Source: Pseudomonadota bacterium
GTDB lineage: Bacteria > Bdellovibrionota > FAC87 > UBA2466
Direction: 5' to 3'
Length of the DNA: 64,000 nt
Assembly: GCA_043718025.1 (NCBI GenBank)
Contig: JAYSWN010000069.1
Location: 3,698 to 67,697, forward strand
In this document: piece by piece, positions 1 through 64,000 of the stretch
How positions within the stretch are numbered: position 1 is the first letter of the stretch
How the letters are laid out: each line of letters begins with the position of its first letter
The notes under the pieces: model-generated
Seen by the model: the letters and a program-made list of their open reading frames with translations, nothing else
The model's database searches: none
Told to the model about the DNA's origin: nothing
Position numbers and translations under genes: made by a program

Positions 1-501
1 AGGCCTTTCGCCATTCCCACCAGACTCATTTGTTCATCCGCAGAAATCTCTTTCTTACCCATGTGCACGACGTCGAACAAACAGTCATGCTTTCTTACCA
101 GCACCAGGGTCAGGAAGATATCCCGGCTACCCTCTCGCGCCCGCGCCTTAGTGAGCAACCCTTCGCCGCCGGCCACCGCAATTGGTTCCTGAGTCAGCAC
201 TTTAACTTCACGATTGCCGATCAATAATTGCTTTGCCATTACCGTTAGTGGCGCCCTCACCCAACGACGACAGGACGAGGAAACGGCCACGCGGCTTCCC
301 GAGGGCAATTCGAACGCGCGATCGGCGTCACGGTTTTTCATCGCCCGCCACTCTTTTGGTGTTTCAACGGAGAATTTTTCGGCCCGATCAATCTCGGCGC
401 CCCCGCCCATGAGGGAACAACGACCGTGCAAAAAAAGCATGCCCAAACACACCGCAGTGGTAAGAAGCAAGCGTATTGAGGTTTTGCGGGAATAGACCAT
501 T
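1..501 (-). CDS. Hypothetical lipoprotein, 5'-partial at the window edge. It is not in the supplied ORF track because its stop codon lies outside the window.
   Basis: Manual minus-strand translation from an ATG at 499-501 runs with no stop down to position 1. The N-terminus is MVYSRKTSIRLLLTTAVCLGMLFLHGRCSL, a signal peptide with a Cys lipobox. The plus-strand ORFs 30..227 and 214..495 are antisense to it. Confidence 0.45.
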
Positions 502-593
502 TTCAACTTAATTGAGTTCGTTTCATTGCCTCTTCTTATCGGCAGAATGGGCGGAACTTTCTCATCAAATTGCAAACAATCATGCGCAGCGCG

Positions 594-1118
594 CTACAAA
601 AGTACGATGGCTCCAAAGCCAATAAACTCGTGACTCAACTCAGCGCGTAAACTCACCATCTCAAACAGACCCCATAGTGCGCCGATGCCGAAGCGGGGGT
701 AAAAGAGCGAAGAAGCACTGCTGGGGCCCGCGGGAATCGGGCTGTAAGAGGTGCCGGTGACAACTCCGCCTAGGCCGCCCAAGCCATAAAATGTCCAATC
801 CAAGTCTTTGATAAAATCCCATCGCAGGTGACAGCTATATTGGAACGCCGCTCCGCCAGCGATAAATAACGGACCGAACTGACCTTCGATGAAAAGCTGA
901 TTATTGATGTCATCGGCGAAGCCGCGGTCCAACACCTTTACGGCGGCGGTGGCCTGAAACGAAGCCCCCACTCGGCTATCGACGACGCCAATACCACCCA
1001 TCGCCCCCAAGTGGAATTTTTGCGTCGGGGCCTCGCCCTTAAACGCTTTTTCGAGCGCAAAGGCTTTTGTTCCCAAGAGTAAAGTGACCACCACCAGGTT
1101 TTGAAAAGTGCGCCTCAT
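594..1118 (-). CDS. Small outer-membrane beta-barrel (porin-family) protein
   Basis: N-terminal signal peptide (LVVVTLLLGTKAFA). The rest is Gly/aromatic-rich with the alternating pattern typical of roughly 170-aa OMP beta-barrels. Confidence 0.5.
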   Translation of the reverse strand: MRRTFQNLVVVTLLLGTKAFALEKAFKGEAPTQKFHLGAMGGIGVVDSRVGASFQATAAVKVLDRGFADDINNQLFIEGQFGPLFIAGGAAFQYSCHLRWDFIKDLDWTFYGLGGLGGVVTGTSYSPIPAGPSSASSLFYPRFGIGALWGLFEMVSLRAELSHEFIGFGAIVLL

Positions 1119-1121
1119 TTA

Positions 1122-1664
1122 TTATTCCTCCATGGAAAAGATGCCGTCTAAATTGCGATAACGTTCGGCCAAATCCAGGCCATATCCCACCAAAAACTTA
1201 TCTTCGACCTCTAGCCCCACGTAATCGACCGCCACGTGAATTTCACGACGTGAAGGCTTGCTAAGCAATGCCGCAATCTTCACGGTGCGCGGTTGCTGCG
1301 AACGAATGCGCTTTGCCAAAAAGTCGAGTGTTCTGCCAGAATCTACAATTTCGTCGAGCAACAGTACATGGCGACCTTCGGGACTGCATTCAATGTCCTT
1401 CAAAATTCGTACCTGGCCGCTAGTCTGCGTGCCCGCCCCGTAACTGGTCAGGCGCACAAAATCTAATTCCATTGGAATCGTGATGTGGCGCAGCAGATCG
1501 GCGCCGAAAAACATGGCCCCCTTTAGGGTAACCACGGCCAGCACCGATTCATCGGCCTCTAATATTTTTTTGAAATCGTCGGAAATTTTTTTTCCGAGTT
1601 CTGCGTTAATCTCTTCGATTTTTTTTCGGTCGAGAAAGGGGACCAGACGCCGAGGTTGGTTCAT
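1122..1664 (-). CDS. hpt: Hypoxanthine-guanine phosphoribosyltransferase
   Basis: PRPP-binding motif VLLLDEIVDSGRTL. Length of 180 aa and overall similarity fit HGPRT. Confidence 0.9.
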   Translation of the reverse strand: MNQPRRLVPFLDRKKIEEINAELGKKISDDFKKILEADESVLAVVTLKGAMFFGADLLRHITIPMELDFVRLTSYGAGTQTSGQVRILKDIECSPEGRHVLLLDEIVDSGRTLDFLAKRIRSQQPRTVKIAALLSKPSRREIHVAVDYVGLEVEDKFLVGYGLDLAERYRNLDGIFSMEE

Positions 1665-1665
1665 A

Positions 1666-2127
1666 TTATTTACTCCGTAAATTTTCGATGGCCGCCTTGA
1701 TCTTTCCCATTCCGGAAAGCCCCTTAGAAGCCAAAAATTGAGTCACTTTTTTACCGCCCAAAGGCAAAATCCCCAGGTAGCCATTTCGTAAAAAACCAAA
1801 GATACCCACGTGAAGTTTGGTCCTAATCTTTAAAAGCGGGTCGCTATTAGCCATGAGCTTTAGCAGACCAACGCCGATATCCCCGACATCGTCGGCCTGC
1901 ATTGAGGCCAGCGCTTCAATGCTGGCCTCCCCTAAAAATACGGATACGTCAGGAGCTTGCGGAGGGGCCGCACAAATTTCGACTCCGATAGAGATCTTTT
2001 TCAGGGTGAGGATGGTGGCGTCGGGCAATACAATTTTAACTTCGACCCCGGTGCGTAGCGGGCCCACGGCCTCGCGACAAAGCGGACGATCGAAAAAAGC
2101 TTGAAGTCTCTCTAGCTCTGCGGCCAT
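1666..2127 (-). CDS. SCP2 (sterol-carrier-like) domain protein
   Basis: C-terminal QFLASKGLSGMGKIKAAIENL resembles the SCP2 family signature (QGKLKITGNMGLAMKL). Confidence 0.4.
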   Translation of the reverse strand: MAAELERLQAFFDRPLCREAVGPLRTGVEVKIVLPDATILTLKKISIGVEICAAPPQAPDVSVFLGEASIEALASMQADDVGDIGVGLLKLMANSDPLLKIRTKLHVGIFGFLRNGYLGILPLGGKKVTQFLASKGLSGMGKIKAAIENLRSK

Positions 2128-2167
2128 GACCCGAAGGTATAGCCTCGAAACAGAAGCCCTTCAATTT

Positions 2168-2623
2168 TTATTCGGGAATGGGTAGTTCACACTTAGCACT
2201 TAGGGTCGGAACTTGCTGGAGGAAAGCAGTACCCGTGTTGTCGGTAGGGGTGAGCCAAAGCGTCGAAAATTTTTCTAGCTCTTCTAGAGTAAGCTTGCCC
2301 ACCACAAACCCGCTACCAATCTTGAGTAGCTCAACCGCGTGATCTAGGGCCTTAACTTCTGGAGCCTGGCTGACAACGTGCACCTGAATAGTCGATGTGG
2401 TGCTGACGGTAGTTGCGGGAAGAACTGCCACTTCGAAAATATTTTTGGTTTCAGTCTCCAAAACCAGCACCTCGAAAGTTCCGAGGCTTCCTACGCAAAC
2501 GGTTTGGCCGGTTCGGGCCTCCGATGCCAACGGCATAACGCCGCTAGCCACTTTACCGTTCATTTTGGCGCAAGAAGCGAAGGTGAGAAGTAGAAACCAG
2601 AAAAAGGGGGAAAATCGCTGCAT
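2168..2623 (-). CDS. Hypothetical lipoprotein
   Basis: Signal peptide with lipobox (LLLTFASC). No recognisable domain. Confidence 0.5.
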   Translation of the reverse strand: MQRFSPFFWFLLLTFASCAKMNGKVASGVMPLASEARTGQTVCVGSLGTFEVLVLETETKNIFEVAVLPATTVSTTSTIQVHVVSQAPEVKALDHAVELLKIGSGFVVGKLTLEELEKFSTLWLTPTDNTGTAFLQQVPTLSAKCELPIPE

Positions 2624-2836
2624 GCCCCTAACTAGAGCAGGGGCTATGCCAGCGCCTACGGCCTCAATTTTACTTGCCGCCTTGTGAGCCTTGAAAACGA
2701 GTTAATCACGAACCGCTGGAAAAATTAAATTCAACTGTTAATACAGATAGTTAATTAGCTGTATACCGTTAGTGCACAGACCGCAGAATCGTATGCTTTT
2801 TCAACAATTTTTAGGCTCAAATTTAGCGCACTAAAC

Positions 2837-4243
2837 TTAGACAGCTTTTTTGATCGGGTCCGTGGCCTCTTTACCAGCCTGACCCCGCCGAGTTTGGTAG
2901 GTGAGCTCTTCGCTGCCAAGCACCATACGGTCCGACCACTCCACACCTTGCATAAAAGAGTGATCTTGGTTGGACACTTCGTATTTCCACGCGCCAAAAC
3001 GGCCACGGCTATAAAGACCGTGTTTTTCCAACTCTGGCTGGACGCGGTTCAAAATCGAGTCACGCTCAAGCGATGGCACCGGGTATCCGTACGGCGCGCG
3101 AAATTGAAATTGGCTGACAATCTCATCGCGCGACGAGATTAGGCCGGTAGTGCGGCAACCTTCGATTGTTTCCTGGATCAAAGTGTTGGGGTCAACCGGT
3201 TTGTACTTCGATTCTGAAACCTCAAGCATCAAAGACCACTGGTTTTTAGGATCGGGAACGTTGTTCGGCGAATAGTGGGAAAAAACCGTAACCCGATAAA
3301 ACGGACAATTTGCTTCGGGAAAGTACATCCAGCATTTTTTGGAAAGAGCGGCGGGAATTTTCCCTTTAAGCCCCAGTCCAATCACATTCGTTGACGAATG
3401 AAAAAGCTGGTTCGCCATTTTAGTCACCTGTGGATCCAGCCCCTTCACCTTTTCGCAAAACTGGTCGAGCGGCATGGTGTTAAGCAGTTCGGTGTAACCA
3501 ATGGTGCGGCCATCTTTTAAAGAAACCAACTTGGCTTTTGGATCGATACCGGTAACCACCGAGCCGGTAAGAATGCGATCGCGCCCCACTCGATTCGCCA
3601 CGCTTTCCCAAATCGAACCGGTGCCGCCATTTTTTGGAAAATGAAACGTGTTGTTCGGGCCCCACGAGACGTCGGCCTTTTGCTGAATAATATTTCCCAA
3701 AATCCGTTTCACATCCGGAACGCTGACTCTTTGACCAATCCAGCCATAAGACATGAGTTCGGGCGGCGTGGCCCACACTTTAAAATTGTAGGGCAACATA
3801 AAAATATCGGCGACCCCTTGCCCGAAAGAGGCCAGAATCCATTCCCTAAAATTGGCCGGCTTTTCGGCGCCGGGCTTGATGGTAAGTAATGGCTCCACGC
3901 ACTTCCAGGTGTCTTCCTGAGGGAGGTAGCGCAAATTATTTTGGAACGGATAGGGCACAAAGCGATCTTTGACCCAAACCCAGCTCTCCCGTTCGTGGTG
4001 AAGCCATTCTTTCCGCGGAACGGCCGTTTCCATTGCCTCATCAAAGTAGGTGTAGTGCGAAAACTGGACGTGACCACCGATGTCCCACACAAACCCTTTC
4101 TTATCGGTAATGCTTTTTGCGAGGCCGCCGACCTGAGGATCACTTTCTAAAATCACAAAATCGGTGATGCCGTGGTCAAGTAGGCGAATGGCGGCGCCCA
4201 GGCCAGTGGGTCCGGCGCCGATGATTACGTAGTTTTTTTTCAT
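2837..4243 (-). CDS. glf: FAD-dependent UDP-galactopyranose mutase, eukaryote-type (long ~470-510 aa form)
   Basis: N-terminal Rossmann motif VIIGAGPTGLGAA. Blocks that I recall as conserved in Aspergillus/Leishmania UGM are present: DIGGHVQFSHYTYFDE, PYPFQNNL, MLPYNFKVWA, KCWMYFPEANCPFYRVTVFSHYSP and SRGRFGAWKYEVSNQDHSF. Confidence 0.75.
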   Translation of the reverse strand: MKKNYVIIGAGPTGLGAAIRLLDHGITDFVILESDPQVGGLAKSITDKKGFVWDIGGHVQFSHYTYFDEAMETAVPRKEWLHHERESWVWVKDRFVPYPFQNNLRYLPQEDTWKCVEPLLTIKPGAEKPANFREWILASFGQGVADIFMLPYNFKVWATPPELMSYGWIGQRVSVPDVKRILGNIIQQKADVSWGPNNTFHFPKNGGTGSIWESVANRVGRDRILTGSVVTGIDPKAKLVSLKDGRTIGYTELLNTMPLDQFCEKVKGLDPQVTKMANQLFHSSTNVIGLGLKGKIPAALSKKCWMYFPEANCPFYRVTVFSHYSPNNVPDPKNQWSLMLEVSESKYKPVDPNTLIQETIEGCRTTGLISSRDEIVSQFQFRAPYGYPVPSLERDSILNRVQPELEKHGLYSRGRFGAWKYEVSNQDHSFMQGVEWSDRMVLGSEELTYQTRRGQAGKEATDPIKKAV

Positions 4244-4256
4244 GAACAGGTTTCTG

Positions 4257-5045
4257 TTAGGCAGAGGCTTTTTCAGCCCGCTCGGTATTTTTAGGAATAG
4301 GGAGTTCCGCTAAATGCTTTTTCCACACCGGTGCAGCACGACGAAAGGCCCGAATCTCACTAAAGCACCGGTTGCACACATCGAACAGACGTCGGTTAAG
4401 GGTGACCACCCCGGTTCGGCGTTCCCGGTGTGAAACGGGCATTTCCAGAAGGGTGCCCTTCGACTTAGCGGCCAAGATCGATAAGAAAATGTTAGGAATA
4501 AATACCCCGCGCGGCACCAGCGTCAAAAGACCGGCAAGAAAACGAGACTGCATCAAGCGAAACGGCACATTGGCATCGCGAATTTCAGCGCCAAAAAATA
4601 CGAGCAATAAGACCGCATTGAGTCTTGAAATCACTATCCGCACCAAGGGGTCATGGCGCACTTGACGGTACCCGAGAATAAAAGGGGCTTCGTACCGGGC
4701 ATCCCACAGCTTGCCAAAATCTTCGTGGTTAAATTGATCGTCACTATCGGTTTGAAAAACAAACTCGGGCCCGAGTCGCAACGCCTGCTCGTAGCCATTT
4801 CGCACCGCCTTGCCGTGGCCGGCGTTCTCCTGATGAACCACTTTTAAGCGGTGTTCCTTACGCGCCATCGCGTTCAAGACTTCGGCGGTATTATCGCGGG
4901 AGCCATCGTTGACGATGAGAAGTATCCCGTCGTAGGCCGACGCCACGCTTAACCAAGCGCGGGCAACCTTCTCAATGCACGCCGCTTCGTTGTAGGCCGG
5001 CATGACGATCACTAGATTTGGCGCGTTATTTTCTTGAAGTTTCAT
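4257..5045 (-). CDS. Family 2 glycosyltransferase of the polyprenol-phosphate sugar synthase type (Dpm1/GtrB/ArnC-like)
   Basis: GT-A fold N-terminus: VIVMPAYNEA, then the DGSRD (DxD-like) motif and the QTDSDDQ acidic motif. It lies immediately upstream of glf in a probable two-gene operon. Confidence 0.8.
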   Translation of the reverse strand: MKLQENNAPNLVIVMPAYNEAACIEKVARAWLSVASAYDGILLIVNDGSRDNTAEVLNAMARKEHRLKVVHQENAGHGKAVRNGYEQALRLGPEFVFQTDSDDQFNHEDFGKLWDARYEAPFILGYRQVRHDPLVRIVISRLNAVLLLVFFGAEIRDANVPFRLMQSRFLAGLLTLVPRGVFIPNIFLSILAAKSKGTLLEMPVSHRERRTGVVTLNRRLFDVCNRCFSEIRAFRRAAPVWKKHLAELPIPKNTERAEKASA

Positions 5046-5141
5046 TACGTTTATCGCTCCGTAAAATCTCGTAACGTTCCTAAGTTTATTGCAGAAACAT
5101 TCCGTTAAGTAAGAAACGAACCTCGGTAAAATAAAACCCTT

Positions 5142-7112
5142 ATGCAGTCCTTAACTCCGCATTCCGAACTCCCTACAAATCCAGCGGCATCGTTGCTGAG
5201 ACCCAAGCAGGGGCTAAAAGCGCTTGCCCTATTGATTCTATTTTTGGGAATTGGATTGCGAAGTGTGAATCTTGGAGTTCGTCCGTTACACCACGACGAG
5301 TCAATCCATGCGACGTTCAGCGCTCAGTGGGCCGAATCTCCAGATCGATCATTCTACAAGTACGACCCCACGTATCACGGGCCGTTTTTATATTGTATCA
5401 CCCGTTGGATTTTTCCACTCGTTGGCATCGGCACCGCCGAGGCCCGGCTGTTTCCCCTTTTGTTTGGTCTCTTAAGCTTGTTCTCGTCGTTGCTATTCTG
5501 CCGCTGGATCGGCGTGGCGGGAGCGGCGGTAACCTTTTCACTTCTCGCACTCAGCCCACTGATGGTCTACTACTCACGCTTTCTTGCTCACGACATGCCG
5601 AGCCTCTTTTTTGCCTCGCTCATGGCTTACGGCGTTCTTCGATTCTACGATGGCGTCGCAAACAAAAATTTTCGTGAGGTTCGTAATGCATTTCTGCTGA
5701 CGGCGGTGGCGCTCGGAGTGCTCTTTTCAGTAAAGACCGTGGCCGTACTCTATGCGTTTATCTTTCTCACTTTTTTTGGCTTCGAACTGGCTTTACGTAA
5801 GTGGAGCCAACAAACTGCATTCTGGCCAATTGAGTGGAAAGCTTTTTCCCTCTGGGCAATGCCGGCCATCCTCGGCATTTTAAGCTTTTCAGTGGCATAC
5901 GGAATTTTTCAAACTTCATTCTTCAATAATCCGGCGGCCTTTTTCGACGGCATCCTCGGAAAAAATTTATCCTACTGGTGGAATCAGCATAAAATTGAAC
6001 GACTGGTGGGACCCACCACTTTTCACCTTAGAAGTTTACTGCTGCACGAATTCCCCGCGTGCTTGATCCTAAGCATCGCCCTATTCCGTATCACCCTGCG
6101 TTGGCGGCATGGAAAATGGGCGTTAGCGGCGCTATTCGTTCTTTTTTTGGCCACCGTACCTTTTTCTTGGAGTCTAGAGCGCGACCTTCCCGGCTTTTTG
6201 CTCTCTTTATTCAAAGCGGCAAAGATGAAATCGTCGCCCGCCATTTTTCTCTACTCAATGTGTTTTGTGTTTGGAATTTTGGGCAGCTATCAACTGTGGA
6301 AAGAAAAACGCTTGCCGACCGCATTTTTAAACTATTGGACCTTCGCTTCGCTAGCCATTTACAGTTACGCCGGCGAAAAAGCGCCTTGGCTTACTCTGCA
6401 CGTTGCCTTTCCGGCGGTACTATTGTGCGGAGGCCTCCTTTCTCAACGCTTCACCGAAATGGCCGCCGCATTTAGACTATCGTGGCGGCTTCCGCTCGCT
6501 AGGCGCGTTGTGGCCGCCTCCTTTTTACTTTTACTTCTGTACCAAACACGCCTGGCCTATTTCGTTTCGCACGTGACCGCGGGCAAACCTACCGATCTTT
6601 TAAGTCAGGTGCACAACAGCGAAGATGTAAATCGCGTTTTAAATTGGATGCAACGCGAAGCCTTTGAGTCTGGCGAAAAAAATGAAGGCCTCACCATCGC
6701 CCTTGCTGGCAATGTAACCTGGGCGTTCTATTTCAAGTTCATTGAATTTGGATTCAAAAAGTTCGTTCTCGACGCTAAACAGGTAACCGGCAACGAGCGC
6801 TTTATTGTTAGTGACGAAGAAAACTCCAAGGCACTATCGGCCAAACTAGAGCCGTTGGGTTACCAAAAGATCCAGTACACCCACTCCGGATGGTGGGTAC
6901 CCGAACATAGTAAAGTGGGCTGGGGTGATTGGGTTGAATATGCCCTGTTTCGAAAACCAACGGGGGCGGTGGGAACCACAAAAATGTTTGTTTTTCACAA
7001 GCCAGCCGTCCATCCGACGCTTGCGCCCGTTCCGGCCTCCTCCCCGGGGGTTACCACGATTACCGGCCCACTGCGCGACACGGCCGCCAAAACCGTTTTG
7101 CCCACAAAATGA
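5142..7112 (+). CDS. Polytopic membrane protein resembling GT-C glycosyltransferases (PMT_2/ArnT-like N-terminus; resembles the TIGR03663 family)
   Basis: More than ten predicted TM helices. The first periplasmic loop carries HHDESIHA (the DE dipeptide) and TYHGPFLY (the HGP tripeptide), the hallmarks I recall for TIGR03663. Its stop overlaps the start of the next gene (ATGA). Confidence 0.65.
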   Translation: MQSLTPHSELPTNPAASLLRPKQGLKALALLILFLGIGLRSVNLGVRPLHHDESIHATFSAQWAESPDRSFYKYDPTYHGPFLYCITRWIFPLVGIGTAEARLFPLLFGLLSLFSSLLFCRWIGVAGAAVTFSLLALSPLMVYYSRFLAHDMPSLFFASLMAYGVLRFYDGVANKNFREVRNAFLLTAVALGVLFSVKTVAVLYAFIFLTFFGFELALRKWSQQTAFWPIEWKAFSLWAMPAILGILSFSVAYGIFQTSFFNNPAAFFDGILGKNLSYWWNQHKIERLVGPTTFHLRSLLLHEFPACLILSIALFRITLRWRHGKWALAALFVLFLATVPFSWSLERDLPGFLLSLFKAAKMKSSPAIFLYSMCFVFGILGSYQLWKEKRLPTAFLNYWTFASLAIYSYAGEKAPWLTLHVAFPAVLLCGGLLSQRFTEMAAAFRLSWRLPLARRVVAASFLLLLLYQTRLAYFVSHVTAGKPTDLLSQVHNSEDVNRVLNWMQREAFESGEKNEGLTIALAGNVTWAFYFKFIEFGFKKFVLDAKQVTGNERFIVSDEENSKALSAKLEPLGYQKIQYTHSGWWVPEHSKVGWGDWVEYALFRKPTGAVGTTKMFVFHKPAVHPTLAPVPASSPGVTTITGPLRDTAAKTVLPTK

Positions 7113-9238
7113 ACGCCATTTTTCAACACCTCTTCGGCATTCTGGGTTGGTCGGCGTTATCGCTTATTTTTGGCGCCGCCTGGTTTCCCTTGTTTGCGGC
7201 ACGCCTCTCACCTGACTTAGCCTGGCCGCTGTGCCGGTTGAGTGCCACCATTCTAGTTACCAGCTTTCATCTGTGGCCTGCCTTTTTGGGACGCGTTGCG
7301 CTTACTCCCTGGATTACGCTAGCTATCGTGGCGGTCATCGCCATCGGCACTCATTCATTCACGCGAATAACCGTAAAAGAAAATCTAAAACGTTTTTTTT
7401 CGAAAGAGAATTTGCGGCACGAAGGCTTTATTCTTGGTGTTTGTTTTCTGTTTTTACTGATCGTGCTGTTCATCCCCAACGTCGCGAGCTCGGGCGAGCG
7501 ACTGCGCGATACCGGTTATTGGGTTGCGCTCAACACCCAGAAGAAATTTCCGCTCCTTGACCCCTGGCTATCCGGAGTGAGCGTTCCTTACTATCTGCTG
7601 GGATACTTGGCCGACTTGGAAGTGTTTCAATTTTTGCCGGTCTCAACCCTTATCCAATATAACTTAGGATTGATTGTCGCCCCCGCGCTCTACGCGTTTG
7701 CCTTACGCATGTTTTTTCGTTTGGTCTGGCCGGGCTCCAGGCTGGCCGGAGCGGCAGCGATGTGCCTACTGCTGGCCTGCAATTTTCGTAGCGTGGAGCA
7801 GGCCATCTCCCATATTTTTAGAAATGCCCCCTTTCAGTTCTGGGACTCTTCACGCGTTATTCCGGGAACGATCAACGAGTTCCCTCTCTGGACTGCTTCT
7901 TTGGGAGACTTACACGCCCATCTAATGAGTTTGTGGATTTTGCCAACCCTATTAGCGGTAGGAATCTACTTCCTATTCTTGAAACAGAAAGAAAGGGGAC
8001 TCCCTCAAGGTTTCTCCTTAGCTGAGCTAAGCATTTTTTCCTTTTTGACTTCGTGGTCCTACGGCATGAACACCTGGGAATTTCCGATTATCATTGCGGT
8101 GAGTCTTATTTCTATCGTGGGTAGCAGCCGTAATCAGGGTAAAAAACAGATCCTAAAATATTTGGCGTTCTTCGGGCTGGCCACGATGGTGCTTTGTCTA
8201 CCCTACGCCCTAACTTCGGCTAGCGGCCCCACCTCATTTTCATTCGTTAACCAAAGAACAAGCGCCTGGCCGATGTTTCAGGTCTTTGGTCTTTTCTTTA
8301 TCCCGCTCATGACTTTGAGCGCGAAAAGAGCCTACGACTCCGGAAAGAGAGAGTTGTTGGCGGCAATGGGACTGGCGGTGACTTTAATCTTCATTCTAGA
8401 CTCAGGGCTGGCCATGGTTACTACGGTTAGCTTCTTTCTCGGTACGACGCTTCTTTGGCGTCGGGAGAGTGAACGGATATTGGCGTTAATGGCCTACGGC
8501 GGGCTCTTACTCGTTGGATTTTGCGAGGTGGCCCACCTAAAAGATGCCTTCGGCGGTGATCTGGCCCGCATGAACACGGTGTTCAAATTTTACGTTCCCG
8601 CATTTACGTTGTTGGGAGTTTCGGCATTGCTGGCCTGGAAAGAGCTGCTGCCTTTATTTTCGACAACTCGGTTACAATGGTGCGCATTCGGCGGTTTAGC
8701 GTTTTGGTTAGTGGCCAGCAGTTCATATTTGGCCTTCGGATTGCGAAGCCGCACCAACGGTTTCCGGGTGCCGGCAAACTTCGATGGCTATGGCGAGCTG
8801 CGCAACTATTCCCCCGACGACGCCGTCGTGATCAACTGGATGGCCGAAGAAGTAAGACGGGGCGAGCTGAAGGGGACTTTGCTTGAGGTTATTGGCGGGG
8901 CCTACAGTTGGACCGGTCGGGCCGCCTCATTTACTGGTCTTGAAACGTACGCCGCGTGGGAAGGTTATAGCTACTGGTCTCACACCGGAAACGACGGTTT
9001 AATGCGAAGTCGCAGCAAAACAGCAAAAATGATTTTTGACGGCAGTTACTTCAACGCCGCGCCGTCCTGTGGCGATTTCACCGAAAAACTCCGCCAGTTG
9101 AAAATCAATTACGTCTTCGTGGGCAAAGAAATGAAGACTAACGTTGCTCCCTATACGAGAGATAAAATGGACACGTGCCTACTCCCTCTTCGGCGCCAAG
9201 GCATCGCCGCCCTGTACTCCGTTCCCGCGACCCGTTAA
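7109..9238 (+). CDS. Large polytopic membrane protein, 'YYY-domain' type (resembles TIGR03662/DUF2298), partner of the upstream GT-C-like protein
   Basis: 709 aa, highly hydrophobic with many TM segments. VPYYLLGY tyrosine motif, plus the conserved-looking INEFPLWTASLGDLHAHL loop. It is translationally coupled to the preceding gene. Confidence 0.55.
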   Translation: MNAIFQHLFGILGWSALSLIFGAAWFPLFAARLSPDLAWPLCRLSATILVTSFHLWPAFLGRVALTPWITLAIVAVIAIGTHSFTRITVKENLKRFFSKENLRHEGFILGVCFLFLLIVLFIPNVASSGERLRDTGYWVALNTQKKFPLLDPWLSGVSVPYYLLGYLADLEVFQFLPVSTLIQYNLGLIVAPALYAFALRMFFRLVWPGSRLAGAAAMCLLLACNFRSVEQAISHIFRNAPFQFWDSSRVIPGTINEFPLWTASLGDLHAHLMSLWILPTLLAVGIYFLFLKQKERGLPQGFSLAELSIFSFLTSWSYGMNTWEFPIIIAVSLISIVGSSRNQGKKQILKYLAFFGLATMVLCLPYALTSASGPTSFSFVNQRTSAWPMFQVFGLFFIPLMTLSAKRAYDSGKRELLAAMGLAVTLIFILDSGLAMVTTVSFFLGTTLLWRRESERILALMAYGGLLLVGFCEVAHLKDAFGGDLARMNTVFKFYVPAFTLLGVSALLAWKELLPLFSTTRLQWCAFGGLAFWLVASSSYLAFGLRSRTNGFRVPANFDGYGELRNYSPDDAVVINWMAEEVRRGELKGTLLEVIGGAYSWTGRAASFTGLETYAAWEGYSYWSHTGNDGLMRSRSKTAKMIFDGSYFNAAPSCGDFTEKLRQLKINYVFVGKEMKTNVAPYTRDKMDTCLLPLRRQGIAALYSVPATR

Positions 9239-9309
9239 GAAACGCCCCACTTTCTTCATTTAGCGCACTTGGCGCAGGAGCTATGACAAGGATAGAATAG
9301 AAAACCACC

Positions 9310-10659
9310 ATGCGATCTCTCATCAAGACAATAGCCGGTTGGGGTAACTTTCCTGCCTATCCGTGCCGCCTTTTTCGTGCCGAACGGCTTCGCGAACAAA
9401 AAGAGATTCTTTGCACTCCAAACGAAAGTTTCATCGCCCGCGGTTTGGGCCGGGCCTACGGCGATGCCGCCATCAATGCGGATCATGGCGTCGTACTGCA
9501 AGAACGCTTCAACCGTTTCCTTGCTTTTGATCAAGCCAGCGGAATGCTGGAATGTGAAGCCGGGGTTTCCTTTGAAGATCTGCTTCAAACTTTTGTGCCC
9601 CGTGGCTTTTTTCCGCCGACCACGCCGGGAACCAAGTTTATCACCGTGGGTGGCGCCGTTGCCGCCGACGTTCACGGCAAAAACCACCACTGCGATGGCA
9701 GTTTTTCCAAATCAGTTGATAGTTTTCGCTTGATGCTGGCCAATGGCGACGTAGTCACGGCGTCGCGCACCGACCATGCCGATCTCTTCTGGGCCACCAT
9801 CGGCGGCATGGGACTTACCGGGATTCTTACCTCGGTAAAATTTCGCCTGAGCAAAATCCCCTCCTCACGCCTCAATGTGCATTTTGAAAAAACCAAGAGC
9901 CTAGACGAAACATTGGCGCGTTTCACTACCACCGATGCGCAATTCGCCAATTCTGTGTGCTGGTTAGATACCGTGGCGTCCGGCAGCAAGCTGGGTCGAG
10001 CCGTGATGATGTTAGGAAATTTCGCCACGCCGGCTGAGTTGGGCGGAATGAAACGATTGAACGAAGTGTCTTTTTCAAAAAAGCGCAATGTTCCCTTTTT
10101 TCTTCCGGAGTTTGTTTTGAATTCGCTTAGCGTCAGCCTTTTTAACCGGGCTTACTACGCTCACTTTTCAAACGGCAGCAATAAAGTACAGACCATCGAC
10201 CAATACTTTTACCCGCTCGACGCGATCGACAACTGGAACCGTGGCTACGGCAAGTCGGGTTTTTTGCAATTTCAAGCGGTGTGGCCCAATGAGCAATCGG
10301 CCGCGGCACTGAAGAAGACCTTAGAAGAGATTCAGAAAGCGGGAGCCAACGCCTTTCTCGCGGTTTTAAAAACGATGGGGGCCAAGAGCGAAGGCATGCT
10401 GTCCTTTCCAATCGCTGGCCACACCTTAGCGCTCGACATTCCTTATCGCGGTAAAAAAACGGAAGCGTTGGCAAAACGTTTGAATGCCCTCACGTTAGAT
10501 TTTGGCGGAAGAGTTTATTTAGCTAAAGACGCTTTTCTTACCCGCGAGCAGACCCAGAAAATGTATCCCGACTTCGATAAGTTTTTAGCCGTGAAACACA
10601 AGTACGATCCTAACGGCCGCTTCGCCTCATCGCTTTCGAAAAGACTGGGTCTGGTGTAA
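9310..10659 (+). CDS. dprE1: Decaprenylphosphoryl-beta-D-ribose 2'-oxidase homologue (FAD-binding, DprE1 family)
   Basis: Matches my memory of M. tuberculosis DprE1 along its length: RGLGRAYGD, ITVGGAVAADVHGKNHHCDGSF, LFWATIGGMGLTGI, KLGRA, QYFYPLD..WNRGYG..GFLQFQ, LSFPIAG, LDFGGRVYLAKD, RFASSLSKRLGL. Confidence 0.85.
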   Translation: MRSLIKTIAGWGNFPAYPCRLFRAERLREQKEILCTPNESFIARGLGRAYGDAAINADHGVVLQERFNRFLAFDQASGMLECEAGVSFEDLLQTFVPRGFFPPTTPGTKFITVGGAVAADVHGKNHHCDGSFSKSVDSFRLMLANGDVVTASRTDHADLFWATIGGMGLTGILTSVKFRLSKIPSSRLNVHFEKTKSLDETLARFTTTDAQFANSVCWLDTVASGSKLGRAVMMLGNFATPAELGGMKRLNEVSFSKKRNVPFFLPEFVLNSLSVSLFNRAYYAHFSNGSNKVQTIDQYFYPLDAIDNWNRGYGKSGFLQFQAVWPNEQSAAALKKTLEEIQKAGANAFLAVLKTMGAKSEGMLSFPIAGHTLALDIPYRGKKTEALAKRLNALTLDFGGRVYLAKDAFLTREQTQKMYPDFDKFLAVKHKYDPNGRFASSLSKRLGLV

Positions 10660-11402
10660 TGGGAAACGATTCAAACTTTGTCATGGTGGTCGGCGCTACT
10701 TCGGGAATGGGCCAGGCCGTAGCACGAGCGTTTGCAGCCCAAAAGAGAAACCTTTTTTTGCTCGGCCGCGACATGCTTGCGCTCGAGACAATGGTAACGG
10801 ATCTCACTATACGATACGACGTCGTGGTGAAGGCGTTCTCCTTTGAAGCTACTGATTTCCAAGCCCACGGGGCACTACTAAATGACGAGCTCTTGGGGCA
10901 GGTTCAGGGCGCGGTACTTTGCCAAGGTTACCTTAATGATAACGCCGCCTCGCGTGTGGACTTTTTCGAATGGAAGACCACGCTCGACGTAAATTTCACG
11001 TCGGTGGTCTCCTGCCTTACGCCCATGGCCAATTTTTTTGAAAAGAGAAAAAGCGGGTTTCTCTGCGTAGTTGGCTCGGTGGCGGGGGTGCGCGGACGCC
11101 AAAGCAATTACGTATATGGTTCGGCTAAGGCCGCGGTTTCTATTTTTTTAGAGGGTCTCCGCCATCGGCTATTTAAGTCTAATGTTTCGGTCACCGAAAT
11201 ACGGCCCGGATTCGTCGACACCAGTATGACGTTTGGTATGCCCGGCCTATTCCTTGTGGCTTCACCGGAAAAAGTGGCCGCCGATATTTTGAAGGCCATC
11301 GAGAAAAAAAGCGCGGTTCGCTATACGCCCTTCTTTTGGTTGGGCATTTTAACGATCATCCGCTGCCTTCCCCGCTTCCTCTTCCACCGCTCAAAACTCT
11401 AA
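10659..11402 (+). CDS. dprE2: Decaprenylphosphoryl-2-keto-pentofuranose reductase homologue (SDR, DprE2 family)
   Basis: SDR Gly motif VVGATSGMGQAV and catalytic YGSAKAA. The C-terminal half aligns with Mtb DprE2 (NYVYGS.KA....F.EGL......V.V.EIRPG.V.T.M). The start overlaps the dprE1 stop (TAATG). Confidence 0.8.
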   Translation: MGNDSNFVMVVGATSGMGQAVARAFAAQKRNLFLLGRDMLALETMVTDLTIRYDVVVKAFSFEATDFQAHGALLNDELLGQVQGAVLCQGYLNDNAASRVDFFEWKTTLDVNFTSVVSCLTPMANFFEKRKSGFLCVVGSVAGVRGRQSNYVYGSAKAAVSIFLEGLRHRLFKSNVSVTEIRPGFVDTSMTFGMPGLFLVASPEKVAADILKAIEKKSAVRYTPFFWLGILTIIRCLPRFLFHRSKL

Positions 11403-11456
11403 GTGGATCGCAGCGATTTCCCCCGACATGCCCTTAAATTAGGCTTTTAACCCGGT

Positions 11457-11517
11457 AAATGGAATCCAACGCCCTTCGCCCCCGGAGGGAGGGGGGCCCA
11501 AAATCCAAGTGCGGTAG
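11457..11517. repeat. 61-bp GC-hairpin dispersed element, copy 1
   Basis: The sequence aaatggaatccaacgcccttcgcccccggagggaggggggcccaaaatccaagtgcggtag recurs at 33898-33960 with about 56/61 identical positions. It contains a C5/G6 stem. It sits between the convergent dprE2 and aldehyde dehydrogenase genes. Confidence 0.7.
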
Positions 11518-11541
11518 CTAACCCGTGAACGTCGTAAACCC

Positions 11542-12948
11542 TCACCCCATTATTCTGCGCAGCCACCCGAAGTTCTTTTCGTACGGAGGGTAACGAAGAG
11601 GCAGATCAAACCAGGTGGCGCGACTCAGCACACTCTTACGGTGAGAGAAAGTTTCGAAAGAAAACCAGCCGTGGTATCCACCCATGCCACTGGCGCCAAC
11701 GCCGCCGAAAGGCAAACGCGGGTTGCTCAAATGCACGAGAGTATCGTTCATGCAGCCGCCACCAAATGAAACAGAATTTACGGCCTTGGCCCGATGCTCA
11801 GGATTTGTGCCAAAATAATAAAATGCCAACGGCTTTTCGCGTTCGTTTACAAAACGAATAGCCTCGTCAAAATTCTCGTACTCGATCAACGGCAGGAGAG
11901 GACCAAAAATCTCTTCGGTCATCAATGGCATATCGAGGCGGGGTTGTCCGACGACCGTGGGCGAAATAAATCGCGCGCCCTTGTCGGTTTTTCCACCGAG
12001 CAAAATGTTTCCCTGTCCCAGCAACCCTTCTAAGCGCTGAAAGTGACGATCGGTGATGATGCGCGAGTACTCCGGGCTAGCTTGAATATCCGAAGTAAAA
12101 AACCGGTCTAGATTTGCCGAGATGCGTTCGACCACCCTTTTCTGCCAGCCCTTGGGGATGAGCAAATAGTCGGGCGCCACGCACGTCTGCCCGGCGTTAA
12201 AATACTTACCCCAGGTGATTCGTCGCATGGCGACGTCGAGATCGGCATCGGTATCTAAAAGGCAGGGGCTCTTTCCCCCCAGCTCCAAAGTCACCGGAGT
12301 TAAATGATTGGCCGCCGCCTGCATTACAATTTTTCCAACGTTGGTGCTGCCAGTATAAAAAATGTGATCCCAGCGTTCTTTGAGTAGCGCCGTCGAAATA
12401 TCCACCGCCCCCTCAATTGCCCACACAAATTCAGGATCGAACGTTTTTGCGATAATCTCGGCCACCACCTTCGATGTTTCCGGAGCCAACTCCGAGGGCT
12501 TCACCACCGCGCAGTTTCCGGCGCAAATGGCGCCCACCAGCGGCGCCATCGCCAACTGAAAAGGGTAATTCCAAGGAGAGATAATTAGAGTCGTGCCGAG
12601 TGGTTCGTAGTGAATGTGGCTTTTTCCCACCGCCAGGGTCATTGGCGTGGCCACCCGCTTGGGCTTCATCCAACTTTTTAGGTGTTTTTTGGTGAAGCGA
12701 ATCTCTTCGTACAGAAAACCCACCTCGCCCAAAAAACTCTCGGCCATCGACTTACCCAAGTCCGCTTTCAAAGCCTTAAAAATCTGCGGCTCCGCCGCCC
12801 GAATGGCGTGCATCAGCCTATCGAGCTGGGCCATGCGAAACTCGTAAGATTTGGTCTTCTGACTTAGGAAAAAGGCACGCTGTTTAGCGAGCCTCTCAGG
12901 AATCGAATTTGCCGTTACCATGCTGACCTCACGAAAAGATGATACCAC
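11542..12948 (-). CDS. NAD(P)-dependent aldehyde dehydrogenase (class 3-like)
   Basis: ALDH motifs ELGGKSP, EEIFGP and the catalytic-Cys region GQTCVAPDY. 468 aa. Confidence 0.9.
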   Translation of the reverse strand: MVSSFREVSMVTANSIPERLAKQRAFFLSQKTKSYEFRMAQLDRLMHAIRAAEPQIFKALKADLGKSMAESFLGEVGFLYEEIRFTKKHLKSWMKPKRVATPMTLAVGKSHIHYEPLGTTLIISPWNYPFQLAMAPLVGAICAGNCAVVKPSELAPETSKVVAEIIAKTFDPEFVWAIEGAVDISTALLKERWDHIFYTGSTNVGKIVMQAAANHLTPVTLELGGKSPCLLDTDADLDVAMRRITWGKYFNAGQTCVAPDYLLIPKGWQKRVVERISANLDRFFTSDIQASPEYSRIITDRHFQRLEGLLGQGNILLGGKTDKGARFISPTVVGQPRLDMPLMTEEIFGPLLPLIEYENFDEAIRFVNEREKPLAFYYFGTNPEHRAKAVNSVSFGGGCMNDTLVHLSNPRLPFGGVGASGMGGYHGWFSFETFSHRKSVLSRATWFDLPLRYPPYEKNFGWLRRIMG

Positions 12949-13007
12949 CCTAACCGGCTTGCGGAGCCCTTGTTTTAGCCCCAGGTTTAGGCTAAAAACG
13001 CCCCACT

Positions 13008-13982
13008 ATGGCAGACAAAACTATCTCTAAGTTCATTGAGCACCATTTCCGACATTTCAACGCTGCGGCGTTGGTTGATGCCGCAAAGGGGTACCAAAAG
13101 CATTTAGACGCCGGCGGCACCATGTTTATGACCTTAGCGGGGGCCATGAGCACCGGGGAGTTGGGTCTGTCGCTGGCCGAGATGATTCGCAAAGGAAAAG
13201 TGCACGCCATTTGTTGCACCGGCGCGAACCTAGAAGAGGATGTTTTTAACCTCGTCGCCCATAAATCTTACAAACGCATTCCTCATTACCGCGACCTCAC
13301 GCCGGCCGATGAAACCGAGTTGTTAAGCCATCATTTAAATAGGGTAACCGACACCTGTATTCCCGAAGAAGAGGCGATTCGCAAACTTGAGCACGTCATC
13401 ATTGAAGAGTGGACCAACGCCTCTGAAAGGGGTGAGCGGTATTTACCGCACGAGTACTTCTACAAGGTCTTGCTTTCGGGAAAACTAAAGTCCGAATACG
13501 AAATTGACCCGGCTAACAGCTGGATGCTGGCCGCCGCCGAACGTAATTTGCCAATCATTGTTCCGGGCTGGGAAGACTCAACGTTAGGAAACATTTTTGC
13601 GGCGCGCTGCATGGAAGGCAAACTCAAGGTCAATGCCATGAAATCAGGCATTGAGTACATGATGCAGATGTCAGCCTATTACTTAGAAAACTGCCGTAAG
13701 GGCAAAGGCATCGGTTTTTTTCAAATTGGTGGCGGCATCGCCGGCGATTTTCCGATCTGCGTGGTGCCGATGCTGAATCAAGATCTGCTTAAAGACGTGC
13801 CGGTATGGGCGTACTTTTGCCAAATTAGCGACTCGACCACGAGCTACGGCTCTTACTCGGGCGCGGTGCCCAATGAAAAGATTACCTGGGGCAAGCTCGA
13901 CATCGACACCCCAAAATTTATCATTGAATCGGATGCGTCCATCGTTGCGCCCTTGATCTTTGCCCATGTGTTGGGATGGTAG
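13008..13982 (+). CDS. Deoxyhypusine synthase-like protein (DHS/homospermidine-synthase family)
   Basis: The C-terminal block IGGGIAGDFPI...SYGSYSGAVPNEKITWGKLDID...ESDASIVAPLIFA aligns with the human DHPS segment GGGVVKHHI...DGSDSGARPDEAVSWGKIR...ADASLVFPLLVA. Confidence 0.8.
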   Translation: MADKTISKFIEHHFRHFNAAALVDAAKGYQKHLDAGGTMFMTLAGAMSTGELGLSLAEMIRKGKVHAICCTGANLEEDVFNLVAHKSYKRIPHYRDLTPADETELLSHHLNRVTDTCIPEEEAIRKLEHVIIEEWTNASERGERYLPHEYFYKVLLSGKLKSEYEIDPANSWMLAAAERNLPIIVPGWEDSTLGNIFAARCMEGKLKVNAMKSGIEYMMQMSAYYLENCRKGKGIGFFQIGGGIAGDFPICVVPMLNQDLLKDVPVWAYFCQISDSTTSYGSYSGAVPNEKITWGKLDIDTPKFIIESDASIVAPLIFAHVLGW

Positions 13983-14779
13983 GCCCGGCCCTAGTAGTAA
14001 AAGACCTCATTAAACATTATAAGGGGCGCCAAAAAGTAGAGGCGGTAAATGGCGTTTCGTTTACGGTTAACCCTGGCCAATGCTTTGGGCTTTTGGGTCC
14101 AAATGGCGCCGGTAAATCTACCACCATCAATTGCCTCATCGGCTTTTTTCCGCCCACGTCGGGCTCGGTGCAGGTGATGGGATTCGATGTTCATCACGAA
14201 CCCAAAAAAGCACGACAGCTTTTGGGCGTTTGCCCGCAAGAAGACACCCTAGATACTGACTTTACGGTGCGCGATCAGCTGATCCGTCATGCCACTTTTT
14301 TCCGGATGCCCGCCGCCGACGCCAAACGCCGCGCCGACGAGCTACTTGAGCGATTCGGCCTCAGCGGTAAGGGTAAGGAGTTGGTCGAACGGCTCTCCGG
14401 TGGAATGCGCCGCCGCCTACAAGTGGCGCGGGCATTAATCTCCAGCCCAAAAGTTCTAGTGCTGGATGAACCTACCACCGGCCTAGATCCCGACGCCCGT
14501 CGCACGTTGTGGGACATTTTAGAAGAGTACCGCGCCAAGGGGCTCGCGATCTTACTTACCACCCATTACATGGAAGAGGCCGAGCGCCTCTGCGATCGCA
14601 TTGCCTTGATTAAAGACGGAAAAATTTTAGACGAAAACTCGCCGCGCGCCCTGATCGACAGGCACGTCGCCAAAGAGTGGGTTGAAGAGGAGATCCGCCC
14701 CGGCGTCAAATGGAAACGCCCCGCAAACCTCGAAGACGTCTATTTAACCATTACCGGCAGTAAACTGGCGGAGGCATAA
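13976..14779 (+). CDS. ABC transporter ATP-binding protein (ABC-2 exporter type)
   Basis: Walker A GPNGAGKST, signature LSGGMRRRLQ, Walker B VLVLDEPTTGLD. Overlaps the DHS-like gene by 7 bp. Confidence 0.9.
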   Translation: MVGPALVVKDLIKHYKGRQKVEAVNGVSFTVNPGQCFGLLGPNGAGKSTTINCLIGFFPPTSGSVQVMGFDVHHEPKKARQLLGVCPQEDTLDTDFTVRDQLIRHATFFRMPAADAKRRADELLERFGLSGKGKELVERLSGGMRRRLQVARALISSPKVLVLDEPTTGLDPDARRTLWDILEEYRAKGLAILLTTHYMEEAERLCDRIALIKDGKILDENSPRALIDRHVAKEWVEEEIRPGVKWKRPANLEDVYLTITGSKLAEA

Positions 14780-14781
14780 AA

Positions 14782-15552
14782 ATGGGCGACACTTTTTGGG
14801 CCATTCGGTGCGTGTACTTTCGCTACCTGGCGGTCTTCCGTAAAAATGTTTTATACAGTTTGATGACCACCATCGTGGAACCCCTGCTCTATGTCCTCTC
14901 GTTCGGCTTTGGTCTAGCCACCATGATTCATGAAGTGGGTGTCGGAGACAAAACCATCGGCTACCGCGCCTTTGTGCTCTCGGGCTTCGTCGGCCAGAGC
15001 GTACTTTTTCAGGGTTTTTTCGAGGCGGCCTACGGCGGCTTTGTGCGCATGTACTACCAAAAGATTTTTAAAGCCATGGCCACGACGCCGGTGACGATCG
15101 AAGAGGTCTTGTGGGGAGAGTTAACCTGGGACGCCACTAAGGGTACTCTATCCGCCGGCATGGTTTTGCTCATTGGCAGCCTGCTCGGCGATTTTTCTCC
15201 GTGGGGCGCCGTCGTGCTCTTTCCCCTGTGCTACATTTTTTGCTTTATCTTTGCCGGTCTTGGCCTTTGGGTGTCGTCGCTAGCCACCACGATTGATCAA
15301 CTGGCGTACCCGCAATACCTTTTTGTTTTTCCCATGTTCCTATTCGGCGGTGTTTACTTCCCCATCGATAAGCTGCCCTCATTCGTAAGCAAAGCGGCGT
15401 GGTTTCTCCCGCTTACGCCTTGCTTAGAGATCACGCGAGGACTGCTCTTTGAGGTTTCCATCGCCTGGTATGCCTGGGTGCTGGTGGCCTTTTGGGCCGT
15501 ACTGCTACCTGTCACCTCACACGCGGCGATGAAACGCCGGCTAGTGAAGTAG
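14782..15552 (+). CDS. ABC-2 family transporter permease
   Basis: Six hydrophobic segments. Immediately downstream of the ABC ATPase. Confidence 0.7.
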   Translation: MGDTFWAIRCVYFRYLAVFRKNVLYSLMTTIVEPLLYVLSFGFGLATMIHEVGVGDKTIGYRAFVLSGFVGQSVLFQGFFEAAYGGFVRMYYQKIFKAMATTPVTIEEVLWGELTWDATKGTLSAGMVLLIGSLLGDFSPWGAVVLFPLCYIFCFIFAGLGLWVSSLATTIDQLAYPQYLFVFPMFLFGGVYFPIDKLPSFVSKAAWFLPLTPCLEITRGLLFEVSIAWYAWVLVAFWAVLLPVTSHAAMKRRLVK

Positions 15553-15606
15553 CCCTTTCGGGGCGGCCATCGTCATCAACGCCTTTAACTGATAAACTTT
15601 TTTTCA

Positions 15607-17106
15607 ATGATCGTTGCGAAGGATTTTAAAATCTCACCTGAGTTCATTGCCACGGTGGATGCTCATATTCGCGCGGGAGAATTTGAAAAGGCGCGCCGGG
15701 CGTTGCGAAGTTTGAAGCGGGCCAAAATAGGTTTTACTTTCGTTGAACCGATCGCCGCCCTTTGCCGGCGAGCCGGGCTCGCCGAATTGGCCGTTCACGT
15801 CTTAAACCCCCACTTCTCAAACACTCAAGAGCGGGCAAAAAAACCCAGCGATTCACTGGTCATTGAATACGCATCGAGCCTTTCACAAATTGGGGCCGCC
15901 GAAGAGGCGTTTCTTCTTTTGCAAAAACTTGATGATAAAAATTCGCCCCGCGCGCTTTTCGCCATGGTGACCAGTTTAGTGCCACAGTGGGATTACGAAG
16001 GCACCATTGCCTACCTAAAGTCTTTCTTGAATATTGAGAAGAAGGACGCCTACATGCGACTGGTGGCCGAAATCAACCTGGCGGCGGCCTACGTAGCGAC
16101 CGAACGGTACGAAGAGGCCGGGCGAGAGTTAAAAGTGATTCACAATGAAGCCGCCCGTACCAAATCAAAATTGATTCAGGCCAATGCCCTGCAGCTATCG
16201 GCGCAGTGCGCAATACTAAATGGCGATTGGCGCGGGGGCGAAGAGGCTTTAAATCAATCGGCCAAGCTATTTGAAAAAACCCACGATACGCGAATTGGCC
16301 TGTTCGTTGAGAAATGGCGCACCTTTCTTTTGCTTCGGCGAAACGGCTACTCAAAAAATGTAGGCCGACAACTTGAAGGGGTGCGAACCAAAGCCCGAAA
16401 AGTCGGCCATTGGGAGACCCTTCGAGAGTGTGATCGCTACCAAGCCGACGCCCAAGATAACCTTGAGCTGGCCACCCACCTCTATTTTGGCACCCGCTGG
16501 CCCAAGTACCGCGATCGCATTAGAAAGCGTTTTTCGCTCCCCACTCACTATGAATGGAAACCCGAGGGAGAATCGGAAAAAGTGTTTGAACTATCGACCG
16601 GAAAATACGATGGCCGCACCACCCACTTGAAGTTGGGCCAACTTCCGCACGCCATATTAAACGCCTTGTGCGGCGATTTTTACCGGCCGCTGCGCCTGGC
16701 CACATTTCATCATCTGGTTTTTCCGAACCAGAGCTTCAATCCCGTTCATTCGGCCAATTGCCTGCATCGAGCGCTGTCGCGTTTTCGCGCGTGGACCAAA
16801 ACAAACCGACTCCCCTTCGGCGTTGCCTATGAAGAGGGGCTTTACCGGATTGAGCTCAAAAAGCCCGTCGGTTTTCTGTTAAGGGAAGGCGTGCCGCGGG
16901 AACGCAAAGACTGGCAGTTAACCCAATTGCGCCGGCGCCTTGCGGCGGCTGAGTTTCGGTTAACCCAAGTGACCACCTTGCTGACGGTCTCGGCGTCAAA
17001 CGCACGCCGACTTATGCAAAATGCGGTGAGTATAGGAGTGATAGAAAAAATTGGCGGCGGTCGCGGGTCACGCTATCGCTTCGTTAGAGATCCCGATATT
17101 TCCTAA
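15607..17106 (+). CDS. Hypothetical helical (TPR-like) protein with a C-terminal winged-HTH-like segment
   Basis: Largely alpha-helical repeat-like sequence. The C-terminus LTQVTTLLTVSASNARRLMQNAVSIGVIEKIGGGRGSRYRF resembles an HTH. No confident family assignment. Confidence 0.45.
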   Translation: MIVAKDFKISPEFIATVDAHIRAGEFEKARRALRSLKRAKIGFTFVEPIAALCRRAGLAELAVHVLNPHFSNTQERAKKPSDSLVIEYASSLSQIGAAEEAFLLLQKLDDKNSPRALFAMVTSLVPQWDYEGTIAYLKSFLNIEKKDAYMRLVAEINLAAAYVATERYEEAGRELKVIHNEAARTKSKLIQANALQLSAQCAILNGDWRGGEEALNQSAKLFEKTHDTRIGLFVEKWRTFLLLRRNGYSKNVGRQLEGVRTKARKVGHWETLRECDRYQADAQDNLELATHLYFGTRWPKYRDRIRKRFSLPTHYEWKPEGESEKVFELSTGKYDGRTTHLKLGQLPHAILNALCGDFYRPLRLATFHHLVFPNQSFNPVHSANCLHRALSRFRAWTKTNRLPFGVAYEEGLYRIELKKPVGFLLREGVPRERKDWQLTQLRRRLAAAEFRLTQVTTLLTVSASNARRLMQNAVSIGVIEKIGGGRGSRYRFVRDPDIS

Positions 17107-17818
17107 GTAGCGGTGCTTGCTCGTAATGGTAAGTGGCGGGACCAACGATATCGCCGGTCAATACACAGGGCGCGCCTTCGGTTTGGGACATATTTACGTA
17201 TATCGTCTCTCCCCCGGCAAAAGTGGTTTGGTGGTGGCGAATGCCGTACTCAATAAAGAGACTAGAGAGTTGAAACGGGATCTCAACCACTTCGCCCGTG
17301 GGCAGAGTTAGGCTAAATCCCATGTAGTAAAGCGGAGCCGCGCTGGAACTCGGCACATATTCTTCGAGCACGATTAGGTTGGTAATTGGATTTGAATTTC
17401 CGGCCGTGGCCGTTCCAAAACAGGCTTCTACGATGACCTGCGTGTTCGGTGTTCCTTCACCGGCCACAAAGACTTCATTGCGACTTTTGAACGCTAGAGC
17501 TTTATAAGCACCTACCGTAAAGGAGAGAAATTCGTTGAGCGGAACGGCAACCTTAAAATCAACGGAGCCGTCGCGTTTGTAATAGACGGCCTCGGTCGGA
17601 GACCCCGCCGGTTTATCGAGCAGCTTAAAGATTTCGCCGCGAACCGATTTCAAATAATTGTGGTCATACAGAGTCGCGATTTTCACGCTGCCAACGCCTA
17701 AAATGGCGTCGCCGTTTCCGCCACCCAATGATCTGCCCTTCGAAAGCACCTGCGTGCACGCGGGCAAGGCCAACAGCAGCGTGAGGCCAATCAAGATCAA
17801 ATGAGAGATAAGTTTCAT
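17084..17818 (-). CDS. Hypothetical lipoprotein
   Basis: Signal peptide with lipobox LLLALPAC. Confidence 0.5.
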   Translation of the reverse strand: MKLISHLILIGLTLLLALPACTQVLSKGRSLGGGNGDAILGVGSVKIATLYDHNYLKSVRGEIFKLLDKPAGSPTEAVYYKRDGSVDFKVAVPLNEFLSFTVGAYKALAFKSRNEVFVAGEGTPNTQVIVEACFGTATAGNSNPITNLIVLEEYVPSSSAAPLYYMGFSLTLPTGEVVEIPFQLSSLFIEYGIRHHQTTFAGGETIYVNMSQTEGAPCVLTGDIVGPATYHYEQAPLLRKYRDL

Positions 17819-18134
17819 ATCTTTGTAAGTGGGAACCGCGAGCGGAAAGGGCGTATCTATAGTTTAGCTAAACGAAAGTGTTCACTCTAGGGAGCATTTT
17901 TCGGGCCACCACAATTCCGGATAGACAAAATTGGTGAGGGGCCTAAAAAAAGGGTCGGCCGCTGGCCCCTTGGAAAAGCCTGCGACCGACCGGTTTATTT
18001 CGACGCCTTAATCATCTTTCACCAAAAGAGGGATTAAACCCACATACTTTTTTGGCTCATTTACCGGGACTAACCTACGGCGTAACGATGCAGAAAAGCT
18101 GGTCTGTTCCCGGGGCAAATAATTAGGAGAGTCT

Positions 18135-18584
18135 TTAGGGCTGCGCGTTGATCGATTTGGCCTGTGGCAAACAGGCTTGGTACGACGATAAGTAAACGGT
18201 CGATATAGTTTTCATCTCCCCTTTTTCATTGATCGTATTTTTACTCAAATAGCCGTTGTTGTCGCACAGAGCATAAAGCATCAAGCCATAAGCCTTCGAC
18301 TTGGTCTGACGCAGCCGATTTGCCTGCTCTTCGCACTGGGCAGGAGTGCTCAAGTATTTACTGTCTGCTTTTGATTCGCCGGTTGAGGTCAGCGTTTCTA
18401 TTTTGAGATAACCGTTGTTATCGCAAAGGTAGGTAACGATTACCGGCGCAACCCCGCCGCCGCCGCCATTTTCAAGGCGACTCGATAGTTCTTGCAAGAT
18501 TTGATGATTAGACGCCGCAGAAAGTTCAATCGCCGAAGCGTTTAGACTCAAGGCCAAAACAAGAAATGAAAATACGATCTTCAT
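18135..18584 (-). CDS. Secreted protein with a tandem Cys-containing repeat (Y.LCDNNGYL x2)
   Basis: Probable start at MKIVFSFLVLALSLNASA (signal peptide). An internal unit of about 45 aa is repeated twice. Confidence 0.5.
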   Translation of the reverse strand: MKIVFSFLVLALSLNASAIELSAASNHQILQELSSRLENGGGGGVAPVIVTYLCDNNGYLKIETLTSTGESKADSKYLSTPAQCEEQANRLRQTKSKAYGLMLYALCDNNGYLSKNTINEKGEMKTISTVYLSSYQACLPQAKSINAQP

Positions 18585-18655
18585 GATATCCCCCAAATAA
18601 CCCACCGAGCCCAACCATCCAGGCCCAGCCTAACCCTTAACAAAGGGAGGCTGAC

Positions 18656-19708
18656 TCACAAAGTCGAATTATGCAGCAAGGGGGTCATCATCTTAACAAC
18701 CGTTTCCGCCCACACCGCCGAGCCGTTGAGCGAGGGGACCAAGAACAGATCTTCACCGCCGTGCTCACGAAACTCTTCAAGCCCGCGAATTGAAATCTCT
18801 TCGAGCGTTTCTAAACAATCCGCAACGAACGAAGGGCTTAGCACGGCAAGCCGCTTCACCCCTTGGGCGGGAAGCTGACGGTAAAACTCGTCGGAGTGCG
18901 GCCTAATCCAAGGCGTTCGCCCCAATCGCGACTGAAAGCCCACCAGGTATTGCTCTTTAGTTAACCCTAGTTTAGTTGCCAGCGATCGCGCAGTGGCGTA
19001 GCTCTGCGCTCGGTAACAATTTGCGTTGGCGGCCACGACGGCATCGCAGCAGTTTTCGTATTGAAGGCAATGTTTTCCGGTAGCGTCGGTCTTACGCACT
19101 TGCCGCTCGGGTAGCCCGTGAAAACTGAACAGCACTTTGTCCCATGGTTTTCTAAGGTGCGGCGCCGATACCTGCGCCACCGCATCGAGGTAAAGATCAT
19201 GATTGTAGAAGGCCGGAAAAAAAGTGACCGTTCCGGCAAACTTCCGCTGCCGCACCACTTGATTCACTTTATCAATCGCAGTTTGTGTAGCGGCCAGTGA
19301 GAACTGGGGATAGAGCGGCAACACTTTGATCGACTTCACTCCGTGCGCCATCAAGGTGGCAATGGCGTGATCGAGGCTGGGGTTGCCATACCTCATCCCC
19401 AGCTCCACCACCACCGAGTCACCAAATGTCGCGGCGCAAATTTGCCGCACTTTCTTGGTATGCTCGCGCGAAAAAACCAAGAGCGGAGATCCTTCCGGGG
19501 TCCATACTTTTTTATAGAGTTTCGCCGAGGCGTGTTGGCGACGGGGGACGATAAGCACGTTGACCAGCAGCCAGCGCAATGGGGCGGCAATGTCGATTAC
19601 GTAAGGGTCGCTAAGAAATTCTTTGAGATAGCGGCCAACGTCATCGGGTTCGGGAGAGGCGGGCGTGCCCAGGTTCACCAGTAAGAGTCCAACTTTATCA
19701 ACTGACAT
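18656..19708 (-). CDS. hemH: Ferrochelatase
   Basis: N-terminal GLLLVNLGTP and overall ferrochelatase similarity. 350 aa. Confidence 0.9.
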   Translation of the reverse strand: MSVDKVGLLLVNLGTPASPEPDDVGRYLKEFLSDPYVIDIAAPLRWLLVNVLIVPRRQHASAKLYKKVWTPEGSPLLVFSREHTKKVRQICAATFGDSVVVELGMRYGNPSLDHAIATLMAHGVKSIKVLPLYPQFSLAATQTAIDKVNQVVRQRKFAGTVTFFPAFYNHDLYLDAVAQVSAPHLRKPWDKVLFSFHGLPERQVRKTDATGKHCLQYENCCDAVVAANANCYRAQSYATARSLATKLGLTKEQYLVGFQSRLGRTPWIRPHSDEFYRQLPAQGVKRLAVLSPSFVADCLETLEEISIRGLEEFREHGGEDLFLVPSLNGSAVWAETVVKMMTPLLHNSTL

Positions 19709-19735
19709 GCTGCGGTGTTACCCGAAATTCTTGGC

Positions 19736-20818
19736 CTAGTCAGCATGAAGACAGCGCAGACCATCGGTCGCGCATCTAACCGCCGCGGCGGCATCCACTT
19801 GCCCACCGGATATGGTTTTGCCTTCAAGCTCCGGCAACAATTTTACGGTGCGGCTGATGACCTCTACGACTTGAGCGGCGGTAAGACCCGGATTGGCCGA
19901 ACGAACCAAGCCCGCCAGGCCCGATACGATTGCGGCGGCGTCCGACGTGCCGCTGCCGCTGTCGTAACCATCTTTTCCAGCTTTCCAGATACTGACGACG
20001 TCTTCAGCAGGAGCCGCCACGTGCACCGATTTTTTTCCCCAGTTTGAATGCTTCCACAGGTAATGCTCAGCGTTGACGGCGGCTACGGTAATTAGGTTCG
20101 GCAACTTAAACTTGGCGGGGTAAATATTCTGCTTATCGAGATCTGTCCCATCGTTGCTGGCCGCCGCCACCACTACAATGTCGGCCTCACCGGCGGCTTC
20201 AAGCACTTTAAACAACTTTTTATCGTACCCTTCGCCCGAAAAAGAAACATTGATAATCTTGGCCTTCATCAAAATCGAATACTGAATCGCCCTAATGGCA
20301 TCGTCGTCGTCGCCAAAACCATCCCGGTTGATGAATTTTGCCGCCATTACTGAGCAGCGCGGACAGACTCCGGCCGATCCCACGCCATTACCCTCTACCG
20401 CCACCGCAAGCCCAGCCAAAAAGGTGCCGTGGCCACCACCGTCCCACGGCAAATAGTGGTTACGGGTAAAATCGAAGCCGATTACGTCGTCTTTAAAGCC
20501 ATTCTGGTCTTTATCCGTGCCATCGCAAGGCCACTCCGCCTTATTCCAGGCCAAATTAGGGGCCAAATCGGGATGTAAATAATTGATGCCACTGTCGACG
20601 AAAGAGATCACCACGTCGCGGCTACCCTTGGTCGTCTTCCAGGCTTCAAACGTATTCATTTCGGTAAGGTGCCAAGCTTTGGCAAGAAGCGGATCGCCTT
20701 TTCCGGAGGCCGGTTCGATGGGAAGTTCAAGGGCTGGCTCGCCGCCGGCCAATAGCGGCGTTGGGATCGTAAAGATAGAAAATAGGCAGACAAAAAGAAG
20801 CGTTAGTTTATTGCCCAC
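19736..20818 (-). CDS. Secreted subtilisin-like serine protease (peptidase S8)
   Basis: Signal peptide and a catalytic triad in blocks: VVISFVDSGI (Asp), GHGTFLAG (His), GTSDAAAIVSG (Ser). Confidence 0.85.
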   Translation of the reverse strand: MGNKLTLLFVCLFSIFTIPTPLLAGGEPALELPIEPASGKGDPLLAKAWHLTEMNTFEAWKTTKGSRDVVISFVDSGINYLHPDLAPNLAWNKAEWPCDGTDKDQNGFKDDVIGFDFTRNHYLPWDGGGHGTFLAGLAVAVEGNGVGSAGVCPRCSVMAAKFINRDGFGDDDDAIRAIQYSILMKAKIINVSFSGEGYDKKLFKVLEAAGEADIVVVAAASNDGTDLDKQNIYPAKFKLPNLITVAAVNAEHYLWKHSNWGKKSVHVAAPAEDVVSIWKAGKDGYDSGSGTSDAAAIVSGLAGLVRSANPGLTAAQVVEVISRTVKLLPELEGKTISGGQVDAAAAVRCATDGLRCLHAD

Positions 20819-20877
20819 ATTCCCCCGATGCAGTTTATTTCTGAATAGTTAAATTTTTGAGAATTTTTAGGATTCGG

Positions 20878-21825
20878 TCAAGGACGATTTCGGCGGATCC
20901 ACCCTTTTTTGGCGAACCAGAAGAAGATGGTCGAAGCGGTGCTGAGCATCACGACCCAAACCAGGGGGTAGCCGTACTTCCATTTCAACTCCGGCATGTG
21001 CTCGAAATTCATGCCATAAACCCCAACGATAAAATTCAGAGGAAGGAAAAACACGGAGAATACCGTGAGAACTTTTACAACCTCGTTGGTGCGGTTGGAG
21101 GCTTCGGTCATCTTATGGGTCGATAGCGATAGCTGAATATTGAGTAGGGCATTGAGATCGTCCAGCAAACTATCGGCGAAAAATAGCAAGCCATCGATGC
21201 GCTCGATCAAGTCTTGACGCAGCGGTAGGTTGGCTTGTGATTGCGGAACAAACTTTTTGGCGGTGTCGACTGAATGCCACAAAATCCGTTTTATGATCGA
21301 AAGGCGGCATTTGGTGCGAAACACCTCTTCCCAACTTGCCATGGTCTCCTGATTTTTCAAGATGGCCGTCTCTAGTTGGTGAATTTTTTCTTCCATTTGT
21401 TCCAAAGGATCGTGATAAGTGCTGACCGCCGCCATTAAGATTTCGAGCAGGGCCACTTGCAGGTAGATAGTCTCCCCATTTTTCTGTGCATAAAGCGCAC
21501 GCACGGGGGTTAAAAACTTAGGATCGGTGCGGTGCACCGTAATCAAAAACCGGTGACCCAAAAACACGGCCAATTTACGCGTCATCGTTTGCACCGAATC
21601 GTGCTCTTCTGTGCAACGCTCGTCGTAATGGCGAAGAATAAGAAAGGTGAGATCGCCATAGGTCTCGTGTTTGGGCAGGTGCTGCGGCTCCATGCAGTCC
21701 TTCACCAACTCGGGATGCAAGTGATACTGAACCGCCAGCTCTTTTAGCTCCTTCTTCGAAGGATCTACCACGTCCAGCCAAACCGGTACCGGCGGGTTAC
21801 CTTCGCTCACAATCGCATTGATCAA
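20878..21825 (-). CDS. corA: CorA-family magnesium/cobalt transporter
   Basis: YGMNF (GMN motif) followed by two C-terminal TM helices. 315 aa. Confidence 0.85.
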   Translation of the reverse strand: MINAIVSEGNPPVPVWLDVVDPSKKELKELAVQYHLHPELVKDCMEPQHLPKHETYGDLTFLILRHYDERCTEEHDSVQTMTRKLAVFLGHRFLITVHRTDPKFLTPVRALYAQKNGETIYLQVALLEILMAAVSTYHDPLEQMEEKIHQLETAILKNQETMASWEEVFRTKCRLSIIKRILWHSVDTAKKFVPQSQANLPLRQDLIERIDGLLFFADSLLDDLNALLNIQLSLSTHKMTEASNRTNEVVKVLTVFSVFFLPLNFIVGVYGMNFEHMPELKWKYGYPLVWVVMLSTASTIFFWFAKKGWIRRNRP

Positions 21826-21881
21826 AAAACCCTCCTTTACGCAAAGCAGGCCACCCTACCCCGCGGAATGAGACTAGACGA

Positions 21882-24713
21882 TCACTTTTCGGCCGGTAAA
21901 AATCGCCGGAATTTTTCAAGCGGCGGTCGCGGGGCTGGTTGCACCTCCTGCATCCGAATGGCTTCGAGCACCAGCATACGAAATTCTTTGGGATCCAGCC
22001 CCAGCTCTTTAAAGTGCTCAATCGCATCAACCGCAAATTGAGTGCCGTTTACCGATCCGTCTTCATTCTTCCACGCGGCCACCTGAGCGGCCGTGAAATG
22101 GGCTTTCAACTTTACGGTGCCCGGGGCATTGAGCGCTTGATTGAGCAACGCCCTAACGTATTTCACCTGCAACGCTGCCATATACTCGTCAGTGGGCGCA
22201 TCGAACAGCCTGAACTCCAGCCGGTCTTTGCCCTTGCCGCCAAACGCGGGAAACCATTTCACCGCTGGATCTTTGATGTCGATGGTCTTCTGGTACGCCT
22301 TAGGAATTGCCCCCGACATCAATGCTGTGGCGTTGAGCTGCGCGTATCCCGGCTTACGGGTGATGTAGGGATTAAAGTACCGCTGCTCGTAGAGCAGGGT
22401 ACCAAGCTCATTCCACTCACCGCTAAACGAATTTAGCCCGGCAACGAGTTCGGGCGTCTGCTCAACGGCAAGAGCGGCGCGCACCCGAAACGGGTGCTGC
22501 CATAAAAACTGAATCATGTCGCGGTTTGACTCAAAGTACGCAATCAAGTTCGCCGCTTTTCGCGCCCCTTGCCGTGGCCCCAGGGCCACTAGCGGCGCTA
22601 GATCAATATTCACATGCGCGCCACCGGCCCCGCGCCTAGGCACTTGCCCCAGTTCGCGCATCGCCAAATACAAGGCCCTCACCTCTTCCGGATCGGCCGG
22701 AGATTTTTTGGGCGACGGCACTTCGATGTGGCCAGATCGCGACCGCTTAACCCCGTCGTCGGTGTAAGAGCGATTAATGCCGTCCCATTCGATGCGCCAA
22801 ATCTCGCCATTGGCCCGCGTGTACCGGTAACGAATTCCCAAATTATGGCCATGCCCCGTAGAGTCTAGCTCTTCGAGCAAGCCGGGTGCGGTGCCGATGG
22901 GATCTATCGCTTCGAAATATTTTTTAACCATCTCGGCGGTGCTTTTCAGCCGCTCGTTGGCGCGATCGCGCGATAACGGCCGGTCCGGAAAACGGAAACT
23001 ATATTCAATTCCCAAATCAATGAGATTAGGATTGATCTTGCCGTCGTACGGCACGGTGATGGTGGGTAGGGTTCCCGTGGGCCGCGGAATAAGATAGCGC
23101 TCGAAATCTTCTTCGAGTGAAACACGGCGGGCAAATTGGTATTGAAACTGTTCGAGCTTGCCCACCATTTCAGATCGGAGTTCGCCCAAGGCAACGTTGT
23201 GTTCAACTTTTTCGTATTTTCGCAAATATTCCTTCGCCACTTCAAAAAGCTGAATGGCGTAGCGTTCTTGCGCCGCCCGTAAAATATCTACTTTCGCAAA
23301 TGAGGGAATTCTTAGATCCCACCGAAACAGCGGCGCCAAAAGCTTGTTTCGCATGTGGTTATGGGCTAAGCCGTGCGCCGACCACCTGAGCTGCGGAAGC
23401 TTCTGTTCGAACTCTTCCACCACCGCCAGCTGCTTCTCGCTGAGAAAACGGAGTGCGTGTTCGCGTATAGATCGCGATGGATCAAACTCATCGCGGTGCT
23501 GGTGGTAACTTTGCACCCCATTGTAGTCGCCACTCCACAGCCGGGCCTCAATTAAGTCTTCGACGAATTCACGTTTGATCCCTTTGTTTCCCGATCGCAT
23601 CTCCCAATCGACCACCTGGCCACCCTCAGTCTGCCCAGGCAAAGAGGGATCCATGGAAAAATTTCGGGCTCCGACCATGCGAAATTTATTATTAAACTTT
23701 TTAGGGTCGTCTTCGTTCATGGCGGCTTCAAGGCGGTTTAACGCCGCGTTGGAATAAACCCCCAAATAGCGGTGGCCCAAAATAGAATCGGCCTCGTTGG
23801 GGCTACGGCGGGCTTGGCGCCAATAGAGCATCCACGATAGCGAATCGATGAGCTCAATGTATTGGGGCGCAATACGCGCGCGCTCAACTGCCGAGGTGGG
23901 CCAGGCGTGCACAAAGTGCTGATGGCCGATCAACCCTTCCAGGTAGGCTTCAAACAGAACGCGTTGTTCAAAGTACTGGGTGCGATCGGCTTCACCTCGC
24001 GCCGATCTCAGCTCGTACGAGCCATTCACGTCGTCGCCCACTTCAACAAAGGCAGGAGCTTCTTGCGACGGTTTCAGCCAAGAGAAATAGAGCAGCCGAA
24101 GGGCAAACAGCTCGTCGCGACCCGCTGGGTTGATAACGTCAAAAGGATTTTCACGACTGGACAAATAATCAACCTGCTCTTCGGGAGTCAGCTTCACCCA
24201 CTCGCTGGGCTTTAGGCTGACGGCCGGAATGCGGTAGCGCGTAGGATAATCAGACAACCAGCGCAGCAGCGCGCGGTGCGCGGCCTCACCATATTTTGAG
24301 GCAATTTCTCCAGCCGGGAAAATGTCTTTCAAAACGTTAGTGAGGGCGTTTCTAAATTCCACTGGATCGATGCGGTCGAACCAGGTGGCGATGTCGCTGT
24401 AAAACAGGCCCTCTTTTTCCATCGCGTGGGCAATGGGAACCGTCGACCCCTTCATCGAAATGTAGAGGGGCCTGTTGGTGCCGCGGGCCCCGGGAACTTG
24501 TAGTTTGTACCAACGTAAATCTACCAGCGCTTGGTGACACGATGCTGGCGGCGCCGTGAGTTTGACGGCCGTGTCTTTGGCCAGGGCAGACGGTAAAAAA
24601 ACCGGCGTCGACAGCAGTGAGAGGACTAAAAACGAAGTGAAGAAACTATGACCCCAAAACTCAACGCGCGCGCGAGCACGCGTAGTCCAGCCCATCCCCA
24701 AGTTCACACCCAC
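21882..24713 (-). CDS. Large (943 aa) secreted protein of unknown function. The C-terminal third has carboxylate-amine-ligase-like motifs.
   Basis: Signal peptide. No family recognised. Motifs RSGHIEV, GGAHVNIDL and LEFRLFDAPTD resemble the G.H.H.G and E.R..D blocks of the GCS2/amidoligase superfamily. Confidence 0.55.
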   Translation of the reverse strand: MGVNLGMGWTTRARARVEFWGHSFFTSFLVLSLLSTPVFLPSALAKDTAVKLTAPPASCHQALVDLRWYKLQVPGARGTNRPLYISMKGSTVPIAHAMEKEGLFYSDIATWFDRIDPVEFRNALTNVLKDIFPAGEIASKYGEAAHRALLRWLSDYPTRYRIPAVSLKPSEWVKLTPEEQVDYLSSRENPFDVINPAGRDELFALRLLYFSWLKPSQEAPAFVEVGDDVNGSYELRSARGEADRTQYFEQRVLFEAYLEGLIGHQHFVHAWPTSAVERARIAPQYIELIDSLSWMLYWRQARRSPNEADSILGHRYLGVYSNAALNRLEAAMNEDDPKKFNNKFRMVGARNFSMDPSLPGQTEGGQVVDWEMRSGNKGIKREFVEDLIEARLWSGDYNGVQSYHQHRDEFDPSRSIREHALRFLSEKQLAVVEEFEQKLPQLRWSAHGLAHNHMRNKLLAPLFRWDLRIPSFAKVDILRAAQERYAIQLFEVAKEYLRKYEKVEHNVALGELRSEMVGKLEQFQYQFARRVSLEEDFERYLIPRPTGTLPTITVPYDGKINPNLIDLGIEYSFRFPDRPLSRDRANERLKSTAEMVKKYFEAIDPIGTAPGLLEELDSTGHGHNLGIRYRYTRANGEIWRIEWDGINRSYTDDGVKRSRSGHIEVPSPKKSPADPEEVRALYLAMRELGQVPRRGAGGAHVNIDLAPLVALGPRQGARKAANLIAYFESNRDMIQFLWQHPFRVRAALAVEQTPELVAGLNSFSGEWNELGTLLYEQRYFNPYITRKPGYAQLNATALMSGAIPKAYQKTIDIKDPAVKWFPAFGGKGKDRLEFRLFDAPTDEYMAALQVKYVRALLNQALNAPGTVKLKAHFTAAQVAAWKNEDGSVNGTQFAVDAIEHFKELGLDPKEFRMLVLEAIRMQEVQPAPRPPLEKFRRFLPAEK

Positions 24714-24949
24714 CCCACTTTAAACCACGCAAAAACGACCCATCGCGTTTGCGTTTTCCCCTGTGCTTTCCGGGATAACGTGGGGCGGTAGGGCGCGACA
24801 ATGCGCGTTAGCAAGATGCGTTAGCAAAAGGCGTCAACGAAACTGACAACCACTAAAAAATATACGATATTTTTAATCCGGTATATTTTTTTAATTAATA
24901 AATTCGAACACTTAAATTGAATACCGGCGGTATTGATCTTGCTGTATGA
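24714..24949. promoter_or_regulatory. Divergent AT-rich intergenic region with candidate operator palindromes
   Basis: A perfect 6-1-6 palindrome ataccgGcggtat at 24921-24933, about 20 bp upstream of the 24950 start. Its half-site ccggtat is also present at 24878-24884. A direct repeat gcgttagcaa occurs twice (24805-24827). Confidence 0.35.
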
Positions 24950-25498
24950 ATGACTATGCGCGTTATCAAAATGATCACTCTATGCCTCTGTTTGGGATGG
25001 GGACCGGTCTCGGTTCTGCCGGCCGCAAGCCCGCCCGCTCCCGCAAAACAGTTTAAGAATGTGGATGCTGAAGGCATTGAGGAAGAGCGCCTGGAAACTG
25101 AAAGGTTAAAAAATTATTACCGCGGCGTCGCCGTGAATCCGAGTGACCCCATTTCGCCAAACCCAGTGCCGCTGGCCGTTGGCGCCGCTGAACTCTACGC
25201 CAAGGAACGCGCGCAGCCTTCGCAATCAAAAGAGGCTTACGTTGACGCACAAAACAATTACATTCGCGAAGCCAATCGCGAACTCGATGAAGGGGGAAAC
25301 GTAGGTAAATGTTACAAATACGTCGGCGGGTCGCTGCAAGAGATTGCGTGCGTGCACGAACAAATTAATCAGGGGCCGGGCCAATACGTCGGCACTCGTT
25401 ACGATCGCGATCTAAAAACATTGGACGGGCAGACCGGCGAAAAGACCTGGCGCGACGGCGGCGACAACCCACAAAACCGCCCCAAAATTGGCCCCTAG
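24950..25498 (+). CDS. Hypothetical secreted protein
   Basis: Signal peptide LCLCLGWGPVSVLPAAS. No recognisable domain. Confidence 0.5.
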   Translation: MTMRVIKMITLCLCLGWGPVSVLPAASPPAPAKQFKNVDAEGIEEERLETERLKNYYRGVAVNPSDPISPNPVPLAVGAAELYAKERAQPSQSKEAYVDAQNNYIREANRELDEGGNVGKCYKYVGGSLQEIACVHEQINQGPGQYVGTRYDRDLKTLDGQTGEKTWRDGGDNPQNRPKIGP

Positions 25499-25586
25499 TC
25501 AGGAAACCAGTTTTCTATTCACTAAGTGCTTTACTCCCTCAACTTGTAGTTGCCGTTCTGCATTGGCGCGTTAGTCTCCGTGCCCT

Positions 25587-27446
25587 ATGGCAAATGTGAT
25601 CATCGATGAACGGGGCAAAAATAAAGAAGAGATCGAGGCAATGGAAGTTGCCGAGGCGGCGCGGGAAGATAGCTGGCAACACCCGAGCTTTGTTGCCGAT
25701 CTCTTCATGGGCAAAATTCAGTGGGACTCTCTAATCCCTTTTCCCGAACAACCCGAAGCCGATCGCATCGCGGGCGAGCCCTTTCTTAAAGCACTCAAAG
25801 AATTTTTTGAAACCCAAGTCGACGCCGACAAGATTGACGCCGACGGACTGATTCCGCAGTCCGTTTTAGATGGCCTAGCCAAACTCGGCGCCATGGGAAT
25901 AAAAATTCCTAAAGAGTACGGAGGCCTGGGTTTAAGCCAAACCAACTACGCCCGCGCCATGGCATTGATGGCCGGCTATTGCGGATCTACTACCGTAACT
26001 ATTTCGGCGCACCAGAGCATCGGCGTGCCGCAGCCGCTTTTGATGTTCGGCACCGATGAACAAAAAACCCGTTTTCTACCGCGTTTTGCCAAGGGAGAAA
26101 TTTCGGCGTTTGCACTAACCGAACCCGAAGTGGGATCGGACCCGGCCCGCCTTTCAACCACGGCGGTACCAACCGAAGATGGCAATCATTACATTTTAAA
26201 CGGCACCAAATTGTGGTGCACCAACGGGGCCATTGCCGACATTATGGTGGTGATGGTGCAAACCCCCGCGGTCGTTAGCAAGGGGAAGGAACGTAAACAG
26301 ATTTCGGCTTTCATCGTCGAAAAGAACATGCCCGGCTTTGAAGTGCTACACCGTTGCCGCTTCATGGGCCTAAATGGAATTCAAAACGCTCTGCTCAAAT
26401 TTACCAATGTAAAGGTGCCCAAGGAGAACCTGATCTGGGGCTTGGGCAAAGGGCTAAAACTGGCGTTAATCACCCTGAATGCCGGTCGATTAAGCCTTCC
26501 CGCCGGTTGTGTGGGGGTCGGCCGCAAGATGATTGAGAGCGCGCGCGAATGGGGAACTGAGCGAGTGCAATGGGGTGCTCCGATCGGTAAGCATGAGTTT
26601 GGCGCGGCCAAGGTGGCCAGCTTAGTCGCCAACGAATTTGCGATGGAGGCCATTACCTGGTTGTCGTGTCATTGGAGCGACGCTCACGATCGCGACATCC
26701 GGTTAGAAGCCGCAATGTCAAAGTTGCATTGTACCGTACGATCCGAGGTGATGGTTCAAGAGACATTGCAGCTACGCGGTGGACGCGGTTACGAAACCGG
26801 TCCGAGCTTAGCCGCCCGGGGCGAAAAGAATGTTCCCGTCGAACGTTGGCTGCGTGATTCGCGCATCAACCAGATTGTCGAAGGCACCAACGAAATTCTA
26901 AAACTGTTCATCGCGCGCGAAGCCCTCGACGGCCACCTAAAGGTCGCGGGCGACGTGCTAAATCCCAAACTATCGATCGGCACAAGGATAATTGCGGCGG
27001 TAAAAGCGTTTGGTTTCTACGCCATCTGGTATCCAAAACAATGGCTCGGGGCAATTCCCCTGCCCACCGGACTAGGTTTGCCGGCGAAACTTCAGGGCCA
27101 CGCCGGCTACATTCGCACCACTTCACACCGTCTAGCCCGCAGCACTTTTCACTTGATGGCGCAGCACGGGCCAAAGCTTGAGAAAAAACAGATGCAGTTG
27201 GGCCGCATTGTGGATATTGCCACCGATCTGTTCGCGATGGCGGCGGCGGTGGGTTACGCTGGCGGCAGAAAAACCAAAGTGCTCCCCGAAGGCACCATCG
27301 AATCGGCAGACTACTTTTGCCGTGAAGCCCGCGATCGCATTGAGACTAACTTTCAACGCTTGAGCTGCAATCACGATAGCGCCGCCAACCGCTTGGCGGC
27401 TAAGGTGACCGAAGGTAAAATGCAGTGGCAGGAAAAGACTCTATAG
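25587..27446 (+). CDS. Acyl-CoA dehydrogenase, long (about 600 aa) form
   Basis: ACAD signature region FALTEPEVGSDPARL. An N-terminal and C-terminal extended architecture. Confidence 0.85.
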   Translation: MANVIIDERGKNKEEIEAMEVAEAAREDSWQHPSFVADLFMGKIQWDSLIPFPEQPEADRIAGEPFLKALKEFFETQVDADKIDADGLIPQSVLDGLAKLGAMGIKIPKEYGGLGLSQTNYARAMALMAGYCGSTTVTISAHQSIGVPQPLLMFGTDEQKTRFLPRFAKGEISAFALTEPEVGSDPARLSTTAVPTEDGNHYILNGTKLWCTNGAIADIMVVMVQTPAVVSKGKERKQISAFIVEKNMPGFEVLHRCRFMGLNGIQNALLKFTNVKVPKENLIWGLGKGLKLALITLNAGRLSLPAGCVGVGRKMIESAREWGTERVQWGAPIGKHEFGAAKVASLVANEFAMEAITWLSCHWSDAHDRDIRLEAAMSKLHCTVRSEVMVQETLQLRGGRGYETGPSLAARGEKNVPVERWLRDSRINQIVEGTNEILKLFIAREALDGHLKVAGDVLNPKLSIGTRIIAAVKAFGFYAIWYPKQWLGAIPLPTGLGLPAKLQGHAGYIRTTSHRLARSTFHLMAQHGPKLEKKQMQLGRIVDIATDLFAMAAAVGYAGGRKTKVLPEGTIESADYFCREARDRIETNFQRLSCNHDSAANRLAAKVTEGKMQWQEKTL

Positions 27447-27472
27447 AGTGCCGGCCACACGAAAGCAGAGCG

Positions 27473-28615
27473 ATGACGAAACTTATGGCCGCCCCGTTCG
27501 CCGTTGCGCCCGGTCTTAAAAGATTTCCTCATGATCCGAAACAACTGCTGCAGGCGTGGGATAGTGCTGACGAACTTATATTGAAGCACTTGAGTGAGAA
27601 CGCCGACACGCACCTAAAAAATAAGCGGGTTTTGATCGTCAACGATCACTTTGGTGCCTTAAGCTGTGCACTCGATGGCTTTAACTCTAGTACCTATACC
27701 GATTCTTTTGTTAGCTATAAAGCCATCCAGCTCAACAGCCAGGGGCGAACTCAAGCATTCAACTCATTGCCGGAGCTTTCTGGAGTTTACGATCTGGTCT
27801 TGATCCGAATTCCGAAAAACATGTCGTTCTTCGAAGACGTACTCTGCCATTTGAGCGGTCACCTAAATTCGGACTCTAAAATCATTTGCGGCTACATGCT
27901 TAAGCACGAGGCAAAAGCGAGCTATGGGCTGCTTAGCAAATACATCGGTGTGACCACCACTAGCCTGGCGCAAAAAAAAGCGCGGCTTATCTTTGCCACC
28001 TTTCAACGGGCACCTTTTCTTTCGCCCTATCCTAAAGCGGTTACCCTCGACGGGTTTGAGATTCCGTTTACCCATCACTCGAACCTGTTCAGCCGCGAGC
28101 GCTTAGATATTGGCACACGGTTTCTGCTAAGCCACATTCCGCAAGGAGACTATAAGGCCATTTTAGATCTAGGTTGCGCCAACGGCGTGGTGGGAATTAT
28201 GGCCAAACAAGTTAACCCTGCGGCGAAGTTGATCTTTAGCGACGAATCGAACATGGCCATTCAAAGCGCTCGGGCTAACTATAAAAAGTACTTCCCCGAC
28301 CAGTCTGATTCGGCTGAATTCCACTGGATAAATTGCTACGAAGATCAAAAGTCCGGCGCGGTGGATTTGGTGATCTGCAATCCGCCGTTTCATCAAGGCA
28401 GCACTCAAGGTGATCACATCGCCTGGCAAATGTTTGTAGATTCGCGCCGGGCCTTAGTTGCCGGCGGAACCCTTCGCGTGATTGGCAATACCCACCTTGG
28501 TTACCAGGCCACGCTCAAAAGGCTATTCGGAAATAGCCAAGTTGTGGCCGCAAACCAAAAGTTTATGATTGTCGACGCAGTATTAAACTCCGTGCTCACG
28601 AGCGCTCTGAAATGA
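27473..28615 (+). CDS. rlmG: rRNA (guanine-N2)-methyltransferase, RlmG/RsmC family
   Basis: C-terminal class I MTase with ILDLGCANG and NPPFH motifs, and a duplicated MTase-like N-domain. The start is trimmed to MTKLM, downstream of the acyl-CoA dehydrogenase stop. Confidence 0.7.
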   Translation: MTKLMAAPFAVAPGLKRFPHDPKQLLQAWDSADELILKHLSENADTHLKNKRVLIVNDHFGALSCALDGFNSSTYTDSFVSYKAIQLNSQGRTQAFNSLPELSGVYDLVLIRIPKNMSFFEDVLCHLSGHLNSDSKIICGYMLKHEAKASYGLLSKYIGVTTTSLAQKKARLIFATFQRAPFLSPYPKAVTLDGFEIPFTHHSNLFSRERLDIGTRFLLSHIPQGDYKAILDLGCANGVVGIMAKQVNPAAKLIFSDESNMAIQSARANYKKYFPDQSDSAEFHWINCYEDQKSGAVDLVICNPPFHQGSTQGDHIAWQMFVDSRRALVAGGTLRVIGNTHLGYQATLKRLFGNSQVVAANQKFMIVDAVLNSVLTSALK

Positions 28616-28766
28616 CCTTCGATAACAGAGGTTGCCGAAACCACCTACTTCCGGCCAAGGGAAACTGGAGTTCAGCCCCCTTTTTTGGTAGAACTGAAAA
28701 GAAATACCCCATTGGTATTTCTCTTTAACGAACCAGCCCAATGCAACAGGCTGCTATAATTAGTCC

Positions 28767-30602
28767 ATGAAAAAGACTTTGCTTCTATCCCACCTGATCT
28801 TAGGCCTAGCCTTCGCAGAGTTACCTGACCCTCATCAGGCGGCCAACTCCAAGGACGAATCAGCGACAACGCGAAAACTTGGCGCTGCGCCGCCAAAATG
28901 CACGCTGAATTACATCACCGACTTTTGCAGAGCTTTTGATCCGACGAAGGGTGAATTTTTGCCGATGGAAGGGGGCGCTCGCCTTCCCGTGGATCGGGTG
29001 CGGTCCAATCGATGGAAACTGAGCGCCGAAGAATTGATTGAGCGTGATACCGAGCAAAAGAAGCTAGACAACGAATATGAGTTAAAAATCGGCCGCAAAA
29101 AGCTCACGGTAAGACGCGACATGGAAAAAATACTGGACGGCATCTCGGGTCTTTCTTCGGATTTCAGAACTTTCTTTAAAGGCGAAACGGGTGCCCAGGG
29201 TGGCAGTGCGATTCTTTTTAGCGATGAGTTCGTCGATGCCACGATAATTCTTCCCTGGCCGCTAGACCAGGAAGACGCCCCACTTGCCGAAGTGCCAGTT
29301 AAATCGGTGGGGGCGGCTTTCGGCAAAGTTGTTGCCGCTGACGAATTGAAAGATCTACGGCAAAAGCAAGATGAATTACTCCTCCTGCAGCGCACCAGAC
29401 CCGACGAAGCCCAAACTAAAACCACCGCAATCGCCTCTAAAGCTCAGGAAGAGGAGCTGAAGGTGATTAAATCGCGCGCGGCCGCCTTGGGCCCACTGGT
29501 AGAAAAGGTGCGCGAAAAGGTGATCGAAACCATTGCACGTGGGCGCGCCGAAAATGAGCTTTCCGAAAATGAAAAACGGCTAATCGAAAGGATTACGACC
29601 ATTCGTATGACAAAGCAGGACGACCCGAAGTTGTTAAACGAATGCGCCAAGGGTGCGACCTCTGCGCTTAACGCTCACTACAGTAGCGCCGATCACACAA
29701 TCAATATTTGTCCAACCATGAACCTATTCCCAGACGAATCATTGGCAATGGTCATTGGGCACGAAATCGCCCATGCGATTGATCCGTGTAACGCCCAGTT
29801 TAATTTGGTTAGTTTGAATCAGGATGCGCTCTACAACCAATTCACCGATGCGGCGACGAGCAGCCTAAAACCCGAGGTGCTAAGTAATCCCTCCCGGACC
29901 CGCCTTTTTCGCTTTCTACAGTTGGTGGGACAAAACACTCCGCCGCCGCATTTGACAGGATATCCCTTTGGATTGGACTACGACGACGACGATTATAAAT
30001 TGTTTTCGATGCGGTCTCCCGCGGTGCTTGAAATCAATGTGGCGGCGGTTCCCTTTAAAGATCATCCGCTGGCCTCGGTATTTGCTTGCTTGACCAAACC
30101 GGCGGTTGGCTTTGAAACGTCGGCCGGAAAGAATCCGGAACTTCGCATCCAAAAAATTTTGAAGTTGCGTGCGAAACATGGGGCGGTGGGCAAAGAAGAT
30201 GACAAAGAGATACGAGCCGCCATCAACGCCTATCCCGAATGCGGGGTTGGCGGTGAACACACTCAGGTAACCGAAGCCTTCGCTGATTGGGTGGGTACCG
30301 AGGTCGTCGCCAAGATAGTCGGTACCAAGAAGTTTGAGACAGCAGAAAAACAACTCGCCCCCACCGGTTGGCTGGCACAATCTGCTTGCCGCGATCAAGC
30401 CAAATACCGCGAGCGTAAGGGCAGCTCGGTAAACGCTACGCTAAAGAATTTTTACGAAGACGATGCCGTGAGCAATGATGTGCATCCCTTGGCGGTGGAC
30501 CGACTTGAAAAGATTGTTTTACAGAACCCGGTGCTTCGAGAAGCCTTTGGATGCGAAAAAGCCACGCTCTACTGTCCCCATCCGTTGGAGGAAAAGAAGT
30601 AA
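28767..30602 (+). CDS. Secreted 611-aa protein with a single HExxH motif (possible zinc metallopeptidase)
   Basis: Signal peptide. VIGHEIAHAID motif. Otherwise no recognisable family. Confidence 0.5.
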   Translation: MKKTLLLSHLILGLAFAELPDPHQAANSKDESATTRKLGAAPPKCTLNYITDFCRAFDPTKGEFLPMEGGARLPVDRVRSNRWKLSAEELIERDTEQKKLDNEYELKIGRKKLTVRRDMEKILDGISGLSSDFRTFFKGETGAQGGSAILFSDEFVDATIILPWPLDQEDAPLAEVPVKSVGAAFGKVVAADELKDLRQKQDELLLLQRTRPDEAQTKTTAIASKAQEEELKVIKSRAAALGPLVEKVREKVIETIARGRAENELSENEKRLIERITTIRMTKQDDPKLLNECAKGATSALNAHYSSADHTINICPTMNLFPDESLAMVIGHEIAHAIDPCNAQFNLVSLNQDALYNQFTDAATSSLKPEVLSNPSRTRLFRFLQLVGQNTPPPHLTGYPFGLDYDDDDYKLFSMRSPAVLEINVAAVPFKDHPLASVFACLTKPAVGFETSAGKNPELRIQKILKLRAKHGAVGKEDDKEIRAAINAYPECGVGGEHTQVTEAFADWVGTEVVAKIVGTKKFETAEKQLAPTGWLAQSACRDQAKYRERKGSSVNATLKNFYEDDAVSNDVHPLAVDRLEKIVLQNPVLREAFGCEKATLYCPHPLEEKK

Positions 30603-31084
30603 TGAAAACATCATTCATTTTATTCGCTTTGTGGTCCAGTTTGGCCACGGCTACGTGGGACAGCAGAAAGGTGCTTTTGAGTAAAAATCACACTCTTCGC
30701 ATTAACCTTGGCTCTGCTCGAGCCTACCGCGGCCTGGTAATGCTAAAGCGAACCGACGACGAATTGGCCCGCTATTTTTACGCGGAATTTTCCGACGCCG
30801 GTCAAATGAAACCAACTTCGCTAGAATCGCTGGAGTTTTCTAAACGCTACACGGAATTTCGATCGTGGTTCGAAAAAATGGTTGGGATTTATCCCACCGA
30901 TGGGCATTGCCAAACCAAACTAGCCATACGCGTATCCGTAGAAAAAAGAGAGGTTCACGCGGCCTCTTTTTGTTACGACCTTGTCGCCGAAGAAGACGCA
31001 AAGTTTCTTAGCCGCTGGCTCAGCGATTTTAATAATGAGCTGGGCGCGTTAAAAAAAAAGAATGGAACGAAGCACTTCAAATAG
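30602..31084 (+). CDS. Hypothetical secreted protein
   Basis: Start trimmed to MKTSFILFALWSSLATA (signal peptide). TAATG overlap with the upstream gene. Confidence 0.45.
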   Translation: MKTSFILFALWSSLATATWDSRKVLLSKNHTLRINLGSARAYRGLVMLKRTDDELARYFYAEFSDAGQMKPTSLESLEFSKRYTEFRSWFEKMVGIYPTDGHCQTKLAIRVSVEKREVHAASFCYDLVAEEDAKFLSRWLSDFNNELGALKKKNGTKHFK

Positions 31085-31116
31085 TGGCGCGGCGGTAATG
31101 GTAGAATTGAAAAGAT

Positions 31117-31728
31117 ATGCCCAGCCCACTTGCCCATTCGATTGTTTCGATCTCGATTCCCCTAGCCACGCTTTCTCACCTCAGATCAAGGCTGCGGCCG
31201 AAAGAATGGGTGGCGCTATTTCTTCTCTGTCTTGGATTGGGAAACAGCCCTGACTTAGATCTTGTTCCCGTCTTATTCGACCACTCGCTTTGGGATACAG
31301 TTCACCGCTGGCTGGGGCACAACTTATTTGCCTACTTCCTATTTTTCCTAGTTGGCATTTGGCTGATGAAACTATTTGTACCAACTTTAACCCTGCGAGA
31401 GCGCCGATTCACTTCCGCATTTTTGGTAGGCAGTCACCTCTTTCTCGACAGCATGGTCTCGCCGCCCGTTACCGTGACCGGAGTTCCTCTGTTTTGGCCG
31501 CTTACCAAACAGGTCGTTCACTTTCCCGTCGCCATTTTCCCAGGACTTTCTTATAAAAAGGGGGTTCACGAAGGGCTCTCTTTCTTTACCGACGCTGGCA
31601 ATTGGCGAAATGTATTCGCGCCAGAATTAATGATGTCACTCACGCTCTCCGTCTTATTGATTTTGATGGGACGTCTAATTTCACACTGCAGATACCTAAG
31701 AGACTTTAGATATAAATCGCAAAAGTAA
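31117..31728 (+). CDS. Membrane-bound metal-dependent hydrolase-like protein (YdjM/DUF457-like)
   Basis: Several TM segments with conserved His residues (PLAHS, HRWLGHN, SHLFLD). Confidence 0.45.
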   Translation: MPSPLAHSIVSISIPLATLSHLRSRLRPKEWVALFLLCLGLGNSPDLDLVPVLFDHSLWDTVHRWLGHNLFAYFLFFLVGIWLMKLFVPTLTLRERRFTSAFLVGSHLFLDSMVSPPVTVTGVPLFWPLTKQVVHFPVAIFPGLSYKKGVHEGLSFFTDAGNWRNVFAPELMMSLTLSVLLILMGRLISHCRYLRDFRYKSQK

Positions 31729-31800
31729 GGGTGGGGCGGCAACTGGCAAACATTTTTGCGCCAGAACTAATAATTTGAGAATGGCGCCCAAAAGTGCGGT

Positions 31801-32268
31801 ATGAGATGGCTTCTGGTCCCCTTCAGAGGTGAGTTTATGAAGAACAAAATAGCGCTTATTATGTTCGTACCTGGCCTTGTTTTCGCAGAAACCTGCGCCC
31901 AAAGTTTGTCGAATTACCAAGTGGATCAATTTGGGGAGACCATTTGGTTCGACGCGGAAAGCGAAGCCCGAGCCGAGCAAAAACGAACCCGCTTTGAACT
32001 CGCTACTAGGTTTATTCAAACCCTTGACGATGATTCGATAGAAAAGGGAATGCTAGAAAGGTTAGAGGGCCGCACACCGGTAAATGACGGCCTGGACACT
32101 TCCCGCAATTTAACTATTCGTAACCATCTAATGAGGGCCTACGACTTTGGTATCGACGTAGACGGGCTGCAGCGCGAGCTAAAATCGGGAACCGACGGGC
32201 CCATTACCTCTCAGTATAGAGAGCGTTTCCAAAGTAGCGTTAAAGAACAGGCCGAAGCCCTAAATTAG
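31801..32268 (+). CDS. Hypothetical secreted protein
   Basis: Signal peptide (IALIMFVPGLVFA). Confidence 0.4.
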   Translation: MRWLLVPFRGEFMKNKIALIMFVPGLVFAETCAQSLSNYQVDQFGETIWFDAESEARAEQKRTRFELATRFIQTLDDDSIEKGMLERLEGRTPVNDGLDTSRNLTIRNHLMRAYDFGIDVDGLQRELKSGTDGPITSQYRERFQSSVKEQAEALN

Positions 32269-32319
32269 GTCGGCTTAGCTCTAAGTCCCCGGTTGATCAA
32301 CGGCGGATAATACGGCGAC

Positions 32320-32781
32320 TCACTTTCGCTGCGTCGCGCGGCGAGATTTGTCGGCCAGGGCAAACAGCGCCGAGAATAAAAATACGGCGACCACAGACCA
32401 AGAGATCACAATTTTACTCAACTGCCAGGCAAGGGCGCGTTTGCTGAGCTCTATGACTTCAAAAGAATTGCCTTTTCTTTCGATGGTAAAGGCAGACCAC
32501 TTGCCGTCTTTGGTTCCGGTCAAAAGACGCGCGCCGGCAAACTCGGCCGTCGCATGCACTTCATCGTGGGGAAGCGAAAAAGCTTCGGGTTCGTCTTTGG
32601 CCTCGAGCGTGCCCGTAGGCGTCGTGAGCAGGACCCCGGTAGTCCCCGGGGGCATCGATAGCGTCACCGAAGGTTCGATAATCTTCGCGCCAAGTCGGTT
32701 GGTGATGCCCAGCAATAGAAAAACGAATGCGGTAAAAAATTTGAGGCGTTTGGCGGTCATAGGTAACAGAAAGATCTGCAT
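32320..32781 (-). CDS. Hypothetical membrane-anchored protein
   Basis: N-terminal signal/anchor and a C-terminal TM segment. Confidence 0.4.
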   Translation of the reverse strand: MQIFLLPMTAKRLKFFTAFVFLLLGITNRLGAKIIEPSVTLSMPPGTTGVLLTTPTGTLEAKDEPEAFSLPHDEVHATAEFAGARLLTGTKDGKWSAFTIERKGNSFEVIELSKRALAWQLSKIVISWSVVAVFLFSALFALADKSRRATQRK

Positions 32782-33165
32782 ACCACCGGCCAGTTTATTT
32801 AACGCGATGGAAGCCGGCGTATACTCAGTGAATTCGCCTTTTTAACCGATTTTCTTTGTCTAAAAATTGGGTTCGAAATGGGCACCTCCCCGGGCTATCC
32901 CATTAACTTCACAATGATTCTTTCAAAAAACTCGAAAAATGGGGCGTCATCCGGAACGACAAACTCGGCCAAACCATTGAATTAAAAGATGAAAAACTGG
33001 GGCTTCGGTTAGTGGTGAAAAAAAGTTCGTCACCTGGCAAAGGGTTATTCAGCCGTATGAAACCTGGTCTTTGCTTTGCACCATAAGTTTGGATTCGACA
33101 GGGGTTCCGGGGTTAAAGATTCAATCCTTTTTGAATTTCTTCCGATACTGAATTTAGGAGGCGCG

Positions 33166-33732
33166 ATGAAGGTCCTTCAGGTGATTTTTTCAATTTTCTT
33201 GTTCTCTGTGGTGGCAAGTGCTGACCCGGTAGAAGTGGTGCTGTCGACCACGATATCTGGCGTGAAAGACGCCAAGAGCTTACAGAATTACGTTCTTAAG
33301 GGAAACAAGGCGCGGGTGTACGCCAAAGTACAAATCCACGCTAAGGGTTACTCTAACCAAGGCCTACGCCAGTGGTTAGAGCGCCGGCTTCCCGGTAACG
33401 TAGACGGCTTTTTCGAGCGCGAAGACAAAGACAGTGGGCTAAGCGTTCGCTACAAACCGGTAGCGTTCAAGCTTCGTAAAGCCGAAATTTTTTGCACCGG
33501 CGGTTCAACGCCCGAGTACGAAGTGTGCCACGCTGATTACGCCGTCTCTAACGCCAACGCGGTGGACATACCGAGCGGCGAAGGTGGCGAGCACATGGTG
33601 ACCTTGCAGATGCTACCGCCGTCTAACGACTTTCGCGTGAAGATGGCCAAGGGAGCCACGAAGAACTACTTCGTGCTCGCCGGCGATCCAAAGCTTTCCC
33701 GGTTCGGCTTTGCCGGTGGTTCCGACCACTAG
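33166..33732 (+). CDS. Hypothetical secreted protein
   Basis: Start trimmed to MKVLQVIFSIFLFSVVASA, which has a strong RBS (aggagg). Signal peptide. Confidence 0.5.
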   Translation: MKVLQVIFSIFLFSVVASADPVEVVLSTTISGVKDAKSLQNYVLKGNKARVYAKVQIHAKGYSNQGLRQWLERRLPGNVDGFFEREDKDSGLSVRYKPVAFKLRKAEIFCTGGSTPEYEVCHADYAVSNANAVDIPSGEGGEHMVTLQMLPPSNDFRVKMAKGATKNYFVLAGDPKLSRFGFAGGSDH

Positions 33733-33761
33733 CACCGAAACGGGGTATGGGTTTAATTAAA

Positions 33762-33795
33762 GGCCTCGGCTGATTCAGCCGAGGCTTTATTTTTG
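33762..33795 (+). terminator. Rho-independent terminator
   Basis: Perfect stem gcctcggctga/tcagccgaggc followed by tttattttt. Confidence 0.8.
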
Positions 33796-33897
33796 CCCCC
33801 TTCCCCGAATTGAAGTCCCCGAACAAGAAACAGTTACTGTTCGTGCTGCGATTGCGGCGACTTTACACTCGCTTTCGTTAATCAAATAAAAAACCAC

Positions 33898-33960
33898 GAA
33901 AATGGAATCCAACCCCGTTCGCCTCCGAAGGGAGGGGGGCCCAAAATCCAAATGCGGTAG
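33898..33960. repeat. 61-bp GC-hairpin dispersed element, copy 2
   Basis: Second copy of the 61-bp element at 11457-11517 (about 92% identical). It lies about 110 bp upstream of the porin gene, followed by the hairpin gcgcacgcacaacgcagtgcgc. Confidence 0.7.
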
Positions 33961-34067
33961 GCGGCCGCGCACGCACAACGCAGTGCGCCCTGCCCGTTTC
34001 TTGCCCCCACCGAAAGACCGCGATATTCTTGTCTTATTCCAAACCCTCCGCACATTAAGGACGCCCC

Positions 34068-35312
34068 ATGATGAAGGGAAAAAACCTTTTCGTTTTTGCC
34101 GCCCTCTTTAGTTCACTTTCGTTTGCCGAAACCAATTGGACCGGTGGGGTTCGGCCCGGGGGAAACGGTTTTTATCTCTCTGCCCCTGACCAAGGCTTCA
34201 ATTTAAATTTTTTGGGCTACGGTCAATTCGTTGGCACCGTTCTCGATGAAAAATACAACTCGGTTCGCAGCGATACCCCTTTTGGATTCAACATTCGCCG
34301 CGCCCGCCTCACCACGTTAGCCACCGTTCAGCGTAACGCGGAATTCATGATCGAAATGGGAACGCCAACCATGCGTCCCATTCCCCTCGCCACCAATTTC
34401 CCTTCGAGCGCGGCGGCGGTGGCGGCGGGCACCGTAGATCCCACCACGCTCACTCACGCCGCCAGCCATAGCGCCACCGATTTTGGTCTGGTGGAAGCGC
34501 GCGTGTCGCTAAACCTTTTCGAAGATTGGCTACAGCTGCGCATTGGTAAATTTACGGGGCCGTTCTCGCGCGAAAACTCTCGCTCTTCGCGCCAGCTCGA
34601 CTTTATTGAACGCTCAAACGTAATGAGCTCAATGCTGCTCTCCCCCGCGCTCGACACGCAAATCGGCGCCATGCTGTTTGGCCGGTTTGCCGACGGCATC
34701 TTAAATTATTATTTTGGCGTTTTTAACGGCAATAGTGACTCGATCGGCACACTGGGCGACAACGACGGCGGCAAAGAGATTCAATTGAAACTTGAAATCC
34801 ACCCGCACAAAAATTTTATGGTGGGGTTGGGCTGGGACACCGATTACGTCAGCAAAGCCCGCCCGCTTTCCTTGGTGGATCACGCCTTAACCCCGGTGGT
34901 CTCTTCCGCCGTGGCCGGACGCCGTCACGGCTTTTCGCTCGACTGGGATTGGCTCTATAACTTCTTTAGCTGGAAATCTGAATTTCTCTACTTCTCGTTT
35001 CCTGACAATACTGGCACCGCAAACTATGCACGTTTTCTCATCGGCGGTTTTACTCAAATCGGATTTCAAGTGGCGGGGGATACTAACAGCGGGCTGCAAA
35101 TCTTGTTGCGCTATGAGTACGCCAAGTTACTGACGACGCAAAATTACGATCTCCACTCAGGAATTTTGGGTTTCAACATTTTCATCAATTCCAATCTGAC
35201 CAATACCATCAATTACATTCTTGAATACGGCGGTAACAACGTCGGCTCGGGCCACTACGCCCAAAACGGCTACCACCACGCCTTCATGAATCAGCTGCAA
35301 GTTAAGTTCTAA
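34068..35312 (+). CDS. Outer-membrane beta-barrel porin (possibly OprO/P-like)
   Basis: Signal peptide, beta-strand-rich aromatic pattern, and a C-terminal ...QLQVKF with terminal Phe. Confidence 0.55.
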   Translation: MMKGKNLFVFAALFSSLSFAETNWTGGVRPGGNGFYLSAPDQGFNLNFLGYGQFVGTVLDEKYNSVRSDTPFGFNIRRARLTTLATVQRNAEFMIEMGTPTMRPIPLATNFPSSAAAVAAGTVDPTTLTHAASHSATDFGLVEARVSLNLFEDWLQLRIGKFTGPFSRENSRSSRQLDFIERSNVMSSMLLSPALDTQIGAMLFGRFADGILNYYFGVFNGNSDSIGTLGDNDGGKEIQLKLEIHPHKNFMVGLGWDTDYVSKARPLSLVDHALTPVVSSAVAGRRHGFSLDWDWLYNFFSWKSEFLYFSFPDNTGTANYARFLIGGFTQIGFQVAGDTNSGLQILLRYEYAKLLTTQNYDLHSGILGFNIFINSNLTNTINYILEYGGNNVGSGHYAQNGYHHAFMNQLQVKF

Positions 35313-35396
35313 GGCGGGGTTCAAGAGGACGGTACAAAGCAAAGAGAAATTATCACCCCGTTGCCACGTGCCTAAGTTTCCGCTCTAATTCACGGC

Positions 35397-36359
35397 ATGC
35401 AAAATAGAGATCCGTTTCACTGGCGTTATCCCGAAATAGAGCCCTACCGAACCGGTATGTTAAAAGTGTCTCCGCTGCACGAACTTTATTTTGAAGAATC
35501 GGGCAATCCTAAGGGAAAACCCGCACTTTTCGTCCACGGCGGACCCGGCGGCGGCACCGACGCCAAGCACCGCACTTTTTTTGACCCTAAAAAATACCGA
35601 ATCATTCTCTTTGATCAGCGCGGCTGCGGAAAGAGCAAGCCTTTCGCCAGCCTCGAAGACAACACCACCTGGCATCTGGTGCAAGACATGGAAACGCTAC
35701 GCCAGCATCTGAGGATTGAAAAATGGCAGGTTTTTGGGGGCAGCTGGGGCAGCACTCTGGCGTTGGCCTACGCCGAAACTCACCCCGAGCGCGTGACCGA
35801 GCTAGTTCTACGCGGCATCTTTTTACTCCGAAAAAAGGAGATCGATTGGTTTTATCAGGGCGGGGCTAATGAGATCTACCCTGACGCCTGGGAACCTTAC
35901 TGGGACCATATCCCCGAAAACGAACGGCACGATATGGTGGCGGCGTACTACAAGCGGCTCACTTGCCCCGAAAAAAGCGTGCAGCTAGAGGCCGCAAAGG
36001 CTTGGAGTGTCTGGGAGGGGTCTACCAGCCGCCTCTTTCCCGATACCGAAATGATGACCGACTACGGCGCCGACGATTTTGCCACCGCCTTTGCCCGGAT
36101 CGAATGCCATTATTTCACCCACCGGGGGTTTTTCGAGCATGAAGATCATCTACTTAATCATGTGAGTAAAATTCGACACATCCCCGCCGTCATCGTACAG
36201 GGGCGGTATGACGTGGTTTGCCCTATGGACAGCGCCTGGGCGTTACACAAAGTTTGGCCCGAATCTGAGCTGATTGTGGTGCCCGATGCCGGCCATTCGG
36301 CCTATGAAAACGGCAACTCGCGGGCCCTGGTCGCGGCCACCGATCGCTACGCGCACTAG
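35397..36359 (+). CDS. pip: Proline iminopeptidase (peptidase S33)
   Basis: YPEIEPY...HGGPGGG at the N-terminus and the GGSWGSTLALAYA nucleophile elbow. Confidence 0.9.
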   Translation: MQNRDPFHWRYPEIEPYRTGMLKVSPLHELYFEESGNPKGKPALFVHGGPGGGTDAKHRTFFDPKKYRIILFDQRGCGKSKPFASLEDNTTWHLVQDMETLRQHLRIEKWQVFGGSWGSTLALAYAETHPERVTELVLRGIFLLRKKEIDWFYQGGANEIYPDAWEPYWDHIPENERHDMVAAYYKRLTCPEKSVQLEAAKAWSVWEGSTSRLFPDTEMMTDYGADDFATAFARIECHYFTHRGFFEHEDHLLNHVSKIRHIPAVIVQGRYDVVCPMDSAWALHKVWPESELIVVPDAGHSAYENGNSRALVAATDRYAH

Positions 36360-36451
36360 CGACAATCGGCAGCAAGTTGGTCATTACCGAAAAAAATCAT
36401 GGAATTAGTGACATTTATTGGCTAAAACATTCTCTTTAAAGAGGAGACCTA

Positions 36452-36652
36452 GTGGGAGAATACAGAGTCGGCGTAAGGGTTCGAGATGGTGAGCCCTTTG
36501 ATATCGCCTTGAGAAGATTCAAAAAAGACTGCGAGAAGGCCGGCATTCTCTCGGACATTCGTAAGCATGAGAATTACGAAAAACCTTCTGTCCGCAAAAA
36601 GAAAAAGTCGATCGCCGCCCGCAAACGGGCCCTTAAAAAGCGCGAAAGATAG
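36452..36652 (+). CDS. rpsU: 30S ribosomal protein S21
   Basis: [34 protein letters not shown] matches S21. GTG start with RBS gaggag. Confidence 0.9.
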
Positions 36653-36682
36653 AATCTTAGCCACCAAAATATAAATTTAATT

Positions 36683-36720
36683 GGCCAAGCCCGTCATCGG
36701 AGCTTGGCCTTTTTATTTTC
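36683..36720 (+). terminator. Rho-independent terminator of rpsU
   Basis: Stem ggccaagc...gcttggcc followed by tttttatttt. Confidence 0.8.
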
Positions 36721-37029
36721 TATCCCGTCATGAGACCAAGGATTGCCGCGCCACTTCGTGGCTCGCAAGGACGGGTGGGGCGCGTACCGCCAACTTTTAA
36801 GGGAAAGAGCCGAAGTAGTGTCGATTCTCCTTTCAAGGACCATCGTATGACGACAGTCGGTGGCGCGAATCGGTAAGTGCCTGATAATTATATATTATTT
36901 TGTGCACGTGCGGGTGAAGACAAGAAAGCGAGTCTGTGTCTACATCAGCCTAAGTTCTTCAATTCAGCTAAAAAAACCGGGCATGCCTCCTGCACTAACT
37001 AAGCTCGCTAGTGTTCTCGGGGGGGATCC

Positions 37030-37698
37030 ATGCCAAGTCTTAGGCTCACGTTATTCGTTATTTCATTTCTACATTCCGCCGTCGTTTTTTCGGAAACCAG
37101 CCCAATCCACGCGGCCTTTGGTCCAATCAACCGCCTGGCACGCGTCACCGAATGCGTAAACGATGAAAAAGAGTACACAAACCTTAGGGTGGGACCGCGC
37201 GCCGATTTGCTTAATGAATTGGTGGAAACCTTAGAAACAGAATTTAACCTTCTTCGCAAAATGGCTGATCCTAAAATATCCGACGAAAAAATTGCCCAAG
37301 GGATCATCGATAGTAGCCCTGAGACTTTTTATTTAATTTTTCGGAATCGGCTTTCCTTCAAAGAAACCGAAGAGCTTTTCAAGCGTTGGAACGACAAGTT
37401 CTTGCACGGGGCCTCGAAAACCTCGTTAGGCAAAGCTGATTTCAAACGAAATTTGGCCCAGGCTTTCACCAACACTTACGAATTTCCTTTTCTAATCGAC
37501 AAGGTGGCGCGCTTTAAAAAGGCATTACTGGATGAGAGTGCCATACGCGAACAGATGATTCGCAATCGCATCAACGGCGAAAATATCGACATCAAAAAGA
37601 TCGAACTTTCGATTACAAAATCCGAAAACCTGCAGCGGGATTTAAATGATTTTAAAAATAACAGCGCGGTTAGCGCTTGGCTCGAAAGAAAAAAATAA
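37030..37698 (+). CDS. Hypothetical secreted protein
   Basis: Signal peptide. Helical and charged. Confidence 0.5.
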   Translation: MPSLRLTLFVISFLHSAVVFSETSPIHAAFGPINRLARVTECVNDEKEYTNLRVGPRADLLNELVETLETEFNLLRKMADPKISDEKIAQGIIDSSPETFYLIFRNRLSFKETEELFKRWNDKFLHGASKTSLGKADFKRNLAQAFTNTYEFPFLIDKVARFKKALLDESAIREQMIRNRINGENIDIKKIELSITKSENLQRDLNDFKNNSAVSAWLERKK

Positions 37699-37699
37699 A

Positions 37700-38620
37700 C
37701 TAGCGCCGTTTTCGGTAGGCTTCAGCCGACAACCGGGTAATTCGATCGGCCAGGTAAAAACCCACCCCAACCCAGATAAGGGTAAAAGCAAGTAGCCGTG
37801 TGTTGTCTAAAGGCTCTTGATAAACCAAGTAGCCCACTAAGAACTGTAACGTTGGCGCCACAAACTGCATCATCCCCAACAAACTGTAAGGTAGAGACTG
37901 CGCGGCCACCGAAAATAGATAAAGTGGTAACCCGGTAACCACTCCGGAGCCAATCAGCAACGCCACGTAGTAGGGGGTTAAGGCCACGTCGCTATGCGAA
38001 CGCAAATAAATTGCCGCAATCAGCGCCGGCACCACGCCCGCCGCCCCTTCCATCGCCGATCCTAAGCTTGGTTCCACGGCGATCACTTTTTTAACCACGC
38101 CATAAGCGCAAAACGAAGACGCCAGGGTCAGGGCAATCCACGGAAATTGGCTCGCCATGCCGATCTGAATCAAGATACCCGCCGCCGCAAAGGTGAGCGC
38201 CAGTTTCAGTGGCCAAGGAAACGATTCTTTAAAAAAGATCACTCCTACCGCCACGCTCATCAACGGGTTTAAAAAATAGGCGAGACTGGTTTCCAGTACC
38301 CTCCCCGAATTCACGCCGTAGATATAAATGCCCCAGTTCATGGCAATGAGTGCCGCCGCCAGAATCGATAGGCGAATTTGTCGGGTGGTTAGGGGTAGTC
38401 GAGCCGTTCCCCGCCGGTAGCGCACGTAAAGATAAACGAAGCTGTAAAAAACAAACGACCAGAGCACCCGGTGGGCCAAAATCTCAACCGCCGGCAAGGC
38501 CTTAAGCAACTTCCAGTAAATGGGAAAGAAGCCCCATAGAAAATAAGAGGTTAAAGCAATATAGACGGCGCGATTTGACGTAGGGTTCATTGAAAGTGCT
38601 GCCGAACGTAGTCGAGTCAC
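37700..38620 (-). CDS. rarD: EamA/RarD-family transporter
   Basis: Ten TM helices. N-terminal LTSYFLWGFFPIYWKLL is typical of RarD. Confidence 0.75.
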   Translation of the reverse strand: MTRLRSAALSMNPTSNRAVYIALTSYFLWGFFPIYWKLLKALPAVEILAHRVLWSFVFYSFVYLYVRYRRGTARLPLTTRQIRLSILAAALIAMNWGIYIYGVNSGRVLETSLAYFLNPLMSVAVGVIFFKESFPWPLKLALTFAAAGILIQIGMASQFPWIALTLASSFCAYGVVKKVIAVEPSLGSAMEGAAGVVPALIAAIYLRSHSDVALTPYYVALLIGSGVVTGLPLYLFSVAAQSLPYSLLGMMQFVAPTLQFLVGYLVYQEPLDNTRLLAFTLIWVGVGFYLADRITRLSAEAYRKRR

Positions 38621-38718
38621 TAAACGCGATCAACTGGGAAGTACAAAAGCCAACATCAATCATTGCTTAGCCGCATCCCCGGGTAGACGCCCCCCTTTTC
38701 CGACACTACACTGCCAAG

Positions 38719-40035
38719 GTGGCCAAAAAGATTCCCACCACTATTTTAGGCCGAACGGCCAGTCTGCTCGGTAGCGCCAGTAAAATCGTAGGGCGCGAAA
38801 TTGCCGCGACCATTTCCGAAACATTTAAAGATCGCCCCGAGTTCAAAAAGGCGCAAACCCGGGTAAAGCAGGCCCAAGACTTGGTCGAAAGCTTGTCCCA
38901 CCTAAAAGGCGCGGCCATGAAGGTGGGCCAGCTGCTTAGTCTTGAAATGAGCGACCTGCTTCCCCCCGACGTGGTGGAAGTGCTGCGCACGCTACACGAC
39001 AACGCCACTTTCCTACCGGCGCCCGAAGTGGTCAAAATTTTAAGGCGCGAACTGGGCCCCGAAAAATTAAAGCACATCAAAAACCTGAGCCCCGAACCCA
39101 TTGCCGCTGCAAGCATCGGGCAAGTTCACCGCGCCCAGATCCACGGGCAAGAGGTGGTGTTGAAGGTGCAGTACCCTGGGGTGGCCGAGAGCATCGACAC
39201 CGACATTGCGATGCTAAAAAAGCTGATTAACAGCATTCTCACGCTGCGGGGTCGTAAAATTTCGTTCGATTCCGTCTTTGCGGAATTGGCCGAAGGGTTA
39301 AAGATTGAAACCGATTACGGGCAAGAGGCCGACGCCATTGGCAAGTACGCGTCGGTTTTTGCCGATTACCCGCAGTACATCATTCCCAAAACGGTGCCCG
39401 ACTTTTGCACCAAAAAAGTTTTAACCCTGTCTTACGAAGAGGGCGATAAGCTTAATCTGTGGATCAAGCGACCGTGGGGCGACGCGGTTAAAGACCGCTT
39501 TGCGGGGCGCGTTTTAGATCTATTGCTACACGAGTTTTTTACCTTCGGCCTGGTTCAAACCGACCCCAATTATGGCAACTTTTTGGTGCGCGACGACGGC
39601 GACAAGTTAGTGCTGCTCGACTTTGGCGCCGTTCGCGAATACCCGCAAAAATTCAGAACCGATCTGTATTCTCTGTTGGCCTGCGCGATCACCTGCGATC
39701 GTGATAAAATTTCGGCGAGGGCGATTGAATTGGGCTTTTTGGATCCGCGCGAATCCGTAGCCACCAAAGATCTGTTTTTCACCTTGATGGAACTCATCGC
39801 CTCGATGTTTAAAGACGAAAATCAGCCTTTTTCTTTTGCGAGCGAAGTGTATTTAAAGAATATTCGCGAAACCTCAATGGAATTTGCCAACCAAGTTCAA
39901 TTCACCAGCCCGGCCCACCAGATCATTTTCTTAAATCGAAAATTGGGCGGCATGTACCACCTGCTTAAAGACGCCAACTGCAAAGTAGATCTGTCTCGTT
40001 ATTGGAAATCGCTTAAAACGGATCAACCAACATAA
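38719..40035 (+). CDS. ABC1/UbiB-family atypical protein kinase
   Basis: Kinase-like core: AAASIGQVHRA, LVQTDPNYGNFLV, DFGAVRE. Confidence 0.8.
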   Translation: MAKKIPTTILGRTASLLGSASKIVGREIAATISETFKDRPEFKKAQTRVKQAQDLVESLSHLKGAAMKVGQLLSLEMSDLLPPDVVEVLRTLHDNATFLPAPEVVKILRRELGPEKLKHIKNLSPEPIAAASIGQVHRAQIHGQEVVLKVQYPGVAESIDTDIAMLKKLINSILTLRGRKISFDSVFAELAEGLKIETDYGQEADAIGKYASVFADYPQYIIPKTVPDFCTKKVLTLSYEEGDKLNLWIKRPWGDAVKDRFAGRVLDLLLHEFFTFGLVQTDPNYGNFLVRDDGDKLVLLDFGAVREYPQKFRTDLYSLLACAITCDRDKISARAIELGFLDPRESVATKDLFFTLMELIASMFKDENQPFSFASEVYLKNIRETSMEFANQVQFTSPAHQIIFLNRKLGGMYHLLKDANCKVDLSRYWKSLKTDQPT

Positions 40036-40771
40036 AGCGGCCGGTTTGCGGATCGTAAATGGTATTAGCGTGGCCCGCGATGTCGAGCGGCCCGGTACCG
40101 TTGGGCAAAGTGATTTGGAAAGTTTTAAGGGTAGGATGGTTCAACTCTTTGGCCGCGGTCTCGACCTTCATCCCGGCAGCACGCAAATCACCCACAAAAA
40201 CCGCCACCCGTTGATTGTACTGCGCAACCAGCGCAGCATACTTTACGGCGTCTTGCCCCTTCATAAAATCTAGCACGTCAATTAGGGCAAAGCCTTTGAA
40301 GTCGGCCAACTTAACCGTGAGATTTTTTTGATCTACTTTGCCGATCTTAATCACCTCTATGGTCTCGGTAGCTTGGTGACCGGAGACCTCGTGGCCGGTG
40401 GCTTTGGCGAACCACTCCAAATAGTGAAGATCGCGTTGGTACTTTTGCGCGAGTTCAGTGGTGTTAGGAGTGTGTTCGGTGCTTACGTAACGCTTAAAAA
40501 CATAAGCGGCCCCGCTCGGCAGCGTGATGCGAAATACCATCGCGGTACTTCCCGAACCCAGTCGGGTCACTTTGCTTCCTTCTTTAAGTTTCAATCCGGT
40601 GAGGCCGTATTCCGAAAATTGCGCTGGATCCACCGCAACCCCCTTGTGATAGAGCCCTCGCCCCCAGACCGTCAGCTCGGGGTAGATTTCTACACAGGGG
40701 ACAACCTGCCGCTTGGCGTAAATGGGCACGGCCAGAACAACCAGAAGGCTAAATAAACAAAGTCGTGTCAC
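40013..40771 (-). CDS. Hypothetical secreted protein
   Basis: Signal peptide LLVVLAVPIYA. Confidence 0.5.
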   Translation of the reverse strand: MTRLCLFSLLVVLAVPIYAKRQVVPCVEIYPELTVWGRGLYHKGVAVDPAQFSEYGLTGLKLKEGSKVTRLGSGSTAMVFRITLPSGAAYVFKRYVSTEHTPNTTELAQKYQRDLHYLEWFAKATGHEVSGHQATETIEVIKIGKVDQKNLTVKLADFKGFALIDVLDFMKGQDAVKYAALVAQYNQRVAVFVGDLRAAGMKVETAAKELNHPTLKTFQITLPNGTGPLDIAGHANTIYDPQTGRFMLVDPF

Positions 40772-40809
40772 CGCAATGATTTTAGCAAATTCAGTGCTAC
40801 GTTGTCCGA

Positions 40810-41115
40810 ATGAGTGATGAGTTCAATCAGCTTACCGACGACGAAGGGCATGCATTAAATAGCCGCCCGCAAAGGCAAAAGCCGACCCCAATCGAAGAAA
40901 ATGGGGTGGAGGTGCCCTGGGAACAGTTGGATCCAGAAACCCTGGTACAGCTAATTAAAGGCTTCATTCTGCGCGAAGGCACCGATTACGGCGTACACGA
41001 AGCCCAGCTAACAAGCAAAATCGAACAAATTCAAAACCAGTTAAAACGCGGTGAAGTGAAATTTGTTTTTGACCTCACCACCGAAACGGGTTCGTTTGTT
41101 TCTAAAAAGCGCTAG
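40810..41115 (+). CDS. yheU: YheU-family protein (UPF0270)
   Basis: PWEQLDPETLVQLIKGFILREGTDYG matches the YheU consensus. Confidence 0.6.
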   Translation: MSDEFNQLTDDEGHALNSRPQRQKPTPIEENGVEVPWEQLDPETLVQLIKGFILREGTDYGVHEAQLTSKIEQIQNQLKRGEVKFVFDLTTETGSFVSKKR

Positions 41116-41116
41116 C

Positions 41117-42202
41117 TCACTTGCGCAGATCATTAATTCGTAAAATTTGAATGCCGTGGACAGAAGGTAGCAAAAGACAGAGGCGCAGGTAGTTGGCAAG
41201 CGGCACGGCTTTGGTCTTAAGGCCGCCGGATAGGCTGACGTGAATAAAGTAAGGCGTTCCCCTTTTGCGAAACACCAACCCCTGATGCGAGATCAATAAT
41301 CGCGTACCGGGAATACTGTAGTTGGGGCGAACAAAATTGACTAAAGCGCCCGACGGAATCTCCTTTAAAAAACGTTCGTCTACTTGGGCATCTATGATCA
41401 AGTAGTTTAGCTTAGCATCCAAAATGGCTTTGTGAATTGAGTCATGACGCTTGGCCTGCTCTTCGGCGGAGGTGGCGGGCGGCGTGGTGTCTTCAAGGTG
41501 CTTTTTTTGCACTTCCTCTTCTTGGATTCGACGATTGAGTTCAGCTTCGGGCACCTCCCTTTTGTTGATTAGCCGATCAAAGGGAATGAATTTTAAAGAG
41601 ACGGGCTGTGGAGGCAATCGCGCCGCCTCTTTCTGGAGCTCGGCATAGCGCTCGTTCCTAAGGGTGGAGTCTGCGCCAAATAAACGAACCACATCAAGAG
41701 GCAACTTTCCCACCCACTCTTTTTTTGTCTCTAACGCCGAGGCATCTCTAGTGCCCAAGGGACCGGCAAGCCCTTCGGTAATATCGGTCAAAAAGCCATT
41801 ACGCGAGTTATTGGGAACCCAGTCGCCGCACGGCAAGTGGTTACGACTCAAGAAATCAATTTTTCCATTTTTATACCGGATCTTTCTCATCCACGATGGA
41901 AACTCTTTGGCAGTGCGCGAGTGGGCAAGTGAGATCAAGGTTTCCACCAGCGTAGTGCAATCGAAACCATCGAAGCGAAAAAGTGGCCCCTGGTCAATTC
42001 GCCCGTCCGCGCCCTCGCCAAGTGGCTTAACCATGAATGGCGTGCCCAAAAACTTTTCGGCAAATGCCTCCAGACGTTCGGTAAAACCGGTCACCTTAAC
42101 GCTTCGCAGTAGATCCTCAACGTTATCCGACGCCCTGGTTGGCGCGTCTGCGCCCCACGCAAAGAATGAGGCAAAAACGGTTAGAATGAAGGCGTACGAC
42201 AT
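41117..42202 (-). CDS. Hypothetical secreted protein
   Basis: Signal peptide. No confident domain. Confidence 0.5.
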   Translation of the reverse strand: MSYAFILTVFASFFAWGADAPTRASDNVEDLLRSVKVTGFTERLEAFAEKFLGTPFMVKPLGEGADGRIDQGPLFRFDGFDCTTLVETLISLAHSRTAKEFPSWMRKIRYKNGKIDFLSRNHLPCGDWVPNNSRNGFLTDITEGLAGPLGTRDASALETKKEWVGKLPLDVVRLFGADSTLRNERYAELQKEAARLPPQPVSLKFIPFDRLINKREVPEAELNRRIQEEEVQKKHLEDTTPPATSAEEQAKRHDSIHKAILDAKLNYLIIDAQVDERFLKEIPSGALVNFVRPNYSIPGTRLLISHQGLVFRKRGTPYFIHVSLSGGLKTKAVPLANYLRLCLLLPSVHGIQILRINDLRK

Positions 42203-42273
42203 CTCTAACTCTTCGGCTTATACGCTTTATTGGCTTCGCCGTTTTCTTAGCTAAGTGGTAAATCACAGTTTCT

Positions 42274-44376
42274 ATGGGAGATTTTATGGCTCAACGCTTT
42301 GCATCTTTTTTTGTTTTCACCCTTCTTAGCTTGCCCCTCGCCTTCAGCGCCGTTGAGGATCCGAACCAGTGGTTAGAAGAGATCGAATCGCCTCAGGCGT
42401 TGGATTGGGCACGGGCGCATAACGACAAGACCATCCCTTTTCTTACCGGACTTTCGATTCACCAACAGATCGAGCCCGAGATTCGCAAAATTGTTCTCGC
42501 CACCGATCGCATTCCCTCGCCGACGCTGATGGGAAATTTTGTTTACAATTTTTGGCAAGATACCAAAAATGTTCGTGGCCTCTGGCGACGGGCCACCCTA
42601 GAAAGTTACTCGACTGCCCAGATTTCTTGGGAAACGGTTCTCGATCTGGACGCCTTAGCCTCGGCAGAAAAAGAGAACTGGGTCTGGAAAGGGGCCGATT
42701 GCTTGGCGCCCCATTATCAGAAATGTTTACTCCAGCTCTCTAACGGTGGAAAAGACGCGGTGACCGTACGCGAATGGGACACGCAAGCGAAGGCCTTTGT
42801 GGCCGGCGGCTTTACGCTGGCCGAAGCCAAATCACGGGTGGCTTGGCTGGACAACGAAACCTTGCTCTTAGGAACTGATTTTGGCCCGGGTAGCCTAACT
42901 CTCTCCGGATACCCACGTGTAGTAAAAGCGTGGAAACGCGGCACCAAATTGGAAACCGCCACCACTTTGTACGAAGGTAAAACCGATGACATGATGGTCA
43001 ACGCCCAAACGTTTCACGGCGTAAACGGCGCCTTCGCTTTTATTTCTCGCCGCGTCGCCTTCTTCGAGCAGGAACTTTTTCGCGTTGGTGAGCAGAATAA
43101 AATCACGCCCCTGCCCCTTCCTCTAGACGTCGAGATTCATGGAGTTGTCGAAGGGCGCCTGTTGTTCAGCAACAAGAAGGTTATTGGGCGCGGAAAACAG
43201 AGTTACGTGGCCGGTTCATTGCTAGCTTTACCGCTCACCAAAATGAAACCCGACGCTGCGTTTGAAGTTCTCTACGCGCCAACGGCACACACTTCAGTTA
43301 GTCAGGTGACTATCACCGGTCAGACAGTGCTCGTGAACCTTCTCGATGACGTGAAGGGAAAGCTCATTCGCTTGCAAAGGGGTACTCAGCGGTGGAAAGC
43401 GCAGAACGTTGCTTTCCCGCTGGATGGCACTTTAAACGTCGTTGCCGCCGACGAGGTCTCTGAAAATGCTTTCGTCAGCTACGAAAGTTTTCTTACGCCG
43501 CCATCGCTTTACTTACTCGTCAAGCAGGAGCCGACGCTCACCAAACAGCTGCCGGCACGTTTCGAGGCCAGCGCCTTTGAAACCAAGCAGCAATGGGCGA
43601 AGAGTAAAGACGGGGTTAACGTTCCCTATTTCGTAGTTCAAAAAAAGGGGCTCAAGCTCGACGGCAGCCATCCAACGTTGCTGTACGGATACGGTGGTTT
43701 TCTACTAGCCCAAAAACCAAGTTATCTCTCGGCCACCGGAAAGGTGTGGCTAGAGCGCGGAGGCGTTTACGCCTTAGCTAACATAAGAGGCGGCAATGAA
43801 TTTGGCCCGGGCTGGCACCAAGCCGCGTTAAGAGAAAAGCGGCAAAGTGCATTCAATGATTTCATCGCGGTGGCCGAAGATTTGATTGCGAAGAAAATAA
43901 CGTCACCGGCGAAGTTGGGCATTCGCGGCGGAAGCAACGGCGGCTTGCTGATGGGGGCCATGCTTACCCAACGCCCGGAACTATTCGGCGCCATAGTTTG
44001 CCAAGTGCCGTTGCTCGACATGCTGCGATTTCATAAGCTGCTGGCCGGTCATAGCTGGACCGCCGAGTACGGAAACCCCGATAACGCAAAAGACGCTGAG
44101 TACATAGCCAAATACTCACCGTACCAAAATGTAAAAGCCGGGGTGAAGTACCCAAAAATGTTCGTGCTCACGTCGACCAAAGACGATCGCGTGCATCCGG
44201 GGCACGCCAGAAAAATGGTGGCAAAGCTAGAAACTCTAAGCCAACCCGTTCTATATTACGAAAACATTGAGGGTGGTCACGGCGGGGCGGCAAACTTAGA
44301 GCAGACCATTCGCAATACCGCTCTGTACTTTAGTTACCTGTGGGATCAGTTGGGTACCGTCAACTCGGTGAAGTGA
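42274..44376 (+). CDS. Prolyl oligopeptidase family serine peptidase (S9)
   Basis: Signal peptide, an N-terminal beta-propeller region, and the C-terminal GGSNGGLLMGA nucleophile with Asp/His downstream. Confidence 0.85.
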   Translation: MGDFMAQRFASFFVFTLLSLPLAFSAVEDPNQWLEEIESPQALDWARAHNDKTIPFLTGLSIHQQIEPEIRKIVLATDRIPSPTLMGNFVYNFWQDTKNVRGLWRRATLESYSTAQISWETVLDLDALASAEKENWVWKGADCLAPHYQKCLLQLSNGGKDAVTVREWDTQAKAFVAGGFTLAEAKSRVAWLDNETLLLGTDFGPGSLTLSGYPRVVKAWKRGTKLETATTLYEGKTDDMMVNAQTFHGVNGAFAFISRRVAFFEQELFRVGEQNKITPLPLPLDVEIHGVVEGRLLFSNKKVIGRGKQSYVAGSLLALPLTKMKPDAAFEVLYAPTAHTSVSQVTITGQTVLVNLLDDVKGKLIRLQRGTQRWKAQNVAFPLDGTLNVVAADEVSENAFVSYESFLTPPSLYLLVKQEPTLTKQLPARFEASAFETKQQWAKSKDGVNVPYFVVQKKGLKLDGSHPTLLYGYGGFLLAQKPSYLSATGKVWLERGGVYALANIRGGNEFGPGWHQAALREKRQSAFNDFIAVAEDLIAKKITSPAKLGIRGGSNGGLLMGAMLTQRPELFGAIVCQVPLLDMLRFHKLLAGHSWTAEYGNPDNAKDAEYIAKYSPYQNVKAGVKYPKMFVLTSTKDDRVHPGHARKMVAKLETLSQPVLYYENIEGGHGGAANLEQTIRNTALYFSYLWDQLGTVNSVK

Positions 44377-44383
44377 TGTTGAA

Positions 44384-45652
44384 TTAATTACGCGAAAAGA
44401 CGCCCACCACTTCCACGTGGTGCGACCAGACAAATTGGTCGATGAGTTGAAGCGAGTTTAGTTGATAACCACCGTCGCACAATATGCGGGCATCGCGGGC
44501 AAACGACATGGGATTACAAGAGATCGCCACTAAAGTGGAAATTCTTGATGACGCCAGCGCCTCCGCTTGGCGCTCACAACCCGCCCGCGGCGGGTCAAAA
44601 ACCACGGCGTCGTATCGTCTGAGATCTTCACGCCGTAAAGGATTCTTAAATAAATCGCGCCGAATGGCCTTTAACGGAAATCGGCCCGCGGCTTTTCCCA
44701 ACGCCTTAACCGCCGCCGGTGACATTTCAAACGCGTCTACCGTTCCTTTGGCGAGCATTGGCCCCGAAAAAGTGCCGCAGCCCGAAAACAGATCCGCAAA
44801 ATTGCCCTTGGCCGGTAAAGCGTCCATTACCGCTTTTACTAGCGCCCTTTCCCCCTCGCGCGTGGGTTGCATAAAGGCGGCGGGAGGAAGCGCCACCGTA
44901 AGCTCGCCAAATTTAGCCAACAATTGCCCGCTGCCCAACAGCCCGTGAACCGCCGAATCCTCATTAGTTCGCCAACTCAAGCGGGCCACCTTTTTGCTGG
45001 TGAAAAGCGGCATCAGCGCGTCGACCACAAACTTATCGGGCTCATCAAACTTACCGAGCGGTCCAGTAATCACGACTTCCGCATTTTCTCCAACCAGCTG
45101 AATAAAAATATCCACCGCTTTGCCTTCGGTGAGAATTCGGCCCAGTAGCGGCTTAACCGCATCCCGAATGGCCAATATTTTCGGATCGGCCACCAGGCAG
45201 GTATTGATATCGGAAATCTGGCGTGATCGGCGGCGGTAGTAGCCTAAAATCACTTGCCCCTTTTGGCGTAGGGCAGAAAACGTGGCTCGCCGCCGGGTCT
45301 GAGCCGGCACGAACACCGGCGGCAATAGCCGGCGTGGGCTTACGCGCACTTTACGAAGTGCGTCTTTGACCATCTCGACTTTCCAATCGCGATAATACTT
45401 TTCGTTAAGGTGCTGGAGGCTGCAATTTCCGCACACGTCATAATGGCGGCAGGGCGCCGGCTGGCGAAAGGGAGATGGCTTCACCAGGTTTACCACTTCG
45501 GCCCGAATGATACCTTGGCCGTCGCGCTGGATTTTGGCTTTGATGCGGTCGCCGGGCAGCCCGCGATCCACAAACACCCGGCCGCGGGGGCCAAAGTGAA
45601 TGCCGTCGCCCTGGGGGCCCAGTTGTTGAATAGTGAGATCGGCAAACGCCAT
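44384..45652 (-). CDS. rlmD: 23S rRNA (uracil-C5)-methyltransferase, RlmD/RumA family
   Basis: TRAM domain N-terminus, Fe-S Cys cluster CRHYDVCGNCSLQH, and C-terminal MTase motif DPPRAGC. Confidence 0.8.
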   Translation of the reverse strand: MAFADLTIQQLGPQGDGIHFGPRGRVFVDRGLPGDRIKAKIQRDGQGIIRAEVVNLVKPSPFRQPAPCRHYDVCGNCSLQHLNEKYYRDWKVEMVKDALRKVRVSPRRLLPPVFVPAQTRRRATFSALRQKGQVILGYYRRRSRQISDINTCLVADPKILAIRDAVKPLLGRILTEGKAVDIFIQLVGENAEVVITGPLGKFDEPDKFVVDALMPLFTSKKVARLSWRTNEDSAVHGLLGSGQLLAKFGELTVALPPAAFMQPTREGERALVKAVMDALPAKGNFADLFSGCGTFSGPMLAKGTVDAFEMSPAAVKALGKAAGRFPLKAIRRDLFKNPLRREDLRRYDAVVFDPPRAGCERQAEALASSRISTLVAISCNPMSFARDARILCDGGYQLNSLQLIDQFVWSHHVEVVGVFSRN

Positions 45653-45736
45653 GGCGGGCTATTAACCACAATTTAAGGCGTGATTGCCAATGAAAAGGCG
45701 CTTAACGCGTCTAACTACTCCTGGTGATGCCCGATT

Positions 45737-46126
45737 CTAGTCTAGCGGCGCACCCATCTGAGCAAACAGGGTGGCCTTATCCCAGTACCCTCGCTGGGTT
45801 TTGATTTTGCCGTCCACGATGTGAAAAAAACCACTGCCCCTAAGCGCAAACGGCTTTCCATTGGGCTTAAAGGTACCGCCGCTCGACCACTCCAGCCCAA
45901 CCCAATCGCCATCTTCTAAAAAATTTTCTTCGCGGGTGAAATGGTCAGGTATCGAGGCAAAGAACTCGGCATAGTCTTCGTGAATTGCCTTTTTTCCGCA
46001 AAGCGGTTCGCCCACCGCAATCTGTAAGTTTACCGCGTCATCATGATATAGCGCAGCCAGGCCATCGGCATTGCCGCTGTTCATGCAACTGATCCACTCT
46101 TTAAGCACTTGTTTGGGTGTTTTCAA
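45737..46126 (-). CDS. SnoaL/NTF2-like small protein
   Basis: 129 aa with the cone-shaped fold pattern (alpha+beta). Confidence 0.55.
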   Translation of the reverse strand: MKTPKQVLKEWISCMNSGNADGLAALYHDDAVNLQIAVGEPLCGKKAIHEDYAEFFASIPDHFTREENFLEDGDWVGLEWSSGGTFKPNGKPFALRGSGFFHIVDGKIKTQRGYWDKATLFAQMGAPLD

Positions 46127-46147
46127 AAACGCCTCCGCTAGCAGCGG

Positions 46148-46975
46148 TCACTTTACCAGGCGAATGCCCTCTTTTTCAAAGGTGATGCGTCCTTGTTTCA
46201 AAAGGCCACCCACCGCCATTTTGTACTTTTTCTTACTCACCCCGAGTAGGTCGGAGATCTCTTCGGGGGTGGACTTATCGTTAATGGCGAGAAAACCGCC
46301 GACTCTGGCCAGGAGCGAAATAATCTGCTCGCCGATATCTCCGGCCGCTTCAAAACCTGCGGGCGTCAGGCTGAGATCAATTTTTGAGTCTTCGCGCACT
46401 TTCTTAATGTAGCCAATTCTGCGATCCCCCGTTTCGACAGGTGAAAAGATCTCATTCTGATAAATCACACCCGCGTGGCGGTGATTGATGATCGCGTTAA
46501 AACCTAAATCACTCTGACGGGTGATGAGCAGACTCACCTTTTGGCCAACAAAATAATCCCCCGGAGTCTTGTCAAAAAAATCGTCTTCGCGCATCGAGGC
46601 GGTGATCCGGCCGCGGTTGTCTAAAAAAGCGAAGACGATCACCCCTTGTCCCTTTTGCACGCTCTGGGAAAACTCGCGCGCCGGCAGAAACAGATCTTTA
46701 TCCAAACCCCAATCGAGAAAGGCACCGCTGTCGGTGACCCCTAAAACTTCGAGCCAGGCAAACTCCCCCACCATGATGTAGGGGCGATCGGTGGTTGCCA
46801 CCAGCTGCTCGGAAGCATCGTAATACAGAAACACGTTGATCGTCTGTCCCTCACGGCACTCTTTGGGGGCCAGAGCGAGAGCGAGTGGAATCTCACCAAA
46901 TTCAGCGCCATCTAAAAGCACGGCCTGCGGGGTGACTTCGAGCACGGTTAGGTTATTTAGGCGGCCGATCTGCAT
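46148..46975 (-). CDS. cvfB: CvfB/YitL-family S1-like RNA-binding protein
   Basis: Tandem S1-like repeats and a C-terminal winged helix. The start is trimmed to MQIGRLN to avoid overlap with the upstream protease gene. Confidence 0.7.
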   Translation of the reverse strand: MQIGRLNNLTVLEVTPQAVLLDGAEFGEIPLALALAPKECREGQTINVFLYYDASEQLVATTDRPYIMVGEFAWLEVLGVTDSGAFLDWGLDKDLFLPAREFSQSVQKGQGVIVFAFLDNRGRITASMREDDFFDKTPGDYFVGQKVSLLITRQSDLGFNAIINHRHAGVIYQNEIFSPVETGDRRIGYIKKVREDSKIDLSLTPAGFEAAGDIGEQIISLLARVGGFLAINDKSTPEEISDLLGVSKKKYKMAVGGLLKQGRITFEKEGIRLVK

Positions 46976-47081
46976 GGCTGGAGTGTTTACAGCAACTGCA
47001 TGAAAAAAGGTAGGGTGGTTTCGATCGGGGAGAGCAGCAGAGCGATCCCCCGAAAAATTCGGAGGACCGCCGCGTGTTGAA

Positions 47082-47939
47082 TTACTTAGGTAATTTGCAG
47101 TTTTCAAGCGTGAGGTCGATTTTGTTATCGGCCCCCATGCAATCGTAAACCCAAGAAATTTGCTGGCCGTAGCTCAAGCCTTTCTTGAAGGTGATTTTGC
47201 CGTCTTTGTCCTCTTCGCATGGGTTGTTCAACGTGCACTCCTGGCCGCTTTCATTGCCAGTGTTATTCACGCCGACCACGGTTTTAGAACCCGCGGCAAT
47301 TACCGGCGAACCTGAAGTTCCAGGAATGGTTTCGCATCCGGGTTGCGAATAGCGAACTGACTGCTCCCAAGTCCAGCCGCCCTCTTTCAATTTGTGAACC
47401 GTATCGCTAACCGCACAGGAGTAGCCGCGTTTCCAATAGCCCGACAACACTTCGATGGGCGCTTGCGAAACCACCCGCTCCGAAGCCAGCGTTAGCGGCG
47501 CCACGCTAAATTCACTTTTAATTTCATCATAAGTTTTTTCCACCTGGTACAAAGCCATGTCGGTGAGGGTCATGGTGCCGTAGAGAATCTGTTTCGCGGT
47601 GACTCGGCCCGCGGATTTTGCGGCCTTGTTTAAAAGCGTGAAGCTACGGGTCGAGGCTTTGTTCAGCACGAACTGGCCCGGCTTCATAAAGCCGCCTTCG
47701 AGGCAATGGCCGTTGGTCAAAACCATGGCGGCATCGCTATCGGAAGAGGTTTCAAAGCGAACCAAACTCCCGGAGCAGTTATTAAGCGCCACGATGCCCT
47801 CAAAGTCGTGGTCGTCGGAAAAGGTGTCGGGCATTAAGCCGCCATCCAAAAGTTCCAAAGACTGGTTAAGGTGAAGTGGCAAGGCGTTAGCTTGAAACGC
47901 AAGCACCGCCGTAAATACGAACGCAAGAGTTTTTGTCAT
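47082..47939 (-). CDS. Secreted trypsin-like serine protease (S1)
   Basis: Start trimmed to MTKTLAFVFTAVLAFQANA (signal peptide). TNGHC (His) and GTSGSPV (Ser) motifs. Confidence 0.7.
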   Translation of the reverse strand: MTKTLAFVFTAVLAFQANALPLHLNQSLELLDGGLMPDTFSDDHDFEGIVALNNCSGSLVRFETSSDSDAAMVLTNGHCLEGGFMKPGQFVLNKASTRSFTLLNKAAKSAGRVTAKQILYGTMTLTDMALYQVEKTYDEIKSEFSVAPLTLASERVVSQAPIEVLSGYWKRGYSCAVSDTVHKLKEGGWTWEQSVRYSQPGCETIPGTSGSPVIAAGSKTVVGVNNTGNESGQECTLNNPCEEDKDGKITFKKGLSYGQQISWVYDCMGADNKIDLTLENCKLPK

Positions 47940-48095
47940 TAGTCCCCCAAAGACGAATTGCAGATTTAAGTGAAATCTATACGAAAAAAAAACAATGCAA
48001 ACGCGCGTGGTGTCAGCGGCGTTTCGCCAAGCATTCAAAACGTGAGTTTTGATTGCGACGCTTTGCGGCGACTGTTTCGCAAATTAGAGGGACAA

Positions 48096-48698
48096 TTATT
48101 TTTTCAGGGCGCTGATTACGGCGCCAATCAGGTCTACATTTTCGGGAATATTATGTTTTCCGTAGGCGTCACGGGGAGCAATAAAGACCACGCCCTTTTT
48201 CTGAAGCTGCTTCACATTCTCTTCGAAAATACTATTGTGCATGTCGCCGTGCATGGTCGGCGCCACCAAAATTTTAGTTTTGCCCCGTTCCATCAGGCCC
48301 AAGGCCGAAGCCAAAGTGGTGGTGAGCACGCCATCGGCCACGCCGATCGCAAATTTATTGATCGTGTTGTAGGTCGCCGGAGCAAGCAAATACGCATCGA
48401 ATGGCTGATCTTTGTGCAGATGCTCGGAGGCCGAGGTTAGCTCGCTTACTACGGAGTTGGTGGTCGCCCACTCCAGCGCCATTTTGGTGGTGTAGTTTAG
48501 CGCGTCTTTAGAAACGTAGGCGGTAACGTTAGCGCCGTGGCGACGAAGATCACGCGCCAACATTGGCGCCCGTATGGCGGCAATTCCGCCGCTTATCAAC
48601 AGGGCAAGGTTTCTCCCCTTCAGTTCCACTCCTAGTTGAGGAACGTCATGATCACCCATTTTAGATTCGGTTGGCGGACGTACAGACCACATAGGCAA
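48096..48698 (-). CDS. Flavoprotein of the HFCD family (CoaC/phosphopantothenoylcysteine-decarboxylase-like)
   Basis: N-terminal LLISGGIAAIRAPMLARDLRRHGANV is typical of the Flavoprotein fold. Confidence 0.6.
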   Translation of the reverse strand: MPMWSVRPPTESKMGDHDVPQLGVELKGRNLALLISGGIAAIRAPMLARDLRRHGANVTAYVSKDALNYTTKMALEWATTNSVVSELTSASEHLHKDQPFDAYLLAPATYNTINKFAIGVADGVLTTTLASALGLMERGKTKILVAPTMHGDMHNSIFEENVKQLQKKGVVFIAPRDAYGKHNIPENVDLIGAVISALKK

Positions 48699-48821
48699 TC
48701 TTATGGAGGAAATCAGAATCTATGGCAAGGTTGTCGATTCGGTTGGAAAAAGGCAGCTATCGGGGGGCGCCGTCACTTTGCCCCCTTGCCGGGGTTTCGG
48801 GCGGTGGCATAAAACTACGCA

Positions 48822-49013
48822 ATGGAATCGGAAGTGTCTGAATTGATGAATGAGCTGCGCAAGCTCGAACGCCAGGCCAAAGGGCTGATCTATAAGATGG
48901 AACGGTTGCAAAAAGAGTGGAACGGCGTGAAGCGCGAGCTGGGTGAAAAGGGCAAAGAGGTCTCGCACGAGCTTGGCGATGTGCTGAATGGTTGGAGCAA
49001 AAAGAGCTTCTAG
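48822..49013 (+). CDS. Small coiled-coil protein (63 aa), a tentative gene in a 390-bp gap
   Basis: Charged heptad-like sequence MESEVSELMNELRKLERQAKGLIYKMERLQKEW. The overlapping minus-strand ORFs are low-complexity and look spurious. Confidence 0.3.
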   Translation: MESEVSELMNELRKLERQAKGLIYKMERLQKEWNGVKRELGEKGKEVSHELGDVLNGWSKKSF

Positions 49014-49088
49014 AGACCAAGCGGGCTGGAGAGATTAGATACAGCAAGGTGGCCACCCGCCATTCGGCGAGGCAGCCACCTTGATAAA

Positions 49089-49820
49089 TTACTTAGTTTC
49101 GAGCTCTTCCATCTTATTCACGGCCTTGCCGTTCATCGATCGGACGTGAAGCAGAAAGTTACCCTTCGGCAGGTTTGTGAGTGCCTGCTTAAATTCGAAG
49201 CGCGGGCGAGCGGCTAATAGCGCATCTTCGGCGTCCGCACTTTTGCTTACCTCAACGATCGGCTGCACCACCACCACATCGTGGTAATTGAGCACGCGCA
49301 CCTCTTTAATCTTCATGCGCTTACTCGGAAAATTGCCGGTGAGATAAAGGGTGGGCCCTTTGCCACCGCGCTCTTCGAGAATCATTGCCTCTTCAACCGG
49401 CGCGTAGACAAAATCATCTGCGACGGGAGTTACCGCCGTTACCACCGGAAGATTACCCAAATATTTTCCGCTATTGGTGTCTTGTACTTCATAATTTGAG
49501 GAAGGGAGCCGGTCGAGATCCACCACCTGATTAAAGGGCACAATCATATCAAGGCAAACCCCGGAATCGCGGTACGCGGCTTGGGTTACCTCAATTTTTG
49601 CGGCGGTTACTTTGGCCGTAACCGGCCCCAATTTGTAACAAGAATCGGGAAACTCTCCGGTGACAACCAACTGCACGTGGTCGTTATCGTCAAAGCCGGT
49701 CGGAATGTAAGCCTTTTTGAGTGGCACCGAAATCAACTCAGCATCGGCCGCCGTTGCGCTAGGAACCCCAACCGAAGCCGCAACAAAAAAAGAAACTACG
49801 AACCATGAAAAATAACTCAT
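49089..49820 (-). CDS. Hypothetical secreted protein
   Basis: Signal peptide VVSFFVAASVGVPSATA. Confidence 0.5.
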   Translation of the reverse strand: MSYFSWFVVSFFVAASVGVPSATAADAELISVPLKKAYIPTGFDDNDHVQLVVTGEFPDSCYKLGPVTAKVTAAKIEVTQAAYRDSGVCLDMIVPFNQVVDLDRLPSSNYEVQDTNSGKYLGNLPVVTAVTPVADDFVYAPVEEAMILEERGGKGPTLYLTGNFPSKRMKIKEVRVLNYHDVVVVQPIVEVSKSADAEDALLAARPRFEFKQALTNLPKGNFLLHVRSMNGKAVNKMEELETK

Positions 49821-49926
49821 TTATAGAACCCCCTTTATGTATTCATGATTTAGCCTCACATTGCTCACACCTAAAGACGCACCCCGTCGCTCGCCTTCGC
49901 GTGAAAAACGCGCTACCTTGCGCAAC

Positions 49927-50229
49927 ATGGCAAAAATAACCTTAACCTTTGCAGACCCCGCCTTTGCCCCGCTAGAAGTGGAAAAAGGATCGCCTTTAAC
50001 CGACGTGTTGGATGGACCGCATTCGCCCGTTTTTTTTGGCTGCCGGAGCGGAAATTGTGGAACGTGTTTGATTGAACTCGATGCGGATTCGGCGCGTTTG
50101 GCGCCCGCTCCCGAGGATCTTGAGAGAGAGTATTTGGAGTTTGCTACGCCAACCAATCCGAATGCGCGCCTAGCGTGTCAGCTAACCGCGGAAGTGAACA
50201 TGAAAATAAAATACTTACCGGCCGAGTGA
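49927..50229 (+). CDS. 2Fe-2S ferredoxin
   Basis: Cys ligand pattern CRSGNCGTC...LACQ. Start trimmed to MAKITLTF. Confidence 0.8.
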   Translation: MAKITLTFADPAFAPLEVEKGSPLTDVLDGPHSPVFFGCRSGNCGTCLIELDADSARLAPAPEDLEREYLEFATPTNPNARLACQLTAEVNMKIKYLPAE

Positions 50230-50263
50230 TCCGCCAATTTTGATTTGCCTCTACTATTCCAGG

Positions 50264-50299
50264 CAAAAAAAAAGGGCACCCCAATGGGGCGCCCTTTTC
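50264..50299. terminator. Bidirectional rho-independent terminator between the ferredoxin and ahcY genes
   Basis: An A10 run, then the hairpin gggcacccc-aat-ggggcgccc, then tttt. Confidence 0.75.
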
Positions 50300-50319
50300 A
50301 AAACAAAAATGATTAAGGC

Positions 50320-51681
50320 CTAGTACTTATATTCGTCCAACTTATAGGGCCCTTCGACCTTCACGTTGATGTACTTTGCTTGTTGAGCGGTAAGCTGGGT
50401 CATCACCCCGCCAAATCCTTCAACCATGTTACGCGCCACTTCTTCGTCCAATTTCTTGGGAAGCACTCGCACAAACACCGGTTCGGATTTTTTGTCGGCC
50501 CACTTCAAGGCAAACAGATGCATCTGCGCCAACACTTGGTTGGTGAAAGACCCGTCCATGATGCGCGAAGGGTGGCCGGTGCCGTTGCCTAAGTTTACCA
50601 AGCGGCCTTCGGAGAGGAGGATAAGAAAATTATCTTCGTTCTTCGGGTCACGGTGAATCTTATGCACCTGAGGCTTAATCTCTTGCCACTCGTACTTCTC
50701 GCGCAAGAACTTGGTGTCGATCTCGCTGTCAAAATGGCCAATATTACAAACTACCGCGCCCGATTTTAGCGTGGCCAGCATGTACTTATCGCACACGTCA
50801 AAATTTCCCGTAGCCGTAACCACGAGATCTAACGTTCCCATCAACGCCTTATCGACGCCGTCTTCTTTGCCGGTGTTAATGCCGTTTTTGTAGGGCGAAA
50901 CCACCTCGTAACCGTCCATACACGCTTGCATGGCGCAGATGGGATCAATTTCGGTGACTTTTACGATCATGCCTTCTTGGCGAAGGCTTTGGGCTGAGCC
51001 TTTGCCCACATCGCCGTAACCCACCACCAGAGCTTTTTTGCCCGCCAGCAGCATGTCGGTTCCGCGTTTTATGGCGTCATTTAAGCTATGTCGACAACCA
51101 TATTTGTTGTCGTTCTTAGACTTGGTAACCGAATCATTTACGTTGATTGCCGGCACCTTAAGCTCGCCCCGCGCCATCATCTCCATCAAGCGGTGCACGC
51201 CCGTGGTCGTTTCTTCAGTAATGCCGTGAATCGAATTCAGCATCTGCGGGTATTTGTTGTGCACCATTTCGGTGAGGTCGCCGCCGTCGTCGAGCAACAT
51301 GTTGGCTTCCCACGGCTTACCATTCTTCAGAATGGTCTGTTCGATACACCAGCTGGCCTCTTCGTTAGTTTGGCCCTTCCACGCGTAAACGGCGACACCG
51401 ATTGCCGCCATGGCGGCCGCGGCGTGATCTTGGGTGGAAAAAATGTTGCACGATGACCAACGCACTTCCGCGCCCAAATCGACCAGCGTTTCAATCAGAA
51501 CCGCGGTTTGAATGGTCATGTGAATGCAGCCGATCACCTTTGCCCCCTTAAGGGGTTTGGTGGCACCGTGCTTTTTGCGCAGGGCCATGAGGGCCGGCAT
51601 TTCTCGCTCGGCGAGCTTGATCTCGCGGCGGCCGTAGTCGGCCAAACTTATGTCTTTAACTTTGTAATCTTGATTCGCCAC
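50320..51681 (-). CDS. ahcY: Adenosylhomocysteinase
   Basis: Full-length AhcY similarity (NAD-binding GYGDVGKG and other blocks). The start is reassigned to the GTG at 51681, which is preceded by aaggag. The longer track ORF would overlap the upstream regulator. Confidence 0.93.
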
Positions 51682-51709
51682 TTGTTTCTCCTTCTGACTT
51701 TTCTTATTT

Positions 51710-52708
51710 TTATTCTTTGCAAAACAGCCGAAGCTGAATTTGAAAACCATTTTTCAATCCTAGGTAAGAGCTTTGCTCTTCGACAAACCCAGAGCTTTCT
51801 GCCCAATGTTTGAGCTCTTCGGGATCAAACCCCAACCACACATCGCCGCAAGAGGACTTAGTCCACTCTTGATTGTGGGCGCTTAAATCGGCCACCAGCA
51901 CGTAACCACCGCGAACCACGATTCGCGCCAATTTTTGAAACGCCCGCGCCGGCGACGGCATGTGGTGCAGCACCATATTTAAAACCACTGCAGAAAATGC
52001 CGCGGGGTCGGGAGAATAAGCCTCTAGCGATGAATTCACAAATTCAATTTTGGGGTTGCCCTTAAGGCGACCGCGGGTGAGGTCGAGCATCTTCCCTGAG
52101 TTATCGAGCGCCACCAAATGCCGAAAGCGTTTCGCTAGCTCTTGTAACAACCGGCCCTGACCGGGCCCCACTTCCATCACTTGGCTGCTCTTGGGCAGTT
52201 CCATTAAATCGAGCAGCTCTTTTAAATTGGTGAAGTACTGATCGGGTTCACACAATAGCCCCTGCTTCTCCTCGAAGCGGCCCGCGTTTTTTTGAAAATA
52301 TTGCTGCGACTGGAGCGAACGTTCTTTGTAAACGGTGGCAATTCTTTTAGCACTCTGTGCACTTATCGCAACTGAGTCGATGGTAGCGTAAAGCGTGGCT
52401 TGAAAATCATCTAAACCACTCTCGCCCATGAGCACCGCCCGGCGATAAAAAATGGAGTTGCCTTCACGGCGTGTCACCAACAGCCCACATTGTGACAAGA
52501 TTTTTAAGTGATGACTCATGCCGGGCTGGGGCATTGAAAAAATGGCCGCAAGCTCCTGCACCCCGAATGAGTCGTGGCTAAGCACCCGTAAAATATCCAA
52601 GCGAAGCGAATCGGCGGCGGCTTTACAAAGCGCAACCAACGAACGTTGAGTTGAAACCAACGGGCTCTTTTCGGCCTCTTTTTGATTTGCGAGTTGAGAC
52701 ACCGGCAC
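51710..52708 (-). CDS. sahR: ArsR-family HTH fused to a SAM-MTase-like domain (SahR-type regulator of the SAM cycle)
   Basis: N-terminal ArsR HTH (LRLDILRVL...[21 protein letters not shown]). The C-terminal class I MTase fold has VMEVGPGQG. It lies immediately upstream of ahcY, as described for SahR. Confidence 0.75.
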
Positions 52709-52796
52709 ACCTTAATGGGTAATCGGCCACTTTCAAAACTATATTAACATTTATTTATATAGATAATTATGAATATTGATAACTAATTGTATTTAC

Positions 52797-52821
52797 GATG
52801 ATGATCATGGTGATCATGACT
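52797..52821. promoter_or_regulatory. Candidate operator: tandem self-complementary atgatcat/tgatca sites upstream of sahR
   Basis: gatgATGATCATggTGATCATgac lies at the 5' edge of the AT-rich sahR upstream region. atgatcat is its own reverse complement. Confidence 0.3.
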
Positions 52822-53449
52822 TTAAAGTGACTACGCCCCAAGCAATATGGGCGGTAGCGGAGACTCCACAGGCCCGCAAATTGAGAAGGTTAACCCCGCG
52901 CGGCTTGGTTACCCAGAGAGTTTGACCGGCCAAGATTTGGCCGGTTTGTTCGGTATTCGGATCTAGAAACTCAACCACCCCATCCATGGCAAAGACAAAA
53001 TGCTCGTCACCCTGGTAGGGCAACTGCACCTCTTCTTTTGCGCGAAAGCGGGCAACGTGCAGACTTGCGCTCGCCGTTAGCCGTTCGCAAAAGAGATTTA
53101 GGTCGCAGCAGGGCTGCTTCAAAATCGCGTGGTGCTCCACATCGCCGGAGAACGAGTACACCTCACGCTGAGGCAAAAGCCTGGTATCTCCCCCTTTTGC
53201 GGTCAATGAAATAGGGCCTCCCTCTACCACCACGAACTTTCGATCGTATCCGGGATAAAGCGAAAAGGGGCTGGAGGAGGCGATTTGAGCGGTGCTAAGC
53301 CTCCAGCGAAAGGGGGCGGCGCTATCGACGGCAATCTCCTGGGTTTCACCCAGACCATTTTTCCACTTCATGTTGCGGTAGTCGCTAGGGCTCAGAAGGC
53401 GAATCGTGGGCTGAGGTAATTTAGTTCGGAGCATGGCGTTTTCTACCAA
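52814..53449 (-). CDS. HutD/Ves-family protein
   Basis: YRNMKWKNGLGETQEI matches the HutD N-terminal signature (MPWKNGGG.T.EI). Confidence 0.6.
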   Translation of the reverse strand: MVENAMLRTKLPQPTIRLLSPSDYRNMKWKNGLGETQEIAVDSAAPFRWRLSTAQIASSSPFSLYPGYDRKFVVVEGGPISLTAKGGDTRLLPQREVYSFSGDVEHHAILKQPCCDLNLFCERLTASASLHVARFRAKEEVQLPYQGDEHFVFAMDGVVEFLDPNTEQTGQILAGQTLWVTKPRGVNLLNLRACGVSATAHIAWGVVTLKS

Positions 53450-53452
53450 TGC

Positions 53453-54505
53453 TTAGCGGCGAAACACAATTCGAATCACTCGGCCCTTATCGTTCTTGAA
53501 GGCGAAACTCGGATAGGAACCCGGTACCTGCGTAATCGGTAAAGGAGTAAAACCAAAATCCTCGAAACTGTGCCTTAGTTCGCCGCGAACTTCGGAGCCA
53601 TACTCTGCGGCCTTTTCCTCGCCTTCGGCCAGCAATTCGCTAAGCGTTGCGTGCTTACCCCGCATTCGATCTTTATTGGCGATTTGGAGATCAAGGTAGG
53701 TCAGCGGCATAATGACTTCAACCGTGACCTCCTTAGCCTTGGTATTATTCGCAATGCTGACGATCGTCGAAGCCAGACAATAGTCCATGGCTCCGCCCGC
53801 AATGACTACGTTCTCCGCGGCGGAGAGCTTAAAATTGAATTCACCACCGACGGAATGATTAACCAATCTAGCTTCGGCAACGTGTTCGGTTTTTAGGGGG
53901 TGTGAAGACTCAGCGCCCACCAACCAAACCGCCCGCACCCCTTTTAAATCGGGATATTTCCCAATCACCTCATCCGTCTTGTCTTGCAGCGGCGTGGTCT
54001 GATGCGTAAAAATTAAAACCTTCTTTTCACCCTTCAGCTCTTCGATCACTTTAGCGGCGGTTTTTCCATCGTACTCAACTTTTTTGATCTCTTTTTCCAG
54101 CAGAGCGTCGACTGCGGCGCGTACGATTTCACTTTTGCCTCTGTACCACTCGAAGTTGAGTCTCCCTTCTGCTTCGGAAAAGAAGAAATTGTTCTTCATT
54201 TGCTCGGGGTTTTTTTGGCCGAGAAGATACAACGCGACTTCACGAACGTGGGTTTCAAACTCCAAAATGGTAAGCGGTACCGGCTTGTTGTCCTTACCGC
54301 GAAGCTCTTTGAGCACGCTGGCTAAGAGTTGGGGGTCGGTATTGCCCACCGCTGCGGCTTTGCCCTTTCGCGGCTTCACCTCAGCGAGCAGGCGCGCACA
54401 ACTGACTCGGTCGCCGATAGCACCATTGGTTTCTTTGCTGCCGTCTGCCCAGGTGAACCCGGGCGAAAGAAGCGCCAACAGGAAAATGAGATTGCGAAAA
54501 CGCAT
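53453..54505 (-). CDS. Hypothetical secreted protein
   Basis: Signal peptide IFLLALLSPGFTWA. Confidence 0.5.
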   Translation of the reverse strand: MRFRNLIFLLALLSPGFTWADGSKETNGAIGDRVSCARLLAEVKPRKGKAAAVGNTDPQLLASVLKELRGKDNKPVPLTILEFETHVREVALYLLGQKNPEQMKNNFFFSEAEGRLNFEWYRGKSEIVRAAVDALLEKEIKKVEYDGKTAAKVIEELKGEKKVLIFTHQTTPLQDKTDEVIGKYPDLKGVRAVWLVGAESSHPLKTEHVAEARLVNHSVGGEFNFKLSAAENVVIAGGAMDYCLASTIVSIANNTKAKEVTVEVIMPLTYLDLQIANKDRMRGKHATLSELLAEGEEKAAEYGSEVRGELRHSFEDFGFTPLPITQVPGSYPSFAFKNDKGRVIRIVFRR

Positions 54506-54609
54506 GCCGACATCTTAGCAGAAATAGGAGCGCTTTCGGGGAGATAACTCGTCGCATCGCGACAGTCCGGGACGCAAAAAAAAGAGCGGTGTTTTCAAAG
54601 TGTTAGCGT

Positions 54610-55308
54610 TTACCCGCCGCACGACATAGCGCCTTCGAGGGTATTTGAGATTTCACCACTGTCGGGATGAAAGGAGATCTGTTTGGCGGGGTAGCTTCCC
54701 GGGGCGCCCGGCTTTTCGCCGCGTGAAGTGGGGTATTGCCAATGCACTTCGGAGTCGGTGACCGCTTTCACCGGAGCATAAATGGCCGCCTCATTAGGGC
54801 GACGGCATGAAACGAAATCGGCTACGCTTAAGACTTTACGGGATTTTTTGGTGCTAACCGTCCAGGCCGATAGCTGATTCGGTTTGGTAAAATAAAATAC
54901 CGATTGAGAATTTGCGCTCCAAGCCGGACTTACCCCTTTGAAACGGCCGATGTCTTTCCCCGCCGAAGTGAAAACGTGAACGGAGCCGTCACGATATCCA
55001 CCGGTAACCCAGAACCAACGGCAATCAGGGCTGAACATCGCCATGCCCCCGGAGGCAATTGTCATCACCGGGTTTCCCCCGCGCTCCAAGCAGAGCGCTG
55101 ACTTGGCTGACCCAGGCGTTAACCAAAAGAGTTCAATCCCTGGGCAACTCTGGCCGGAAGGGTTTCCGGCAATGCCCATGTGGTGATTGTTTGATGAGGT
55201 GGTGGGCCGTTCGCTGGTCGCCGCACAAGGGTTATTGCTTTGATCTGCGTGAGAAACCGCGCTGGCAAATAGAAAGAAGGCGAACCCTAATACCAATTTT
55301 TTTTTCAT
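54610..55308 (-). CDS. Hypothetical secreted or lipoprotein
   Basis: Signal peptide LGFAFFLFASAVSHA. Confidence 0.5.
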   Translation of the reverse strand: MKKKLVLGFAFFLFASAVSHADQSNNPCAATSERPTTSSNNHHMGIAGNPSGQSCPGIELFWLTPGSAKSALCLERGGNPVMTIASGGMAMFSPDCRWFWVTGGYRDGSVHVFTSAGKDIGRFKGVSPAWSANSQSVFYFTKPNQLSAWTVSTKKSRKVLSVADFVSCRRPNEAAIYAPVKAVTDSEVHWQYPTSRGEKPGAPGSYPAKQISFHPDSGEISNTLEGAMSCGG

Positions 55309-55352
55309 AGTTTTCTATTGTATTCTCCTCCCCCCAATTCCACTCTTAAAAT

Positions 55353-55967
55353 ATGAGCACACCGCTAATCGTCTACTCTTTTCGCCGCTGCCCGTTTGCG
55401 ATGCGGGTGCGACTAACCCTTCACGAGAAGGGACTCACTTTTGAAACCATAGAAGAAGACTTAAAAAACTTTTCGCCCGAGCTACTCCGCTTGCATCCCG
55501 AAGCCAAGGTACCGGTTTTGGTACACGGAAGCGTAGCGCTGTATGAGTCAGCGATCATTACCGAGTATCTTGAAGAGGCTTTTCCAGCATCGCTAAAACT
55601 CATGCCCCAATCCGCCGTAGCGCGCGCCCAAGTGCGACTATGGACGCATTGGTGCGATACTCAATTTAAGCCCACCATCGATCGGCTAAAGTACGGGGTC
55701 AGTCGCTTTAGCGTAGAGGAGTGCGCGGGCAGCGAAAACCGCATTCAGAGCCACCTGCAAAAGCTGGAAGACCGACTAGCGCAGGCGGCATGGCTGGTTG
55801 AAGGGTCTTATTCTTTGGCCGACGTGCATCTGTTTCCCTTTTGCCGGCAACTTTTCCAGATGACGCCGCCGCCCAGTTTCTTCGCCAATTATCCGGCGGT
55901 AAATCGTTGGGCCGACGCCATTTCGCTAAGACCGGCATTCTTGAAGACGATGGAGAAAGGCCGTTAA
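55353..55967 (+). CDS. Glutathione S-transferase
   Basis: N-terminal thioredoxin-like GST domain (YSFRRCPFAMRVRL..., PVLVHGSVALYESAIITEYL) plus a helical C-domain. Confidence 0.8.
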   Translation: MSTPLIVYSFRRCPFAMRVRLTLHEKGLTFETIEEDLKNFSPELLRLHPEAKVPVLVHGSVALYESAIITEYLEEAFPASLKLMPQSAVARAQVRLWTHWCDTQFKPTIDRLKYGVSRFSVEECAGSENRIQSHLQKLEDRLAQAAWLVEGSYSLADVHLFPFCRQLFQMTPPPSFFANYPAVNRWADAISLRPAFLKTMEKGR

Positions 55968-56053
55968 CAGTCCGTTTTACTCATCCGCTGATCGCGTTGC
56001 CCCTAGGCCACTAATCTGGAATACCGAATGATGGAGTTTGTTATTTAAAGGGG

Positions 56054-56695
56054 TTGTTGATGAAATTTCAGGTTTGGTTTTTTGCGGCGGTCTTATCGCT
56101 GTCCAGCTTCGCAGACTGGACCAAACTGGGACCTTCCTCTTTTAAAATGGCCGATCCTCCTGAAGTGGGAAGCGAGGCCGATGAAAAAGACTACGAAGAA
56201 TTACACCGCCTTCAAGAAAACCGAACGAAAGGTGACTGCCAAGAAGGTCGCGAACAGCTTAGCCACACGTTCGAAAACTTTTTTGGGCCCGAGAGCGGCC
56301 AGCTTACTCAAAAACAGTTTGATCGTTACGAAGATCTCTTCGCCAGAGTCTTTAAACTCACTTCGCGAATCGGCGGGTATTTTAAAGATCACTACGAACG
56401 GCCACGTCCCTACATCGCCGATGAAACGCTAAAACCCTGCATTCCTAAACCGGGAGCCAGCCGCTCCTACCCCAGCACCCACGCCGCATTGGGAACCGTG
56501 GCGGGCTGCCTTTTGGCGCAAGCCTTGCCCGTTAAAGCTGAAAAATTGCAATCACACGGAAAACGAATTGGAGACTTGCGCATGATTGTAGGCGTCCATC
56601 ACCCTACCGACGTTAAGGCCGGGCAAAAATTAGGGCGCCAAATCTGCGAACGGTTGATGACCGATGCTGAGTTTACCGAGGAGCTAGGGCTCTAA
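56054..56695 (+). CDS. Secreted PAP2-family (class A acid) phosphatase
   Basis: Signal peptide. PAP2 motifs KDHYERPRP, PSTHAA and GVHHPTDVKAG. Confidence 0.6.
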   Translation: MLMKFQVWFFAAVLSLSSFADWTKLGPSSFKMADPPEVGSEADEKDYEELHRLQENRTKGDCQEGREQLSHTFENFFGPESGQLTQKQFDRYEDLFARVFKLTSRIGGYFKDHYERPRPYIADETLKPCIPKPGASRSYPSTHAALGTVAGCLLAQALPVKAEKLQSHGKRIGDLRMIVGVHHPTDVKAGQKLGRQICERLMTDAEFTEELGL

Positions 56696-56795
56696 AACCG
56701 GCGTTTTCCCGGCGCGCAAAATGTCACCCATTTTGCCCTTCAAACCAAAACCCCAAAATGGTAAACCCCTGCCCCAAAGCAATAGGGGAATACTG

Positions 56796-58292
56796 ATGAA
56801 AGTCTGCGCACTCGCCTTTTCGACCGCTATTTTTTTGCTATTTGGCTGCGGCGGTTCTGAGCCGCTCACGCTAGAGGTTCCCCAGTACGCCGAGATGAGA
56901 AACATTGGTGAGTCTCCCGCGGCGATTCAAAAAGCGGCGCGGGCCATTGTGCGAATCGACGTTACCGGTAGCCACGGCACCGGTACCTTTATTTCAGCCG
57001 ATGGTTTACTGCTCACCAACAACCATGTGCTCGGAGTCGACAACCACGCTTGTGCCGCAGAAGGCTGCTACCTGCACATTGCGGTCAATTATCAAATTGG
57101 CGTTAAATACCAGCCTCCGGTCAAGGTTTTTGCCAAGCCCGTTGGCGTTAGCCCCGAATGGGATGCTTCGCTTTTTCAACTATGGACCGACGCCAGCGAA
57201 ACTAAAAGATTCGCAGCCCCCCACCACCTTGAAATTGAGTCACAAAGCGGAAGTGATCTGCTTGAAAAAACGGTTTACGTGGTTGGCCACCCGCTGGCCA
57301 GCGTGAAGAAGTGGACCTCGGGACGGGTCTATCGGCAAAATGCCAAATGGATTTCCTCTACCAATTTTAGCCTGCCCGGAAACAGCGGATCGCCCTTTCT
57401 CAACGCGGACGGTAAAATTGTCGGTCTGGTCCACCGCGCCTCGATGGGCAATGATGAAATCACGCGCAAATCGGTTTTAACCAGTTCCACGGGCACACCG
57501 AGCTCACACCTACTTGAATTTAAGAATGGCGCACCTCGCCTCGGCCTTTTTTACTCTGTAAAAGCCGAACACAAAGTGGATGAAGCGATTAAGCATCAAG
57601 ACGCGTACTACATGAATCAGCAAGGGGATGTAATGTTACCGGGCGGCGCCCGCCAGCATATGCTGGATTTACTGGCGACCAGTTGCGATGAAGCCTTACT
57701 CGGAAGTGAGCAACCCTCCCCCGAGGCGTTGATGACCCTTCTGTCGCCGTGTTCTAAAGCCCGTAACTGGATCAACTGTCTTCATCCAAAAGACGATCGG
57801 GCAATGAAAAAATGCCCAGTGGGAGCCGACAAAACTAATTGGAGCGTTCGCTTTGCCAAAGCCGCTCAGCTAATGGAGCAGTACAACGCTCAGCAGTTCA
57901 TGGATTTTCTATTGGTTTCCTCTCAGCTTGAAACCTCTCAAGCAACCGCCTTGCCAGTGCTTCAAGCGCAGTTGGCGGGTTACGTTACACGCACGGCGAG
58001 ACCCCTGTCTTTTGAACTTGCCGTTCAATGGCTGGACGCCTTCGGCACAACAACATCTTACCAGGGCGTAGACGTGGCGCAGTTCCTCGTCGATTACAAA
58101 AAGCAGACTCATTACGAATATTATTTTGGCTCCATCATCGAAGGCCATGCGTTGATGCTGAACTCCGGAATTATTACCGGCCAAGAACTGCTGCGAGCCT
58201 ACGGCGAGTTCTTTCAAGATGAAAAGTTAGATCTGGGAAATAAATTAGAGCTAGAAAGCACCTGTTACCAAGTGCACCTTTTCCCCTATTAG
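56796..58292 (+). CDS. Trypsin-like serine protease lipoprotein (S1) with a C-terminal extension
   Basis: Start trimmed to MKVCALAFSTAIFLLFGC (lipobox). LLTNNHVL (His) and GNSGSPF (Ser) motifs. Confidence 0.7.
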   Translation: MKVCALAFSTAIFLLFGCGGSEPLTLEVPQYAEMRNIGESPAAIQKAARAIVRIDVTGSHGTGTFISADGLLLTNNHVLGVDNHACAAEGCYLHIAVNYQIGVKYQPPVKVFAKPVGVSPEWDASLFQLWTDASETKRFAAPHHLEIESQSGSDLLEKTVYVVGHPLASVKKWTSGRVYRQNAKWISSTNFSLPGNSGSPFLNADGKIVGLVHRASMGNDEITRKSVLTSSTGTPSSHLLEFKNGAPRLGLFYSVKAEHKVDEAIKHQDAYYMNQQGDVMLPGGARQHMLDLLATSCDEALLGSEQPSPEALMTLLSPCSKARNWINCLHPKDDRAMKKCPVGADKTNWSVRFAKAAQLMEQYNAQQFMDFLLVSSQLETSQATALPVLQAQLAGYVTRTARPLSFELAVQWLDAFGTTTSYQGVDVAQFLVDYKKQTHYEYYFGSIIEGHALMLNSGIITGQELLRAYGEFFQDEKLDLGNKLELESTCYQVHLFPY

Positions 58293-58391
58293 CAGTCATT
58301 CTCCAAGCCCTAGCCAAGTTAAAAAAAAGGGCCCGCCTCAAAGAGACGCGCCCTTGATTAAATTTTGCGTCGTGTCACCCAAAAACGTTTT

Positions 58392-59132
58392 TTAGTCGTT
58401 ATAGAGATCGGCTTTGATCGCCGCCAGCGCCTCTTTATCGATAATACGATCGAGATGGCCGTCCGCATAAATGCCAGCATCCATCAGCACTTTTTGCCCA
58501 CAGTTTGAGCAATGCTTCTGAATGTTTTTCAACATGATCAACGCTGACCCGTAAGAACCATAAGGAGTGATGTCGCAAGAAGGACGGCCCGCCAACTTGG
58601 CGCCGGTCCAGATGCTGGTAACGTCTTCTCCCTTTTCATTTTTGAACTCTTTTGGGCAACGAGAGTGTGACCAGTTGCCGTTGTCGACTTCGGTATGACG
58701 CGCCTCGTGATAAAGCACGCTTACCTTGGCGATCATCGGGTGGTCCAATTCCGTATAGTTCTTGGTGAGCCAAATCTTAGAGGCGCCGAGAAACGGAATG
58801 ACGCAAGCAACGGCTTTGCCATCGCTACCACAGTCGTTTAGTCCGATGCGCGTGATGCGCGACTCCAACCATTCGATGTAGTTTTTGCCTTCTAGCTCGC
58901 CAAAGATCTCTTTGTGCAGAGCCGAGGTGGCGTTGCTTTTAAAACCGCTGACGGTTTTTAAATCTTGCGTAACCTGATTCCTAATTTTTTCCGGAACCTC
59001 TTCCCCAAATTCGTAGCCAAAAGAAAGTGCCGAGCAGACCAGTGCCAATAACGTGATGAACTTATTTTTATTCATTTCCCCCCCAACGTTTGTCATGTCA
59101 TGTGATAGACAAGGCGACAATACGAGGGGCAA
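58392..59132 (-). CDS. Secreted protein with an HExxH motif (HEARH)
   Basis: Signal peptide. A single HExxH motif. Cys-rich. Confidence 0.45.
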   Translation of the reverse strand: MPLVLSPCLSHDMTNVGGEMNKNKFITLLALVCSALSFGYEFGEEVPEKIRNQVTQDLKTVSGFKSNATSALHKEIFGELEGKNYIEWLESRITRIGLNDCGSDGKAVACVIPFLGASKIWLTKNYTELDHPMIAKVSVLYHEARHTEVDNGNWSHSRCPKEFKNEKGEDVTSIWTGAKLAGRPSCDITPYGSYGSALIMLKNIQKHCSNCGQKVLMDAGIYADGHLDRIIDKEALAAIKADLYND

Positions 59133-59202
59133 AGCGGCGTTAACGAAGCGCTACAAACACCCTAAATGCTTACGTTTTCTGATATAATTTTTACAACCCT
59201 CT

Positions 59203-59832
59203 ATGACGCTACGGGCAAACCATTTCTATTTTCTGACCTTTGCATTTCTTACGACGCCGCAATTTTTAGCGGCCATTAAACCGATCGTAAAAAGCTGCGG
59301 TGAAATTGCCGCGCTGGCGAAAAACCCAACCGAGAAGAGCGAAACTTTTTATCGAGAGAGCGATCCGAATTTTCCCGATTTTCACTTCACCGGAACTTTA
59401 ACTGCCGATGGCACCCTTAAAATTTCGACTTACCGTGGCCTTTCCGACGGCATTCAATCAACAATCAACCCGAAGCTGGCAACGCAGGCGATGCTGGCGC
59501 ACTTTGGAAAGAAAGTGAAACGAGTAGAATTAGGACTGAGCCAACTCGAGAATATTGACGACAGAAATTGGTCTAAAGAACCGCTGCTCGATGATTTCAA
59601 CCGAAGTTGGAATGAAGCTAGTCGCGACCCAAAGCTGGTTGATCTGGAACGCATGGTGGGCAAAGCAGAAGCCAAACGAGATGAGCAAATTCTTAGCCGC
59701 GCGGCCTTGGGCACGTCAGTTGGCACCACGCTAATGTTGAGCGGAGGAATGACCAAAGTAACCATGACGTCTGCTTTGGGAAAAAGACGGGGCGAATGGA
59801 TCTCGATTGTACTTATGTTTGAACCGCGTTAG
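59203..59832 (+). CDS. Hypothetical secreted protein
   Basis: Signal peptide. Confidence 0.45.
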   Translation: MTLRANHFYFLTFAFLTTPQFLAAIKPIVKSCGEIAALAKNPTEKSETFYRESDPNFPDFHFTGTLTADGTLKISTYRGLSDGIQSTINPKLATQAMLAHFGKKVKRVELGLSQLENIDDRNWSKEPLLDDFNRSWNEASRDPKLVDLERMVGKAEAKRDEQILSRAALGTSVGTTLMLSGGMTKVTMTSALGKRRGEWISIVLMFEPR

Positions 59833-59841
59833 CCAATTGCT

Positions 59842-60297
59842 TCACTCGCCCACCAAAAGCTGCCTAAGAAAAAGACTGGCCTCATCGTAAGCGTTGATAA
59901 CTTCACTGGGCTTAGGGCCGGAGACATTGAGCACTTTGGTATTAAATTTTGTTGCCCAGGCTTCGGCGTCTTCGATTTTCGGATTTTTTTTTAGGTCGGC
60001 GTAAAACACCGGACGCTTCATTCGCGCGGCAATGGCCACCACTTTCAAATTGCTGCCGGCCAGTTCGCCCCACCCCAACAGCAAAGTGCCGTCAGAATCG
60101 CGCACGTTTAACTCGATCACTTTTGTGGCGCTTGGGGAATCGCACTCCACCACGGGGTATTTTTCTTCCACCACCCCATCTTCGGCGCGTCGCCCTTTCG
60201 GGCACCAGCCGCCGCAAGCGATATCATTTTGCAAAGCAACATCTAGCGCGGCACGTTCTACCCCGGCCTGACCACTACTCACGATTTTTATCACCAT
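59842..60297 (-). CDS. YpsA/putative molybdenum-carrier (SLOG) family protein
   Basis: [35 protein letters not shown] matches the MoCo_carrier family N-terminus. Confidence 0.6.
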   Translation of the reverse strand: [151 protein letters not shown]

Positions 60298-60344
60298 AGC
60301 TGCAATGTAATAGAGCCGCGGCTTAAGTGGTATAATTTTGCCGC

Positions 60345-61541
60345 ATGCACAGACTCGCTCTCATTGCTGGGGCCGGCGCCCTTATTTGCCTAGGCAGCTG
60401 CAGTCTGTCGACCTATCCGCACCGAGTCACGTTGTCTCTGGCAGTATCGCCACCGTCGACAAATGCCTTGCCCGTTGACACCCAACACGACGCAACTCAG
60501 CGTTCGGGTCCCGAGCTTTCTGCCATGAAATGCTACGGACTCATCGTAAAAGGAGCTCCCGGTGCGCTTACCAGCGCGCAATTGGGCTACCGATCGCCTA
60601 GTTGCTTGGGGATGGCGGGTACCTTTTTTGGACCCTACACCTACGCAGAAATTACCAAGGGCGTTTCGATAAACCTGTCCGCCGCCACTTATGAATTCTC
60701 TATCGTCGGTTTTCATGGGGTCACCAGTTGCGGGGCCAGCGGCGTCGGCTCGTTGTACGGAGGGGCCACCCCAGCCGAGAACTACGAAATAGGAAGCGCG
60801 GTGACGGCAAACCTCGCCACCGAAACCAAAGTTGCGATCAATGCCACGGCTTACACTGCCGCCTCGGCAGTCAATCGAACGCCAAGTTGCCAATCGGCGA
60901 ATTTGGACTGCAGTTCGATTGTTTCTGCCTTCTGCGACTCATTTACCGATCCGGATGGCACGACCTTAGCGACTCACTTTAGAGACAGCTCCCAGTACGG
61001 CTGGACGGTCTTTCGGTCCATCAATCCCACCATTGAATCGAATGCCCTGAATGCGACTCCGGACAATGCCGTCGGACAGCACGCCCTATTTGTGGCAACG
61101 GCCGCCGCGGTGACCGATACCATCAACGTCGTGGGCACGATGGGCGAAATGATTGGCCCTCACGGAATTGGCGCAGCCCTGTTAGTCGGCGCCATCGCCG
61201 ACTCCGATTATGCGTTGGGGGAAATCGTAAAAAGCTCAATTACGGGTAGTTGTTCTCTGCAAATCAGCGAGAGGATCGCAGGTGCCACCATCTTGCGGAA
61301 AAGCCTGTTGTTGGGCAATTATAGCTATTGTCCCGCTGACGAACTTATCCAACTCGATTTCCGCACCACGGGCGGCCAACTTTCACTCACCGCCAAGGGG
61401 CAAACGATTCAGCACTCACCCATTTCAGGCGCTCTGAACGGAGTTAAAGCTGGCGTAACCATGTTACGAAACGGTAACGCATCCAAATACTCGACCATTG
61501 ATTTTGTTCGCGCGATGGACGCCACGCGTAACGAAAAGTAA
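60345..61541 (+). CDS. Ala/Gly/Thr/Ser-rich lipoprotein of unknown function
   Basis: Lipobox LICLGSCS. Confidence 0.5.
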   Translation: MHRLALIAGAGALICLGSCSLSTYPHRVTLSLAVSPPSTNALPVDTQHDATQRSGPELSAMKCYGLIVKGAPGALTSAQLGYRSPSCLGMAGTFFGPYTYAEITKGVSINLSAATYEFSIVGFHGVTSCGASGVGSLYGGATPAENYEIGSAVTANLATETKVAINATAYTAASAVNRTPSCQSANLDCSSIVSAFCDSFTDPDGTTLATHFRDSSQYGWTVFRSINPTIESNALNATPDNAVGQHALFVATAAAVTDTINVVGTMGEMIGPHGIGAALLVGAIADSDYALGEIVKSSITGSCSLQISERIAGATILRKSLLLGNYSYCPADELIQLDFRTTGGQLSLTAKGQTIQHSPISGALNGVKAGVTMLRNGNASKYSTIDFVRAMDATRNEK

Positions 61542-61794
61542 CCCTGCCTTTGCGTTAAGTGCCGCTTGGTGTTTTGAGCCACGATCCAAAAAAGGTGCCG
61601 TTAATTCAGAGTAAACTTGGTTGTCATTCCCGGTGAATAACGATCGTGACCCAAAACACAAAGCAGCCTGGAAAATAAAGTGAAGAGAATAGACTTAACC
61701 CCGCCAACCACTGCTTAAAAAACTAAATCGAAGGGCGTAAATAAAACTAATCAACCGACCCGTCAACGTTACTGGGTAGCAGTTTGAAGAATTT

Positions 61795-62442
61795 CTACTT
61801 TTTTAAGGCCGCATTGATCGCGTCGCGCAGCTCTTGCGCCCCAAGTCGGTCAAGCATCTTGCCATTGGCAAAAAAGGTGGGAGTGCGAGTGATGCCGAGA
61901 GTTTTGGCATCGGCTTCATCTTGCTTAATTCTGCCCTGCACTTCGACATCGCTCATCGCCGTTTTGAGTTGGTTCATGTCCAGACCCAAGGTTTGCAAAT
62001 AGACCAAAATTAATTCAGGTTTAGGATGATGATGGTCGCCCCACTCTGGCTGCTTGGCAAAGAGCAGATCAAGGGCTTCAAAATACTTGCCCTGCTTACG
62101 GGCCGCCTCCAGCGCCGACGCCGCGTAGGCGGCATTGGGATGAAAAGGGGCATACCGAATTACCAGCCTAACTCTACCGCCGAATTCTTTTACCGCCTCT
62201 TTGGCCAAGGGATGGAACAGGCGACAAGACTCACATTCGGGATCCATGAATTCTACTAATGTTACCGGCGCGTCGGCAGGCCCTACCGTGGGACTATAAG
62301 CACGGACTAGAGCTTCGCTGTTTACCTGGGTGTTGGCGTCGATTTTTGCCACTTCGGTTTTTTTGTACCACCATGCTGCTCCAACAAACACCGTCACCAG
62401 CAACGCAACCACTCCCACCAGCAACCATTTGTCGATTTTCAT
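61795..62442 (-). CDS. dsbA: DsbA-family thiol:disulfide oxidoreductase (BdbD-like)
   Basis: N-terminal anchor. CESC active site inside a thioredoxin fold. Confidence 0.75.
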   Translation of the reverse strand: MKIDKWLLVGVVALLVTVFVGAAWWYKKTEVAKIDANTQVNSEALVRAYSPTVGPADAPVTLVEFMDPECESCRLFHPLAKEAVKEFGGRVRLVIRYAPFHPNAAYAASALEAARKQGKYFEALDLLFAKQPEWGDHHHPKPELILVYLQTLGLDMNQLKTAMSDVEVQGRIKQDEADAKTLGITRTPTFFANGKMLDRLGAQELRDAINAALKK

Positions 62443-62885
62443 TCTATCCTCGTCATTTTATGTCCAGCCGTTTTTTGAAAAACACCGAGCAGCACCGTGA
62501 TCGCCATAAACCCGGCAAAAGACAATAGCGGAATGGTGATAAAACCAAACCATTCAATTTGCTTCGTCGAACAAGACACCCCTTGGGTGCAGGGGGCAAT
62601 GCTTTCGGGAATGACTTTGTAATAAATTCCCACGTGGTAAACCGCACAGGCCAAACCAAAACCCAAAACCGGCCAGGCGTAGCGGACCACATTGCGATCG
62701 CGGTATAAAAGACCCACCGCAAAAATCGCAACCAGCGGGTAGAGGCCGATACGCTGGTACCAGCACATCGCACAAGGGGGGAACTTCATCACTTCGCTAA
62801 AAAATAGGCTGCCCAACGTTCCGATTAGGCTCACCAGCCAAGCCAGAAACAGCGGCACCCATTGCGAATCTTGGTTAGCTTTCAT
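62439..62885 (-). CDS. dsbB: Disulfide bond formation protein B (BdbC/DsbB)
   Basis: Four TM helices. CAMCWYQR redox pair. Overlaps dsbA by 4 bp. Confidence 0.75.
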   Translation of the reverse strand: MKANQDSQWVPLFLAWLVSLIGTLGSLFFSEVMKFPPCAMCWYQRIGLYPLVAIFAVGLLYRDRNVVRYAWPVLGFGLACAVYHVGIYYKVIPESIAPCTQGVSCSTKQIEWFGFITIPLLSFAGFMAITVLLGVFQKTAGHKMTRIE

Positions 62886-62965
62886 TGAGGTTGAGCTATC
62901 AAAATAAAAAAAAGGTGGCGAGGCGAAAAGCCCGGCCACCCCCTATTTTTGTAAATTAATTGGCG

Positions 62966-63823
62966 TTAGAAGTGGCAACCTTTGATCTGGGGCCGAACCG
63001 GCACGACGCTTGTGCGGGTGTCAATTATGATTTGAGCGTCCACGTACGGAAAGCCCGCGGTGCGAACCAAATCAATCACGCGTCCGTAAATGAAGTTCGA
63101 CGGCGCGACGCCGCGAACCACGACTACCCGCTTGTCTTTCTTGGATACCGAGAGTGAAAAGCGGTCGAAGTACGGCGCCACATCAAGGTCCGAAGCAAAA
63201 TTCCACGTGGCCCGATCGAAAGGCACTTTTGGCTCGGGACGGTAACCGTTAGGTACCGAGGCCAAGGCCCCCAATAGCCAGGCGTTGGCTTCGGCAAATT
63301 CGCGGCGGAAAACGCCATAACTCACTTCCGCACTATATCGTTTGAAAACCGGCGCGCTATCGATGCGCGGGCCCCACGTGATCGAAAATGCGGGTAACTT
63401 ATCCACGGGCTTTTGCAAGTCATTCCAAGCCTCGAGTCTATGGCACAGGCCGGTGGGCGGATTACCTGCCGTTTTAGCGGCGTCGTTTACCGGGCAAACG
63501 AATTTTGTGTCGGTGACTTGAAAGAACACCTGATTGGTTTGCGGATGAAACACGGTCATCTGGGCGAGCCCCTTAGCCACGTCTTTCCCGAAGGCGATTT
63601 GGGCTACCACCATTCCATTGGCGATGAGGGTGGAACGGCCGGCCGGAAGTCCGGGCACGGTGTGCGAAGCACCTAAAAAAGTAAGGTTGGTCTCGGCGGC
63701 CTGATAGGCCAGCTGGTCATATAGGTAAGCGGGCTGATACGCCGCATAGCTGCAGGGCTCTGCGTTAACGTTGGCCGATAGAAATCCAAAAATCACCGGT
63801 AACAAGAACATAATTTTTTTCAC
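62966..63823 (-). CDS. Hypothetical secreted protein
   Basis: Signal peptide MFLLPVIFGFLSANVNA. Confidence 0.5.
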   Translation of the reverse strand: MKKIMFLLPVIFGFLSANVNAEPCSYAAYQPAYLYDQLAYQAAETNLTFLGASHTVPGLPAGRSTLIANGMVVAQIAFGKDVAKGLAQMTVFHPQTNQVFFQVTDTKFVCPVNDAAKTAGNPPTGLCHRLEAWNDLQKPVDKLPAFSITWGPRIDSAPVFKRYSAEVSYGVFRREFAEANAWLLGALASVPNGYRPEPKVPFDRATWNFASDLDVAPYFDRFSLSVSKKDKRVVVVRGVAPSNFIYGRVIDLVRTAGFPYVDAQIIIDTRTSVVPVRPQIKGCHF

Positions 63824-64000
63824 TGATAGTCCCCCTTAGTTAGGCCTTGGTCTTACTGTAAAAGGGGCACGTCGAAACTGCGCAACGCGTGAAGAAGTTA
63901 TTTACTCACTTTCTAAAAGAGCCGAATCCCCTTTTTTAATTTATAAGTACTTAATGTTGCGCTCTCATTTCGCTTTGCTTTTTTTCATCACCACGGCAGC

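Follow-up and report, generated by a model that had tools for sequence, protein, structure and literature searches.

The mycobacterial decaprenyl-P-arabinose pathway and arabinogalactan cluster comprise the UbiA-type enzyme Rv3806c, DprE1/E2, AftA/Emb, Glf and GlfT1/2, and the cluster also carries an ABC-2 exporter. In three-component glycosylation (GtrA/GtrB/Gtr*) a lipid-monophosphate sugar donor of cytoplasmic origin is flipped and then serves an extracytoplasmic GT-C enzyme. The pentofuranose version described by Kelly et al. 2024 consists of PPPRS, a MATE flippase and a GT136 GT-C enzyme, with DprE1/E2 for arabinofuranose (Araf) (PMC11127046). Pilin is the acceptor in the arabinosylation system of Pseudomonas aeruginosa Pa5196, where TfpW is accompanied by homologues of DprE1/E2 and UbiA (bioRxiv 10.1101/2020.04.19.049825). 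For Haloarcula hispanica, PMC11182771 describes Agl23, a member of the TIGR03663 family, as a hexose-P-dolichol flippase that is the partner of the GT2 Agl22 on this lipid, is linked to glucose- or galactose-P-dolichol and flips lipid-linked oligosaccharide in vitro.

The locus described here lies in a 64-kb stretch of DNA, hereafter the window, from an uncultured Gram-negative bacterium; Mla genes and an outer-membrane-like protein, which are hallmarks of such organisms, are encoded upstream. An earlier note on this DNA had reported six adjacent genes, all of which were confirmed in position and strand, and its six family assignments hold in profile and homologue comparisons. The minus strand encodes a eukaryote-type UDP-galactopyranose mutase (UGM; 2837..4243, 468 aa), the predicted supplier of UDP-galactofuranose, and a GT2 of the polyisoprenyl-phosphate glycosyltransferase class (4257..5045, 262 aa), a predicted polyprenyl-P-galactofuranose synthase. 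A divergent intergenic region of 96 bp (5046..5141) follows, presumably a shared promoter region, in which a promoter scan gave no signal above shuffled expectation. On the plus strand are the genes for a TIGR03663 (Agl23-family) GT-C-fold membrane protein (5142..7112, 656 aa), predicted to flip the GT2 product, to transfer its sugar, or both, and for a DUF2298/Chlor_Arch_YYY GT-C-fold membrane protein (7109..9238, 709 aa; the YYY protein), a predicted extracytoplasmic furanosyltransferase. They are followed on the same strand by a DprE1-like FAD oxidase (9310..10659, 449 aa), predicted to act as polyprenyl-P-ribofuranose 2'-oxidase, and a DprE2-like short-chain dehydrogenase (10659..11402, 247 aa), the predicted 2'-keto reductase finishing the epimerisation to arabinofuranose. 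Translational coupling is found inside each pair, as the GT-C and YYY genes overlap by 4 nt (ATGA, 7109-7112) and those of DprE1 and DprE2 by 1 nt (TAATG, 10657-10661). The YYY and DprE1 genes are 71 bp apart, so that the plus strand forms an overlapping operon, as had been proposed, only within each pair.

The assignment of the 2837..4243 product as UGM and not as a generic amine oxidase is clear: it scores 482 bits against the Trypanosoma cruzi enzyme (4dsg; E 2e-143, residues 5-451) and 459 bits against that of Aspergillus fumigatus, versus about 28 bits against amine oxidases. Orthologues occupy the equivalent position in loci L007, L009, L095 and L175. The GT2 (PF00535) lacks a transmembrane helix. 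A profile built from 10 of its orthologues gave full-length matches only to ArnC (1e-27), GtrB (5ekp, 2e-23) and DPMS (5mlz, 3e-19) and did not match GlfT2, and the DxDxQ hallmark of polyprenyl-phosphate GT2 enzymes (PMC10821137) is invariant as D100-S-D102-D-Q104; by these sequence features the GT2 is placed in the DPMS/GtrB/ArnC polyprenyl-phosphate class. Of 11 orthologous loci, 10 have its gene in divergent orientation to that of the GT-C protein, and UGM directly adjoins the GT2 gene in the same direction in nearly all loci.

For both membrane proteins the GT-C nature suggested by the earlier note is borne out by structure prediction. The 5142..7112 product exceeds the TIGR03663 cut-off of 126 with 242 bits and carries the motifs HHDE (50-53) and HGP (79-81), of which H50, H51, D52, E53, H79 and G80 are, together with R47 and P48, invariant in 20 orthologues. 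Its AlphaFold2 model (pLDDT 80, pTM 0.84) finds only GT-C proteins as best Foldseek PDB matches, with ArnT first (E 2e-8), followed by AglB, Pmt4, STT3, ALG12/9, AftA and AftD. The 7109..9238 product matches PF10060 with 208 bits and stays just below the TIGR03662 cut-off (281 versus 300); its motif is PYYLLGY, hence YY rather than YYY, and among Foldseek matches of its predicted GT-C fold AftA ranks first. The earlier view that no function was known for either family no longer holds for TIGR03663 in view of Agl23, as described in PMC11182771.

The module of UGM and GT2 divergent from TIGR03663 and YYY genes is found again in uncultured lineages far removed from that of the window. TIGR03663 loci with flanks of 10 kb or more number 21; of these, 16 contain YYY, nine UGM and eight a window-like GT2. 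Locus L164 repeats the divergent layout of UGM-GT2 and YYY-GTC at about 34% identity for the GT-C protein and 45% for UGM. The position of the eukaryote-type UGM is taken in L091 and L174 by a bacterial-type GLF (PF03275); this ties the module to the mutase activity and to no particular gene, and supports a polyprenyl-P-galactofuranose route. The proposal that UGM and a Dpm1-type GT2 provide a lipid-linked furanose for GT-C proteins is thereby strengthened; the four genes probably make a lipid-linked galactofuranose (Galf) donor which is used outside the cytoplasm.

It is unlikely that the GT2 instead loads another sugar, such as Galp or Glc, for the Agl23-like/YYY pair, while UGM serves a separate cytoplasmic galactofuranosyltransferase that adds Galf to the acceptor glycan in the classical way, as for an arabinogalactan-like polymer. 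Such a division of labour would agree with the ABC-2 exporter found in relatives, as in the mycobacterial arabinogalactan cluster. To our knowledge all characterised galactofuranosyltransferases take UDP-Galf directly, and in the literature searched this classical route is the sole one described for Galf; neither a lipid-linked Galf donor nor a polyprenyl-P-galactofuranose route was found there. In L173, moreover, GT2 and GT-C genes are divergent with no UGM in the usual place; the GT2 sugar thus need not always be Galf, and PMC11182771 ties Agl23 to glucose- or galactose-P-dolichol. Against this stand the lack of a second cytoplasmic glycosyltransferase for UDP-Galf in the window locus, the close co-directional association of UGM with the GT2, the replacement by another UGM family at exactly this position, and the GT2 itself, with its polyprenyl-phosphate hallmarks and no match to GlfT2.

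DprE1 and DprE2 match their homologues; both score below the cut-offs of the dedicated models. DprE1 reaches 290 bits against M. smegmatis DprE1 (4aut) and 429 bits against NF053785 (cut-off 500). It keeps all eight Mtb residues checked (Y60, H132, K134, W230, Q334, Q336, K367 and K418), which we take to represent the pocket. The catalytic and substrate-pocket residues checked are the same as in UbiA-linked homologues, and at only 10 out of 101 conserved positions does the window's lineage depart from them; judged by its sequence, DprE1 thus looks canonical. Cys387 is replaced by Ala, as in 49 of 60 UbiA-linked homologues, and because this Cys is the target of benzothiazinones, the sensitivity test once suggested would be uninformative. 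DprE2, an SDR, matches Mtb DprE2 (21gq chain C) over its full length and scores 139.5 bits against NF053786 (cut-off 250) and 257 bits against PRK07102 (267).

In distant phyla a DprE2 homologue (29-48% identity) adjoins DprE1 in 70 of 80 loci and a UbiA-type phosphoribosyltransferase is nearby in 69, which fixes the usual source of the DprE1 substrate; the four-gene module is found in none of the 80. The window encodes no UbiA-family protein, as had been noted for the locus, nor any other phosphoribosyltransferase, 5'-phosphatase or recognised flippase (GtrA, MATE, Wzx). The earlier note had suggested that mutase and GT2 replace the phosphoribosyltransferase in a single linear pathway, in which their polyprenyl-P-furanose is epimerised at C2 by DprE1/E2, for example to talofuranose, before transfer by the GT-C proteins. 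UbiA is also missing from the flanks of L007, L009 and L010, and throughout the window's lineage DprE1/E2 lie near a polyprenyl-phosphate-type GT2 (of window type in the window, L007 and L009, GtrB/PgfS-like in L010), both of which would suit this pathway. We nevertheless consider it very unlikely. Outside the window's lineage none of 82 loci combines DprE1/E2 with the module, so that the core does without them in all the other lineages sampled. At C4 the configuration of the Galf ring is opposite to that of D-ribofuranose, and this ring would fit poorly into a DprE1 pocket unchanged from that of UbiA-linked enzymes. Related modules carry the phosphoribosyltransferase themselves: in L175 it follows YYY (342 bits with an HMM of DprE1-linked UbiAs), and seven L116-type loci have a UbiA-GT2-UGM operon beside YYY-GTC. 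Finally, 11 of the 80 ordinary DprE1/E2 loci likewise lack an adjacent UbiA, and its local absence therefore says little about the genome.

The presence of UbiA beside the module elsewhere, together with a canonical-looking, typically UbiA-paired DprE1/E2, makes two parallel donors, Galf and Araf, the likeliest picture, and DprE1/E2 probably form a second branch rather than acting further along the first. Across the loci compared, the six genes fall into two parts: the core reaches distant lineages and DprE1/E2 accompany it only in the window's own, where they adjoin it in the window, L007 and L009; joining L092 and L010, contigs of different assemblies, suggests a fourth such arrangement. The arrangement is kept in relatives and is thus no chance juxtaposition. 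Much of the adjacency of DprE1, however, stems from relatives that are syntenic over the region as a whole (HPRT ... aldehyde dehydrogenase, DS), and it may therefore be inherited and not selected. It is rather improbable that the two parts are unrelated neighbours, the Galf module working as proposed and DprE1/E2 supplying polyprenyl-P-Araf to GT-C enzymes encoded elsewhere, possibly in concert with the ABC-2 exporter that adjoins them in relatives. In favour of that view, DprE1/E2 form a unit of their own, divergent from an ABC-2 transporter pair, in L007, L009 and L010, and L009 has them with UGM-GT2 on a contig from which GT-C and YYY are absent; a promoter-like site also just precedes DprE1 (9269-9298), though the frequency of such matches does not exceed that in shuffled sequence. 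On the other side, genes for pentofuranose donors lie by the core in three distinct ways, as DprE1/E2 in the window, as UbiA in L175 and as a UbiA-GT2-UGM operon in the L116 type, for which drift alone hardly accounts, and the window shows no GT-C candidate besides the TIGR03663 and YYY proteins.

We thus regard the locus, with about even confidence for and against, as encoding a single system for extracytoplasmic furanosylation that has two branches. In the first, UGM would convert UDP-Galp to UDP-Galf, and the soluble Dpm1/ArnC-class GT2 would transfer Galf to polyprenyl phosphate. The TIGR03663 protein would carry the resulting polyprenyl-P-Galf across the inner membrane to its outer face, use it there, or do both, and the YYY protein would transfer the furanose to a putative envelope acceptor. 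In the second branch, restricted to this lineage, DprE1 and DprE2 would turn polyprenyl-P-ribofuranose into polyprenyl-P-arabinofuranose by oxidation and then reduction at C2'. The ribofuranose lipid would come from a UbiA-type phosphoribosyltransferase encoded outside the window, and the Araf donor may be consumed by one of the two GT-C proteins.

Compared with the mycobacterial pathway, the locus has a close DprE1 homologue with conserved catalytic residues, a DprE2 partner, predicted GT-C consumers and a UGM in the same neighbourhood. It differs by the missing UbiA and phosphatase, by a GT2 of the Dpm1/ArnC class instead of GlfT, by Ala for Cys387, by GT-C proteins that share only the fold with the mycobacterial ones (8-12% identity) and by the Gram-negative hallmarks of the organism. 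Pa5196 also has DprE1/E2 homologues in a Gram-negative bacterium, where they feed a GT-C protein with D-Araf; its system has a UbiA-type enzyme and neither UGM nor GT2, TfpW comes from another family of GT-C proteins, and there is no sign of a pilin acceptor at the window locus. With three-component systems the locus would share a lipid-monophosphate donor, cytoplasmic synthesis, flipping and extracytoplasmic GT-C use; it has two GT-C proteins, from the TIGR03663 and DUF2298 families, and no flippase of the GtrA, MATE or Wzx type. Furanose donors and DprE1/E2 as auxiliary epimerases in Gram-negative bacteria would be common to it and the system of Kelly et al. 2024, where DprE1/E2 already occur together with GT-C partners (PMC11127046). 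The donor synthase is here a GT2 and not a UbiA-type phosphoribosyltransferase, and its pairing with UGM implies a hexofuranose (Galf) donor. The pairing of a hexose-P-polyprenol GT2 with a TIGR03663-family membrane protein resembles Agl22/Agl23 (Lu et al. 2020, cited in PMC11182771), a likeness drawn through the TIGR03663 model and the published description. In contrast to that archaeal pair, the bacterial proteins are accompanied by UGM, implying Galf, and by a translationally coupled YYY protein, and where Agl23 is described as a flippase, the invariant HHDE/HGP motifs and predicted GT-C fold of the window protein are also compatible with a transferase role.

The six open reading frames described in the earlier note lie exactly at the positions given there, as a check of the ORFs in the window showed, and the family calls made for them (UGM, GT2, TIGR03663, DUF2298, DprE1-like and DprE2-like) hold in HMM searches and structure-sequence comparisons. 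The UGM gene (2837-4243) and the GT2 gene are located on the minus strand. A 96-bp spacer separates the GT2 gene from the divergent GT-C gene (TIGR03663, 5142-7112), which overlaps the YYY gene (DUF2298, 7109-9238) by 4 nt (ATGA). After a gap of 71 bp (9239-9309) follow the genes for the DprE1-like protein (9310-10659) and the DprE2-like SDR (10659-11402), which overlap in TAATG. Promoter and terminator scans were no more informative than those of shuffled sequence, and no tRNA genes, rRNA or Rfam matches were found in the 64-kb window. Upstream of the locus, Mla genes and a protein resembling outer-membrane proteins indicate a Gram-negative host.

The best-supported reading, based on comparative genomics and predicted structures, is a model with two branches. 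In branch A the UGM would provide UDP-Galf, from which the GT2 would form polyprenyl-P-Galf for the TIGR03663 and YYY GT-C proteins; this branch, the core of four genes, is a conserved module. Branch B would be the canonical DprE1/DprE2 conversion of polyprenyl-P-Ribf to polyprenyl-P-Araf, attached to the core in the window lineage, with its phosphoribosyltransferase predicted to be encoded outside the window.

The UGM product matches solved eukaryotic UGMs over its full length, with 482 bits for the T. cruzi enzyme (4dsg, residues 5-451) and 459 bits for that of A. fumigatus. The best amine oxidase reaches 28 bits and aligns to the N-terminal FAD motif only, which settles the question, raised in the earlier note, of a generic amine oxidase in favour of UGM. 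Judged by its sequence the protein is a genuine eukaryote-type UGM, and mutase activity on UDP-Galp is predicted. It is here encoded by a bacterial genome, and in more distant relatives this slot holds the classical Glf of bacteria (L091 2367-3680, L174 423-1613).

The GT2 belongs to PF00535 (61.5 bits). Ten orthologues carry, without variation, its DxDxQ motif (D100-S-D102-D-Q104), which has been put forward as characteristic of polyisoprenyl-phosphate glycosyltransferases (PMC10821137). A profile of these 10 sequences aligns over positions 4-243 of 259 with ArnC (1e-27), GtrB (2e-23) and the Pyrococcus DPMS (3e-19). With other GT2s the match is limited to the nucleotide-binding half, roughly the first 100 residues, and no match to GlfT2 was obtained at E <= 0.01. 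Because full-length alignment is confined to polyprenyl-phosphate transferases and GlfT2 is not matched, a GlfT-type galactofuranosyltransferase in an arabinogalactan-like scheme was rejected as the main model. A crude hydrophobicity scan revealed no C-terminal transmembrane hairpin of the GtrB/ArnC subtype, the protein ending at residue 262. Mycobacterial PpgS and Ppm1 are likewise devoid of such a hairpin, and the GT2 appears to fit this TM-less type and not the GtrB subtype.

Both orphan membrane proteins are GT-C-fold proteins according to confident AlphaFold2 models built from homologue alignments (TIGR03663 protein: pLDDT 80, pTM 0.84; YYY: pLDDT 88, pTM 0.90). The TIGR03663 protein scores 241.9 bits against the NCBIfam cut-off of 126.25, and its model finds structural matches in ArnT, AglB, PMTs, STT3, ALG9/12, AftA and AftD. 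The motifs RP-HHDE and HG, directly after the first predicted transmembrane helix, are invariant in 20 orthologues, at the place where GT-C enzymes have their catalytic acidic motif. The YYY protein is well above the gathering score of PF10060 (207.6 versus 27.8 bits) and below the cut-off of TIGR03662 (280.9 versus 300.25 bits). The YYYxG motif is not found, the window protein reading PYYLLGY versus the family consensus NYYYFGH, and the protein is a divergent member of DUF2298/TIGR03662. Its nearest homologues are 24-29% identical and occur in unrelated gene contexts; YYY was then dropped as a synteny anchor, and DprE1 and TIGR03663 were used.

The role of the TIGR03663 protein may be that of a flippase or a transferase. 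Agl23 of H. hispanica, the characterised member of this family, is described in PMC11182771 as a hexose-P-dolichol flippase whose partner is the GT2 Agl22; a lipid-linked oligosaccharide is reported to be flipped by it in vitro. Within the locus no GtrA, MATE or Wzx protein was recognised as a dedicated small flippase, and this role may be filled by the Agl23-family protein (PMC11182771). A transferase role would also fit, since the acidic motif does not vary and distant homologues have an NHL propeller fused to them. Such C-terminal NHL/SGL beta-propellers are present in L116 (9869-12484), a soil contig, and in the proteins P0261, P0267, P0268, P0270, P0275 and P0277, and the YYY proteins of L116 and L164 are about 1,600 aa long. 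Both features suggest periplasmic acceptor-binding domains. The papers searched contain nothing relevant on the function of DUF2298, nor do they treat any role of Agl23-family proteins in bacteria.

A scan for TIGR03663 gave 82 metagenome loci, 21 of them flanked by 10 kb or more. Annotation was HMM-based; clustering of neighbours was polluted by shadow ORFs in the high-GC metagenome contigs. YYY, encoded next to TIGR03663 in the window, is also present in 16 of the 21 long-flank loci, UGM in nine, a window-like GT2 in eight and a UbiA phosphoribosyltransferase in five, while DprE1 was found in none. The divergent layout recurs as UGM-GT2 <> YYY-GTC in L164, at about 34% GT-C identity. In L091 and L174 a Glf of family PF03275 replaces the eukaryote-type UGM at the same position. 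No other single observation argues as strongly for a functional tie between mutase activity and the GT2/GT-C pair as this non-orthologous replacement. Outside the window lineage the core repeatedly adjoins a UbiA-type phosphoribosyltransferase. L175, with a GT-C protein 45% identical to that of the window, has UGM-GT2 <> GTC-YYY followed by a convergent operon that pairs another YYY paralogue with a UbiA; the HMM of DprE1-linked UbiAs gives the latter 342 bits. In seven L116-type soil contigs a UbiA-GT2-UGM operon adjoins YYY-GTC. With DprE1/DprE2 in the window lineage and UbiA in these two cases, there are thus three arrangements which bring a gene for pentofuranose lipids to the same core.

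The DprE1-like product aligns with M. smegmatis DprE1 at 290 bits and contains FAD_binding_4 (PF01565) and ALO (PF04030) domains, and the DprE2-like SDR matches Mtb DprE2 over the full length. Both proteins remain under the equivalog cut-offs, DprE1 with 429.4 versus 500 bits (NF053785) and DprE2 with 139.5 versus 250 bits (NF053786, its second-best named model), but these matches and the pairing of the two genes support the earlier calls. We assume that both models are tuned to Actinobacteria. When 60 UbiA-linked homologues were aligned with M. smegmatis DprE1 and five proteins from the window lineage, Y60, H132, K134, W230, Q334, Q336, K367 and K418 (Mtb numbering) proved to be all conserved in the window protein; this list of catalytic and pocket residues follows the Mtb DprE1 structures. 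The window lineage differs at 10 of 101 strongly conserved positions, mostly conservatively and at no known catalytic residue. An altered specificity was therefore rejected, and nothing in the sequence suggests a new substrate. Cys387 of Mtb DprE1, the covalent target of benzothiazinones, is not known to be required for catalysis. It corresponds to Ala374 in the window protein and to Ala in 49 of the 60 UbiA-linked homologues, so that Ala prevails among homologues outside Actinobacteria, and therefore benzothiazinones should not act on the window DprE1, for which intrinsic insensitivity is predicted.

DprE1 loci of distant origin were also collected, 80 in total from genomes of many phyla. DprE2 is next to DprE1 in 70 of them, and 69 contain a UbiA-type enzyme, confirmed as PF01040 and decaprenyl-phosphate phosphoribosyltransferase; some also hold GtrA and HAD genes. 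None of the 80 contains the window-type UGM, GT2, TIGR03663 or YYY. Across the 64 kb of the window an HMM built from 56 DprE1-adjacent UbiAs gave no match (best E 0.11), nor did a search with DprE1-adjacent UbiAs find one in L007, L009 and L010, loci of close relatives. Another reading, close to the route proposed in the earlier note, is that the lineage lacks a phosphoribosyltransferase altogether and that all six genes act in a single pathway: the GT2 would make a polyprenyl-P-furanose from a UDP-furanose and DprE1/DprE2 would epimerise it at C2, giving polyprenyl-P-talofuranose or a PRPP-independent polyprenyl-P-arabinofuranose to be transferred by both orphan GT-C families. Such a route to lipid-linked furanoses would be new, and its product might be a sugar new to bacteria. 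We consider this reading improbable, because no other instance of the module includes DprE1/DprE2, the pocket of DprE1 shows no change, and an adjacent UbiA is also missing in 11 of the 80 ordinary DprE1 loci. Epimerisation of the GT2 product is thus disfavoured, and the model with a Galf and a separate Araf branch is preferred.

An HPRT-like phosphoribosyltransferase gene is located at 1122-1664 on the minus strand, about 8 kb upstream of DprE1. In L013 (~7842), L015 (~16) and L018 (~6392), labelled as two Hydrogenedentota and one unclassified bacterium, a similar gene precedes DprE1 by about 2 kb. This nearness may be a coincidence or a link through PRPP.

In the close relatives (L007, L009 and L092/L010) DprE1 is 61-73% identical. 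L007 contains UGM-GT2 <> GTC-YYY, an inserted divergent ABC-2 exporter pair and DprE1-DprE2. The L009 contig lacks GT-C and YYY and encodes UGM-GT2, DUF1761 and the ABC-2 pair <> DprE1-DprE2. The third layout, read from two contigs of different assemblies with shared gene content (L092 and L010), comprises GT2 <> GTC-YYY, an orphan polytopic protein, a GtrB-like GT2 and the ABC-2 pair <> DprE1-DprE2. Neighbouring housekeeping genes are also syntenic, and therefore adjacency in close relatives alone is weak evidence.

The ABC-2 pair (ABC2_membrane and ABC_tran) is divergent from DprE1 in L007 (5561-6990), L009 (7283-8709) and L010 (1661-3123), and may serve there either to flip the donor or to export a glycan; in the window the 71-bp gap at 9239-9309 takes its position. 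Two orphan polytopic membrane proteins follow GT-C/YYY, one of 419 aa (L092 5037-6296, L010 2-652) and one of about 485 aa (L091 6351-7808, L174 4293-5747). They match no Pfam or NCBIfam model and resemble neither each other nor anything in the window, and may be further transferases or polymerases. The second GT2, which is GtrB/PgfS-like (270 bits to PgfS, 160 to ArnC), is encoded on the minus strand between the module and ABC-2/DprE1 in one sub-lineage (L010 573-1622, L092 6280-6822), and suggests a further lipid-linked sugar donor there.

Downstream of the locus (11542-15552) are genes for an aldehyde dehydrogenase, a deoxyhypusine/homospermidine-synthase-like protein and a second ABC-2 transporter pair. 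Their order is kept in L010 (5609-9723) at 69-81% identity, and they may constitute a polyamine-related unit unconnected to the furanose genes. The region 17000-64000 encodes many small signal-peptide proteins, secreted peptidases of the S9 (42274-44376) and trypsin-like (56721-58292) types and a 943-aa orphan (21882-24713).

The interest of these results lies mainly in a concrete, testable prediction, derived wholly from comparative genomics and predicted structures. The conserved combination of UGM, a Dpm1-type GT2 and GT-C proteins predicts a lipid-linked Galf donor and extracytoplasmic galactofuranosylation, and would add a branch to what is known of Galf biology. To our knowledge all characterised galactofuranosyltransferases draw directly on UDP-Galf, in the cytoplasm or the Golgi; the papers searched describe only this UDP-Galf route and contain no lipid-linked Galf donor. 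DUF2298, a large orphan membrane family of Chloroflexota, haloarchaea and many uncultured bacteria, would gain a testable function from its predicted GT-C fold and from the company of furanose-donor genes. The Agl23 family, currently discussed as flippases, is placed in a bacterial setting which is open to a simple genetic test.

The older parallels of the locus are the pilin arabinosylation of P. aeruginosa and the mycobacterial pathway. The canonical polyprenyl-P-arabinose pathway (PPPRS, a phosphatase and DprE1/DprE2) includes a UbiA-type enzyme, whereas the window locus contains no UbiA. Hexofuranose and pentofuranose donor genes paired around two GT-C proteins are not covered in the papers searched. 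Three-component extracytoplasmic pentofuranosylation with DprE1/DprE2 for Araf was described for Gram-negative bacteria in 2024 (PMC11127046), and the locus would add to these systems an arrangement that combines hexofuranose with pentofuranose.

Follow-up and report, generated by a model that had tools for sequence, protein, structure and literature searches.

The open reading frame at positions 2837-4243 of the window (the whole 64-kb stretch of DNA that was analysed) very probably encodes a real UDP-galactopyranose mutase (UGM) of the so-called "eukaryotic" class. Base composition, synteny and phylogeny indicate that the gene is native to the Bdellovibrionota-like bacterium that carries it. 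It is adjacent to a gene for a predicted polyprenyl-phosphate (Pren-P) glycosyltransferase of family GT2, and candidate flippase and GT-C genes are transcribed divergently from this pair (Table 1). We consider it reasonably probable that this native, long-class mutase, the GT2 and the membrane proteins form a lipid-linked galactofuranose (Galf) route for transfer outside the cytoplasm.

Table 1. Position, strand and basis of assignment for features of the mutase locus
Feature	Position	Strand	Size and basis
Probable long-form (AfUGM/TcUGM-class) UDP-galactopyranose mutase	2837..4243	-	468 aa, ATG start; PDB phmmer, UDP-Galp contacts
Short GT2, predicted polyprenyl-phosphate glycosyltransferase (ArnC/GtrB/DPMS-like)	4257..5045	-	DxDxQ, Foldseek, PDB sequence match
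Intergenic region separating the divergent GT2-mutase and membrane-protein/DprE operons	5046..5141		96 bp; gene coordinates
Agl23-family polytopic membrane protein, ~10 TM; candidate flippase and/or GT-C	5142..7112	+	NCBIfam TIGR03663
DUF2298/chlor_Arch_YYY polytopic membrane protein, ~9 TM or more; GT-C-like candidate	7109..9238	+	Pfam, Foldseek
DprE1-like FAD-dependent oxidase	9310..10659	+	PDB match to M. smegmatis DprE1
DprE2-like short-chain dehydrogenase/reductase	10659..11402	+	NCBIfam DprE2 model

Identity and origin of the mutase

When compared with all PDB sequences by phmmer, the protein matched the T. cruzi UGM (4dsg) over residues 5-451 with E=2.2e-143, and thirteen A. fumigatus UGM entries, 3uka and 3ute among them, at approximately 1e-136. 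The next matches were to the polyamine oxidase FMS1 (E 7e-6) and covered only the N-terminal 58-residue FAD-binding motif; no bacterial Glf structure was found below 1e-3. Identity to the T. cruzi and A. fumigatus enzymes (TcUGM and AfUGM) was 47-49%, and these two are themselves 49.5% identical. An initial annotation, made from the sequence alone, had called the protein a long-form, eukaryote-type UGM, and the full-length matches bear this out; every block that it quoted was present in the translation (GAGPTGLGAA, DIGGHVQFSHYTYFD, PYPFQNN, PYNFKVWA, CWMYFPEANCPFYRVTVFSHYSP and SRGRFGAWKYEVSNQDHSF). To our knowledge, the long class has so far been characterised in fungi and kinetoplastids only.

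The protein had also been described as unlike the bacterial Glf of roughly 380 residues, and our comparisons agree. BLASTP identity to E. coli K-12 Glf was approximately 20% (E 7e-4), and a Pfam scan at E<1e-3 returned Amino_oxidase and NAD_binding_8 only, with no GLF domain. Classical prokaryotic Glf was defined by a match to the GLF model or by at least 35% identity to the E. coli, K. pneumoniae or M. tuberculosis enzyme, and the window protein shows neither. A search of the 64-kb window for a second, classical Glf found none, the sole weak match being the long-form gene. With the classical enzymes (E. coli K-12, K. pneumoniae, M. tuberculosis and D. radiodurans) the protein shares the predicted reaction, the overall flavoenzyme architecture and, by a check of alignment columns, the catalytic His, two Arg and some Tyr. 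It differs from them in its length of 468 aa, compared to 367 aa, and in having the uridine-binding Q107, which is absent from bacterial UGMs (PMC3624792).

The resemblance to the eukaryotic UGMs (T. cruzi 4DSG, A. fumigatus 3UTE/3UKA, and the Leishmania and Leptomonas GLF) extends over the full length of the protein. As in those enzymes, there are about 100 residues more than in prokaryotic Glf, and the G-G-H histidine loop that was reported to be unique to eukaryotic UGMs (PMC3624792) is present. The window protein, known here from its sequence, is distinguished from them by its bacterial host, its predicted operon with a Pren-P-type GT2 and a Ser in place of AfUGM G456; in addition, it lacks a segment around residues 347-365 of the A. 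fumigatus enzyme.

The residues of AfUGM that contact UDP-Galp are Y104, F106, Q107, F158, N163, W167, R182, N207, Y317, R327, Y419, Y453 and N457 (PMC3624792, Table 3). In our alignment all 13 were identical in the window mutase, so that each uridine, diphosphate and galactose contact is conserved, and among 122 bacterial homologs 12 of the 13 were invariant, with F106 kept in 115. The histidine loop G61-G62-H63 corresponds to G56-G57-H58, the FAD contacts R447, Q458 and S461 to R415, Q426 and S429, and the GxGxxG motif to GAGPTG at residues 9-14. The substitution at G456 was the sole difference among the loop and FAD positions checked; this position is Ser in 115 of the 122 bacterial homologs and Ala in the remaining 7.

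Long-form mutases are common in bacteria. At E<=1e-30 the family comprises at least 1,081 clusters of 50% identity, and the 336 genome matches were distributed over approximately 15 bacterial phyla, including cultured Aquirufa. The enzyme had been thought to reflect a poorly sampled bacterial lineage; instead, the family is well sampled but badly annotated, as its bacterial members are mostly mislabelled "protoporphyrinogen oxidase". Therefore, the capacity to make Galf is probably under-called in many genomes. Beverley et al. reportedly defined the eukaryotic GLF class in 2005. Because the long class with its G-G-H loop is abundant across bacterial phyla, the division into "eukaryotic" and "prokaryotic" UGMs, on which a drug-target literature is based, appears to be a sampling artefact.

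Composition, synteny and phylogeny were examined for the origin of the gene. Its GC content was 0.511, compared to 0.518+/-0.023 in the window, its GC3 was 0.584 compared to 0.583+/-0.037, and its codon-usage distance was low. The mutase and its flanks were syntenic in two Bdellovibrionota-type MAGs (loci L002 and L003), at 72-73% identity. In the tree, in which the named eukaryotic representatives taken from cluster look-ups were the Leptomonas UGM and one algal fragment, the mutase grouped with bacterial sequences and apart from the T. cruzi/Leptomonas/A. fumigatus branch, with bootstrap support of 100 for the Bdellovibrionota-type relatives and 66 for other bacterial phyla. Native status is concluded from these three results. 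A plasmid collection held distant homologs only (30-40%), from Streptomyces and Pantoea.

Three other readings of this gene were weighed against that of a native UDP-Galp mutase. The initial annotation had offered horizontal acquisition as one explanation and proposed phylogeny, GC content and codon usage as checks. The best-characterised relatives are indeed eukaryotic, but recent transfer from a eukaryote is already effectively refuted: bacterial homologs are 57-85% identical to the mutase and eukaryotic ones 47-49%, the compositional values are typical of the window, related MAGs are syntenic, and the tree places the gene among bacteria. The flavin amine oxidases and protoporphyrinogen oxidases had been raised there as well, and this identity could be read from the Pfam Amino_oxidase match (E 1e-12) and from the name "protoporphyrinogen oxidase" that both JGI and NCBI give to many homologs. 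We regard it as having almost no chance of being correct, as the NCBIfam protoporphyrinogen oxidase model (TIGR00562) reached 21.6 bits, where its cutoff is 97.85, and did so over residues 2-58 only, PDB amine and polyamine oxidases align at the N-terminal FAD motif only, and the UGM active site is fully present. A further suggestion, that the mutase acts on a UDP-sugar other than UDP-Gal (UDP-GalNAc, UDP-L-Arap or another), has more to recommend it. Beside DprE1/E2 operons there are mutase-like paralogs (L124, L125 and L127) that have diverged at the sugar and uridine contacts, so the fold can evidently be re-targeted, and characterised UGMs have some activity on UDP-Arap. This substrate assignment is nonetheless disfavoured and in our judgement quite improbable, because the AfUGM contacts are identical, including the galactose-contacting R182, N207 and N457 with the surrounding W315, Y334 and F66 (AfUGM numbering), and because 4 of 10 long family members carry a GalE-type 4-epimerase fused to the mutase domain.

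The short GT2 and its pairing with the mutase

The GT2 gene is upstream of the mutase gene, separated from it by 13 nt and predicted to be in the same operon. An extended DxDxQ motif, which binds metal and diphosphate, marks the polyisoprenyl-phosphate GT2s (DPMS, GtrB, ArnC, WpsA and GacI; PMC10821137). The window GT2 has this motif as DSDDQ at residues 100-104. It was found in all 22 short GT2s, comprising the window protein and 21 orthologs beside long-form mutases, and in none of 18 proteins from the other GT2 family that occurs beside mutases. When the AF2 model (pLDDT 92.7, with lower confidence for the C-terminal helices 219-261) was compared with the PDB by Foldseek, ranks 1-23 were all ArnC, GtrB or DPMS (TM-score 0.55-0.73), with other GT2s lower and no GlfT2 structure among the 50 matches listed. 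The best PDB sequence match was also ArnC (E 1e-9). Given the distribution of the motif and the top 23 structural matches, we predict that the GT2 is a polyprenyl-phosphate glycosyltransferase. At 262 aa, compared to 300-355, it appears to be without the C-terminal TM hairpin of GtrB and ArnC, and a crude hydropathy scan flagged two segments. This hairpin is also missing from members of the PpgS/DPM1 type.

The same short GT2 was directly upstream of the mutase and co-oriented with it at 21 of 80 genome loci. These loci belong to at least five phyla (Bdellovibrionota, Bacteroidota, Planctomycetota, Verrucomicrobiota and CPR), and their mutases fall in at least five mutase clades. In the reciprocal test, a mutase was downstream in 4 of 6 GT2 relatives, and in Aquirufa the two genes overlap by 4 nt. 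The initial annotation had taken the placement beside a polyprenyl-P GT2 to fit a role in making a furanose donor; the GT2 gene is real, and we consider its placement meaningful because the pairing recurs in these 21 genomes.

Membrane proteins and the DprE1/E2-like pair

A consensus promoter scan of the divergent intergenic region gave nothing above shuffle expectation, the nearest promoter-like matches being at 5235-5378. The terminator consensus scan was likewise not above shuffle expectation, and an Rfam scan of the window gave no match.

The Agl23-family protein scored 241.9 bits with TIGR03663, above the cutoff of 126.25. Agl23 has been described as a hexose-P-dolichol flippase, and haloarchaeal Agl23 has been linked to the handling of hexose-P-dolichol donors in extracellular glycosylation. 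At L014 and L034, Agl23 orthologs directly after the mutase also passed the Pfam PMT_2 cutoff. The start of the DUF2298 gene overlaps the Agl23-family gene by 4 nt, and its product matched Pfam DUF2298 with E 4.9e-61 and shared no more than 29% identity with the nearest relatives. Its AF2 model (pLDDT 86.8, pTM 0.90) matched only DPY19, yeast STT3 and human STT3A in the PDB by Foldseek at E<1e-3, with probability 1.00 but a TM-score of only 0.33-0.36. Alignment by hhalign found no relationship between DUF2298 and Agl23/PMT_2-type proteins, the alignments being shallow, and PDB sequence searches with the two window proteins gave no matches. The haloarchaeal Agl23/chlor_Arch_YYY pair (TIGR03663/TIGR03662) shows the same two families side by side; the window differs in its bacterial host and in their linkage to a mutase, a Pren-P GT2 and DprE1/E2.

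GT-Cs and GT-C candidates verified by HMM usually accompanied the GT2-mutase pair. These were Agl23/PMT_2 proteins at L014 and L034, PMT_2 at L015, L017 and L061, GT87 with PMT_2 at L007, and DUF2298 in the window, L024 and L170; within 10 kb of the Aquirufa loci no GT-C was found. A crude enrichment of large polytopic proteins near GT2-linked mutases (17/19 vs 12/54, p=3e-7) was set aside because MFS and Wzx proteins are included in the count; those at the Aquirufa loci are MFS.

M. smegmatis DprE1 was matched by the DprE1-like protein with E 2.9e-85 in the PDB, and the NCBIfam DprE1 model gave 429 bits, under its equivalog cutoff of 500. The DprE2-like protein was likewise under the cutoff of its model (E 1.4e-40, 139.5 bits, cutoff 250), and its start overlaps the DprE1-like stop. 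Adjacent DprE1 and DprE2 genes were found at 67 of 80 related loci, and a UbiA-type synthase was directly upstream at 47 of 60 evaluable related DprE loci. No UbiA-type polyprenyl-phosphoribose synthase (PPPRS) was detected in the 64-kb window by hydropathy and Pfam or in the adjoining sequence on its left; the other multi-TM proteins in the window were an EamA transporter and an ABC-2 permease only. As in the mycobacterial decaprenyl-P-arabinose pathway (UbiA/Rv3806c, DprE1, DprE2 and Emb/Aft), the two homologs are adjacent, translationally coupled and beside GT-C-like proteins. The window differs from that pathway in having no UbiA-type synthase and in both homologs scoring below the equivalog cutoffs. 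Their placement had likewise been taken to fit the making of a furanose donor; the genes and their link to the mutase are real, but the link is rare (the window, L003 and L167). DprE1/E2 homologs have joined the mutase module here and, independently, at a second, distant locus, with a UbiA-type synthase near neither. Two ORFs between DprE1 and GT2 at L003 were considered as PPPRS and GtrA but proved to be an ABC transporter and a DUF1761 protein.

A predicted lipid-linked galactofuranose route

In the proposed route, the mutase would interconvert UDP-Galp and UDP-Galf: N5 of the reduced FAD attacks C1 and UDP is released, after which the ring contracts and UDP attacks again. The co-transcribed GT2 would then load Galf from UDP-Galf to form polyprenyl-P-beta-D-Galf, and the divergently transcribed Agl23-like and DUF2298 proteins would flip this donor lipid and pass its Galf to a periplasmic acceptor. 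The identity of the mutase and its conserved mechanism are backed by sequence; the GT2, flipping and transfer steps we infer. Such a route would carry over to a hexofuranose the three-component scheme of GtrA/GtrB/Gtr* and of PPPRS/flippase/GT-C.

The locus resembles GtrA/GtrB/Gtr*, ArnC/ArnT and the pentofuranose PPPRS-MATE-GT136 system (Kelly et al. 2024; PMC11127046) in its predicted combination of a polyprenyl-P loading enzyme, a candidate flippase and a GT-C outside the cytoplasm. It differs in that the predicted sugar is a hexofuranose supplied by an embedded mutase, of which we found no report in the open-access literature. Furthermore, the flippase candidate is Agl23-like rather than GtrA or MATE, and the GT-C candidates are of the DUF2298, Agl23 or PMT_2 types rather than GT136 or Gtr*. 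A search of the same literature for polyprenyl-, undecaprenyl- or dolichyl-P-Galf returned nothing relevant, the matches to "Galf-P" being "Galf-PS".

We know of no characterised galactofuranosyltransferase that uses anything but UDP-Galf in the cytoplasm or Golgi. The conserved module of mutase, Pren-P GT2 and GT-C predicts that Galf is carried by a lipid donor and added to acceptors outside the cytoplasm. On balance we lean, by a small measure, towards polyprenyl-P-Galf as the donor for extracytoplasmic galactofuranosylation, which even without epimerisation would be a new type of donor. If so, the three-component paradigm would extend from hexopyranoses and pentofuranoses to hexofuranoses. 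As the module is present in cultured Aquirufa isolates, the prediction is directly testable.

The mutase could alternatively supply only cytoplasmic Leloir galactofuranosyltransferases encoded elsewhere, with the GT2 making an unrelated polyprenyl-P-pyranose (e.g. Pren-P-Glc or Pren-P-Galp) for the GT-Cs and the adjacency reflecting no more than a common glycan island. The short GT2 was missing at 59 of the 80 long-form mutase loci, which are ordinary polysaccharide clusters with GT2/GT4 enzymes and Wzx or ABC (Wzm/Wzt) transporters; the family as a whole therefore probably feeds mostly cytoplasmic Leloir glycosyltransferases. The GT2 also occurred without a mutase at L164 and at L165, the latter retaining an Aquirufa-type GT2 locus, so the GT2 does not appear to be strictly tied to UDP-Galf. 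Against these observations stand the tight coupling of the two genes, with their short gap in the window and overlap in Aquirufa, and the maintenance of the pairing in at least five phyla and at least five mutase clades. Moreover, several loci, among them L014, L024 and L034, have the GT2, mutase and GT-C with no Leloir glycosyltransferase adjoining, and no other glycosyltransferase was found in the 64-kb window. We therefore consider a purely Leloir role unlikely for the window genes and prefer the lipid-linked route.

The DprE1/E2-like pair may contribute to this lipid-linked route in either of two ways. It could provide a second lipid-linked furanose, D-Araf from polyprenyl-P-Ribf, with a UbiA-type synthase encoded elsewhere, or it could epimerise the GT2 product. 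In the latter case, the pair would first oxidise polyprenyl-P-beta-D-galactofuranose at C2 and then reduce it again, yielding a talofuranose donor, which is the lipid-linked 2-epimer, or a hexofuranose modified in another way; we offer this as a speculation that is more probably wrong than right by a wide margin. If C2 epimerisation does occur, the cluster would be the counterpart, for a hexofuranose, of the mycobacterial DPR-to-DPA pathway and would supply GT-C enzymes. DprE1/E2 homologs have been recruited repeatedly with no UbiA-type synthase, which poses a concrete and testable question about the epimerisation of lipid-linked furanoses. The stereochemistry of polyprenyl-P-beta-D-galactofuranose at C1 and C2 matches that of beta-D-ribofuranose.

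Identity and substrate of the mutase

The ORF at the left of the glycan cluster had been read initially as a eukaryote-type, long-form UDP-galactopyranose mutase (UGM) unlike bacterial Glf, and this reading was upheld by PDB, Pfam and BLASTP comparisons. Every sequence block quoted in that initial annotation was present in the translation. Against all PDB sequences, the top match was the T. cruzi UGM (TcUGM, 4dsg; E 2.2e-143, residues 5-451), with thirteen entries for A. fumigatus UGM (AfUGM) next in rank at about 1e-136. Polyamine oxidases ranked after the UGMs and matched only the first ~58 residues, which hold the FAD-binding motif, and no bacterial Glf structure was found below 1e-3. The best matches were not flavin amine oxidases or protoporphyrinogen oxidases without a UGM active site. 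Global identity by MAFFT alignment was 49% to TcUGM and 47% to AfUGM, which are themselves 49.5% identical, and E. coli K-12 Glf was 20% identical by BLASTP (E 7e-4); identity between the eukaryotic and prokaryotic UGM classes is 14-18% (PMC3624792). In Pfam the hits were confined to Amino_oxidase and NAD_binding_8, and the GLF domain was absent. Protoporphyrinogen oxidase was rejected as an identity, the NCBIfam model scoring 21.6 bits where the cutoff is 97.85. Judged by its sequence, the enzyme adds a new, uncharacterised member to the known UGM family.

AfUGM ligand contacts (Table 3 of PMC3624792) were mapped by MAFFT alignment with AfUGM and TcUGM sequences from the PDB search alignments, and the AfUGM numbering was verified on His63. 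All 13 UDP-Galp contacts were identical in the window UGM (Y104, F106, Q107, F158, N163, W167, R182, N207, Y317, R327, Y419, Y453 and N457), as were the G61-G62-H63 loop, R91, W315, Y334, R447, Q458 and S461; the sole notable contact substitution was G456 to Ser. Across 122 bacterial homologs, 12 of the 13 contacts were invariant and F106 was retained in 115. The protein is a predicted mutase whose long-form UGM active site is complete. A substrate other than UDP-Gal had also been suggested, and the identity of all these contacts argues against it. A GalE-type NAD-dependent epimerase is fused to the mutase domain in four of ten long family members (P0146, P0176, P0179 and P0229), which independently supports UDP-Gal as the family substrate. 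The two-glycine histidine loop is said to be unique to eukaryotic UGMs (PMC3624792). It was found in every bacterial homolog examined; "eukaryotic" is therefore a sampling label, and "eukaryote-type" is misleading as a name for these sequences.

Five other proteins fuse the long-form mutase domain to DUF3431 (P0144, P0169, P0174, P0177 and P0272). These are probably eukaryotic, because P0177 additionally bears GT90, and DUF3431 itself may represent a transferase domain related to Galf.

Distribution and origin of the long-form family

A word-indexed search gave at least 8000 candidate homologs, the best 120 being 56-100% identical to the window UGM. Named proteins among these 120 were bacterial and labelled "protoporphyrinogen oxidase", "amine oxidase" or "FAD-dependent oxidoreductase", names that JGI, NCBI and UniRef systematically give to such homologs. 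NCBIfam has no model capturing long-form mutases, and its PRK07208 'hypothetical protein' models fell below cutoff. An exhaustive comparison with 50%-identity representatives yielded 1,081 clusters at E<=1e-30; at E<=1e-10 the count was 3,927. We also scanned one genome per GTDB species, a set without the window's own genome, for peptide patterns specific to the window UGM. This found 336 stretches encoding the mutase, the best 80 of which span about 15 phyla: Bdellovibrionota, Bacteroidota (including cultured Aquirufa), Planctomycetota, Spirochaetota, Armatimonadota, Verrucomicrobiota, Myxococcota, Acidobacteriota, Gemmatimonadota, Sumerlaeota, Chloroflexota, Pseudomonadota, Patescibacteria, Bacillota and Actinomycetota.

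The initial annotation had explained the gene by horizontal acquisition or by a poorly sampled bacterial lineage. The number of clusters at the stricter threshold and the spread over phyla speak against poor sampling. As regards acquisition, comparison with the flanking genes revealed no compositional deviation: GC was 0.511 versus 0.518+/-0.023 for 60 window genes, GC3 was 0.584 versus 0.583+/-0.037, codon-usage distance was typical of these genes, and the GC profile of the window was flat. The closest loci, in a Bdellovibrionota MAG and a "Deltaproteobacteria" MAG (72-73% identity), share the GT2-mutase...hyp153-HPRT synteny with the window. In a bootstrapped NJ tree, most of whose representatives carry no taxon name, the window UGM clustered with close relatives at bootstrap 100, and this group joined other bacterial phyla at 66; a separate, weakly supported branch held the T. 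cruzi and A. fumigatus enzymes together with a Leptomonas UGM representative. The composition, synteny and bacterial grouping all argue against recent acquisition, and the gene is neither foreign nor rare. A passing remark in PMC3494510 already notes that bacteria have homologs of the Ciona and algal UGMs. Large plasmids or chromids also carry more distant homologs, whose annotation goes no further than FAD-dependent oxidoreductase (H1-H10 of a plasmid collection). Those in Streptomyces have about 40% identity, and those in Pantoea, Erwinia and Acinetobacter about 30%.

A GT2-mutase pair with membrane-protein partners

A short GT2 and, behind it, the mutase make up a two-gene operon, and a 96-bp spacer separates this operon from four divergently transcribed genes. 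The initial placement of the mutase beside a polyprenyl-P-type GT2 and DprE1/E2 was borne out. The other Pfam-scanned window genes were housekeeping genes, proteases or without match. No glycosyltransferase was among them, and we therefore delimit the glycan island to 2837-11402.

Features of the glycan island and of other genes in the window
Feature	Coordinates	Strand	Remarks
Long-form mutase	2837..4243	-	468 aa, ATG start (ORF list)
Short GT2	4257-5045	-	262 aa; ends 13 nt before mutase start codon
Agl23-family membrane protein	5142-7112	+	TIGR03663, 242 bits vs cutoff 126
DUF2298/chlor_Arch_YYY membrane protein	7109-9238	+	Pfam/NCBIfam
DprE1-like oxidase	9310-10659	+	E 3e-85 to M. smegmatis DprE1
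DprE2-like SDR	10659-11402	+	NCBIfam
Deoxyhypusine-synthase-family gene	13008-13982		Pfam DS, E 2e-41
ABC-2 transporter pair	13976-15552		beside the preceding gene
ORF	15607-17106		499 aa; no Pfam match at thresholds used
ORF	21882-24713		943 aa; no Pfam match at thresholds used
ORF	28767-30602		611 aa; no Pfam match at thresholds used

In the syntenic locus L003, an ABC-2 transporter pair, matched to that of the window by family only, sits between DprE1 and GT2 instead.

ArnC enzymes were the best PDB sequence matches of the window GT2. The DxDxQ motif, a proposed hallmark of polyisoprenyl-phosphate GT2s (PMC10821137), occurred as DSD[D/G]Q in this protein and all 21 orthologs adjoining long-form mutases. 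Another GT2 family, of ~338 aa and found 3' of the mutase in other genomes, lacked the motif in each of 18 members. With an AlphaFold model (pLDDT 92.7, built on 44 homologs), the top 23 Foldseek matches were all ArnC, GtrB or dolichyl-phosphate mannose synthase (TM 0.55-0.73), above other GT2s. The protein is accordingly classed, at the sequence level, as a predicted Pren-P-type GT2.

ORFs within 6 kb of the mutase were clustered in the 80 genomes holding the best of the 336 stretches. The short GT2 lay directly upstream in the same orientation in 21 loci (median gap -9 nt; the genes overlap in Aquirufa) from Bdellovibrionota, Bacteroidota, Planctomycetota, Verrucomicrobiota and CPR, and the linked mutases formed at least five clades plus singletons. 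The other 59 genomes had the mutase without this GT2, in ordinary polysaccharide clusters (other GT2/GT4, Wzm/Wzt, Wzx). Searching from the GT2 side, we found the mutase immediately downstream in four of six diverse relatives, and absent there in L164 and L165. L165:3875-6355 has exact Aquirufa-type synteny (Acyl_transf_3-GT2, then CMD, AhpC, LysR) with the mutase missing between GT2 and CMD, which suggests gene loss or a GT2 able to use another donor.

Outside Aquirufa, whose loci had no GT-C nearby, a large polytopic protein nearly always stood beside the pair. HMM searches identified these as predicted enzymes using polyprenyl-P-monosaccharide donors: Agl23 family and PMT_2 (L014, L034), PMT_2 (L017, L061, and two copies in L015), GT87 and PMT_2 (L007), a weak PMT (L068) and DUF2298 (L024, L170). 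Agl23 is a putative hexose-P-dolichol flippase, and the purified protein translocated lipid-linked glycans in vitro (PMC11182771). The window DUF2298 protein gave a confident model (pLDDT 86.8, pTM 0.90) with PDB fold matches below E 1e-3 only to DPY19, yeast STT3 and human STT3A, all GT-C enzymes, at probability 1.00 but TM only 0.33-0.36. Because profile comparison with PMT_2-type proteins showed no relationship, we regard its GT-C membership as only likely. L017, a Bdellovibrionales MAG, also has a second mutase-like gene (L017:9049-10416, 24% identity) 3 kb 3' of its GT2-mutase-GT-C module.

Proposed pathway and possible role of DprE1/E2

By sequence, a complete UGM active site, a Pren-P-type GT2 and GT-C/flippase-type membrane partners are found in conserved linkage. 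The mutase would convert UDP-Galp to UDP-Galf, from which the inverting GT2 would form polyprenyl-P-beta-D-Galf on polyprenyl-P. This lipid would then be translocated, with the Agl23-like protein as candidate flippase, and Galf transferred to a periplasmic acceptor by the DUF2298 and/or Agl23-like protein. The same logic underlies GtrA/GtrB/Gtr* systems and the three-component system described by Kelly et al. (PMC11127046), with a hexofuranose here and a pentofuranose in the latter. A full-text search of the open-access literature returned nothing relevant on a polyprenyl-, undecaprenyl- or dolichyl-P-Galf donor. From linkage, motifs and predicted structures, the cluster looks like a new hexofuranose variant of three-component extracytoplasmic glycosylation. 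The prediction is specific, and the GT2-mutase module is widespread and present in cultured Aquirufa.

For comparison we took 80 metagenomic loci whose DprE1 relatives are 37-48% identical to the window protein. DprE2 adjoined DprE1 in 67, a ~311-aa UbiA-type protein (polyprenyl-phosphoribose synthase, PPPRS; NDxxDxxxD motif) lay directly upstream in 48, a GtrA-like gene occurred in 17, and a long-form mutase above 30% identity in none. Where upstream sequence sufficed to judge, 47 of 60 loci had UbiA. No UbiA-type gene was found in the 64-kb window or in the sequence beyond its left end. DprE1/E2 and GT2-mutase also occur together in L003 and in the L167/L170 operon, which encodes DprE1-like (36% identical), DprE2-like (40%), GT2 (47%) and mutase (58%) proteins and a 12-TM 788-aa protein, with GT2 overlapping DprE2 by ATGA. 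Within 10 kb are two DUF2298 genes, a PMT-type GT-C and a GalE-type epimerase, and no UbiA. L170:1-20753 (ENA ERZ27297427 k119_644953), distant from the window, repeats its whole component set, and a GT4 is also nearby. The two mutase-associated DprE1 lineages have different UbiA-linked DprE1s as nearest relatives; by this phylogenetic signal, recruitment of DprE1/E2 to GT2-mutase occurred independently at least twice.

We lean slightly towards a cluster whose products are a pair of lipid-linked furanoses, Galf and D-Araf, both destined for one glycan; the phosphoribose synthase would then lie elsewhere in the genome. This is supported by the 22% of canonical DprE1 loci without adjacent UbiA, and by L015:5913-15459, from an uncultured Cytophagia MAG. 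There, a HAD+UbiA fusion with the PPPRS-PRP architecture that Kelly et al. 2024 described lies directly upstream of GT2-mutase together with its own PMT_2 GT-C, and the second PMT_2 GT-C lies downstream; the locus gives the impression of a pair of lipid-linked furanose systems sharing one cluster. DprE1/E2 might instead act on polyprenyl-P-Galf and yield its 2-epimer. By our own stereochemical reasoning the C1/C2 configuration of polyprenyl-P-Galf is that of beta-D-ribofuranose; we consider this role improbable.

Mutase-like proteins of ~500 aa, 25-26% identical to the window UGM, directly follow canonical UbiA-DprE1-DprE2 operons in three loci (L124:5364-6866, L125:3903-5405 and L127:12025-13536). 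They retain the catalytic core (GGH, R182, R327, Y317, Y419, Y453, N457), with altered uridine (Q107 to K/R, F106 to L, N163 to T) and galactose contacts (N207 to I, Y334 to W), and seem to form a family of diverged paralogs with another substrate.

Follow-up and report, generated by a model that had tools for sequence, protein, structure and literature searches.

Two coupled membrane proteins of predicted GT-C fold in a candidate bacterial gene module for extracytoplasmic furanosylation

The window, a 64-kb stretch of DNA analysed here as a whole, carries two overlapping genes for large membrane proteins, located exactly where the earlier note had placed them. The first (5142..7112, +) encodes a 656-aa protein of the TIGR03663/Agl23 family (NCBIfam match at 241.9 bits for a cut-off of 126.25) with a GT-C fold in its AF2 model; no domain was matched by this protein in a Pfam search and PMT_2/PMT is present in its homologues. 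The second (7109..9238, +) encodes a DUF2298/Chlor_Arch_YYY protein of 709 aa, the second predicted GT-C-fold module, which scores 207.6 bits against the Pfam DUF2298 model (cut-off 27.8) and matches TIGR03662 from end to end with 280.9 bits, slightly below the NCBIfam cut-off of 300.25. The two family assignments made in the earlier note hold, above threshold for TIGR03663 and, for TIGR03662, over full length but marginally under it. The reading frames share an ATGA overlap (7109-7112) by which the DUF2298 ORF is translationally coupled to the TIGR03663 ORF. The pair had been presented as an orphan of unknown function, a label that no longer applies to TIGR03663, as NCBIfam now names this family after Agl23 of Haloarcula hispanica; a more fitting description of the pair is therefore that of two GT-C modules coupled to each other, in agreement with the many loci at which DUF2298 is fused to a distant GT-C domain of TIGR03663-like type.

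A divergent intergenic region of 96 bp (5046..5141), presumed to be a shared promoter region, separates the pair from an operon on the opposite strand; a consensus promoter scan of this region gave nothing better than chance. The operon contains a GT2 gene (4257..5045, -; 262 aa, without C-terminal TM helices) that lies 13 bp upstream of a gene for a UDP-galactopyranose mutase (2837..4243, -; 468 aa), the latter not picked up in the earlier note. By homology the mutase is of eukaryotic type: residues 5-451 align with T. cruzi UGM (PDB 4dsg; E=2.2e-143, 482 bits), and A. fumigatus UGM is matched at E about 1e-136. This very strong homology indicates that the enzyme supplies UDP-galactofuranose. 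The GT2 that had been noticed beside the pair is indeed of the polyprenyl-phosphate class (ArnC/GtrB/DPMS-like), since a profile built from 31 orthologues aligns with ArnC (E=1.2e-34), GtrB (5ekp, 1e-28) and DPMS (5mlz, 3.5e-22), with about 225 of 256 positions covered, the remaining GT2 enzymes matching in the N-terminal half only; ArnC is also the best PDB match of the single sequence. Because of this enzyme class and of a conserved adjacency to two mutase types, we infer that the GT2 product may be polyprenyl-P-Galf.

On the other side of the pair, the expected DprE1/DprE2 flank was recovered. A gene for a DprE1-like FAD-dependent polyprenyl-phospho-sugar 2-oxidase (9310..10659, +; 449 aa) starts 71 bp downstream of the DUF2298 gene and is overlapped by 1 nt by that of a DprE2-like short-chain dehydrogenase (SDR; 10659..11402, +; 247 aa). 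The former matches NF053785 over its full length at 429.4 bits (cut-off 500) and M. smegmatis DprE1 (4aut) at E=2.9e-85, and retains the catalytic Lys of the 'AKD' motif, with Ala in place of the BTZ-target Cys. The latter scores 139.5 bits against NF053786 (cut-off 250) and 256.6 bits against PRK07102 (cut-off 267), and presumably works with the DprE1-like enzyme as its 2-keto reductase; DprE2 invariably accompanies DprE1 in L082, L086, L087, L103, L113 and L117.

The motifs described earlier in both membrane proteins are present and conserved. In the 656-aa protein, the acidic DE pair lies in HHDESIH (residues 50-56; D52, E53) and the HGP tripeptide in YHGP (residues 78-81); across 25 homologues, with identity down to 22%, no change occurs at D52, E53, H79 or G80, and P81 is conserved at 90% or more. 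The 709-aa partner carries VPYYLLGY at residues 159-166, its Tyr motif reading P-Y-Y and not Y-Y-Y, and in 37 homologues Y162 is invariant, with conservation of 90% or more at Y163 and G165. The predicted structures of both proteins have the GT-C fold that had been suspected. The TIGR03663 model (pLDDT 87.6, pTM 0.87) comprises a membrane domain, with the DE motif in EL1, and a C-terminal periplasmic alpha/beta domain; in a Foldseek search of the PDB it matched AglB, ArnT, STT3, Pmt4, ALG9/12, PglB and AftD with probability 1.0, flippase folds being found at noise level only. Profile alignment with ArnT (E=2.6e-7) places D52/E53 on ArnT D55/E56, HGP at E84-K85-P-P and D151 of the AHDM motif on D158, and the DE, HGP and AHDM motifs are all invariant or nearly so. 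The DUF2298 fold resembles AftA, AftB and AftD, both pair members have conserved acidic residues in extracytoplasmic loops, and many TIGR03663 homologues possess large periplasmic NHL/beta-propeller domains. From these models, both membrane proteins are predicted to be lipid-sugar-dependent GT-C-fold glycosyltransferases.

Gene neighbourhoods were compared at 160 loci, 80 from genomes centred on TIGR03663 and 80 from metagenomes centred on DUF2298, in a sample where related loci are not phylogenetically independent and many of the metagenome loci are short contigs. DUF2298 lies within 10 kb at 28 of the 80 TIGR03663-centred loci (as immediate neighbour at 21) and TIGR03663 adjoins DUF2298 at at least 33 of the 80 metagenome loci; the adjacency described in the earlier note is repeated in many unrelated genomes. 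Packing of the pair is tight in either gene order and also when the genes are convergent, and over 20 loci encode a fusion of a distant TIGR03663-like/PMT_2 domain to TIGR03662, both of which have a gene of their own in L044. The most conserved feature among the sampled loci is the pairing of GT2 with TIGR03663, a GT2 orthologue (at least 80 bits) being found at 29 of 80 TIGR03663 loci, within 1.6 kb in 27 cases. Orthologues of the eukaryote-type mutase (above 300 bits) occur at 15 of these 80 loci and in L082, L086 and L103, and in L015 and L083 its place beside a GT2 of this family is taken by a prokaryote-type GLF mutase. Five Bdellovibrionota loci (L014, L016, L036, L058, L061) contain GT2-mutase-TIGR03663 blocks, and PPPRS-GT2-mutase operons adjoin GT-C genes in Acidobacteriota. 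Many TIGR03663+GT2 loci have no mutase, and the TIGR03663 family is therefore not furanose-specific.

The order DUF2298-DprE1-DprE2 is repeated in distant lineages (L082, L113, L117, L106), and none of the 80 TIGR03663-centred loci contains DprE1/E2; this linkage belongs to DUF2298, not to TIGR03663. The whole gene set is found in L103 (mutase, GT2, DUF2298, GT-C::DUF2298, TIGR03663, DprE2/DprE1), where DprE1/E2 are at the end of the cluster with unrelated Trk genes beyond DprE1, and where only 386 bp lie between the mutase gene and the contig end upstream of it. At the window locus the DprE1/E2 adjacency is partly lineage synteny, and L086 and L087 carry DprE1/E2 without the GT-C pair. These neighbourhoods suggest a division of labour in which TIGR03663 goes with the GT2 product and DUF2298 with genes of pentofuranose type (DprE1/E2 and DPPRS-like phosphoribosyltransferases). 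Related clusters recurrently contain GT2, the two mutase types, DPPRS-like phosphoribosyltransferases or DprE1/E2, and such conserved neighbours suggest that the pair attaches furanose-ring sugars, for example galactofuranose, outside the cytoplasm.

Region 2837-11402 of the window probably represents one glycan-modification module that follows the known 'lipid-linked donor plus GT-C' logic, specialised for furanoses, and its best reading, which we favour with some reserve, is a multi-GT-C extracytoplasmic furanosylation system fed by polyprenyl-P-Galf and possibly also by a DprE1/E2-epimerised donor. The mutase would turn UDP-galactopyranose into UDP-galactofuranose, a step based on very strong homology, and on the cytoplasmic side of the membrane GT2 would load this sugar onto polyprenyl phosphate to give polyprenyl-P-Galf. 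The DprE1/DprE2-like pair may oxidise and re-reduce the 2-OH of a lipid-linked furanose, either the GT2 product or a polyprenyl-P-ribofuranose from an enzyme encoded outside the window, to yield a second donor. After flipping, the TIGR03663 and DUF2298 proteins would pass furanoses to a periplasmic acceptor, probably acting consecutively or as a complex, by analogy with Pmt1-Pmt2 or EmbA-EmbB. Searches of the 64-kb window found neither a dedicated flippase of GtrA, Wzx or MATE type nor a UbiA-type phosphoribosyltransferase, and the literature searched yielded no Galf donor of lipid-linked type. The idea of a two-component GT-C transferase with a polyprenyl-P-furanose donor is kept as to the furanose donor, which gains further support from the mutase in the cluster, and as to the coupled GT-C modules; what falls is the "orphan" status of TIGR03663.

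It appears unlikely that TIGR03663 (Agl23) is instead a flippase or scramblase for the polyprenyl-P-sugar made by GT2, with DUF2298 as sole GT-C transferase of a GtrB/GtrA/GtrC-like three-component system. The NCBIfam name ('flippase activity-associated protein Agl23') points that way, as do the absence of any other flippase candidate from the window, the translocation of lipid-linked M5GN2 (M5GN2-PP-Dol) by purified HhAgl23 in liposomes and its rescue of yeast rft1-delta (PMC11182771), and the fusions or tight coupling of TIGR03663-like domains to DUF2298 fit equally well. Against this, the model is a complete GT-C fold with flippase folds at noise level, the catalytic and phosphate-binding residues of ArnT align with invariant TIGR03663 residues in an extracytoplasmic loop, and 52 of the 80 TIGR03663 loci, GT2-bearing ones included, have no DUF2298 within 10 kb. 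The periplasmic NHL/beta-propeller domains of many homologues are those expected for acceptor binding, and liposome scrambling by a polytopic protein is compatible with a transferase function.

A possible, if doubtful, arabinogalactan-like arrangement has two donors, DprE1/E2 acting on polyprenyl-P-ribofuranose (from a phosphoribosyltransferase encoded elsewhere), never on Galf, to give polyprenyl-P-arabinofuranose for DUF2298, and TIGR03663 separately using the GT2 product. DprE1 homologues about 50% identical occur in classical PPPRS clusters (L088, whose presumed GT-C protein of 552 aa has no similarity to either pair protein), and the substrate may therefore be the canonical ribose one if the genome encodes a PPPRS at another place; yet the UbiA-type gene is absent both from the 64-kb window and from L082, L086, L087, L103, L113 and L117, and the visible L103 cluster has mutase and GT2 but no PPPRS. 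That GT2 is a cytoplasmic GlfT-like galactofuranosyltransferase, building straight from UDP-Galf a galactan that the GT-C proteins decorate, is very improbable. Its gene does adjoin the mutase gene and mycobacterial GlfT1/2 are GT2 enzymes, but its profile matches ArnC, GtrB and DPMS over full length, including the interface-helix region, and no GlfT at E<=1e-5, and the protein has just 262 aa. Equally little credence is given to a pair functionally unrelated to its neighbours and placed there by chance or simple lineage synteny: the HGPRT-to-aldehyde dehydrogenase region is a variable island in related MAGs, in which L086 and L087 hold DprE1/E2 without the pair, but Acidobacteriota, Bdellovibrionota, two MAGs (one of Halioglobus, one archaeal) and unrelated metagenome contigs show the same combinations, with the genes differently ordered and the proteins only 22-28% identical, and these conservation data already contradict it.

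The furanosylation module proposed here resembles GtrA/GtrB/GtrC, CsbB/GtcA/YfhO and ArnC/ArnT in pairing a GT2-class polyprenyl-P glycosyltransferase with a GT-C transferase, and the TIGR03663 motifs correspond in alignment to the catalytic residues of ArnT. In those systems the donors are pyranoses and a single GT-C protein works with a small dedicated flippase, whereas the window has two GT-C modules, furanose-supply genes and no GtrA-like gene. With PMT (Pmt1-Pmt2 heterodimer) it shares the GT-C fold and the EL1 DE motif, the matches of TIGR03663 homologues to Pfam PMT/PMT_2 and, by analogy, a possible pairing of two GT-C subunits; unlike PMT, the window TIGR03663 protein has no Pfam PMT match and no MIR domain, and its DUF2298 partner is of a different sequence family. 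The mycobacterial arabinogalactan pathway (Glf, DprE1/DprE2, Aft/Emb) similarly has a UDP-Galp mutase alongside DprE1/E2 and a set of several GT-C furanosyltransferases, among which AftA, AftB and AftD are similar in fold to DUF2298. In mycobacteria, however, Galf is added in the cytoplasm straight from UDP-Galf and a lipid donor serves for Araf only; the window GT-C proteins are not orthologues of Aft/Emb, and its DprE1-like and DprE2-like proteins fall below the NCBIfam equivalog cut-offs.

The sole characterised TIGR03663 protein, H. hispanica Agl23, was studied genetically and is described as a DolP-hexose flippase (PMC11182771). The Agl22/Agl23 system (Lu et al. 2020, Mol Microbiol 114:762; Chen et al. 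2024, PMC11182771) likewise has a GT2 charging polyprenyl (dolichyl) phosphate with a hexose and a TIGR03663 membrane protein 'utilising' the lipid-linked sugar, with no mutase, DprE1/E2 or DUF2298 partner described in the text consulted; it is archaeal, with pyranose (Glc/Gal) donors, and Agl23 is interpreted as a flippase, unlike the transferase proposed here. An established precedent is the three-component type of pentofuranose system in which DprE1/E2 serve as auxiliaries (Kelly et al. 2024, PMC11127046). In C. youngae ORF15/14/12 (GT136) a lipid-phosphate-linked furanose donor likewise arises in the cytoplasm and, once flipped, serves a GT-C enzyme, and the donor is diversified by auxiliary epimerases that include DprE1/E2 homologues (PMC11127046). 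There a UbiA-type PPPRS makes the donor from PRPP together with a phosphatase, and the system includes a MATE flippase (PMC11127046), whereas the window, with no PPPRS and no MATE, offers a mutase plus a GT2 of ArnC/GtrB type, together with two different uncharacterised GT-C families.

The two genes of the GT-C pair were found where the earlier note had placed them, a TIGR03663 (Agl23-family) gene at 5142-7112(+) encoding 656 aa and a DUF2298/Chlor_Arch_YYY gene at 7109-9238(+) encoding 709 aa, with their HHDESIH, YHGP and VPYYLLGY motifs and with an ATGA at 7109-7112 in which the stop codon of the TIGR03663 gene overlaps the start codon of the DUF2298 gene. The first protein is a clear member of NCBIfam TIGR03663 (241.9 bits for a cut-off of 126.25, covering model positions 3-423 of 435); the Pfam search of this protein itself gave no match, and Pfam PMT_2/PMT domains are present in its homologues. 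The family is not fully the orphan that it had been called, as its NCBIfam name derives from Agl23 of Haloarcula hispanica, a reported flippase for lipid-linked glycans (PMC11182771).

The DE and HGP residues of the TIGR03663 protein (HHDESIH, residues 50-56; YHGP, residues 78-81) are conserved: a set of 25 homologues, the most distant of them 22% identical, shows no variation at D52, E53, Y72, Y74, D75, P76, H79, G80, R102, K198, K413, P415 and W416, and at least 90% of the set keep P81. Using Foldseek, the AlphaFold2 model of the protein (pLDDT 87.6, pTM 0.87) was matched with a probability of 1.0 to GT-C enzymes only (AglB, ArnT, STT3, Pmt4, ALG9/12, PglB and AftD), MurJ and MATE flippases appearing at noise level in the same fold search. 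The family profile also reaches ArnT by sequence (E=2.6e-7), in an alignment that places ArnT D55/E56 opposite D52/E53, the ArnT E84-K85-P-P segment opposite the HGP segment and ArnT D158 opposite D151, a nearly invariant residue (AHDM) of the TIGR03663 protein; these ArnT residues (D55/E56, E84-K85 and D158) are reportedly required for ArnT function. The TIGR03663 protein is predicted from its model to have a polytopic GT-C fold with the acidic motif in the first extracytoplasmic loop. Six homologues of 850-1,126 aa (P0021, P0027, P0028, P0030, P0035 and P0037) carry C-terminal NHL/SGL beta-propellers, which may be periplasmic acceptor-binding modules. At another locus, L083, a member of a 40%-identical TIGR03663 paralogue clade is coupled translationally to a downstream 485-aa protein (6351-7808(+)) that is not DUF2298, has no Pfam or NCBIfam match and has no homologue in the other loci.

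The second protein matches TIGR03662 over its full length (model positions 5-697 of 727, 280.9 bits, E=2.6e-83) and Pfam DUF2298 well above its cut-off (207.6 bits for 27.8), which speaks for the proposed assignment, although the TIGR03662 score lies under the cut-off of 300.25. Other stand-alone DUF2298 copies adjoining TIGR03663 are also under this cut-off (249 bits in L058). VPYYLLGY (residues 159-166) corresponds to the consensus NYYYFGH, with the first Tyr replaced by Pro in the window protein. Among 37 DUF2298 homologues, E130, P148, D151, W153, Y162, N225, R249, E257, H269 and R487 are, with others, invariant, and Y163, G165 and D134 are each kept in at least 90%. The acidic residues E130, D134 and D151, candidates for a catalytic role, are all in the loop beyond the fourth helix, a helix that comes after a Lys/Arg-rich (cytoplasmic) loop; they could not be aligned residue by residue with any enzyme of solved structure, and the DUF2298 profile had no match among PDB sequences. 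On structural modelling, the DUF2298 protein is itself predicted to have a GT-C fold, which corrects the earlier proposal. As profile-profile comparison of TIGR03663 with DUF2298 gave no homology (probability 6%), the two would therefore be different GT-C-fold modules and not an enzyme with an accessory subunit.

More than 20 loci encode an N-terminal PMT_2-type GT-C domain fused to DUF2298, the best NCBIfam match of this domain being a weak one to TIGR03663 (24-27 bits), and in L044 the PMT_2-type domain and DUF2298 are separate genes. The GT-C::TIGR03662 fusions, of 1,250-1,640 aa, occur in L058 (10584-14594(-)), L053 (4980-9896(+)), L016, L021, L048 and most Acidobacteriota loci, those of Acidobacteriota having an additional C-terminal NHL beta-propeller; with 405-444 bits, the fused copies exceed the TIGR03662 cut-off. 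In L062 (5081-12727(+)), a PMT_2-like domain, DUF2298 and TIGR03663 share a single frame that runs for about 2,550 codons without a stop, which may reflect a fusion of all three or else an error of assembly or a frameshift. It is the only candidate for a direct TIGR03663::DUF2298 fusion and was not counted as one, because its close relative L064 and the other Acidobacteriota loci have separate frames.

The ORF at 2837-4243(-), which had gone unrecognised in the earlier note, encodes a eukaryote-type UDP-galactopyranose mutase (UGM), aligned full length to Trypanosoma cruzi UGM (residues 5-451, E=2.2e-143), including the GGHV...FSHY and RFGAW.YEV.NQDHSFMQG motifs. Although bacterial, it resembles the mutases of trypanosomatids and fungi more than those of the classical bacterial GLF type, and its NCBIfam matches (PRK07208 series) are still labelled 'hypothetical protein'. 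The mutase gene lies 13 bp downstream of a GT2 gene (4257-5045(-)). The profile built from 31 orthologues of the GT2 matched ArnC (1.2e-34), GtrB (1e-28) and archaeal DPMS (3.5e-22) along roughly 225 of its 256 positions, which therefore places the GT2 in the polyprenyl-phosphate glycosyltransferase class; other GT2 enzymes were matched by the same profile in the nucleotide-binding half only, and GlfT was absent from its matches. C-terminal transmembrane helices were considered for the GT2 and ruled out, its hydrophobic stretches (134-152 and 170-188) being internal. In L015 and L083, a prokaryote-type GLF mutase stands in place of the eukaryote-type enzyme beside the same GT2 family, and this exchange of mutase type speaks for a use of the mutase product by the GT2.

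Downstream of the pair, the DprE1-like oxidase (9310-10659(+)) and the DprE2-like SDR (10659-11402(+)) score 429 bits for an NCBIfam cut-off of 500 and 139.5 bits for a cut-off of 250, respectively, the former aligning to Mycobacterium smegmatis DprE1 with E=2.9e-85. Benzothiazinones attack a Cys of mycobacterial DprE1; the window protein keeps the catalytic Lys and has Ala at the position of this Cys, and from its sequence would be predicted to be insensitive to these compounds. No UbiA-type polytopic protein or motif was found among all ORFs of the 64-kb window, and the Pribosyltran gene at 1122-1664, considered as a ribose-donor enzyme, proved to be a housekeeping HGPRT (TIGR01203, 176 bits for 150). 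The search for a dedicated small flippase (GtrA/GtcA, Wzx/MATE) found no further polytopic protein in the cluster, and the only others in the whole window are an ABC-2 permease (14782-15552) and a multi-helix ORF without an assigned family (37700-38620); the small ORFs at 594-2623 were rejected as GtrA-like flippases, having neither predicted transmembrane helices nor family matches. In a scan of 2000-13100, promoter and terminator counts were not above those of shuffled sequences. A NodIJ-like ABC-2 pair at 13976-15552 is syntenic with a second pair in L087, and a deoxyhypusine-synthase/homospermidine-synthase-like gene (PF01916, 13008-13982(+)) adjoins an ABC-2 transporter and an aldehyde dehydrogenase, an arrangement kept in L087. 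The source is an uncultured bacterium of about 51% GC, whose nearest relatives, at 55-61% identity, are MAGs that bear the labels Bdellovibrionota, "Deltaproteobacteria" or Pseudomonadota.

We then compared 80 TIGR03663-centred loci from GTDB genomes and 80 DUF2298-centred metagenome loci, many of the latter just 2-7 kb long. In the first set, in which, as in the second, related loci are not phylogenetically independent, a DUF2298 domain lies within 10 kb of TIGR03663 in 28/80 and immediately beside it in 21, an orthologue-type GT2 is present in 29 (within 1.6 kb in 27), a eukaryote-type mutase in 15 and DprE1 in none. TIGR03663 adjoins DUF2298 in at least 33 of the 80 DUF2298-centred loci, 26 of which contain the GT2 family. 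The mutase is found in Bdellovibrionota within GT2-mutase-TIGR03663 blocks and in Acidobacteriota in one operon with two further genes, for the GT2 and for a UbiA protein (NF008977, 182 bits) that resembles DPPRS, a polyprenyl-phosphate phosphoribosyltransferase. This DPPRS-like, GT2 and mutase operon, seen in L053 (17407-20499(-)) and 12 other loci, lies in Acidobacteriota about 5 kb from TIGR03663/DUF2298 genes and is not accompanied by DprE1/E2; a GalE/RmlB-like epimerase is found there between DUF2298 copies. In L102 and L123, a DPPRS-like gene abuts DUF2298.

The proposed link of the pair to DprE1/E2 is upheld for DUF2298, since the DUF2298-DprE1-DprE2 order of the window recurs in L113 and L117 and, truncated, in L106 (with DUF2298 proteins only 23-25% identical to that of the window), but not for TIGR03663. 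L082 shares the layout of the window down to the 4-bp overlap, apart from an additional ABC-2 transporter ahead of DprE1. L103 contains mutase, GT2, DUF2298, GT-C::DUF2298 and TIGR03663 followed by DprE2/DprE1, with unrelated Trk genes beyond DprE1, only 386 bp of contig upstream of its mutase gene and no phosphoribosyltransferase visible. A divergent ABC-2 pair stands beside DprE1 in the closest relatives of the window, L082 (5561-6990), L086 (6492-7918) and L087 (1661-3123), but the window itself has none at this place. In L086, a small DUF1761 protein of 136 aa (5977-6387(-)), flanked by the GT2 and ABC-2 genes, could be a small membrane component, for example a flippase candidate.

The cluster is best read as a pathway, predicted throughout from comparison of loci and from structure. 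The mutase would convert UDP-Galp to UDP-galactofuranose (UDP-Galf), as its strong homology indicates, and the GT2, judging from its class and its adjacency to two mutase types, would move the sugar to polyprenyl phosphate. DprE1/E2 would 2-epimerise a lipid-linked furanose, the donor would be flipped, with the TIGR03663 protein (as claimed for Agl23) and the ABC-2 transporters found in relatives as candidates, and both GT-C modules, from their fold and conserved ArnT-like residues, would pass the sugar to an acceptor in the periplasm. Both GT-C proteins probably use a polyprenyl-phosphate-linked donor, as their fold and the adjacent polyprenyl-phosphate GT2 suggest. The earlier proposal of GT-C chemistry with polyprenyl-phosphate-furanose donors is judged right in the main but needed three corrections, on the orphan status of the family, on the fold of the partner and on the protein to which DprE1/E2 are linked.

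In its most specific form, polyprenyl-P-Galf would be made by the mutase and the ArnC/GtrB-class GT2 and epimerised by DprE1/E2, TIGR03663 and DUF2298 would found two new GT-C families of furanosyltransferases that act outside the cytoplasm and flipping by Agl23 would be a side activity, a combination that we put forward tentatively and consider rather doubtful as a whole. It would mean that DprE1/E2 in some lineages, including those of the window, L082 and L103, act on a hexofuranose and not on phosphoribose-derived ribofuranose, that their product is a second, possibly new lipid-linked sugar, and that a so far undescribed lipid-linked hexofuranose donor may exist in many bacteria and archaea; no report of a lipid-linked Galf donor was found in the searchable literature. 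The GT2 product need not be a furanose, because many loci are without a mutase and H. hispanica uses DolP-Glc/Gal (PMC11182771). The adjacency of DprE1/E2 is partly lineage synteny in a variable glycan island, located between the HGPRT and aldehyde dehydrogenase genes in the window and its close relatives, since L086 and L087 have DprE1/E2 beside a polyprenyl-phosphate-type GT2 and an ABC-2 transporter and lack the GT-C pair. Overall, the distribution suggests that TIGR03663 tracks the GT2 product and DUF2298 the pentofuranose-type genes. For TIGR03663, a transferase fits the fold and active-site evidence better than a flippase, and both readings share the pathway.

In annotations, TIGR03662 and TIGR03663 have long stood as families of unknown function that occur together; they are present in Chloroflexota, Acidobacteriota, Bdellovibrionota, haloarchaea and others. 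Placing both in the GT-C fold and linking them to a donor-supply set (mutase, polyprenyl-phosphate GT2, DPPRS-like enzymes and DprE1/E2) turns them into a concrete, testable pathway. Polyprenyl-P-Galf, if it exists, would extend the extracytoplasmic pentofuranose route, which was itself described only recently, by a hexofuranose branch, would explain a possible addition of Galf outside the cytoplasm and would cast doubt on the flippase annotation that NCBI now applies to all of the Agl23 family. As drugs are directed at DprE1 and UGM, any unexpected substrate of a homologue would be of general interest.

The cluster follows the same logic as the Gtr-type and ArnC/ArnT systems. It shares the GT2 polyprenyl-phosphate component of the Gtr type and lacks the dedicated small flippase. 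Especially close is the three-component pentofuranose pathway, in which DprE1/E2 homologues are auxiliary epimerases (Kelly et al. 2024, PMC11127046), but the window has a mutase and a GT2 as donor-forming enzymes instead of the UbiA-type polyprenyl-phosphate phosphoribosyltransferase (PPPRS). Compared with these known systems, the cluster combines the absence of a dedicated flippase with the presence of two uncharacterised GT-C families.
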